Assembly (NCBI RefSeq): GCF_000023965.1
Contig: NC_013202.1
Location: 1,020,001-1,052,000 of the forward strand
DNA: 32,000 bases
Source: Halomicrobium mukohataei DSM 12286
Lineage (GTDB): Archaea; Halobacteriota; Halobacteria; Halobacteriales; Haloarculaceae
Reading direction: 5' to 3'
Under the pieces are notes generated by a model. It was not told the DNA's origin. It made no database searches and saw only the letters and a list, made by a program, of their open reading frames with translations. Shown here in pieces: positions 1 to 32,000 of this stretch; positions within the stretch are counted from its first letter, which is position 1; every line of letters starts with the position of its first letter. The translations under genes were made by a program, and so were the position numbers.

Positions 1-2
1 CG

Positions 3-71
3 ACCGAAGGCTACGTGAAGGGCACCTTACACCTGGACGTGGCCGGCGAACTCGAACTGCCGGCCCGGTAG
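3..71 (+). CDS. 3' end of an unidentified gene entering from upstream (...TEGYVKGTLHLDVAGELELPAR*)
   Basis: The frame is open from the window edge to TAG at 69-71. Third codon positions are mostly G/C, as in neighbouring genes. It is too short to identify. Confidence 0.3.
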   Translation, partial: TEGYVKGTLHLDVAGELELPAR

Positions 72-241
72 AGAAGTGGCTCGTTACGGCCTGGAACCCG
101 AAAAGCGTGAGCCGGAGAAGACAGATCGGCATATACACAGCTTGCAGTCTTTGGTGCTGGGAATATACCGTGACGATCGATGTTTCGATCTACGAGCCCG
201 TGCAAAAATATTATATCGATATGATACGAACGCCCAGATTG

Positions 242-439
242 ATGTCATCTATCCTGTATAATATGTACGATCCCGACGTTCGAGCATTGTGGACTACCCT
301 ACTGGGTTCAACGTTTATATTGGCGCTATTCCTGGTAAACTTTGACCTCTCCAATCCATATTTTGTGGTTGGTATACTCGTCACTGGTCTCGTTGTCGCG
401 TTTTCGGCTACTATCCTGATCCGGGAAGTAGGCAACTAG
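242..439 (+). CDS. Small two-TM membrane protein (about 65 aa), hypothetical, within an AT-rich patch
   Basis: It is part of track ORF 107..439. There are in-frame ATGs at 221, 242 and 263. An A/T-rich TATA-like stretch (aaaaatattatatcgat, about 203-219) lies roughly 25-35 nt upstream of the ATG at 242. Two hydrophobic segments are present (LLGSTFILALFLV and FVVGILVTGLVVAFSATIL). The start is uncertain. Confidence 0.4.
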   Translation: MSSILYNMYDPDVRALWTTLLGSTFILALFLVNFDLSNPYFVVGILVTGLVVAFSATILIREVGN

Positions 440-536
440 CTGGATCAGTGCAGAATACCCATCTTACAGAAGTTACTCTCTCCCCGGTACAACGCTGTAG
501 AACGCCGTTCCTCGTCGTCATTCCTCTCGAAAGCGC

Positions 537-2264
537 TCAGGACAGCCGCGAGCGAATGGTCTCGGCAGTCCCCGCGCCGACGCCCTCGACGGCCAGCAGC
601 TCCTCCGTCGAGGCCGCCCGAACGTTGTCGACGCTCCCGAAACGCCTGAGCAGTCGCTTGCGGGTCTCGGGACCGACGCCGGGGACCTCGTCCAGCGCCG
701 TCGTGACCTCGTCGCGGACCGTCTGGTGGTACTGGACGGCAAAGCGGTGGGCCTCGTCGCGAACTCGCTGACAGAGGTGGAGCTTCGGGTCGTCGTCGTC
801 CCAGTCGTGCGTGCCAGTGGGAGTCACGACCAGTTCCTCGTCCTTGGCGAGTGCCACGGCCGGCACGTCCCAGCCGGTATCGGCCAGCGCGTCCCGGGCC
901 GCGCCGAGCTGGCCGTCGCCGCCGTCGATCAGGAGGAGGTCGGGGTCGGGGCGGTCGTCCCGGTCCTCGATCGCTCGTTTCGCCCGCCAGCGAACCAGCT
1001 CCCGCATGTTGGCGTAGTCGTCGTTGCGCTCCGTGAGCTTCTTGCGGCGGTAGTCGCGCTTGGCGGCGTCGCCGTCGACGAAAGCGACGTTCGACCCGAC
1101 GACGGCCCGACCCTGCGCGTGGCTCACGTCGAACCCCTCGATCCGATCGGCCGAGTCGAGAGCGAGCGCGTCGGCCAGCGCGGCGGTGTCGTCGCGTGCC
1201 GGCCCGCCACGGCGGGCGTTCTTCAGCGCGAGATCGACGAGTGTCGCCTCTCGGCCCGCACCGGGGACGCGCACGTCGACGCCCTCGCCCGCGAGCCACT
1301 CGACCACGTCCTCGCCGGGGCGTTCCGAGCACAGCACCGCCTCCGGAAACTCGCGCTCGGCATAGTACTGGGTGATAAACGCCGAGAGTACCTCGCCGAC
1401 GCCGTCGCCGTCGGGCGCGTCGAGCCCGTGGCGCTCGCGATCGATCAGCTGGCCGTCGGCGGCGTGCAGGCGGGCGACGGTCGCGCGTTCGCCCTCACGG
1501 ACGGCCCCCAGCACGTCGACGGCCCGTTCGTCGCGGGTCGTCTGGACCGCGTCGTCGGCGTCGCCGTGGAACGCCTCGACGGCTTCGAGCTTGTCCCGGC
1601 AGTTGGCCGCGCGCTCGAACTCCTGGGCCTCCGACGCGGCGGCCATCTCCCGGCGGAGCGGATCGGCCAGCACGCCGGTCTCGCCGCCGAAGAACCGCTC
1701 GACGCTCTCCACGTCTTCGGCGTAGTCGACAGCAGAAATCTCGCCGGTACAGGGCGCGGTACAGAGCCCCATCTCGTAGTCCAGACACGGTCGGTCGCGC
1801 CCCTCGTACTTGTGGTCGGAACACCCCCGCAGCCCGTAGGTCTCGCGCAGGGCCTTGACGACGGTCTCGACCCGGCCTTTGTCGGTGAACGGGCCGTAGA
1901 CGGTCGCGCCCTCCTCTGGATCGCGGGTGACCTCGATCCGGGGCACCGGGTGGTCGGTGAGCTGGACGAGCGGATACGACTTGTCGTCTTTGAGCCGGAC
2001 GTTGTACGGCGGCTGGTGGCGTTTGATCAGGTTCGCCTCCAGCAAGAGCGCCTGCGTCTCCGTGTCGGTGACGCTGAACTCGATCGACTCGGCGCGCTCG
2101 ACCATCTGTGCGATCCGCGCGGACCGCGGATCGGCGTAGGAGCGGACCCGGTCGCGCAGGTCGACGGCCTTGCCGACGTACAGCACGCGGTCGGCGACGA
2201 AGTGGTAGACGCCGGGCTCTCGGGGGAGAACGTCGGCGGCCTCGCGGACCCCGGTCGCGTCCAT
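537..2264 (-). CDS. uvrC: Excinuclease ABC subunit C (UvrC)
   Basis: 575-aa ORF with ATG at 2264-2262. N-terminal GIY-YIG region (PGVYHFV...LYVGKA...RVRSY), a UvrB-interacting/Cys-rich middle region, and a C-terminal helix-hairpin-helix region ([21 protein letters not shown]). Confidence 0.95.
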
Positions 2265-2314
2265 CGCGGTGTCGTTGGCACTGGGCGGCTTTGAACGTCA
2301 CGCACCGGGACCAG

Positions 2315-2322
2315 ATTTATCA
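2315..2322 (+). promoter_or_regulatory. TATA-like box upstream of the permease gene
   Basis: The sequence atttatca is centred about 28 nt upstream of the ATG at 2346, the spacing expected for a leaderless haloarchaeal transcript. It lies in the uvrC/permease divergent spacer. Confidence 0.3.
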
Positions 2323-2345
2323 GCCATCTGGGAGACAATCCACGT

Positions 2346-3773
2346 ATGGGCCAGCCTGGTTCCGGAGACGAGGCGAGCGGTGTAAACGTCGACGGGGAGT
2401 CACCGACGGCACCACCGGAGCGAGTGACCGACGAGACGACGGTCCACGACGACGCCGAACTGGAGCGGACGATCGGTCTCGTCGGCGGACTCGCCATCGG
2501 GATCGGGACCATGATCGGCGCGGGGATCTTCGTCTTTCCCGGGCTCGCAGCCCAGAACGCCGGGCTGGCGGCCACGCTCTCTTTTGCCATCGGCGGCGTC
2601 GTCGCGTTGCTGGTGGCGCTGCCGGCCTCGGAGCTGGCCACGGCGATGCCCCGAAGCGGAGGGGGCTACTACTTCATCTCCCGGGGGCTCGGGACCGCCT
2701 ACGGTTCGGTCGTCGGACTGGGGCTGTGGCTCGGGCTGGTGTTTGCCTCGGCGTTTTACCTCGTCGGTCTCGGCCACTACGCGACTGCCGTACTCGCGGA
2801 GGTCGGCGTCGCTCTGTCTGTCAGTCCGGTCGTCCCGATCGGGCTGGTGTTCGCCGTGGCACTGACCGCACTGAGCATCGGGGGAACGGAGAACACGGCC
2901 ACGCTCCAGAACGCCGTGGTCGGGATCTTGCTCGTCGTGTTGACGGTGTTTCTCTCCTACGGCGTCCTCGACGCCGTCGGCGTCTTCGGCAGGCAGAGCG
3001 CGCCAGAGCAGTTCTTCTCGCAGGGCGTCTTGCCGGTGTTCTCGACGGCCGCCCTCGTGTTCACGTCGTACCTGGGCTTCGCACAGGTCGCGACCGTCGC
3101 GGGAGAGATCAAGCAACCGGGGCGGAACCTCCCGATCGCGATGGTCGGCTCGGTGCTGGTCGTCACCGTCTTCTACGTGGTGACGATCTTCGTCGCGACG
3201 AGCGCGTTCGGGGCCGACCAGTTGGGCCGATTCGGGGAGACGGCGATGGTCGAAGTCGCTCGCGACTTCCTCGGCGTTCCCGGTGCGGTCGCGATCCTCT
3301 TTGCCGGCCTGCTGGCGACGTTTTCGAGCGCGAACGCCTCGATCCTCAGCGCCTCGCGGGCTGTCTACGCACTGAGCCGGGACGCGCTGTTGCCCCGCAA
3401 GGCCAGCGAGATCAACCTCCGGTACGGAACGCCCCACGTGGCGCTGCTGTCTGCCGGCGGCCCAATCCTCGTCCTCGTCGCGACCGGACAGGTGGAGCTC
3501 CTGGCGGAAGTCGCCTCGTTCCTCCACCTCGTCATGTACGCGTTGCTGTGTGTTGCACTCCTCGTGTTGCGACGGCGAGACCCGTCCTGGTACACCCCCA
3601 GCTACACGGTCCCCGGCTACCCGGTCGTGCCGGCACTCGGTGCGGTCGCCAGCGTCGCGCTGATCGCGTTCATGCAGGTGGCGTCGATCGCGATCGGCCT
3701 CGCGATCATGGCGGTCGCGTACGGCTGGTACCGGTACTACGCCGGTGACGTATCCCTCAAAGGAGCTGTCTAA
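2346..3773 (+). CDS. APC-superfamily amino acid permease
   Basis: 475 aa with about 12 predicted TM helices. N-terminal motifs are typical of amino-acid/polyamine/organocation transporters ([30 protein letters not shown]). Confidence 0.9.
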
Positions 3774-3774
3774 C

Positions 3775-4500
3775 ATGAACGGACCACCAGTACTCGTCCC
3801 GATCCGCGTCCTGGACGGCGAACCGATTCCCGACGGCGTGCCCGAGCTGCTCGCGAACGCCCACGTCGTGTTGCTTGGCTACCACGTCGTCCCCGAACAG
3901 ACCGCACCGGGACAGGCCCGGCTGCAGTTCGAGGAGCGGGCGACCGAGCGCCTCGACGAGTTCGAGTCGCTGTTCGAGCGTACCGGCGCGACCACCGAGC
4001 GACGGCTCGTCTTCACCCACGACGGCCAGCAGACGATCGATCGAACGATAGCGGAACACGACTGTCTGGCCGTCCTCGTCCCGAACTCGACGCAGCCGCC
4101 CGAAGACGTGCTCGTCGCGGTCCGAGGGACGGTCGGCGTCGACCGCCTCGTCCGCGTCGTCGCCGGGCTGTTCGCGGAGAGCGAGGTCGGCGTGACGCTG
4201 TATCACGTCGCGGCCGACGGGGAGACCGACGAGGACAGCCAGACGCTGCTGGACGGACTCACCGACCGGCTGGCAGAGCAGGGCGTCGAGCCGTCGCGCC
4301 TCGAAACGGCGGTCGACCGCGACGCGTCGCCACTGGACGCGATCGTCGAGACGGCCGCCGAGTTCGACGCCGTCGTCATGGGCGAGTCCGACCCGTCACT
4401 CTCGACGTTCGTGTTCGGGATGCCGACCGACCAGGTCGCCGAGCGGTTCCTCGGCCCGGTCCTCGTCGTCCAGCGCAGCCCCGAGTCGGAGGATCGGTGA
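3775..4500 (+). CDS. Tandem universal stress protein (UspA-like) domain protein
   Basis: The ATG at 3775 is one nucleotide after the permease TAA (3771-3773), in the frame of track ORF 3745..4500. It has two Usp-like halves (VLVPI...LLGYHVV... and VLVAVRGTVGVDRL...AVVMGES...GPVLVVQR). The protein is acidic. Confidence 0.75.
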   Translation: MNGPPVLVPIRVLDGEPIPDGVPELLANAHVVLLGYHVVPEQTAPGQARLQFEERATERLDEFESLFERTGATTERRLVFTHDGQQTIDRTIAEHDCLAVLVPNSTQPPEDVLVAVRGTVGVDRLVRVVAGLFAESEVGVTLYHVAADGETDEDSQTLLDGLTDRLAEQGVEPSRLETAVDRDASPLDAIVETAAEFDAVVMGESDPSLSTFVFGMPTDQVAERFLGPVLVVQRSPESEDR

Positions 4501-4513
4501 CGCCCGGCGTGGA

Positions 4514-5092
4514 TCACGACTCGCGCGGGAGAATCACGGATTCCAGTCGCGCGGCGACCTCGGCAGCGTCTTCCGGCGCTGGCAGCCGCAGGTCCGCCTC
4601 GTCGCCGGCCACGGAGACGACGAGTTCGGCCTCGCGCGACCAGGCGTAGACGCCCAGCACGACCGCTCCGAACAGCAGTGCCAGGGCACCGAAAAGCGTC
4701 AGTAACTCGTCTAGCTGGGCCATCAGCGAGAGGAACGTCTGGAGCAGTCCCAACATGCCCCCCATCCCGACCTGTCCCGCGCTGGCCCCGATCTCGATGC
4801 CCTCGACCATCGAGTCGAGGCTCACGGTCTGGCCGGCGATCAGCAACACGCCACCCACGACGAGGGCCTTGATCGCCCGCTGGAGGAAGGCCCACTCGCC
4901 GCTGGTCTCGGCGGCGACGCCGACGACGTTCGGTCGATCCACGTCCCGGAAGTTCGCGCCCTCGCCGCCCGGCGTGAACACGAGCACGCGGTGGGACGTG
5001 ACCACGACGCCCCCCTCCCCGATCCGGACCCGCTCGATGGACTCTTCCCCGTCGTACAGGAGTTCGTCGGCCCGGTCGAGCCAGCCAGTCAT
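4514..5092 (-). CDS. Membrane protein with N-terminal PH-like (bPH/GRAM-like) domain and C-terminal TM helices
   Basis: I used the internal ATG at 5092-5090 of track ORF 4514..5716 (MTGWLDRADELLYDGEESIERVRIGEGGVVVTSHRVLVF...). Upstream of that ATG the ORF becomes non-acidic and Cys/Ser-rich and runs antisense to a better + strand gene. Confidence 0.6.
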   Translation of the reverse strand: MTGWLDRADELLYDGEESIERVRIGEGGVVVTSHRVLVFTPGGEGANFRDVDRPNVVGVAAETSGEWAFLQRAIKALVVGGVLLIAGQTVSLDSMVEGIEIGASAGQVGMGGMLGLLQTFLSLMAQLDELLTLFGALALLFGAVVLGVYAWSREAELVVSVAGDEADLRLPAPEDAAEVAARLESVILPRES

Positions 5093-5359
5093 TGCCGGCC
5101 GTTTGCGAGCCCCCGGTATGAATCTGCTGGCGGGAGTACCAGAATCGAGAACGGGAGTCGTGATCGATCGAGCACTGTCACCGAACCCCACCTGTCTGTA
5201 CAGGAGACAGGTCAGCGTCTCGACTGGGCAGTCTTTAAATAGCTCGCCGCACAGATGCGTCGTATGATCAATCCGGACCGGCCTGTAGCCGACGCCGACA
5301 GCGCCGGAGCGTGCGAAACTACCGGATCCATCGACGAGAGGACGTTCGAAAGCGAAGGA

Positions 5360-5368
5360 CATATCAAA
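5360..5368 (+). promoter_or_regulatory. TATA-like box upstream of the 5391 gene
   Basis: The sequence catatcaaa is centred about 27 nt upstream of the ATG at 5391. Confidence 0.3.
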
Positions 5369-5390
5369 CATAGCGCAATAGGTCAGGATA

Positions 5391-5735
5391 ATGCTGAGTA
5401 GTGCCGGTGACGACACTCGCCCGTCGAAACGACAGGGGGACGACGGGAACGACACGGTCGACGACGAGTTCGAGTCGCAGTACGAAGCGATGGACGGCGA
5501 CGAATTCTTCCAGCTTTTGACCGAAGAGACGGCCAAGAGCGCCGGGATCGAAGTCGAGGAACTCGCCGAGATGCCGATCCACGAGTTCGAAGAGCGATCC
5601 GACATCGAGATCACGAAGCCACACCACCCCAACGGTGCCAGAGAGGGGTACAAGGACACCGACCGGCTCGACGTGGTCGACAGGTCCGAGTACCGGTCAC
5701 GTCGAGAGCGAATCAAGCAACGGCTGGGTCTCTAG
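5391..5735 (+). CDS. Hypothetical highly acidic soluble protein (114 aa)
   Basis: ATG start and a strongly acidic composition (DDEFESQYEAMDGDEFFQLLTEE...). It ends 12 nt before the next gene on the same strand. I recognise no family. Confidence 0.55.
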   Translation: MLSSAGDDTRPSKRQGDDGNDTVDDEFESQYEAMDGDEFFQLLTEETAKSAGIEVEELAEMPIHEFEERSDIEITKPHHPNGAREGYKDTDRLDVVDRSEYRSRRERIKQRLGL

Positions 5736-5747
5736 CTCCGTCAGCGC

Positions 5748-6410
5748 ATGGAGGACCGCCAGTCACCACTCGACAGGAGCGATCTCGACGATCTGCGCAA
5801 CAGCGTCGTCGACGACCCCGAGACTGAAGCGGAGATTCTGACCGAGCTCGAACGCCTCCTCGGAGAGCCCTACGAGCGGGCAAAGCGGACACACATCTGG
5901 GCCGAAGAGGAGCGCGGTGAACACAACTGGGTCGCGATGACGAACTTTCGGGACGCACTGGACCACATGAGCAAGATCTTCAACGATCTGGAACAGGACG
6001 ACATCGACGGGGCCAGAGAGAACCTCGGCGAGATGGAAGCACACATCCAGCGTGCCGCGTTCGACAGCGCACAGTCCGTTCCCGACAAGAAGCTCGACCA
6101 GTACTTCAACGAGCGGGTGCCACCGACGCTGTACACGATCACCCGACTGGACGCCCCGAGCAAGGCAGAGAGCGAGCGCCGCCTCCAGACCATCCGTGAG
6201 CAGATGGTCAAAGGACGCGAAAAGAAGGCCAAGTCGATGGAAGAGAGCGTGAAAGCGTTCAAAGTCGCCGACGACCACATCTCGAAGCTACTGCAAGGGC
6301 TCCCCTCGCGGCGGGAAGTGCAGTACCGGCTCATCATCCTCGGCGGCGTCTTCGTGTCGGTCGTGGCGCTGCTGTTGACGATCGCCTCGTTCAACGTCGG
6401 CGTCCTGTGA
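5748..6410 (+). CDS. Hypothetical helical protein with a single C-terminal TM anchor (220 aa); contains an R-D-A-L-D-H motif
   Basis: ATG at 5748. The predicted soluble helical body is acidic. The C-terminal hydrophobic segment YRLIILGGVFVSVVALLLTIASF is followed by only 5 residues. A large hairpin follows the stop codon. Confidence 0.6.
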   Translation: MEDRQSPLDRSDLDDLRNSVVDDPETEAEILTELERLLGEPYERAKRTHIWAEEERGEHNWVAMTNFRDALDHMSKIFNDLEQDDIDGARENLGEMEAHIQRAAFDSAQSVPDKKLDQYFNERVPPTLYTITRLDAPSKAESERRLQTIREQMVKGREKKAKSMEESVKAFKVADDHISKLLQGLPSRREVQYRLIILGGVFVSVVALLLTIASFNVGVL

Positions 6411-6418
6411 TACGGACG

Positions 6419-6482
6419 GTTGTAGGCGTTTACCCAGTCGACCGCACGACGGCGTGCGGTCGATCTGGTAAAGACCTACAAC
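6419..6482 (+). terminator. 64-nt imperfect hairpin immediately 3' of the 5748..6410 gene (possible terminator or RNA element)
   Basis: The arms are gttgtaggcgtttacccagtcgaccgcac and gtgcggtcgatctggtaaagacctacaac, about 24 of 29 positions complementary around a short acggc centre. The element starts 9 nt after the stop codon. Confidence 0.4.
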
Positions 6483-6541
6483 TTTCCGTATGAGGCCGCC
6501 GGACCCACAGGCCCTAAACCGTCGGCGTCGAAGGGAGCGTA

Positions 6542-6805
6542 ATGACCGAGACCGTGCAGTGCTGGCTCGTCGAACGGGACTACTGGGACAAGAACCTCGT
6601 GACGCTGGTGTACGCGACGCCGGACGGCGAGCGCGCACAGACGAGTCAGCGCTCGACGACGATGTTGCGCCAGCAGCCACCAACCGCGGCCACGGAGGTC
6701 CCGGTCGAGGACCTAGAGCCCGTCGAAGACAGCGACGACCGCGAGCGGTACGCCCGCGAGGTCGAGCGCGTCCGCGAGCAGTTTGCGCCCGACGACAAAA
6801 TATAG
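6542..6805 (+). CDS. Hypothetical small acidic protein (87 aa)
   Basis: ATG at 6542 is preceded by a purine-rich aagggagcgta. The C-terminus is acidic (VEDLEPVEDSDDRERYAREVERVREQF). No family recognised. Confidence 0.5.
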   Translation: MTETVQCWLVERDYWDKNLVTLVYATPDGERAQTSQRSTTMLRQQPPTAATEVPVEDLEPVEDSDDRERYAREVERVREQFAPDDKI

Positions 6806-6868
6806 CCGGCAGTACGAGTCGAACACGCGATACCCACCAGCCGAGCAGTTCGAGCGGGACCGGCAGCG

Positions 6869-7063
6869 TCAATCGATATATCGGCGCGGCTCGGTCTCGT
6901 CGCCGCCGTCGACGGCGATCCGCTGTGTCGGTTTGAGATAGGTGACCCGGACGTGGCCCGCCGTCGCCAGCGGCTCGACGCTGACGTTGCTGGCCTCGTC
7001 GGGAATGTCGACCTGCTCTCCGTCCGTTCTGACTTCGGACACGATGCGATAGTGCTGTGACAT
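6869..7063 (-). CDS. Hypothetical small protein (64 aa)
   Basis: I used the internal ATG at 7063-7061 of track ORF 6869..7114 (MSQHYRIVSEVRTDGEQVDIPDEASNVSVEPL...). It is acidic and convergent with the 6542 gene. Confidence 0.45.
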   Translation of the reverse strand: MSQHYRIVSEVRTDGEQVDIPDEASNVSVEPLATAGHVRVTYLKPTQRIAVDGGDETEPRRYID

Positions 7064-7311
7064 GGTTCGACAGTGTCCGTGTGCGACCGGTTCACGCACG
7101 GCGCTCTTACACACGGCTTACTCGGTGGGTTAGAAAAGGATTTCGCCTGATGCGCGAACACGAACGGATCCCGGCGACGGCACGCCCGTCGCCGGTAAGA
7201 ACGGCTTATACTGCCGGCCGTGACTGTTTCGAGATATTCGCGACCACGGGGTCGCGATATTCTTCACAGAGTACAGCCGGCAGTATTACAGCGTGTTTGC
7301 GGACCGCTCGG

Positions 7312-7893
7312 CTACTGGAAGCCGATGCGGTGGTGGTTATCGCGTGCCTGCTCGGATTTGGGCAGCGTGATCCGACAGACGCCGGCTTCGTGTTTCGCCT
7401 TCGCCGCCTCGATGTTCGCCTCGACCGGCAACTGGAGGTAGCGCTCGAAGCGGGTCGGGCGCTCCTGGGTGAGCAGCGTCTCGTCGTCGTCGATCGAGAG
7501 GGTGCGGCTGGCGGCGATCCGCAGCACGTCGTCGTCGACGTCGAGCTGGATGTCGTCCTCGTCGAACCCCGCCATGTCGACCAGCACGAGCAGCTCGTCT
7601 GGCGTCTCTAGCACGTCGACCGGCGGCTGCTGTGTCGAGATCTGTGTCGACGTTACCGCCGCCCGTGTCGGTTGCTGTCCCTGAATGGACTGCATACCGG
7701 CGGATTGCTGGCTCGCCTGTGCGGGCTGCTGGACGCCTGTCTGCGTCGCGCTCCAGCCCTGCTGGGCCGCGCCGGTCGCGGCCTGTGAGAGTTGCCGGGC
7801 GTCGGTCACGTCGGGCACAGTTCCCTGGGCGACGCGCTGTGGTGACTGGACGGACCGCCACTGAGGAACCGCCTGATAGGGTTGCCGAGACAT
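7312..7893 (-). CDS. Hsp20/alpha-crystallin family small heat-shock protein with a Gln-rich N-terminal extension
   Basis: ATG at 7893-7891. The C-terminal roughly 100 aa form a typical alpha-crystallin domain (PPVDVLETPDELLVLVDMAGFDEDDIQLDVDDDVLRIAASR...ERPTRFERYLQLPVEANIEAAKAKHEAGVCRITLPK). The first roughly 90 aa are Q/A/S/T-rich and of low complexity. Confidence 0.85.
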   Translation of the reverse strand: MSRQPYQAVPQWRSVQSPQRVAQGTVPDVTDARQLSQAATGAAQQGWSATQTGVQQPAQASQQSAGMQSIQGQQPTRAAVTSTQISTQQPPVDVLETPDELLVLVDMAGFDEDDIQLDVDDDVLRIAASRTLSIDDDETLLTQERPTRFERYLQLPVEANIEAAKAKHEAGVCRITLPKSEQARDNHHRIGFQ

Positions 7894-7900
7894 CGTGTCG

Positions 7901-8827
7901 TTACCGGAGCCCGCCGGTGGGGCTTTGCTGGCCGAGCGGTGGCTGTGTGGCGAGATCGGACTGGATCGGGTCGCGTCCGGACTGAAAGGAACTACCCACC
8001 TCGCCGGTCGACGGCTCCAGTTGGTTCGGGAACTGGCCCGACTGAGCGGCCCCGGCGAAGCGGCCGGAGTGCTGTCCGGTGGACTGGTCCGTCGGGAGTT
8101 GCTGAGACGAGAACTGATAGTGGCCCGCCAGGGCGGGCTGCTGGGCGGCCGGCTGTTGAGTGGGTAGCTGCTGAACGGCCGGCTGTCGAGCCGATACCTG
8201 CTGAGCAGACGGCTGCTGTGCAGCTTGCTGAACGGGTTGCTGCTGTGCGACCGGCTGCTTGGCGATTGGCTGCTGAACGGGTGGCTGCTGTACGGCTTGC
8301 TGGGCGGTCGGTTGCTGGGCGGCCGGCTGTTGAGCCGATACCTGCTGAGCAGACGGCTGCTGTGCAGCTTGCTGAACGGTCGGCTGCTGTGCGGCTTGCT
8401 GGGCGGCCGGCTGCTGGGCGGCCGGTTGCTGTGCGGCCGGTTGCTGTGCGGCCGGCTGCTGAGCGACCGGTTGCTGAGCGGCCGGCTGCTGGGCGATCGG
8501 CTGTTGAGACGATGCCTGCTGAGCAGACGGCTGCTGTGCAGCTTGCTGGGCGGCCGGCTGCTGTGCCGGTTCCTGTGTGATCGGGCGCTGCGGTGGCACC
8601 TGTGTGGCTGGCGACTGGCCCGCTATCGGCTGTTGATTCGGGAGTTGCGCGGCCGCCGGCTGCTGACTCGTCTGCTGGGCTGCCTGCGGGACGGCTCCGC
8701 CGGCGGGTTCCATCGTCGAACGCGGTGGGATCTGCTGCTGTGTCGGCTGTGTGGCTGGCTGCTGGCTCGCGCGGTTTGGCTGGCTATACATGTCACTCGC
8801 CATGGGCTGCTGTTGCTGGTGTGTCAT
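7901..8827 (-). CDS. Gln/Pro/Ala-rich pentapeptide-repeat protein (about 308 aa), low complexity, nearly devoid of acidic residues
   Basis: It lies in track ORF 7901..8860. I prefer the ATG at 8827-8825 because GGAGGT (complement of 8834-8839) sits 6 nt upstream. The TAA stop at 7903-7901 is 7 nt before the Hsp20 ATG. There are dozens of QQPxA-type repeats, and no TM helix or signal peptide. Confidence 0.7.
   Translation of the reverse strand: MTHQQQQPMASDMYSQPNRASQQPATQPTQQQIPPRSTMEPAGGAVPQAAQQTSQQPAAAQLPNQQPIAGQSPATQVPPQRPITQEPAQQPAAQQAAQQPSAQQASSQQPIAQQPAAQQPVAQQPAAQQPAAQQPAAQQPAAQQAAQQPTVQQAAQQPSAQQVSAQQPAAQQPTAQQAVQQPPVQQPIAKQPVAQQQPVQQAAQQPSAQQVSARQPAVQQLPTQQPAAQQPALAGHYQFSSQQLPTDQSTGQHSGRFAGAAQSGQFPNQLEPSTGEVGSSFQSGRDPIQSDLATQPPLGQQSPTGGLR
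8133..8570. repeat. Coding tandem repeat array (15-nt unit, CTGCTG-GGC-GGC-CGG type on + strand) with higher-order repeats
   Basis: A 59-nt block at 8177-8235 recurs at 8321-8379 with one mismatch (144-nt spacing). A more diverged copy lies at 8497-8552. The array is entirely inside the Gln-rich CDS. Confidence 0.85.
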
Positions 8828-9129
8828 CGATGTACCTCCGGTGGCGCGCCGGTGTCCCACGTCGGGAGCCGACGGCGCAGTCGGCCGTACTACCGGCCCC
8901 CGTATTAAACGTAGAGACGATTAGAGCGTGTTCAGGCCGTAGCTCCGAAATACCGTCGGATAACCGACTCTATCCGGTCCGTGGAAATCGAGAAGGCTCG
9001 CCAATAGAGTGAGATACGCCGACGTTACCCGAGTACGTCGTTCCTGAGCGGGTCCGCGTGTCGTCGGCGGCTGGGCGTGACGAGTCAGTTCCACGAAGAT
9101 TTTACGTCACCGGGGTAAATTCGGCGCGT

Positions 9130-10059
9130 ATGGCTGCAATAGAACTGGACGGAGTAACGAAGCGGTTCGACGGCGTGACCGCGCTACAGGAGGTGGATCT
9201 CACCGTCGAAGAGGGTGAGATCTTCGGCTTCCTCGGCCCCAACGGCGCTGGGAAGTCGACGAGCATCAACATCCTGCTGGACTTCGTCCGGCCCACGGAG
9301 GGTCGCGCGGAGGTACTGGGCTACGACTCCTACGAGGACTCCACGCGGATCCGCGAGCGGATTGGTGTCCTCCCGGAGGGCTACGACGTGTACGATCGGC
9401 TTACCGGACTCCAGCACCTGGAGTTCGCGATCGAGTCGAAAGACGCCGACGACGACCCGCACGCCCTGCTGGATCGGGTCGGCCTCAGCGAGGAAGATGC
9501 AAAGCGCAAGGCGGGAGGCTACTCCAAGGGGATGTCCCAGCGTCTCGTGCTGGCGATGGCGCTGGTCGGCGAGCCCGACCTGCTGATCCTCGACGAGCCC
9601 TCCTCCGGGCTCGACCCCAACGGCGCGCGGATGATGCAGGAGATCGTTCGCGAAGAGAACGAACGCGGCGCGACCGTCTTCTTCTCCTCGCACATCCTCG
9701 GGCAGGTCGAGGCCGTCTGTGACACCGTCGGGATCCTCAGAGAGGGCGAACTGGTCGCCAAAGACACCATCGAGGGGCTGCGAGCGGCCTACGACACCGG
9801 CCTCACGCTGACGGTCACCGTCGGCGGGACCGCCAGCCAGATCGACGACGGTGTGGCTGCCGTCCGGGCACTGGACGCCGTCTCCGACGTGCGTGCCGAC
9901 AGCGACGCGATCACGGTCACCTGCGAGGGCGACCAGAAGATGGCGGTCCTGAACGCGCTGGAAGACGCCGAGGTCAGCGTCGAGGACTTCGAGACCGAGG
10001 AGGCGTCGCTCGACGACGTGTTCAGCTCCTACACCGAGCGCCAGGAGGCCGAAGCATGA
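9130..10059 (+). CDS. ABC transporter ATP-binding protein (ABC-2 type)
   Basis: I prefer the ATG at 9130, in frame with track ORF 9058..10059 (MAAIELDGVTKRF). Walker A is GPNGAGKST, the signature is YSKGMSQR, and Walker B is LLILDEPSSGLD. The stop overlaps the next gene's start (ATGA). Confidence 0.9.
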   Translation: MAAIELDGVTKRFDGVTALQEVDLTVEEGEIFGFLGPNGAGKSTSINILLDFVRPTEGRAEVLGYDSYEDSTRIRERIGVLPEGYDVYDRLTGLQHLEFAIESKDADDDPHALLDRVGLSEEDAKRKAGGYSKGMSQRLVLAMALVGEPDLLILDEPSSGLDPNGARMMQEIVREENERGATVFFSSHILGQVEAVCDTVGILREGELVAKDTIEGLRAAYDTGLTLTVTVGGTASQIDDGVAAVRALDAVSDVRADSDAITVTCEGDQKMAVLNALEDAEVSVEDFETEEASLDDVFSSYTERQEAEA

Positions 10060-10889
10060 GCTGGCAGGCCGTCGCGCGCAAGGACTTTCGGGACGCCTCG
10101 CGATCCTACCTCCTCTGGGGGCTGACGATCGGGTTCATCGCGCTGGTCTCGCTGGCGGCGGCGGTGCTCGGGTGGGTCCAGTCGAACCCCACCTCCACGG
10201 ACATCCTCGGAGTGCTCCACATGCTGTTCCAGTACGTCGTCCCGCTGATCGCGATCGCGATCTCGTTCGGGGCGATCGTCAACGAACGAGACTCCGGGTC
10301 GCTGAAGATCCTGCTATCGCTCCCCCACTCCCGGACGGACGTGATCCTGGGGAAGGTGCTGGGCCGGACGGCCGCGTTCGTCGTCCCGCTCGTGCTGGGC
10401 ATGGTCGTGCCCGCCGTGGCACTCCTGGTCGTCGGCGTCGAGTTCGAGGCCGCGAAGTACTTCGGCTACCTCCTGTTTGCGACGCTGTTCGGCGTCGCGT
10501 TCGTCTCCGTCGCGACGGGGATGTCGGCGACCTTCGAGTCCCGCTTCCGCGTGCTGCTGGCCGTCTTCGGCTTCTACTTCGTGTTCAACATCCTCTGGCG
10601 GGCGATCAACACCGCGTCGTTCGTCATCGTCCTCACGCTCAGCGGCCAGTGGCCCAGCTGGATGCCACTGACCGTCCAGGAGACGCTGCGCGTGTTCCAG
10701 TTGCTCAGCCCGACGGGTGACTTCCAGATCCTCCGACAGGCGCTGATGAACGACGTGCTGTTCGCCTCCGAGGTCTCTCAGGGACTGCCGGACTTCCGGC
10801 TCCAGCTGGGCGCGATGGCGATGCTGCTCGTCTGGATCACGCTGCCGATCCTGATCGGTATTCTCCGGTTCGAAGAAGCGGACCTGTAG
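10056..10889 (+). CDS. ABC-2 family transporter permease
   Basis: 277 aa with about 6 TM helices. It is translationally coupled (ATGA at 10056-10059) to the ATPase gene. Substrate unknown. Confidence 0.8.
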   Translation: MSWQAVARKDFRDASRSYLLWGLTIGFIALVSLAAAVLGWVQSNPTSTDILGVLHMLFQYVVPLIAIAISFGAIVNERDSGSLKILLSLPHSRTDVILGKVLGRTAAFVVPLVLGMVVPAVALLVVGVEFEAAKYFGYLLFATLFGVAFVSVATGMSATFESRFRVLLAVFGFYFVFNILWRAINTASFVIVLTLSGQWPSWMPLTVQETLRVFQLLSPTGDFQILRQALMNDVLFASEVSQGLPDFRLQLGAMAMLLVWITLPILIGILRFEEADL

Positions 10890-10908
10890 CCGTCTCGGGA
10901 CCGCGCTC

Positions 10909-13014
<2,106 letters not shown>

Positions 13015-13035
13015 CTATGGCAGTGGCCGTCGGGG

Positions 13036-13044
13036 GTTAAAAGG
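13036..13044 (-). promoter_or_regulatory. TATA-like box upstream of ligA
   Basis: The minus strand reads cttttaacc, centred about 29 nt upstream of the ligA ATG. Confidence 0.3.
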
Positions 13045-13127
13045 AGCCATCCCGAGTGGCGACGACGGGGGTGAGCCGTCACCGAGGAATTGGAGACCGT
13101 CCAACGGGTCCGCTCGGTCGGAGCGTC

Positions 13128-14282
13128 CTACCGCGGGCAGCCGACGTCGTCGGCCGGTTCGTCGGTGCCGTAGTGGTTGGCCTCGTACTCGACGTTCGCC
13201 CAGTCGCCGGTGTTGACCTGCGTGATCGCGCTGCCGTCCCAGTCGGCGGGGGTTGACTTCGGCTCGTCGGCGTTGTAGAACCAGTTGTGGTGCACGTCGG
13301 CCACGTCGTCGGGCGTGCCCCGGATGGCGACGGCTTCGGGCTCGCCGCCGTCCTGGACGTGGGCGACCGCTTCGACGGTGTTGTGGTGGATCTCCATCGT
13401 CGTTCCGCCGGGCTCGTGCTGATCGATGACGTGGTCGACCGTCTCCGGTCCGAAGTGGTTGTACCGGGCGGTGTAGCCGCAGTTGCCGCTGCCGGCGACG
13501 CTGTGGCGGTTGTAGTTGAAGTAGTTGTACTCGATCAGGGGCTGGCCGCGGGTGACGCTGACGCCGTAGCCCAGCCCGTCCATCGGGTTGTGGTGGACGT
13601 CGTTGTGGTGGACGTGGGTGTCGGTGAAGGGTCGGATGGCCGCGTGAGAGAAGCCGAAGACTTCGTTGTTGTCGATCTCGACGCCGCTGTCGGCGACCTG
13701 CAGGCCGATACTGACCGGGCCGTCGGTAAGGTCGACGTACTCGTCGTACTGGCCGCTGACGCGCAGTCCCGTCACGCGGGCGTTCGCGCGGACGACGAAC
13801 ATCGGCCACGGGAGATCGGTCGTCTGGAGGTGGCCGCCGGGTGCGCCGTCGATCCCGCGGTCCGAGGCCAGCGTGACGCCCTCGGGGATCGACCACTCCG
13901 CACCGCCCATGTCGATGGTCGCGTCGCCAGCGACGTACACCACGTCGCCACTGGACGCGCTCCCCAGCGCGTCCTGGAGTTCGCTCCGGGTACCGACGGT
14001 AACGTCTGCCTGATCCGGTCCGACGGTGCGCTCGTATCCGGTGCCGCCGCCGACGACCGGTGCGTCGTTCGCGTCGCCGTCGCCCGCCGGTTCGGACGCG
14101 CGGCCGGTCACGTCGTCGTCGGCCTCGGCGGCCGATTCGGAGTCGCGTGCGCTCGCAGCGCCAACGCCCACGCCGCTCATGAGCATGAGGCCAGTCAGTT
14201 CCAGACAGCGGCGTCGGCTGACGGGCAGGTCGGTCTGTGTCGTCGGTGCAGTACGGTTCCGGTCGCCGTTAGGTTCCGGCAT
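13128..14282 (-). CDS. Tat-secreted right-handed parallel beta-helix repeat protein (pectin-lyase-fold-like), function unknown
   Basis: ATG at 14282-14280. The twin-arginine signal is VSRRRCLELTGLMLMSGVGVGAASA. Recurring beta-helix-type repeats carry HHN motifs (THVHHNDVHHNPMDG, EIHHNTVEAV, DVHHNWFYN). Confidence 0.7.
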   Translation of the reverse strand: MPEPNGDRNRTAPTTQTDLPVSRRRCLELTGLMLMSGVGVGAASARDSESAAEADDDVTGRASEPAGDGDANDAPVVGGGTGYERTVGPDQADVTVGTRSELQDALGSASSGDVVYVAGDATIDMGGAEWSIPEGVTLASDRGIDGAPGGHLQTTDLPWPMFVVRANARVTGLRVSGQYDEYVDLTDGPVSIGLQVADSGVEIDNNEVFGFSHAAIRPFTDTHVHHNDVHHNPMDGLGYGVSVTRGQPLIEYNYFNYNRHSVAGSGNCGYTARYNHFGPETVDHVIDQHEPGGTTMEIHHNTVEAVAHVQDGGEPEAVAIRGTPDDVADVHHNWFYNADEPKSTPADWDGSAITQVNTGDWANVEYEANHYGTDEPADDVGCPR

Positions 14283-14535
14283 AATCGAGTACAGTGATCT
14301 TACCGGTAAAGGGGGTTTTTACGGGGTGGCAACCGGGTTGTCACACCCACAGCCCAGCGACGGTCGGACGCTCGGCAGTTGCTTGCCAGTTCGGTGCGAG
14401 CCGAGCCGGGCGAGAACGGTTCGATTACCCCGTGACAGGTCAGCATTATCGCGAGTAAGGCACGATTACGGCTTCGAGCGGGGGTCTCAGTGGTCCGGCA
14501 CAGAACGGTGCGCGCGAGCGAGTCGGGTGGCAGTG

Positions 14536-15240
14536 CTAGTCGGCCGGGGTCGTCTCGGACGCGGTCGTCGGACGCAGCGACGCGGAGCCGACCGCGTCGA
14601 GGTTCGCCAGCAAGAACCCGGCAAAGCCCACGCGGATGAGGACGGCCATGTACTGGCTGATCGCCAGCGAGACGAAGGCGTCGAAGACGCCGAACAGCGC
14701 GATGACGGCGTAGGCGATCAACATCCCGATGAGGAACAACACCAGGTTCCGGGCCTTCCAGTGGAGGAGCCGGCGCTGCTCGGGCACTCCCCGTGTCTGC
14801 GTCCAGACCGGCCCCAGGAGGTAGGCGGCGATCGCGAGGTGCCCGCCGACGACGACCACCAGACCGATCAGGGCGACGATCCCGCCCGAGACCGCCGCGA
14901 CCTCGAAGGCGATGCGCTGGACGACCGGCGTGAGCACGATGGCCGCGAGCGCGCGACCCTCCACGTCGGCGAGTCGCGCCATCACGGCGTACAACACCCC
15001 GTACGCGATCATCGATTCGACGAACAGCGGGACGACGACTTCGCTACCGTTGACCGTGATCGTCCCGACGCCGGCAGCGACGACCGCCGACGCCACTCCG
15101 GCGAGCGCGACGACCAGCACGATTGGGGTACAGAACCGGCGGTGCTCCGGTGAGACCTGGCGGAGCCACCCCCACAGGACGACGAGCGCGACTGCGTAGA
15201 CCACGGCGGTGAGACCGTAGACGGTCGTCGCCTCAATCAT
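14536..15240 (-). CDS. Sensory-rhodopsin-like 7TM protein lacking the retinal Schiff-base lysine (Lys replaced by Arg)
   Basis: The ATG at 15240-15238 overlaps the htr stop by 8 nt. The track's alternative start is a GTG at 15249. The protein has seven hydrophobic helices. By-eye similarity to SRI/SRII includes [13 protein letters not shown] (SRI: GTVIVNGNQIVGL), GVPEQ, RNL and a VGFAGF helix-G tail. The helix-G position is AVLIRVGF (Arg codon CGC at 14634-14632). Confidence 0.8.
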
Positions 15241-16822
15241 CGTCGTCACCCGCCGTTGCGCTCGCGGTCTGGACTGCTCCGGTGTGGTCCGTGTCTCTGG
15301 TCTCGAACGAATCCAGCAGCGCCATCAGGTCGGCCGTCTGGTCGTTCAGGTCGTCGGCGCGCTCGCGAACGCCACGCATCGTCGACGCCGTCTGCTCGGC
15401 CGTGTCGGCCAGCTCGTTCGAGCGAGTCGCCACCTGCTGGGCGGACTCGGCGACCTGGTCGAGCGCTGCCGAGACCTCCTCGGTGGCGGCCGCACCGTCG
15501 TCGGTCGCGCGGGCGATCTCCGCCATCGCGTCGTCCACGTCGTCGACGGTCTCGGTCAGCGTGCCCAGCGTCTCTCCGGCTTCGGTCACCGTCTCGACCC
15601 CGTCGTCGATCCGGCGGCGCGTCAGCGCCATCTCCTCGGTCACGCCGTCCACGTCGTCGCGGGCACCGTCGACGATCGACTCGATCTCGTCGATGGCGTC
15701 CTGGGTCTGCTCGGCCAGCCCCTTCACTTCGTCGGCGACGACGGCGAACCCGTCGCCACCGCTCCCGGCGTGAGAGGCCTCGATGTTGGCGTTGAGCGCG
15801 AGCATGTCGGTCTGCTGGGCGATCTCGTCGATGAGTCCCGTCGTCTCCGCGACCTCGTCCATCCGGTCGTCGAGAGCGGCGACGAGCCGGTCGAGTTCGT
15901 CGACGGCGTCGGCGACGTGTTCGATCGTCTCGACTGCCTCTTCGGTGCGCTCTGCGCCGGTCGCGCCGACCTCGGCGGCTTCGGTCGCCCGCCCCGCGAC
16001 CTCGTCGGTCGTCGAAGCGACTTCCTCGATCGTCGCCGAGAGGTCGTTCGTCTCGGCGACCGCGCTCTGGAGGCGTTCGGCCTGTCCGGACACGTCACTG
16101 GCGAGTTCGCGGATGTCGGTCGCCAGCGACTCGTTGAGGCGCTCGACCTCGGCGGCGTCCTCGGCGACGGCCCCGCTTGTCTGTTCGACCGTCGTCGCGA
16201 AGGCCCGAATCTCGCCGACAGTATCCGAGAGGTCGACGGTCATCGACTCGTAGGCGTCGGCGATCCGTTCGATCGCGTCGACCTCGCTGTCGGCCGTCAG
16301 GCGGTGGGTGAAGTCGCCGTCGGCGGCGGCCGCCATCGCGTCGCCGATCGTCTCGGCCTGATCGACCAGTCGATCGTTGAATTCCTCGGCCTCGGCGCGG
16401 GCCGCTTCGGCCTCCGACTTCGCCTGTTCGGCCTCTTTGCGAGAGGCCTCCGACTCTTCGAAGGCCGACGTGAGCGAGTCGCGCATGCTGTCGAACGCGT
16501 CGGCGAGCCGGCCGAACTCGTCGGCCCGATCGACCTCGGGAGTGGCGTCGAGGTCGCCGTCCTCGATGGCGGCGGCCGCGTCGGTGAGCTGTCTGAGCTC
16601 GACCGCGACGTTGCCGGCCAACACGATTCCCAGCAGGCCGAGGTTGAGCGTGACGACGAAGACCGTCCCCGCGAGCCCGGCGAGTCCGGCCTCCGGCGAA
16701 GTGGCGACGTGGGCGGCAAAGACCGCACCGAAACCGACCGTCACTCCCAACGTGATCGCCAGCGCCGTGCCGATGCGGCGGCTGTACTGCGAGGCGAGCC
16801 ACGTGACTGTCCGTGATTGCAT
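15233..16822 (-). CDS. Halobacterial transducer (Htr, methyl-accepting chemotaxis protein) of the HtrI/HtrII type with two TM helices and almost no extracellular loop
   Basis: 529 aa with ATG at 16822-16820. TM1 spans about residues 17-39 and TM2 about 46-73, followed by a HAMP region ([17 protein letters not shown]). The conserved MCP signalling hairpin is present ([40 protein letters not shown]). Confidence 0.92.
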
Positions 16823-16943
16823 CTTATTGGAAACAAATCCGATACGGCTCTTGAAGCTGTGGCCCCAGATTCCACAATTGATAACGCAACGGGCTCGATC
16901 GGCCCGCTGGCAGCGACGGCCGACGGCGTGTGACGGCTCGGCG

Positions 16944-18065
16944 TTACAGGTCTGCGACGTCCTCGATGGCGTCGGTCAGCGTCCGGATCGACTCGACATC
17001 GTGTTCGCCCATGTGGCCGATCCGGAACGTCTCCTCGCCAAGCGCGGAGCCGTAACCGTTCGAGAACACCATGTCGTACTTCTCGGACACCTCCTCGATG
17101 GTCCCGGCCACGTCGATGCCCTGCGTGTTCTCGATACAGGAGACCGTCTGGGACTCGTACCCCTCCTCGGGGAACATGTCGAAGTGATCGCGCGCCCACT
17201 CGCGGGTGTACTCGGCCATCTCGCGGTGGCGCTGGTCGCGCCCGTCGTGGCCCTCTTCGAGCATGTGTTTCATCTGCTTGCGGTAGGCCAGCATGATCGG
17301 GATTGCGGGCGTCGAGTGGGTCTGTCCCTTCCGGTCGTAGTAGTCCAGACAGCGCTGGAAGCCGCCGTACCACGAGGCGGACTCCTTCTCGATCTCGCGA
17401 TCGTAGGCGTCGTCGCTGACGACACAGACGGTCAGTCCCGGCGGCATGGCGAACGCCTTCTGGGTCGAGGCGAAGATCACGTCGACGTTGTGCTGGTCGA
17501 TGTCGACGTAGTCACCGCCGAGCGAGGAGACGGCGTCGACGACGAAGTAGGTGTCCGGGTACTCCGCGACCACGTCGCCGATCTCCTCGATGGGGTTGCG
17601 GACGCCGGTCGAGGACTCGTTCATCACCGTCGCGACCACGTCGTAGTGCTTGTCGCTCGATTCGAGTTCGGCGCGGATGTCCTCGGGCTTGATGGCCTGT
17701 CCCCACTCGTATTCGAGTCGGTCCACGTCCTTGCCGAGGCGCTCGGCGACGTTGGCGTGGCGCTCGCTGAAGCTGCCACAGGTCGGGACGAGGATGTTCT
17801 CGTCGACGAGGTTCAGCGTCGATGCCTCCCAGAACTCCGTCCCGGAGCCCGTGAGGATGATCACGTCGTTGTCGGTACCCAGGAACGTCTTCGTGTCCTC
17901 GACGATGGTCGTGTAGAGGTCGGTCATCCGGTCCATCCGGTGGCCGAACATCGGCTGAGCCATCGCCTGGATCACGTCGTCGCGGACCTCGGTCGGGCCT
18001 GGAATGTACAGCGTCTTGTCGGGATAGTCGTCCGTGTATTCGCTTTTTTTCGTCACTGAAGCCAC
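16944..18065 (-). CDS. Class-V pyridoxal-phosphate-dependent aminotransferase (serine-glyoxylate/alanine-glyoxylate aminotransferase family)
   Basis: 373 aa. The start is a GTG at 18065 or 18056, with no nearby ATG. The PLP-lysine motif is [13 protein letters not shown], and the YIPGPTEV N-terminus is typical of the family. Confidence 0.85.
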
Positions 18066-18131
18066 CTCTCAGTGTTGTAAACGGTCGTCGCCGAACGGTA
18101 TGGTAGTTGTGATACCGTCCGCACGACTCCA

Positions 18132-18220
18132 GGTATAGTAGCCATTGAAAATCAATGCACACCCGATCGCACGACAGCAGTGCGATCGGTGTGTAAATCG
18201 TTTCAATTGTTACTATAACC
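18132..18220. repeat. 89-nt imperfect palindrome in the divergent intergenic region
   Basis: There are mirrored blocks: tatagta (18134-18140) with tactata (18211-18217); attgaaa (18144-18150) with tttcaat (18201-18207); and cacacccgatcgcac (18158-18172) with gtgcgatcggtgtg (18180-18194). The last pair has a perfect 10-bp core around the 7-nt centre gacagca. Confidence 0.6.
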
Positions 18221-18439
18221 TCGCCTTATCTCCCCTGGCGGCGTCGCCCCGTCGATACGGTTCGCTTTTCGGGTCCGTACCGGTGGATCGCCCCGAGCGA
18301 CAAGCGATCGTTATCGAGCGAGCACGGAACAAACGACCGGCTTACTCCAGAGCGCCGTGGCGGGCGCGGGACGGCGACTGCGGCGGGCGAGCGCTTGCTC
18401 TCGCATAACAAAGGGGGAGAGGGCGGATGACTCTACTGC

Positions 18440-19519
18440 ATGCCAGACAGCACACGCGGTACAGCACTCGTATTGGTCCTCTCGGTCGCGCTCGTGGCGA
18501 GCGCGGCCTTCGTCGGGGTCGGCTTCGGCCAGCAGGCCGAGGACGACGCCGACAACACGGAGTTGAGCACACAGAACACGTCGTACCTGCGCGTCGCCCA
18601 CGCCGCGCCCGGCGCGACGTCGGTCGACGTGTACGTCGACAACGAGACGGTCGCCGAGGGCGTCGCGTTCGACACGTTCAGCGACTACATCGCCCTCGAA
18701 TCGGGCAACCACACGATAACGCTCACCGTCGTCGACAGGCCCGACGAGGTCGTGTTCAACGAGACCGTCGACCTCGAACCGCGGTCGGTGACGACCGTGA
18801 CCGCGGCCATCGCCGCGAACGACAGCGAGGGCGGGGTCGTCCCCGTGGCCTACGACGACAGCGCCGCCACGCCGGCAGACGACGAGGCTGCACTCCGGAT
18901 CGCTCACCTCTCGCCGAACGCGCCGGCAGTCGACATCGTCGCCGTCGAGAGCGGCGAGGACAACGCCACCGAGGAGACGGCGACAGAGACGGAGGCAAAC
19001 GAGACCGACGAGACCGAAGAGACCGACGAGACCGCGACCGGTGAGACGGTCCTCGCCGAGAACGTCTCGTACACCGATGCGACCGAGTACGCGAACGTCC
19101 CGGCCGGCGACTACACCGTCGAGGTCAGAGTCGCGGCCGAGGACAACGACGGATCGGTCGTCGCCAGCACGGACCTCTCCCTGGAGAGCGGCGTCGCCCA
19201 CACCGCCTGGGCGCTCGGGAACGTCCCCGAGGACGGCGAGGAGATGCCACCGACCTTCCGCGTCGCCACGACCCAGGACGCCAGCAGGACCATCGACTTC
19301 CCGGGCGCGGAAAACGAGACTGAACAGACGGACACCGAAACGGAAGCCGAAGACGGCGAGACGACCGACGAGGAAACGACCGACGAGGAAGAGACAACTG
19401 AGGAAGAGACGACCGACGAGGAAGAGACGACCGACGAGGAAACGGCCGACGAGGAAGAGACAACTGAGGAGGAAGAGACGACCGACGAGGAAGCGACGGA
19501 GACCGAAGCCGCGACGTAG
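18440..19519 (+). CDS. Secreted DUF4397-domain protein with a Thr/Glu/Asp-rich repetitive C-terminal tail
   Basis: ATG at 18440 with a Sec-type signal/anchor (ALVLVLSVALVASAAFVGVG). Two DUF4397-like modules are present (YLRVAHAAPGATSVDVYVDNETV... and LRIAHLSPNAPAVDIVAVE...), along with many N-x-S/T sequons. The tail reads EETTDEEETTEEETTDEEETTDEETADEEETTEEEETTDEE. Confidence 0.8.
   Translation: MPDSTRGTALVLVLSVALVASAAFVGVGFGQQAEDDADNTELSTQNTSYLRVAHAAPGATSVDVYVDNETVAEGVAFDTFSDYIALESGNHTITLTVVDRPDEVVFNETVDLEPRSVTTVTAAIAANDSEGGVVPVAYDDSAATPADDEAALRIAHLSPNAPAVDIVAVESGEDNATEETATETEANETDETEETDETATGETVLAENVSYTDATEYANVPAGDYTVEVRVAAEDNDGSVVASTDLSLESGVAHTAWALGNVPEDGEEMPPTFRVATTQDASRTIDFPGAENETEQTDTETEAEDGETTDEETTDEEETTEEETTDEEETTDEETADEEETTEEEETTDEEATETEAAT
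19320..19510. repeat. Coding tandem repeats (GAn/ACG-rich) encoding the acidic T/E/D tail
   Basis: The 25-nt block ccgacgaggaagagacaactgagga occurs at 19380-19404 and 19446-19470 (66-nt spacing), embedded in shorter gacgaccgacgaggaa-type repeats. Confidence 0.7.
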
Positions 19520-19535
19520 CCGCTCACCCCCTCGC

Positions 19536-19540
19536 TTTTT
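19536..19540 (+). terminator. Oligo-T tract 3' of the DUF4397 gene (candidate archaeal terminator)
   Basis: The sequence ctcgctttttacc contains T5, 17 nt after the TAG stop. Confidence 0.3.
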
Positions 19541-19639
19541 ACCGAGCACCAGCCGTCGATCCTGGGACCCATCCCGATAGCCCGATCGCTCGATTCTCGA
19601 TCAGCGGGCCGGCGACCATCTGACGTTTCGACCAGACTT

Positions 19640-20623
19640 ATGCCGTCGCTGGCCGACCACTCGTGTATGGATCACGAGACCGCCGGCCGGGCCTGCGCCG
19701 AGATTCTCGACGCCGTCGGGAGCGCGGTGATCGCCGAGGACGCCTTCCTGGAGGCCGTGCTGACCGGCGTCCTCGCACGGGGCCACGTCCTGCTGGAGGA
19801 CGTACCCGGCACCGGCAAGACGCTGACCGCCCGGAGCTTCGCGAACGCGCTCGATCTCTCGTTCAACCGCATCCAGTTCACGCCGGACCTGTTGCCGGCC
19901 GACATCACCGGGTCGAACGTCTACAACGAGGGGACGGGGAGCTTCGAGTTCGCGCCGGGGCCGATCTTCGCCAACGTCGTGCTGGCCGACGAGATCAACC
20001 GCGCCCCGCCCAAGACACAGGCCGCGCTGCTGGAGGCGATGGGCGAGGGCCAGGTCACCGTCGACGGCGAGACCCACGCGCTGCCCGAGCCGTTTTTCGT
20101 CATCGCGACGCAGAACCCGGTCGAGCAGGAGGGGACCTTCGGGCTGCCCGAGGCCCAGCGGGACCGCTTCGTCGTCAAGACCGCGATGGGCTACCCCGAC
20201 TTCGACGGCGAGCGAGCGCTGATCGACCGGCGGGCCGACCGCACCGCACAGGCACCGAGCGTCACGGCGATCGTCGACGCCGAGCGGATCCCCGACCTCC
20301 AGCGCGTCGCCGAGACCGTCACCGTCGACGGGAAGCTCAGGGACTACGTCGTCGAACTCGGGCGGGCGACCCGCGCCGACGAGCGCGTCGACGTCGGCGT
20401 CTCGCCGCGCGGGATCCAGCGGCTGTTCGAAGCCGCTCGCGCTCGCGCCGTCATCGAGGGGCGGGACTACGTCGTCCCCGAGGACGTACAGCGGGTCGTC
20501 CGCGACGTGTTCGCTCACCGACTGGTGCTGACCGCCGACGCGAGCGTCCGCGAGGTCGACCCCGACGAGGTAGTCCGGGACGTGCTCGATCGGATCGAGG
20601 TGCCGGCCGTCTCGCCGACCTGA
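19640..20623 (+). CDS. MoxR-family AAA+ ATPase
   Basis: 327 aa, with an alternative ATG at 19667. Walker A is DVPGTGKT and Walker B is VVLADEINRAPPKTQAALLEAM. Sensor/arginine-finger motifs are PFFVIATQNP and EAQRDRF. Confidence 0.9.
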   Translation: MPSLADHSCMDHETAGRACAEILDAVGSAVIAEDAFLEAVLTGVLARGHVLLEDVPGTGKTLTARSFANALDLSFNRIQFTPDLLPADITGSNVYNEGTGSFEFAPGPIFANVVLADEINRAPPKTQAALLEAMGEGQVTVDGETHALPEPFFVIATQNPVEQEGTFGLPEAQRDRFVVKTAMGYPDFDGERALIDRRADRTAQAPSVTAIVDAERIPDLQRVAETVTVDGKLRDYVVELGRATRADERVDVGVSPRGIQRLFEAARARAVIEGRDYVVPEDVQRVVRDVFAHRLVLTADASVREVDPDEVVRDVLDRIEVPAVSPT

Positions 20624-20723
20624 GCGCCGGACCGATCGGATCGTCAGACTGCCGGCTGTGACTCTGTGACCGATGTCGCCACCCGAGGTGACGACGGTCG
20701 CCGCGACGTGACGGCCGGCAGCA

Positions 20724-21182
20724 TCACTCGTCGGCGAGACTCGGCGCGAACGATTGGTCTCTTGCGACCACCGTCTCGGGCGAGAACCGGACGAACGACC
20801 ACCGCTCCGGATCGAGGTCGACGAATCGCGGGTCCCACTGGTCGGGATCGTCGCCGAGGTAGTTCCCCAGCAGCCGTCGCACGCGGTCGGCGTCGAGCGC
20901 GACCAGTTCGGCGCGGCCGCGCATGCCGACGTGGTGGACCCGGCCGCTCGTCGGCTCGGCGTCGACGACGGCGACGGCGCTCTCGGGGCGGGCCTCGATG
21001 CGCCCGGTGTAAGACTTGCCGACGGTGTCACCGAGAATCCAGACGTACTCGTCCTCCCACAGGAACCACAGCGGGGAGACGCGAGGCTCGCCGGTCGGAG
21101 CAGTCGTCCCGAGAAAGCAAAACAGCGGGCGTGCGAGCACCTCGTCGATCGAGCTTTCGAGCGTGTTTTCGACGATCTCCAT
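20724..21182 (-). CDS. Pyridoxamine 5'-phosphate oxidase family (FMN-binding split-barrel) protein
   Basis: I used the internal ATG at 21182-21180 of track ORF 20724..21317 (MEIVENTLESSIDEVLARPLFCFLGTTAPTGEPRVSPLWFLWEDEYVWILG...). The upstream extension is Ser/Pro/Trp/Cys-rich and overlaps the end of the previous gene. Confidence 0.7.
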   Translation of the reverse strand: MEIVENTLESSIDEVLARPLFCFLGTTAPTGEPRVSPLWFLWEDEYVWILGDTVGKSYTGRIEARPESAVAVVDAEPTSGRVHHVGMRGRAELVALDADRVRRLLGNYLGDDPDQWDPRFVDLDPERWSFVRFSPETVVARDQSFAPSLADE

Positions 21183-21228
21183 GCCGGCGAGTCGGACCGC
21201 CCCCAGGTAAGGATTGTACTCGCACCGA

Positions 21229-22836
21229 TCACCGCAGCGCGACCAGCAACGCCAACAGCCCCGCGACGGCGACGACCAGGCCGGCGACGACGGCCCCGTC
21301 GGCGACGGTGACCGCACCGACGGCGGCGTCGGTCACGGCCACGGCGACGGCGACGCCGACCCCGCCGATGGCCAGCGTTCCGGTCGTGTGGACCAGTTCT
21401 GCCCGACGGGTGTCGGCCCGCCGTCCGATCTCCTCGCCCAGCGTCGTCCCGAACTCGCCCACGTCCCAGACGAGGACGGCCGCGACGAGACTGGCAAACA
21501 GCAGCGCCGTCGGAACGCCGACGACGCCAGCGAACGCCGCGACCACGAAGAGTGCGCCACTGGCGATTCCGACGCCGGCAGTGCGGTCGTCGAGGTACTT
21601 CGTGAGCAAGACGAGCCACAGACACATCGCCACGACCGCGGCGACCAGCAACACGAAGCCGACGCCGGTCAGGACGATCGGGACCGGGCCGTAGAAGTCG
21701 ACGACGGAGCCAGACAGCTCGCGAAACTGCGGGCCGAACTCGCCGGGCAGCGTCGCAGCGACCCAGCCGCGAGCCGCCGACAGGACCGGGCCGGCGACGA
21801 GGGCGGCCGCGACCAGCACCCCGCTCCCGGCCGCGAAGGGCGCGACCGCGGCCCCGATCCGGTCGGCAGCGGTCTGGGCGGTCCGCCGGAGCACGGCGAC
21901 GGCGACGAGCGTCGCGACACAGAGGACGATCACACGCCACGCGAGCCTGCGAGCCGGCGGCGCGGTCGTCACCGCCGTCAACAGGTCGAAGGCGGGCGGC
22001 GTCACCACCGACTGGAGCCGCTCGGGCGGGAACACGTAGTCGGTGAAGAACCCCACGGGAACCCCGAACCCGGCGACGACGGCCGCCCGGAGCAGCCACG
22101 ACCGGACGCTCGCGACGGCGCGCTCGACCGCCGGATCGGTCGTGAGTTCGGTGAGCGGCAGGGCACCGACGGTCCGTCGGACGACCAGAAGCGCGGCCGC
22201 GACGAGCAACAGGAACGTCGTCACGCTGGGTCGGACCGCTGGGGGCTCGAAGACGACCGTCGTGGCCGTCCGGAGCACGTCGCCGAGGACGGCCCCGACC
22301 CCCGGTGCGTCGCGGGTGGATTCGAGATACCGGAGGGCCTCGCTGGCGACGAGGACCAGCCCCACTCCGAGTGGCGGTATCGTCGTCTTCAGCGACGCCT
22401 CGGCGGTCCGCCTGGCCGTGTCTCGATCGAGGACGTGTCCGATCGCCACGCTCGCGCCGAAGACGGCCGCGGCCGCGCCGACGACGACCATCGCGCGGGC
22501 CGACAGGTCGACGACGGTCGCCGGCAAGCGGGACAGCGACTCGACGGGGAAGAAGACGCCCGCCAGGACGATGACGGTCCCGACCGTCGCAGCGACGACG
22601 CCGACCCCGATCGGGAGCGCGAGCAGGCTGGTCAGGACGGTCCCCAGCGTGCGGTGGCGGTCCCAGCCGGCGGTCCAGACCGCCAGTGCGAGCGCGACCG
22701 CGCCCGCCCCGCCGAGCGCGGCCGGCACCGCGACGCCGATCGCTCGCACGAGCACCGTCGCTGTCAGCAGCGTGACGAACACGACCAGCCCCGTGCTCGC
22801 CGTCGTCGGCCGCCACTCAGTGCGATCGTCGATCAT
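21229..22836 (-). CDS. Polytopic integral membrane protein (535 aa, at least 12 TM), last gene of the transglutaminase/DUF58 operon
   Basis: The ATG at 22836-22834 overlaps the DUF58 stop (ATGA). The protein is almost entirely hydrophobic and Ala/Val/Gly/Leu-rich. No family recognised. Confidence 0.7.
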   Translation of the reverse strand: MIDDRTEWRPTTASTGLVVFVTLLTATVLVRAIGVAVPAALGGAGAVALALAVWTAGWDRHRTLGTVLTSLLALPIGVGVVAATVGTVIVLAGVFFPVESLSRLPATVVDLSARAMVVVGAAAAVFGASVAIGHVLDRDTARRTAEASLKTTIPPLGVGLVLVASEALRYLESTRDAPGVGAVLGDVLRTATTVVFEPPAVRPSVTTFLLLVAAALLVVRRTVGALPLTELTTDPAVERAVASVRSWLLRAAVVAGFGVPVGFFTDYVFPPERLQSVVTPPAFDLLTAVTTAPPARRLAWRVIVLCVATLVAVAVLRRTAQTAADRIGAAVAPFAAGSGVLVAAALVAGPVLSAARGWVAATLPGEFGPQFRELSGSVVDFYGPVPIVLTGVGFVLLVAAVVAMCLWLVLLTKYLDDRTAGVGIASGALFVVAAFAGVVGVPTALLFASLVAAVLVWDVGEFGTTLGEEIGRRADTRRAELVHTTGTLAIGGVGVAVAVAVTDAAVGAVTVADGAVVAGLVVAVAGLLALLVALR

Positions 22837-24170
22837 CGGTTGAACAGCTCCGCGAGCGAGGCCCGCATGGCGATGTCGATCGGTTCGTCGAGGTCCCAGT
22901 CGATCAGCGTCGCCCCGGTCAGCTCCACCGACTGGAGGCGCAGCCGGCGTTCGAGCGCGACGACGGTCTGGGCCGGTCCCTCGCCGCGAGTCACGTCGGG
23001 ACTGACGACGGTCGTCGGGTAGCTCCGCGCCCGGAGGCTCGTGATCAGTTCGGTCGGCCAGTCGTCGAGCAGCGGCGAGAAGACGACGACCTGAGCCGTC
23101 GGCGGGAGGCGAGCGAGCAGCGACTGGATGTCGGGGACGGTCCGATCCGTCGGGGTCTCTGCCCCCTCCCGCTCGCCGCCGTCGGGGGCGACGCTGTCGC
23201 GTGCGGCCGCCGACTGGACGCCGTCGAACAGACGACTCGCCTGCGGGCTCTCGACGCCGCCGTCGGGGTCAGCCCAGGCCAGTCCGTCGGGGCCGAGCCC
23301 GCCCACGAGATCCTCGTCTGCGAGCCCGACGGCGGTGACGCTGGCGACGACACTCGATCTGGACAGGGCATCGAGCAGACGCTCGGCGGCGTAGGCGGAC
23401 AGCTCGGCACCCGTCGGATACCCCGCTTCCGGCGTCACCCGCGTCGGGGGGCGTGCGTCGACGACCAGCACCGTGCGGACGGCCTGTTCCTCGCGGTACT
23501 CGACGGTCGTCAGTTCGCCGGTCTTGGCCAAGCGCCGCCAGTCGATTCGCGAGACCGGATCGCCCGACTGGTAGTCGCGGGTCGCGTGAAACTCCAGCCC
23601 GCTGCCGCCGCTGTCGGTCGGGAGCGTGCCGGCGCGGGGCAGCGTCGCGTCGGCCAGCGGTGCCTCGGCGACCACGTTGGCACAGGTCAGGGCGGTGTCG
23701 CCCGTCGCGGCGACCGTCGCCGTGGCGATCTCGGTGGCCGCCAGCGGCCGGATTCGAACGACGGGGTCCTCGAAGGCGTAGGTCCCCCGCTTCGAGCGGA
23801 CGGCGTACTCGACGGTCGTCGACTCGCCCGGCCGCAGCGAGCGACAGGCCCGCGGCGAGCCCGAGACGACGGTCAGCTCGGCGGGGACGCCGTCGACGAT
23901 CCGAACGTCGGTCAGGGTCCGCCGGCCGGTGTTCTCGACGGTCAGCGTCACGTCGACCGGATCGCCCGGCGTCGGTGCGGCGGCGGCCACGGTCCGGTCG
24001 GCGTCGAGGTTGGCTCCCGACGGGACTCGCGACAGCGACCCGACCAGCACGGAGGCGAGGGGGATCGCCGCCCCCGCGAAGAGGGCCGGTTCGGCGGCCA
24101 GGAGACCGACGCTCAGTAGCGTCACCGTCCCCGCGAGCGGGACGCCCCAGCGCCGGACGCGGTCGGTCAC
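22833..24170 (-). CDS. DUF58-domain protein (MoxR-associated)
   Basis: It lies in track ORF 22833..24269. I prefer the GTG at 24170-24168, which overlaps the upstream TGA (GTGA). There are N-terminal TM helices, and the DUF58 signature is GSGLEFHATRDYQSGDPVSRIDWRRLAKTGEL. Confidence 0.85.
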   Translation of the reverse strand: MTDRVRRWGVPLAGTVTLLSVGLLAAEPALFAGAAIPLASVLVGSLSRVPSGANLDADRTVAAAAPTPGDPVDVTLTVENTGRRTLTDVRIVDGVPAELTVVSGSPRACRSLRPGESTTVEYAVRSKRGTYAFEDPVVRIRPLAATEIATATVAATGDTALTCANVVAEAPLADATLPRAGTLPTDSGGSGLEFHATRDYQSGDPVSRIDWRRLAKTGELTTVEYREEQAVRTVLVVDARPPTRVTPEAGYPTGAELSAYAAERLLDALSRSSVVASVTAVGLADEDLVGGLGPDGLAWADPDGGVESPQASRLFDGVQSAAARDSVAPDGGEREGAETPTDRTVPDIQSLLARLPPTAQVVVFSPLLDDWPTELITSLRARSYPTTVVSPDVTRGEGPAQTVVALERRLRLQSVELTGATLIDWDLDEPIDIAMRASLAELFNR

Positions 24171-24793
24171 GGCCACCCCTCCGTGAGCCCGCGCGTGGCA
24201 CGGACCGTGCGGTGCAGTCGGCGTCGGCGCTCGGCCGCCGGATCGAGCCAGAGCCTGAGACGCGACCACAGCGAGTGCGACGGCCCCTCGTCGTCCGAGA
24301 GGAGGGCCGCGGCGGTCCGGTCGTCGGTCCAGTCACCGCGCTCGACCGCTCGCCGGGCGTCCTCGGGGCCACAGCCGGCCGTCTGTGCGTAGGCCGCCGT
24401 GGCCGTCTCCCGAAACCGCTCCCGGACGGCGTCGAGCGCCTCGTCGTCGCCCGCGATGGCGTCGTCGATCGTCGCCGCCAGCGCCGCGCCGGTCCGACGC
24501 TGGCGTGCCGTCGTGACCGCCTCTGGCGGTTCCGCGGTCGCGGCGTCGAACGCGTCTCCGCCCTCCCCAGCGCGGCTCGGTAGCGTCGCCGACCGGGCGG
24601 CGACGAGCAGGTAGAGTCCGGCGAGGAGGCTGCCGGCCAGCAACAGCTGGCGCGCGTTCGCCGCCTCGCCGAGGGTCACGAGCGGATCGACGGGCGCAAC
24701 CGACAGCAGCGTCTCGGGAGCGAACAGCAGCCCGGCGGCCAACGCCGTTGCGACCGTCCCCACGACGCCGAACAGGACGACCCGGACCCGCAT
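24167..24793 (-). CDS. Hypothetical two-TM protein with a cytoplasmic helical tail (208 aa), operon member
   Basis: I used the internal ATG at 24793-24791 of track ORF 24167..25066. This ATG shares one nucleotide with the transglutaminase TGA. The sequence begins MRVRVVLFGVVGTVATALAAGLLF. The upstream extension is poly-Arg nonsense. Confidence 0.65.
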   Translation of the reverse strand: MRVRVVLFGVVGTVATALAAGLLFAPETLLSVAPVDPLVTLGEAANARQLLLAGSLLAGLYLLVAARSATLPSRAGEGGDAFDAATAEPPEAVTTARQRRTGAALAATIDDAIAGDDEALDAVRERFRETATAAYAQTAGCGPEDARRAVERGDWTDDRTAAALLSDDEGPSHSLWSRLRLWLDPAAERRRRLHRTVRATRGLTEGWP

Positions 24794-27453
24794 CAGCCGG
24801 CCACCTCCGGCTGGCCGCCGGGCGCGTCGCCGTCGGCGTCGTCGGCGCGCTCGACGGCGCGCTCGATCTCGGCGACGGCGTCGGCGACGGCCGGCACCCG
24901 TTCCGTGGGTTCGCGCTGGCCGTACTCGACGGCCCGGAAGGCGTCGACGATCGTCCAGACCGCGTCGGCCGGGAGGTCGTCGACCTCGACGGCGTGGGCG
25001 GCGATCGCCTCCGGCGTTCGGCGCTCCGGCCGGGCCACGGAGACGTGCCCGAGGAACTGCGACCACCCCTCTCTGATCGTCGCGTGAGCGTCGTCGGACC
25101 CGCCGTCACCGTCGCCGGCAGGGGCGAGCGGCTCGAAGCGGGCGGTCACCGCCGACTGGACGCCCCCCGACCGGTCCGCGAGCCAGCGCCGGAGCGCAGC
25201 CAGCAGCGCGGCCGGCGAGACGCGGCCGGTGACGAGCGCGCGCAGGTGCTCGACGGTCAGCACCGTCCGCCGGTAGAGCCGACGGATCGCGCGATCGAGC
25301 ACCGATCCGAGCCCCACCAGCGCGACGACGACCAACTGCCCGCTCCGGGCGAGCGCCGCCGCGATCCGTCTGGGCGTGACTCCGTAGCGGCGAGCCAGCG
25401 CGACCGCGGCGAGGACGGCGACGAGGAGGGCGGCTGCGACCGCCGCCAGGTTCGCGTACAGCCCCTCCAGAGCGGTCCGTCGAGACTGGCCGTACTGCGA
25501 GACCGCGACGGTCGCGCTGTCTGCCAGTGGCAGCGAGACCGTCGTCGTGCCGTCGACGCCGGTCGTCCCGATCCGTTCGCCGTCCAGCGCGACGGTCGCG
25601 CCGGCTGTCGGTTCGCCCGCCACGGTCGCGTTGACTCGGGCGTCGGTCAGCGGGAGGGCCAGCGGTGCCGTCGGCTCGACGCTCACGTTCAGTCGCCCGA
25701 GCGTGAGCCTCCGGGTGCCCTCGACGGCACCGCGACGCACCTCCAGGGTCGTCTCGCCGGGCTCGTCCGGCAGACGCACGGTCGCCCGGCCCCGATCGTC
25801 GGTCGTCGCGACCTGCTCGCCCGACAGTGTCACCGCCGCCCGCCGGAGCGGCTCCCCGTCGACGAGCGCGAGCACCGACACCTCGCTGCCGGTGGTGAGA
25901 TCGCCGCTCACGGAGATCGCCGCGGTCGTGTTCAGGTCGAAGGTCTCGGTGTCGCGGGTCGCGGGGCCGGCCGGTCGGAACAGCCGCCCGTTCTCGCGGC
26001 TCGGCGCGCCGTAGACGACGACCCGCTCGTCGGCGGTGCCGGCGATCGTCACGTTGAGCGTCGCGGCGTAGGGGACGGTGGCGGTCACGTTCCCGTCCGT
26101 GGCCGTGGCACCGACCGGCTCGCCGTTGAACAGGACCTGTGCGCCCATCACCGGAACGCCATCTTCGGTGACGGTCACGGTCACCGGCACGCCGGGGACG
26201 GCCGTCCGGTTCAGCGACACGTCGTAGCCGTCGGCGGTGTCGTCTCGCTCGGTCGGCGTCGGTGTCGCCGTGTCCGTCGCGGTCGGCGTGTCCGTCGGGG
26301 GCTGGTCCGCCGGTGTCGGTGTGGGTGTCGCCGTGGGCGGCTCGTCGTCGAGCGCGGCCCGCTCCTGTTGCTGGCGTTCGGCCGCCGGCGTCGCGTCGAA
26401 GCGGACCCAACCGACCTCGGGGAAGTAGACCTCCGTCCAGGCGTGAGCGTTCATCCCGCGGACGGTGTAGCTGTTCTCGCCGACCTGCTCGCCGGTGGAG
26501 TAGCCGACGACGTAGCGGGCGGGAATGTCCTGACTGCGCAGCATCGCGACCATCGACGTGGCGAAGTACTCGCAGTACCCCGTCTCCATGTCGAAGACGA
26601 ACTGCGTCGCGACGCCGGCCTCCCGCTCGGGATCGTGGCTGGCGTTCAACGAATAGGCCTTGTTCGATTCGAGCCACCGCTCGATCGTGCGAGCGGTCTC
26701 GTAGGGACCGTCGGCGTCGGCCGTCAGGTCGTCGGTGAACGCCCCGAGGCGGCCCTCGCTGTCGGCCGGGAGCTGGGTGTATCGGTCCTCGATCTCGGCC
26801 GGATAGTCCCGACCGGCCTGGCTCAGTACGGCCGGATCGTCGGCCGGGCGCTGACTGACGCCGGTGTAGCTGGTCCCCTGCGGGACGGCCCTGTCGGCCG
26901 TGATCGCACCGTTCTCGGTGATCGAGACGCCCGGCCGAGAGACCTGGGTCGGCCGCCAGACGGTCGGGAGCGACGCGGCGCTGCGTTCCAGGGTCACCTC
27001 GTAGGTGACGCGTTCGTCGCGAGCGCCCTCGACGGGCAGTTCGCCATCGACCGGCGTCGTTCCCTCGCGTCGCTCCCAGCCCGTGCCCGTGTACTCGCCG
27101 TAGGCACCCGTGCGCCAGTAGCTCGCCTGCGTGCTCTGGACCCGGAAGTGGACGTCGTCGCTCCGTGATCGCAGGGCCGACTCGCCGCCCAGCGACCCGC
27201 CCACGTCGGTGCTGTCGCCGGGACTCAGCGCGCCGAGCCCGCCGCCACCGCCCGAGCCGCTGCCCCCCGACCCACCCCGGACCTCCTCGGGGATCGGGAC
27301 CAGCGACGAGGCGGGCGAGTCGGTCCCCGCGGGCGACAGCGCCGGCACCGCGGTCGTCGCCACCACCAGCGCGAGCAGCGTGACTACCACGAGTGCGACC
27401 CGCGAGTAGTCGCGCGTGCCGCCGACCTCGAAGAGAGATTCGTCATCTGCCAT
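24793..27453 (-). CDS. Membrane-anchored transglutaminase-like protein with Ig-like/carboxypeptidase-regulatory-like repeats and a DUF4129-like C-terminal region
   Basis: 886 aa with ATG at 27453-27451. It has an N-terminal TM helix, then a Gly/Ser linker (GGSGGSGSGGGGG). The transglutaminase core carries a Cys-His-Asp triad context (GYCEYFATSMVAMLR...NAHAWTEVYF...VRFDATP). A Pro/Thr linker and beta-rich repeats follow, then a second TM (LAAVAAALLVAVLAAVALA) and a cytoplasmic tail. Confidence 0.9.
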   Translation of the reverse strand: MADDESLFEVGGTRDYSRVALVVVTLLALVVATTAVPALSPAGTDSPASSLVPIPEEVRGGSGGSGSGGGGGLGALSPGDSTDVGGSLGGESALRSRSDDVHFRVQSTQASYWRTGAYGEYTGTGWERREGTTPVDGELPVEGARDERVTYEVTLERSAASLPTVWRPTQVSRPGVSITENGAITADRAVPQGTSYTGVSQRPADDPAVLSQAGRDYPAEIEDRYTQLPADSEGRLGAFTDDLTADADGPYETARTIERWLESNKAYSLNASHDPEREAGVATQFVFDMETGYCEYFATSMVAMLRSQDIPARYVVGYSTGEQVGENSYTVRGMNAHAWTEVYFPEVGWVRFDATPAAERQQQERAALDDEPPTATPTPTPADQPPTDTPTATDTATPTPTERDDTADGYDVSLNRTAVPGVPVTVTVTEDGVPVMGAQVLFNGEPVGATATDGNVTATVPYAATLNVTIAGTADERVVVYGAPSRENGRLFRPAGPATRDTETFDLNTTAAISVSGDLTTGSEVSVLALVDGEPLRRAAVTLSGEQVATTDDRGRATVRLPDEPGETTLEVRRGAVEGTRRLTLGRLNVSVEPTAPLALPLTDARVNATVAGEPTAGATVALDGERIGTTGVDGTTTVSLPLADSATVAVSQYGQSRRTALEGLYANLAAVAAALLVAVLAAVALARRYGVTPRRIAAALARSGQLVVVALVGLGSVLDRAIRRLYRRTVLTVEHLRALVTGRVSPAALLAALRRWLADRSGGVQSAVTARFEPLAPAGDGDGGSDDAHATIREGWSQFLGHVSVARPERRTPEAIAAHAVEVDDLPADAVWTIVDAFRAVEYGQREPTERVPAVADAVAEIERAVERADDADGDAPGGQPEVAG

Positions 27454-27617
27454 GGCTCGTCGATGTGGGACGACCGGCCGGGACGTGACTGAAGATGGAC
27501 GTACGTCAGTCGTGGCGCGATATAAGCTTTGACCAGACGGGACGGTCGCTGGACGGGCGGCCGCCGACGGCGACCCGCCAGCGGACGACGCACCTGCGAG
27601 TTTTGCCGTAACTCGTG

Positions 27618-27626
27618 GTTATAGAT
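27618..27626 (+). promoter_or_regulatory. TATA-like box upstream of metY
   Basis: The sequence gttatagat is centred about 30 nt upstream of the ATG at 27652. Confidence 0.3.
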
Positions 27627-27651
27627 GGCTAGAGCAATATGCGTGTTGTAC

Positions 27652-28944
27652 ATGACTGACGACACCCAGGGGTTCGGAACGCGCTGTGTTCACGCCGGCC
27701 AGGAGGAGCCCGATCCGGCGACGGGCGCGCGTGCGCCACCGATCTACCAGACGACGTCGTACGTGTTCGAGGACGCCGACACCGCCGCCCAGCGGTACGC
27801 CCTCGACGACACCGGCAACGTCTACTCGCGGTTCGACAACCCGACGGTGTCGATGCTGGAGCGGCGGCTCGCGTCGCTGGAGAACGGGACCGCGGCGGTC
27901 GCCACGGGCTCGGGGATGGCCGCGCTCGACGCCGGCACGTCCATCCTCGCGAGCGCGGGCGACAACGTCGTCACGGCCGCCTCGATCTACGGGGGGACCC
28001 ACTCCTATCTGGCCAACATGGGACCTCGCCGCGGCATCGAGACGCGCTTCGTCGACACGCTCGACCCACAGGCCTACGCCGACGCCATCGACGACGACAC
28101 CGCCTACGTCCACTTCGAGACCATCGGGAACCCCTCGCTCGTGACGCCGCCGATGGAGGCGATCGCCGAGATCGCTCACGACCGTGGCGTCCCCGTCTTC
28201 GTCGACAACACCTTCGGCACGCCGTACCTCTGTAACCCGCTGGATCACGGCGTCGACCTCGTCTGGGAGTCGACGACCAAGTGGATCCACGGCTCGGGGA
28301 CGACCGTCGGCGGCGTCCTGGTCGACGGCGGCTCGTTCCCGTGGGCGGAGTACCCCGAGAAGTTCCCGGAGCTGGGGGCCCCCAATCCGGCCTTCGACGG
28401 GATCACCTTCGCCGAGCGCTTCGAGGGCGAGGCGTTCGCACACGCGGTCCGCCAGCGCGCCGTTCGCTCGCTGGGCGACGGCCAGAAGCCCTTCGATGCC
28501 TGGGCCACCCTCCAGGGGTGTGAGACGCTCAAGCTCCGGATGCAACAGCACTGCGAGTCGGCGATGGCCGTCGCCGAACACCTCCGGGACCACCCCGAGG
28601 TGGCGTGGGTCACCTACCCCGGCCTCGAGAGCCACGAGACCCACGACAACGCGAGCCGCTACCTCGACGGCGGTTACGGCGGCATCGTCACCTTCGGCCT
28701 GGAGGGGGGCTACGACGCCGGCCGCGAGGTGTGCGAGCGGACCGATCTCGCGCAGTTCCTCGCCAACATCGGCGACGCCAAGACGCTCGTGATCCACCCC
28801 GCGAGCACGACCCACGCACAGCTCAGCGAGGACGAACAGCGGGCCAGCGGCGTCACGCCGGACCTGATCCGCTGTAGCGTCGGCATCGAGGACACCGAGG
28901 ACGTCGTCGCCGACCTCGACCGCGCCATCGCGGAGGCCAGCTAA
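27652..28944 (+). CDS. metY: O-acetylhomoserine sulfhydrylase / aminocarboxypropyltransferase (Cys/Met-metabolism PLP enzyme)
   Basis: I prefer the ATG at 27652, in frame with track ORF 27625..28944 (MTDDTQGFGTRCVHAGQ...PPIYQTTSYVF). The PLP-lysine region is WESTTKWIHGSGTTVGGVLVDGG. The C-terminus is IRCSVGIED. Confidence 0.9.
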   Translation: MTDDTQGFGTRCVHAGQEEPDPATGARAPPIYQTTSYVFEDADTAAQRYALDDTGNVYSRFDNPTVSMLERRLASLENGTAAVATGSGMAALDAGTSILASAGDNVVTAASIYGGTHSYLANMGPRRGIETRFVDTLDPQAYADAIDDDTAYVHFETIGNPSLVTPPMEAIAEIAHDRGVPVFVDNTFGTPYLCNPLDHGVDLVWESTTKWIHGSGTTVGGVLVDGGSFPWAEYPEKFPELGAPNPAFDGITFAERFEGEAFAHAVRQRAVRSLGDGQKPFDAWATLQGCETLKLRMQQHCESAMAVAEHLRDHPEVAWVTYPGLESHETHDNASRYLDGGYGGIVTFGLEGGYDAGREVCERTDLAQFLANIGDAKTLVIHPASTTHAQLSEDEQRASGVTPDLIRCSVGIEDTEDVVADLDRAIAEAS

Positions 28945-28983
28945 TGTTTCGAGAGCAACGAGAAGACTGTCTCCGGAACAGAG

Positions 28984-29236
28984 ACACCGAAAGCCCTCGT
29001 ACAGTTCCGGTCCCGCGACTCCCTGCGCGCGCTCGCTTCGCTCGCGTGCTTGTGTCGTCGGGGTTCCCGGAACTGCACTCGCCCTTTCATCCGCCAGGCT
29101 CGTGGATAGCCCCACAGTCTACGCCCTGGCGGATGAAAGGGCGAGGCGCGTCTCGCGTCGTCTGTGCAGGCGCTATCCGAGCACTGCGAGGATATCCTGC
29201 ACAGACGGCGTCGAGCGGGTCGAGGGCTTTCGGTGT
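28984..29236. repeat. About 253-nt element made of nested perfect inverted repeats (structured RNA or MITE-like element) in the metY-metX spacer
   Basis: Perfect complementary pairs are 28984-28999 with 29221-29236 (16 bp), 29002-29010 with 29067-29075 (9 bp), 29079-29098 with 29125-29144 (20 bp), and 29161-29170 with 29196-29205 (10 bp). Confidence 0.7.
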
Positions 29237-29344
29237 GTTCACGAACGTAGCGAGTGACTGTTCGAACGCCGATCGAAGCGAGTCGTTCGGTACCTTCAGG
29301 TCGTTCGATACCCCTTGTGGAGAGACATCAACACGAGGCACACG

Positions 29345-30556
29345 ATGGACGTAGACCACCAGACCCTCTCGCTGGGCGAGTTCGAGTTCGCCTGTGGCGA
29401 GACGATCCCCGAGCTCGAAGTCGCCTACGAGACCTACGGCGAGTTCGACGGCGACAACGCCGTCCTCGTCTGTCACGCGCTCACCGGCAGCGCACACGTC
29501 GCCGGCCGCGGTCGCTTCGAAGACTCCGATCAGGCCTTCGCCTGGTGGGACAACATCGTCGGCCCGGGCAAGGCCATCGACACGACCGAGTACTACGTGA
29601 TCTGCGTGAACGACCCCGGCTCCTGTTATGGCACGTCCGGGCCGGCCTCGACGAACCCCGAGACGGGCGAGCCCTACGGGACGGCGTTCCCGCCGGTGAC
29701 CGTCGGCGACTGGACGGAGGCCCAGCGGGCCGTACTGGACGAGTTGGGGGTCCCCCACCTCCACGCGGTCGTCGGCGGTAGCGTCGGCGGCATGAACGCA
29801 CTGGACTGGGTCAAGCGCCATCCTGATCACGTCGAGCGCGTCGTCGCCATCGCCGCCGCCGCGCGACTCGATTCGCAGTGTCTCGCGCTGGACGGCATCG
29901 CCCGCCGAGCGATCACGACCGACGACGACTGGAACGGGGGCGACTACTACGGCGACGACCGCCCGGACCCGGACGACGGGCTGGCGCTGGCCCGGGAACT
30001 CGGCCACGTGATGTACCTCTCGAAGGCGACGATGGAGCAGCGCTTCGGCCGCCGGGCCGCCACGAGAGAGTACGAGCGAGCCTTCCCGACGGACCCGGCG
30101 GGCCGCTTTTTCCCCTACCGGGACGTGGAGTCCTATCTCGATCACAACGCCACGAAGTTCGTCGACCGCTTCGACGCCAACAGCTACCTCTACCTGACTC
30201 GGGCGATGGACAACTACGACCTCTCGTCGGGCTTCGAGTCCGACGCGGACGCCGTCGCCGCTTTCGACGGCGAGGCGCTGCTGATGTCCTTTACCGGCGA
30301 CTGGCACTTCACGACAGCACAGTCCGAGGAGCTGGCCGAGTCGTTCCGCGAGACCGACACCGCGACCGCACACCACGTGGTCGACTCCGACTACGGCCAC
30401 GACGCCTTCCTCGTCGAGCCCGATCGCGTCGGCCCGCCCGTCGCGGACTTCCTCGCTGACGGCGTCGGTGGCAGCGCCGTCTCCGACACCACCGACGACG
30501 ACGACGGCGACGACGGTCCCGACCACGCACCGGTCCACACGAGCCTCTTCTCGTGA
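29345..30556 (+). CDS. metX: Homoserine O-acetyltransferase
   Basis: I prefer the ATG at 29345, in frame with track ORF 29315..30556. The alpha/beta-hydrolase MetX motifs are [30 protein letters not shown] (nucleophile Ser) and [10 protein letters not shown] (Asp/His). Confidence 0.92.
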
Positions 30557-30616
30557 TCGGGACGAGCTGTTGTCCCAGTGACCTTTATTGGCGTGTGGTG
30601 TGAACTGTGTTACACA

Positions 30617-30919
30617 ATGTCAGAGATGCCAGACGCGGCCAGCGACATGGGACTGGGCTTCGGAGAGACCGTCTACGACGAGGACGGCCAACGGCTCGGC
30701 ACGATCCGCGGGTTCGACGAGCGGGGGTTCTACGTCACGCTCGACGGCGGCATGGCCGCCATGTCGATCGAACACGTCCGCGCCGGTGAGTCCGGCGAAG
30801 CCGAACTGATGTGGCGCTGCTGGGACTGTGGCGCGATGGGCGAGATCGAGGACATCCCCGAGGAGTGTCCCGACTGCGGTGCGCCAAAGGAGGACATCTA
30901 CTACTGGACGGAGGATTAG
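30617..30919 (+). CDS. Small acidic protein with a C-terminal rubredoxin-like zinc ribbon
   Basis: I used the internal ATG at 30617 of track ORF 30578..30919. The CxxC...CxxC motif is WRCWDCGAMGEIEDIPEECPDCGAPKEDIYYW. Confidence 0.65.
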   Translation: MSEMPDAASDMGLGFGETVYDEDGQRLGTIRGFDERGFYVTLDGGMAAMSIEHVRAGESGEAELMWRCWDCGAMGEIEDIPEECPDCGAPKEDIYYWTED

Positions 30920-31013
30920 GGGGCGGCCCGAGGGAACGAGGACCGGTCCGCGGAACAGACGAACGGCGACCGCGGGGAGCCAGCGCCCTGCGGACGGCGA
31001 CCTGTCGCCCCCG

Positions 31014-31493
31014 CTACGAGACGCCTTCGAGTCGCTCCCGCAGCGACGACGGCAGCGACGACTCGACGGCCTCAATCGCCTCGTCGGGCATGGCGAACGT
31101 GAACCGTTCGTCGCGCCGCGTGACGATCGCGAGTCCGTCGGCGTCTCGAACCACCAGCGTGCGGATCTCCGGGGACACGTCTGCCAGCGCGTCGAAGGTG
31201 TCGCCGGTCAGTGGAACCGATCCGGTGGTCTCCTCGTGGCCGACCGCCACGTCCGAGTGGGCAGCCAGATCGGCCAGCGCGTGGCGGACGCGGTCGCGGT
31301 CGTCGCGTCGGCCGGACCCCACGCGGACGGTGGCCGCGGCCGGTGATCGGGGGCTCTCGTCGAGCACCGTCGCCAGCAGCTCGATCGACGCCAGTTCCGG
31401 TGCCGTCGCCGGGACGACGAGACGGTACCGCGGCGTCTCGGCCGGCCACTCGGCGTCGTCGAGGGGCTCGTCGGAAGCGGATCCGTCGGTCAT
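31014..31493 (-). CDS. Hypothetical acidic protein (159 aa)
   Basis: I used the internal ATG at 31493-31491 of track ORF 31014..31667 (MTDGSASDEPLDDAEWPAETPRYRLVVP...). The upstream extension is Arg/Cys-rich. The gene is divergent from panE. Confidence 0.55.
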   Translation of the reverse strand: MTDGSASDEPLDDAEWPAETPRYRLVVPATAPELASIELLATVLDESPRSPAAATVRVGSGRRDDRDRVRHALADLAAHSDVAVGHEETTGSVPLTGDTFDALADVSPEIRTLVVRDADGLAIVTRRDERFTFAMPDEAIEAVESSLPSSLRERLEGVS

Positions 31494-31570
31494 ACCCGTC
31501 GTTGGCGACGGCGCGGCAAGTGGGTGGTGATCCCCGTCGCGTTTTTCAGCACCCGCGACGGAGTGGGCGC

Positions 31571-32000
31571 ATGGAGATCGTCGTCTTCGGAGCGGGCAGT
31601 CTCGGCAGTCTGATCGGGGGGCTGCTGGCACGCAGCCACGACGTGACTCTGGTCGGGCGCGAGCCACACGTCGGGACGGTCGAGCGGTCGGGGCTGGCGA
31701 TCGAGGGCGCGATCGACGCGCACGTGAGGCCGGCCGCGGGGACTACATCGCCCGCCGCGGCAGACCTCGCCGTCGTGACGGTCACGGCCGGCGACACCGA
31801 CGCCGCCGCCGCGGCGCTCTCTGACACGGCACTCGACGCCTGCCTCTCGCTGCAAAACGGCATGGGCAACGAGGCGACGCTCGCCGAGCGACTGGGCTGT
31901 CCCGTCCTCGCGGGCACCTGCACCTACGGCGCACGCCTGACCGAGCCCGGCGTGGTCGCGTGTACCGGCGTCGGCGAGGTCGTGCTGGGTCCCCGCGAGG
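31571..32000 (+). CDS. panE: 2-dehydropantoate 2-reductase (ketopantoate reductase, ApbA/PanE family), 5' part; it runs off the window
   Basis: It is not in the track because it has no stop in the window. The ATG at 31571 gives MEIVVFGAGSLGSLIGGLLARSHDVTLVGRE... (Rossmann GxGxxG), followed by ...LSLQNGMGNEATLAERLG..., which is typical of the family. Confidence 0.65.
   Translation, partial: MEIVVFGAGSLGSLIGGLLARSHDVTLVGREPHVGTVERSGLAIEGAIDAHVRPAAGTTSPAAADLAVVTVTAGDTDAAAAALSDTALDACLSLQNGMGNEATLAERLGCPVLAGTCTYGARLTEPGVVACTGVGEVVLGPRE

What the first reader, a model, noticed from the sequence alone, without database searches (positions are those of the whole stretch)
14536..16822. Transducer-coupled sensory-rhodopsin homologue that has lost the retinal-binding lysine and most of the retinal pocket
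**What the sequence shows.**
- The htr gene (two TM helices, HAMP, MCP signalling domain) is followed by a 7TM gene whose ATG overlaps the htr stop by 8 nt (GATGATTGA). This is the arrangement known for htrI-sopI and htrII-sopII.
- The 7TM protein is clearly SR-like in several stretches: [21 protein letters not shown] and VGFAGF.

**What has changed.**
- At the helix-G position where SRI has DVLAKV and SRII has DLVTKV, this protein reads AVLIRV. Arg (CGC, 14634-14632) replaces the Schiff-base Lys, and the Asp four residues upstream is Ala.
- The helix-C motif R-Y-x-D-W reads L-F-V-E-S.
- The helix-F motif W-x-x-Y-P-x-x-W reads I-G-M-L-I-A-Y-A.
- The only Lys in the whole protein is in the E-F loop.

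**Interpretation.**
- With this many coordinated changes in an intact, translationally coupled ORF, the protein looks like a functional non-retinal 7TM partner for a taxis transducer rather than a sequencing error or pseudogene.
- Lysine-less type-1 opsin homologues have been reported in haloarchaea, but to my knowledge their ligand and function are unresolved. What this pair senses is unknown.
Basis: partly seen in the sequence, partly recalled or inferred. Interest (0 to 1): 0.8.

Follow-up and report, generated by a model that had tools for sequence, protein, structure and literature searches.

The report
Retinal-free sensory-rhodopsin homologue with its transducer
This Halomicrobium gene pair encodes a chemotaxis-type transducer and a sensory-rhodopsin look-alike that cannot bind retinal; it is real and conserved, but it belongs to the "opsin-related protein" class published in 2016, whose stimulus is still unknown.

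Summary
- htr (15233-16822, minus strand) encodes two TM helices, HAMP and an MCP signalling domain. Its stop overlaps the ATG of a 234-aa 7TM gene (14536-15240) by 8 nt.
- The 7TM protein aligns end to end with N. pharaonis SRII. Its AlphaFold model superposes on SRII at TM-score 0.82-0.87.
- Arg203 sits on the Schiff-base Lys, LFVES on RYIDW and IGMLIAYA on WAIYPFIW. None of 18 retinal-pocket positions is identical. The only Lys is in the E-F loop.

The gene is not a pseudogene.
- 66 of 67 full-length close homologues keep the Arg.
- 22 of 23 genome loci have the htr directly upstream, mostly with the same overlap.
- dN/dS is 0.23-0.57.

The class is already published. Becker et al. 2016 (PMC4915679) described haloarchaeal group-A "opsin-related proteins": Lys replaced by Arg, transducer-adjacent, with one ORP listed for Halomicrobium mukohataei. 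Two other ORPs showed no retinal absorbance.

Two points appear to be new.
- The Arg covaries with a helix-C carboxylate, which suggests an ion pair in place of Schiff base and counterion.
- The ORP gene alone has been exchanged between near-identical Halomicrobium genomes: ORP 62-68% identical against Htr 96-99%.

The stimulus remains unknown.

The parts
15233..16822 (-). htr: 529-aa HtrII-type taxis transducer. TM1 is about residues 17-40, the external loop is about 10 residues, and TM2 is about residues 47-74, followed by HAMP and the MCP signalling domain.
   Evidence: Pfam HAMP 1.3e-15 and MCPsignal 2e-36. The N-terminal 120 aa hit NpHtrII chains of SRII-HtrII crystal structures at E 1e-10. 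Found directly upstream of the ORP in 22 of 23 genome loci at 46-97% identity.
16469..16621 (-). First HAMP domain of the Htr (residues 68-118).
   Evidence: Pfam PF00672. Aligns with NpHtrII HAMP1.
15446..15946 (-). MCP signalling domain of the Htr (residues 293-459).
   Evidence: Pfam PF00015, 125.9 bits against a cutoff of 34.6.
16643..16645 (-). Htr Asn60 in TM2 (LNLGL). It is the equivalent of NpHtrII Asn74, which hydrogen-bonds SRII Tyr199.
   Evidence: HMMER alignment to 4gyc_B and 5jjj_B. The position is Asn or His in all correctly extracted Htr orthologues.
15233..15240 (-). 8-nt overlap ATGATTGA between the htr stop and the ORP start, indicating translational coupling.
   Evidence: Sequence. 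The same overlap (ATGATTGA, ATGATTAG or ATGTTTGA) is present in most of the loci.
14536..15240 (-). ORP: 234-aa SRII-like 7TM protein without the Schiff-base Lys or the retinal pocket. It belongs to the group-A opsin-related proteins.
   Evidence: phmmer to NpSRII at E 1e-6 over the full length. AlphaFold2 pLDDT 90.4 with seven helices and a B-C hairpin. Foldseek top hits are all NpSRII, TM-score 0.82-0.87. 69 homologues found.
15013..15027 (-). Helix-C motif L72-F73-V74-E75-S76 in place of R-Y-I-D-W.
   Evidence: An acidic residue at position 75 or 76 is kept in 65 of 67 close homologues.
14707..14730 (-). Helix-F motif I171-G-M-L174-I175-A-Y-A178 in place of W-x-x-Y-P-x-x-W.
   Evidence: L174, I175 and A178 are nearly invariant in the family.
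14632..14634 (-). Arg203 (CGC) at the Schiff-base Lys position (NpSRII K205).
   Evidence: Arg in 66 of 67 full-length close homologues, the exception being Gln, and in 29 of 37 tips of the R-type clade.
14650..14652 (-). Tyr197, equivalent to NpSRII Tyr199, the helix-G residue that contacts the transducer.
   Evidence: Invariant in 67 of 67 close homologues.
14755..14757 (-). Lys162, the only Lys. It lies in the invariant cytoplasmic E-F-loop / helix-F motif LHWKARNL.

Best explanation
**What it is**
The two genes are a translationally coupled htr-orp operon. It encodes a membrane receptor-transducer complex built like N. pharaonis SRII-HtrII. The receptor subunit is a retinal-free opsin-related protein of Becker's group A.

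**Shown by sequence**
- The ORP has the SRII fold.
- It lacks the Schiff-base Lys and every retinal-pocket residue.
- It is conserved and under purifying selection.
- Its most conserved parts are helices F and G, which bind the transducer in SRII.
- The SRII Tyr199 / HtrII Asn74 contact pair is retained on both partners.
- The Htr has no periplasmic domain of its own. It does have intact HAMP and MCP signalling domains.

**Inferred**
- The ORP docks through helices F and G on Htr TM1/TM2 and is the input module of this transducer.
- Arg203 forms a buried ion pair with the helix-C carboxylate (Glu75 here, Asp76 in most relatives). This pair replaces the protonated Schiff base-Asp75 lock of SRII.
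- A non-light stimulus perturbs this core. It could be a small ligand, pH, an ion or membrane potential; which one is unknown.
- The perturbation moves helix F, which is relayed through TM2 and HAMP to CheW/CheA and the archaellum motor.
For: **Homology and fold**
- Full-length phmmer alignment to SRII.
- AlphaFold2 model with pLDDT 90.4.
- Foldseek top 14 hits are all NpSRII, TM-score 0.82-0.87.

**Loss of the retinal site**
- Arg sits on K205, and 0 of 18 pocket positions are identical.
- Gly112 becomes Phe and Gly130/Ala131 become Val, while Trp76, Trp171 and Trp178 become small residues.

**Constraint**
- Arg in 66 of 67 close homologues; Tyr80, Gln108, Phe112 and Tyr197 in 67 of 67.
- dN/dS 0.23-0.57 and intact ORFs in 23 loci.

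**Coupling to the Htr**
- htr lies directly upstream in 22 of 23 loci (the exception is cut by a contig end), and the 8-nt overlap is conserved.
- Mean column conservation is 0.83 for helix F and 0.70 for helix G, against 0.54-0.61 for helices A-E.
- Htr TM2 Asn60 aligns with NpHtrII Asn74 and is Asn or His in orthologues.
- The Htr external loop is about 10 residues.

**Ion pair**
- 27 of 29 clade representatives with Arg205 have Asp or Glu at position 75 or 76. Among the seven clade members with a different residue at 205, two do.
- Group-B-like relatives instead keep Arg72 (43 of 45) and Asp/Glu201 (45 of 45).

**Literature (PMC4915679)**
- Same class and same hypothesis.
- Transcripts were detected for eight of nine ORPs tested.
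- Two ORPs showed no retinal absorbance.
Against: - There is no experimental evidence for any stimulus, for complex formation, or for retinal non-binding of this particular protein.
- The ORP evolves faster than its Htr in every locus. Helices A-E are only weakly conserved. This fits a passive partner about as well as a specific sensor.
- This window's protein has Ser at position 76, so the argument relies on Glu75.
- Helix-D equivalences are uncertain by one residue.
Confidence: 0.6

Rival explanations
1. The ORP is a non-sensing pseudo-receptor. It is an obligatory structural partner that keeps the Htr folded, or sets its baseline signalling. It is effectively a permanently dark SRII locked by the Arg-carboxylate pair. 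Any regulation enters through the Htr cytoplasmic part or through adaptation.
For: - Conservation is concentrated on the Htr-binding helices F and G, while helices A-E drift.
- The ORP evolves faster than the Htr in all loci.
- Very divergent ORP alleles (62-68% identical) sit next to 96-99% identical Htrs, so they appear interchangeable.
Against: - Residues inside the former pocket (Tyr80, Gln108, Phe112, Arg203 and the acid at 75/76) are invariant or nearly so. A docking surface alone does not require this.
- The Htr has no other recognisable input domain.
Confidence: 0.2
2. The ORP has a function independent of the Htr, and the adjacency is a legacy of its SR ancestry. Candidates are an ion or solute pathway, a lipid scramblase, or a stress-protective membrane protein like the fungal opsin-related HSP30/YRO2 proteins.
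For: - 15 of 32 group-B ORPs are not next to transducers (PMC4915679).
- A light-independent scramblase activity has been reported for a proteorhodopsin (PMC10730872; abstract listed).
Against: - In this R-type clade the htr is upstream in 22 of 23 loci, with a conserved overlapping stop/start, across at least 10 genera.
- The Tyr199/Asn74 contact pair is kept on both partners.
Confidence: 0.08
3. The ORP is still a photoreceptor. It would use a non-covalently bound retinal, a retinal analogue or another chromophore such as a carotenoid.
For: - BR and bovine rhodopsin Lys mutants work with aminated retinylidene compounds, as cited in PMC4915679.
- Halomicrobium isolates carry bop, so retinal is probably available (PMC7755889).
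- Becker et al. state that an alternative chromophore remains untested.
Against: - 0 of 18 pocket residues are retained. The Gly residues that make room for retinal are replaced by Phe and Val.
- Two ORPs showed no band at 480-580 nm with excess retinal.
Confidence: 0.07
4. The ORP is a decaying relic of a sensory rhodopsin on its way to becoming a pseudogene.
For: - dN/dS is relatively high (0.23-0.57) compared with neighbours at 0.06-0.37.
- No Pfam or NCBIfam model hits the protein.
Against: - ORFs are intact in all 23 loci from at least 10 genera, and Arg and 17 other positions are invariant.
- dN/dS is below 1 everywhere.
- Translational coupling is conserved.
- Transcription was shown for related ORPs.
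Confidence: 0.03

Closest known systems
Haloarchaeal opsin-related proteins, group A (Becker et al. 2016, PLoS One 11:e0156543, PMC4915679)
   Same: - Type-1 opsin fold closest to the sensory rhodopsins.
- Schiff-base Lys replaced by Arg.
- Tyr174 replaced by Leu and Trp178 by Ala.
- Tyr199 and Asp189 kept.
- Adjacent HAMP/MCP transducer, with a class-V aminotransferase as neighbour.
- The paper's set lists one ORP each for Halomicrobium mukohataei DSM 12286 and Haloarcula amylolytica JCM 13557. The latter strain's Arg-type locus is L006 here.
   Different: - This allele has Ser at position 76, where the paper reports Asp for group A, and it has Glu75.
- It is only about 37-40% identical to P0076 and P0080. 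These carry Met at position 108, as the paper reports for its mainly Halorubrum group A. I infer their affiliation from that residue alone.
- It is 62% identical to the ORP of another H. mukohataei genome (L024).
- The paper does not report the Arg-carboxylate covariation or the exchange of ORP alleles.
Natronomonas pharaonis SRII-HtrII complex (PDB 1H2S and others)
   Same: - Best sequence and structure match for both partners.
- Same gene order with overlapping stop and start.
- The transducer has a short external loop.
- The Tyr199-Asn74 pair is retained.
- The RNL motif and the helix-G VGFxxF motif are retained.
   Different: - No Lys205, Asp201, Arg72 or Trp76, no Trp171/Tyr174/Pro175/Trp178, and hence no retinal.
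- 21-25% identity.
- HtrII Gly83 is Ala here (LAGN instead of LGGD).
SRI-HtrI (Haloarcula taiwanensis cryo-EM structure, PMC13269893; PDB 9wxr)
   Same: - The B-C hairpin (GT.TVNG..VV.P) and the E-F-loop VPEQ resemble SRI.
- In SRI the E-F-loop Pro154 packs on HAMP1 AS1.
   Different: - SRI has Phe199 and no Tyr-Asn latch. The ORP keeps the SRII-type Tyr and Asn.
- Weaker sequence match than to SRII-HtrII (E 1e-4 for both partners).
- The SRI Arg215 equivalent is not kept.
Haloarchaeal ORP group B (Becker et al. 2016)
   Same: - Lysine-less SR-like 7TM proteins of haloarchaea, about half of them next to transducers.
- Tyr199 conserved.
   Different: - Position 205 is Leu, Val, His or another residue.
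- Arg72 and Asp/Glu201 are retained, position 76 is Tyr, and position 75 is Gly.
- The window protein is 24-27% identical to such proteins and falls outside them in the NJ tree.
Other lysine-less or retinal-free microbial rhodopsins: Rh-noK of betaproteobacteria, FArhodopsins, fungal ORPs
   Same: Rhodopsin fold kept without a retinal-based function. The function is unresolved.
   Different: - Unrelated clades (xanthorhodopsin- or proteorhodopsin-related, or fungal).
- They are linked to a proteorhodopsin paralogue or to flotillin, not to a taxis transducer.
- Becker et al. found that non-haloarchaeal ORPs do not branch with the haloarchaeal ones.

Membership tests
Haloarchaeal opsin-related proteins, group A (Becker 2016) | Type-1 opsin homologue closest to the sensory rhodopsins. 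| tested here: met
   phmmer to NpSRII at E 1e-6 over the full length. Foldseek top hits are all SRII, TM-score 0.82-0.87.
Haloarchaeal opsin-related proteins, group A (Becker 2016) | Schiff-base Lys replaced by Arg. | tested here: met
   R203 aligns with K205 in HMMER and MAFFT alignments. The codon CGC is at 14634-14632.
Haloarchaeal opsin-related proteins, group A (Becker 2016) | Retinal-pocket aromatics lost: Trp76, Tyr174 to Leu, Trp178 to Ala. | tested here: met
   Ser76 (Asp in most relatives), Leu174 and Ala178. 0 of 18 pocket positions are identical to NpSRII.
Haloarchaeal opsin-related proteins, group A (Becker 2016) | Adjacent HAMP/MCP transducer gene. | tested here: met
   htr at 15233-16822 with an 8-nt overlap. 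Same arrangement in 22 of 23 related loci.
Haloarchaeal opsin-related proteins, group A (Becker 2016) | Signalling and interface residues Tyr199 and Asp189 conserved. | tested here: met
   Tyr at position 199 in all homologues. Asp at 189 here and in most relatives.
Haloarchaeal opsin-related proteins, group A (Becker 2016) | Clusters with ORPs of the paper's strains rather than with canonical SRs or group B. | tested here: met
   NJ tree: an R-type clade of 37 tips has bootstrap support 24/30 and is separate from Lys-bearing SRs and group-B-like proteins. The Arg-type locus of Haloarcula amylolytica JCM 13557 (L006), a strain listed in the paper's S1 Table, is a syntenic relative at 50% identity. 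The paper's own assignment of that ORP to group A or B was not checked.
Haloarchaeal opsin-related proteins, group A (Becker 2016) | Does not bind retinal (no band at 480-580 nm). | not testable with these tools
   Shown in the paper only for the Hrr. distributum and Nab. magadii ORPs.
Canonical sensory rhodopsins (SRI / SRII) | Lys in helix G forming the retinal Schiff base. | tested here: not met
   Arg at this position. The only Lys is K162 in the E-F loop.
Canonical sensory rhodopsins (SRI / SRII) | Counterion complex Arg72 / Asp75 / Asp201 and the aromatic retinal pocket. | tested here: not met
   Leu72, Glu75 and Ala201; Trp76, Trp171, Tyr174, Pro175 and Trp178 are all replaced.
Canonical sensory rhodopsins (SRI / SRII) | Cognate Htr encoded immediately upstream. 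| tested here: met
Canonical sensory rhodopsins (SRI / SRII) | Matches the Pfam Bac_rhodopsin model. | tested here: not met
   No Pfam family at E up to 1 and no NCBIfam family at E up to 0.01.
HtrII-type phototaxis transducers | Two TM helices, a short external loop, HAMP and an MCP signalling domain. | tested here: met
   Pfam hits. Alignment to NpHtrII residues 29-129 at E 1e-10. The loop is about 10 residues.
HtrII-type phototaxis transducers | TM2 Asn74 that hydrogen-bonds receptor Tyr199. | tested here: met
   Asn60 in LNLGL aligns with Asn74 in INLGL. The position is Asn or His in orthologues.
HtrII-type phototaxis transducers | Physical complex with the receptor and signalling to CheA. 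| not testable with these tools
   Requires biochemistry or a multimer model with coordinates.

The most novel reading that the evidence does not exclude
The rhodopsin fold serves here as a chromophore-free, exchangeable input module for a taxis transducer. A buried Arg-carboxylate ion pair replaces the protonated Schiff base-counterion switch and responds to a chemical or physical stimulus such as pH, an ion, membrane potential or a small ligand. Deeply divergent receptor alleles are swapped by recombination next to an almost invariant transducer, so populations carry different input specificities on the same signalling chassis.
Probability: 0.25. Interest if true: 0.75.

Novelty: already known. 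Interest (0 to 1): 0.35.

Why it matters
- If ORP-Htr pairs sense something other than light, microbial rhodopsins would not be a purely light-sensing family. The SR-Htr module would then be a general 7TM receptor platform, loosely analogous to GPCRs, as Becker et al. argued in 2016.
- That idea is published and still untested. This locus therefore adds a well-defined, conserved member rather than a new concept.
- Two observations made here give concrete handles for experiments.
  - The Arg203/Glu75 (Asp76) pair is a candidate switch to mutate.
  - Natural, highly divergent ORP alleles on near-identical Htr backgrounds are ready-made specificity variants for comparative taxis assays.

Tried and rejected
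- **Profile libraries.** Pfam and NCBIfam scans of the 7TM protein returned nothing. Membership rests on phmmer, MAFFT and Foldseek.
- **Promoter and terminator scan.** The sigma-70 promoter and intrinsic-terminator scan found nothing. It is not informative for an archaeon.
- **RNA genes.** No tRNA or Rfam hit anywhere in the window.
- **ORF extraction.** My first crude extraction picked spurious wrong-frame ORFs for the Htr in L004, L009 and L018, and wrong ORP starts in L002 and L003. Those rows were ignored. tblastn coordinates were used instead.
- **Pocket geometry.** Model coordinates are not exposed. Pocket volume and the Arg-carboxylate distance could not be measured, so the ion pair remains an inference.
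- **Helix D.** HMMER and MAFFT differ by one residue: Gln108 aligns with Met109 in one and Val108 in the other. I do not rely on exact helix-D equivalences.
- **Pseudogene.** Considered and rejected on conservation, dN/dS and intact ORFs.
- **Accelerated evolution as the cause of the ORP island.** Considered and rejected. dS inside the ORP (0.65) is three to four times that of the flanks (0.14-0.25). In addition, the L024 allele is 89% identical to that of a lineage whose flanks are only 75-84% identical. Both point to allele exchange.
- **Host opsin and retinal genes.** I could not determine the opsin and retinal-gene complement of the host genome; the window holds none. The literature only says that several Halomicrobium isolates are positive for bop.
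- **Later functional work.** Literature searches for functional work on haloarchaeal ORPs after 2016 found none in the held library.
Full report
**1.

On the minus strand, a 529-aa ORF (15233-16822) is followed by a 7TM ORF.
- The junction reads ...GGT GAC GAC GAT GAT TGA. An ATG lies at 15240-15238, so ATGATTGA is shared by the htr stop and the start of the 7TM gene.
- NCBI calls a GTG 9 nt upstream, giving 237 aa (P0001, 100% identical, Halomicrobium sp. ZPS1 / H. mukohataei). Homologues begin with M-I, so the ATG is the better start.
- The upstream protein hits Pfam HAMP (1.3e-15) and MCPsignal (2e-36).
- The 7TM protein hits no Pfam or NCBIfam model.
- phmmer nevertheless aligns it from residue 1 to 217 with N. 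pharaonis SRII (E 1e-6).
  - Arg203 on Lys205 and Ala199 on Asp201;
  - L-F-V-E-S on R-Y-I-D-W;
  - I-G-M-L-I-A-Y-A on W-A-I-Y-P-F-I-W.
- MAFFT alignments with 69 and then 118 relatives give the same equivalences for helices C, F and G. Helix D differs by one residue between the two methods.
- The only Lys is K162, in the E-F-loop motif LHWKARNL.

**2. Fold**

- An AlphaFold2 model built on 43 homologues has mean pLDDT 90.4 and pTM 0.85. It shows seven helices and the B-C beta-hairpin typical of archaeal rhodopsins.
- The best 14 Foldseek matches in the PDB are all NpSRII, free or in complex with HtrII (TM-score 0.82-0.87, 21% identity). Bacteriorhodopsins and other pumps follow.
- None of the 18 residues that line the retinal in NpSRII is identical.
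  - Gly112, Gly130 and Ala131, which make room for the chromophore, are Phe, Val and Val.
  - Trp76, Trp171 and Trp178 are Ser, Ile and Ala.

**3. A conserved family, not decay**

- The word-indexed search returned 69 relatives, all with haloarchaeal names where named: Halomicrobium, Haloarcula, Halosimplex, Halorussus, Halobaculum, Halobacterium.
- A profile search of 1.84 billion cluster representatives found 119 proteins at E up to 0.001.
- Among the 67 full-length close relatives:
  - 66 have Arg at the Lys position, and one has Gln;
  - Tyr80, Gln108, Phe112 and Tyr197 (NpSRII Tyr199) are invariant;
  - LHWKARNL and RVGFAGF are nearly invariant.
- Ranked by profile score, the representatives fall into three sets:
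  - an Arg-type set;
  - a set with Val, Leu, His or another residue at 205 that keeps Arg72, Tyr76 and Asp/Glu201;
  - canonical Lys-bearing SRs.
- In an NJ tree the Arg-type set forms a clade of 37 tips with bootstrap support 24/30.

**4. The transducer is always there**

A scan of one genome per species gave 23 loci in at least 10 genera.
- In 22 of them a relative of this Htr ends where the ORP begins. The exception is cut by a contig end.
- The ATGATTGA, ATGATTAG or ATGTTTGA overlap is conserved in most loci.
- The N-terminal 120 residues of the Htr match NpHtrII from the SRII-HtrII crystal structures (E 1e-10). They match the H. taiwanensis SRI-HtrI fusion more weakly (E 1e-4).
- Asn60 in TM2 (LNLGL) aligns with HtrII Asn74, the partner of SRII Tyr199. 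It is Asn or His in all orthologues.
- The external loop between TM1 and TM2 is about 10 residues, so this Htr has no periplasmic sensing domain.
- Within the ORP family, helix F (mean column conservation 0.83) and helix G (0.70) stand out against 0.54-0.61 for helices A-E. These are the helices that bind the transducer in SRII.
- The window holds no other opsin, retinal-synthesis, che or archaellum genes. Its other genes are:
  - uvrC;
  - an amino-acid permease;
  - Usp;
  - an ABC-2 exporter;
  - ligA;
  - a Tat-signal protein;
  - a class-V aminotransferase;
  - a DUF4397 protein;
  - a MoxR/DUF58/transglutaminase cluster;
  - a Cys/Met PLP enzyme.

**5. Selection and an unexpected island**

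Nei-Gojobori dN/dS values, by pair:

| Gene | dN/dS |
|---|---|
| ORP | 0.23-0.57 |
| Htr | 0.08-0.37 |
| Aminotransferase | 0.06-0.19 |
| LigA | 0.10-0.34 |

The ORP is constrained but evolves faster than its partner in every locus. The following comparisons show that the ORP gene alone has been exchanged.
- A fully syntenic H. mukohataei genome (L024) compares with the window as follows:

| Protein | aa identity, window vs L024 |
|---|---|
| Aminotransferase | 98% |
| Htr | 96% |
| Downstream 384-aa protein | 93% |
| LigA | 92% |
| ORP | 62% |

- Nucleotide identity is 0.89-1.00 through htr. It falls to 0.60-0.79 from about 15280 to about 14400, which covers the ORP and its 3' spacer, and then returns to about 0.9.
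- Synonymous divergence in the ORP is 0.65, against 0.14-0.25 in the flanks.
- A metagenomic scaffold (L025) is 98-99% identical to L024 in Htr, the downstream gene and LigA, but only 67.5% in the ORP.
- The L024 allele is 89% identical to that of L026, whose flanks are only 75-84% identical to L024.
- So at least two old allele classes occupy one locus beside a nearly constant htr.
- Two Haloarcula genomes show the same pattern: Htr 93%, ORP 60%.

**6. A candidate switch**

- In the Arg-type clade, 27 of 29 representatives with Arg205 carry Asp or Glu at helix-C position 75 or 76. Among close relatives the figure is 65 of 67.
- Among the seven clade members with a different residue at 205, only two carry such an acid.
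- The second lysine-less set almost never has an acid at 75/76 (4 of 45). It keeps Arg72 (43 of 45) and Asp/Glu201 (45 of 45).
- In canonical rhodopsins the Schiff base faces Asp75. From this I infer an Arg203-Glu75 (Asp76) ion pair that takes the place of the Schiff base-counterion pair.

**7. What is already known**

Becker et al. 2016 (PMC4915679) surveyed 80 haloarchaeal genomes.
- They found 48 lysine-less "opsin-related proteins" among 170 opsins.
- In their group A the Lys is replaced by Arg, Tyr174 by Leu and Trp178 by Ala, while Tyr199 and Asp189 are kept.
- 15 of 16 group-A genes lie next to a HAMP/MCP transducer. A serine-pyruvate/aspartate aminotransferase appears in the context figure, as it does here.
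- Their S1 Table lists one ORP each for H. mukohataei DSM 12286 and Haloarcula amylolytica JCM 13557. The latter strain's locus is L006 here.
- Two heterologously expressed ORPs showed no absorbance at 480-580 nm with retinal.
- They proposed non-light taxis receptors.

Searches of the held library found no later functional study. Other retinal-free rhodopsins, Rh-noK and FArhodopsins, are unrelated clades with other partners.

**8. Verdict**

- The finding is a member of a published class with a published hypothesis, so novelty is low.
- I commit to this mechanism:
  - the pair forms an SRII-HtrII-like complex;
  - the retinal-free ORP is the input module;
  - the buried Arg-carboxylate core is the switch;
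  - the stimulus is unknown.
- My rough confidence by step is:
  - identity as a group-A ORP: about 0.9;
  - complex with the Htr: about 0.75;
  - genuine non-light sensing: about 0.45.
- The main rival is a non-sensing structural partner.
- The allele exchange and the Arg-acid covariation are modest additions that make the question more tractable.

Noticed in passing
window 14400-15280 compared with L024, L025, L026; also L003 vs L006: The ORP gene alone is a sharply bounded divergent island between near-identical Halomicrobium genomes. ORP is 62-68% identical at the aa level, against 96-99% for Htr and 92-99% for LigA. ORP dS is 0.65 against 0.14-0.25 in the flanks. One allele matches a lineage whose flanks are much more distant. 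This indicates exchange of receptor alleles beside a constant transducer.
   Followed up: yes
family alignment; window codons 15013-15018 and 14632-14634: Arg at the Schiff-base position covaries with a carboxylate at helix-C position 75 or 76. The other lysine-less group instead keeps Arg72 and Asp/Glu201. This suggests two different charge arrangements in the former retinal site.
   Followed up: partly
P0142: A database protein with a fully canonical SRII-type pocket (RYxDW, YPxxW, Asp201) but Arg instead of the Schiff-base Lys. This is a separate and apparently recent Lys-to-Arg case outside the ORP clade.
   Followed up: no
P0091: A member of the Arg-type ORP clade has Lys at position 205, and also Lys at 201, but no retinal pocket. 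It may be an Arg-to-Lys reversion.
   Followed up: no
P0121: A 661-aa database protein whose last 100 residues or so are ORP helices F-G. They are fused to an unrelated multi-TM N-terminal part. It is probably a misassembly or gene-call artefact.
   Followed up: no
window 16944-18065 (-) and 10909-13011 (-): The order class-V aminotransferase - htr - ORP - ligA is conserved across Halomicrobium, Haloarcula and Halosimplex. Becker et al. also draw an aminotransferase in their representative group-A contexts. Whether this is functional linkage or old synteny is unclear.
   Followed up: partly
window 7901-8860 (-), tandem repeats 8132-8665: An ORF encodes a Gln/Pro/Ala-rich protein with about 30 copies of an AQQPx pentapeptide (15-nt period). 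This is an unusual composition for a haloarchaeal proteome, which is normally acidic. Its only Pfam hits are low-complexity matches.
   Followed up: partly
window 18440-19519 (+), repeats 19358-19498: A secreted DUF4397 protein with a C-terminal acidic E-T-T-D-E-E repeat tail.
   Followed up: partly
window 19640-27453: A cluster of a MoxR-type AAA ATPase, a DUF58/DUF11 protein and a transglutaminase-like TgpA-type membrane protein lies next to the locus. The same neighbours appear in L024.
   Followed up: no
window 13128-14282 (-): A 384-aa protein with a Tat-like signal (SRRRCLELTG) and a faint beta-helix signal lies directly downstream of the ORP. It is found only in the Halomicrobium loci and has no Pfam or NCBIfam hit.
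   Followed up: partly
window 15240-15249: The public annotation (P0001, 237 aa) starts the ORP at a GTG 9 nt upstream of the conserved, htr-overlapping ATG. Homologues support the ATG.
   Followed up: yes
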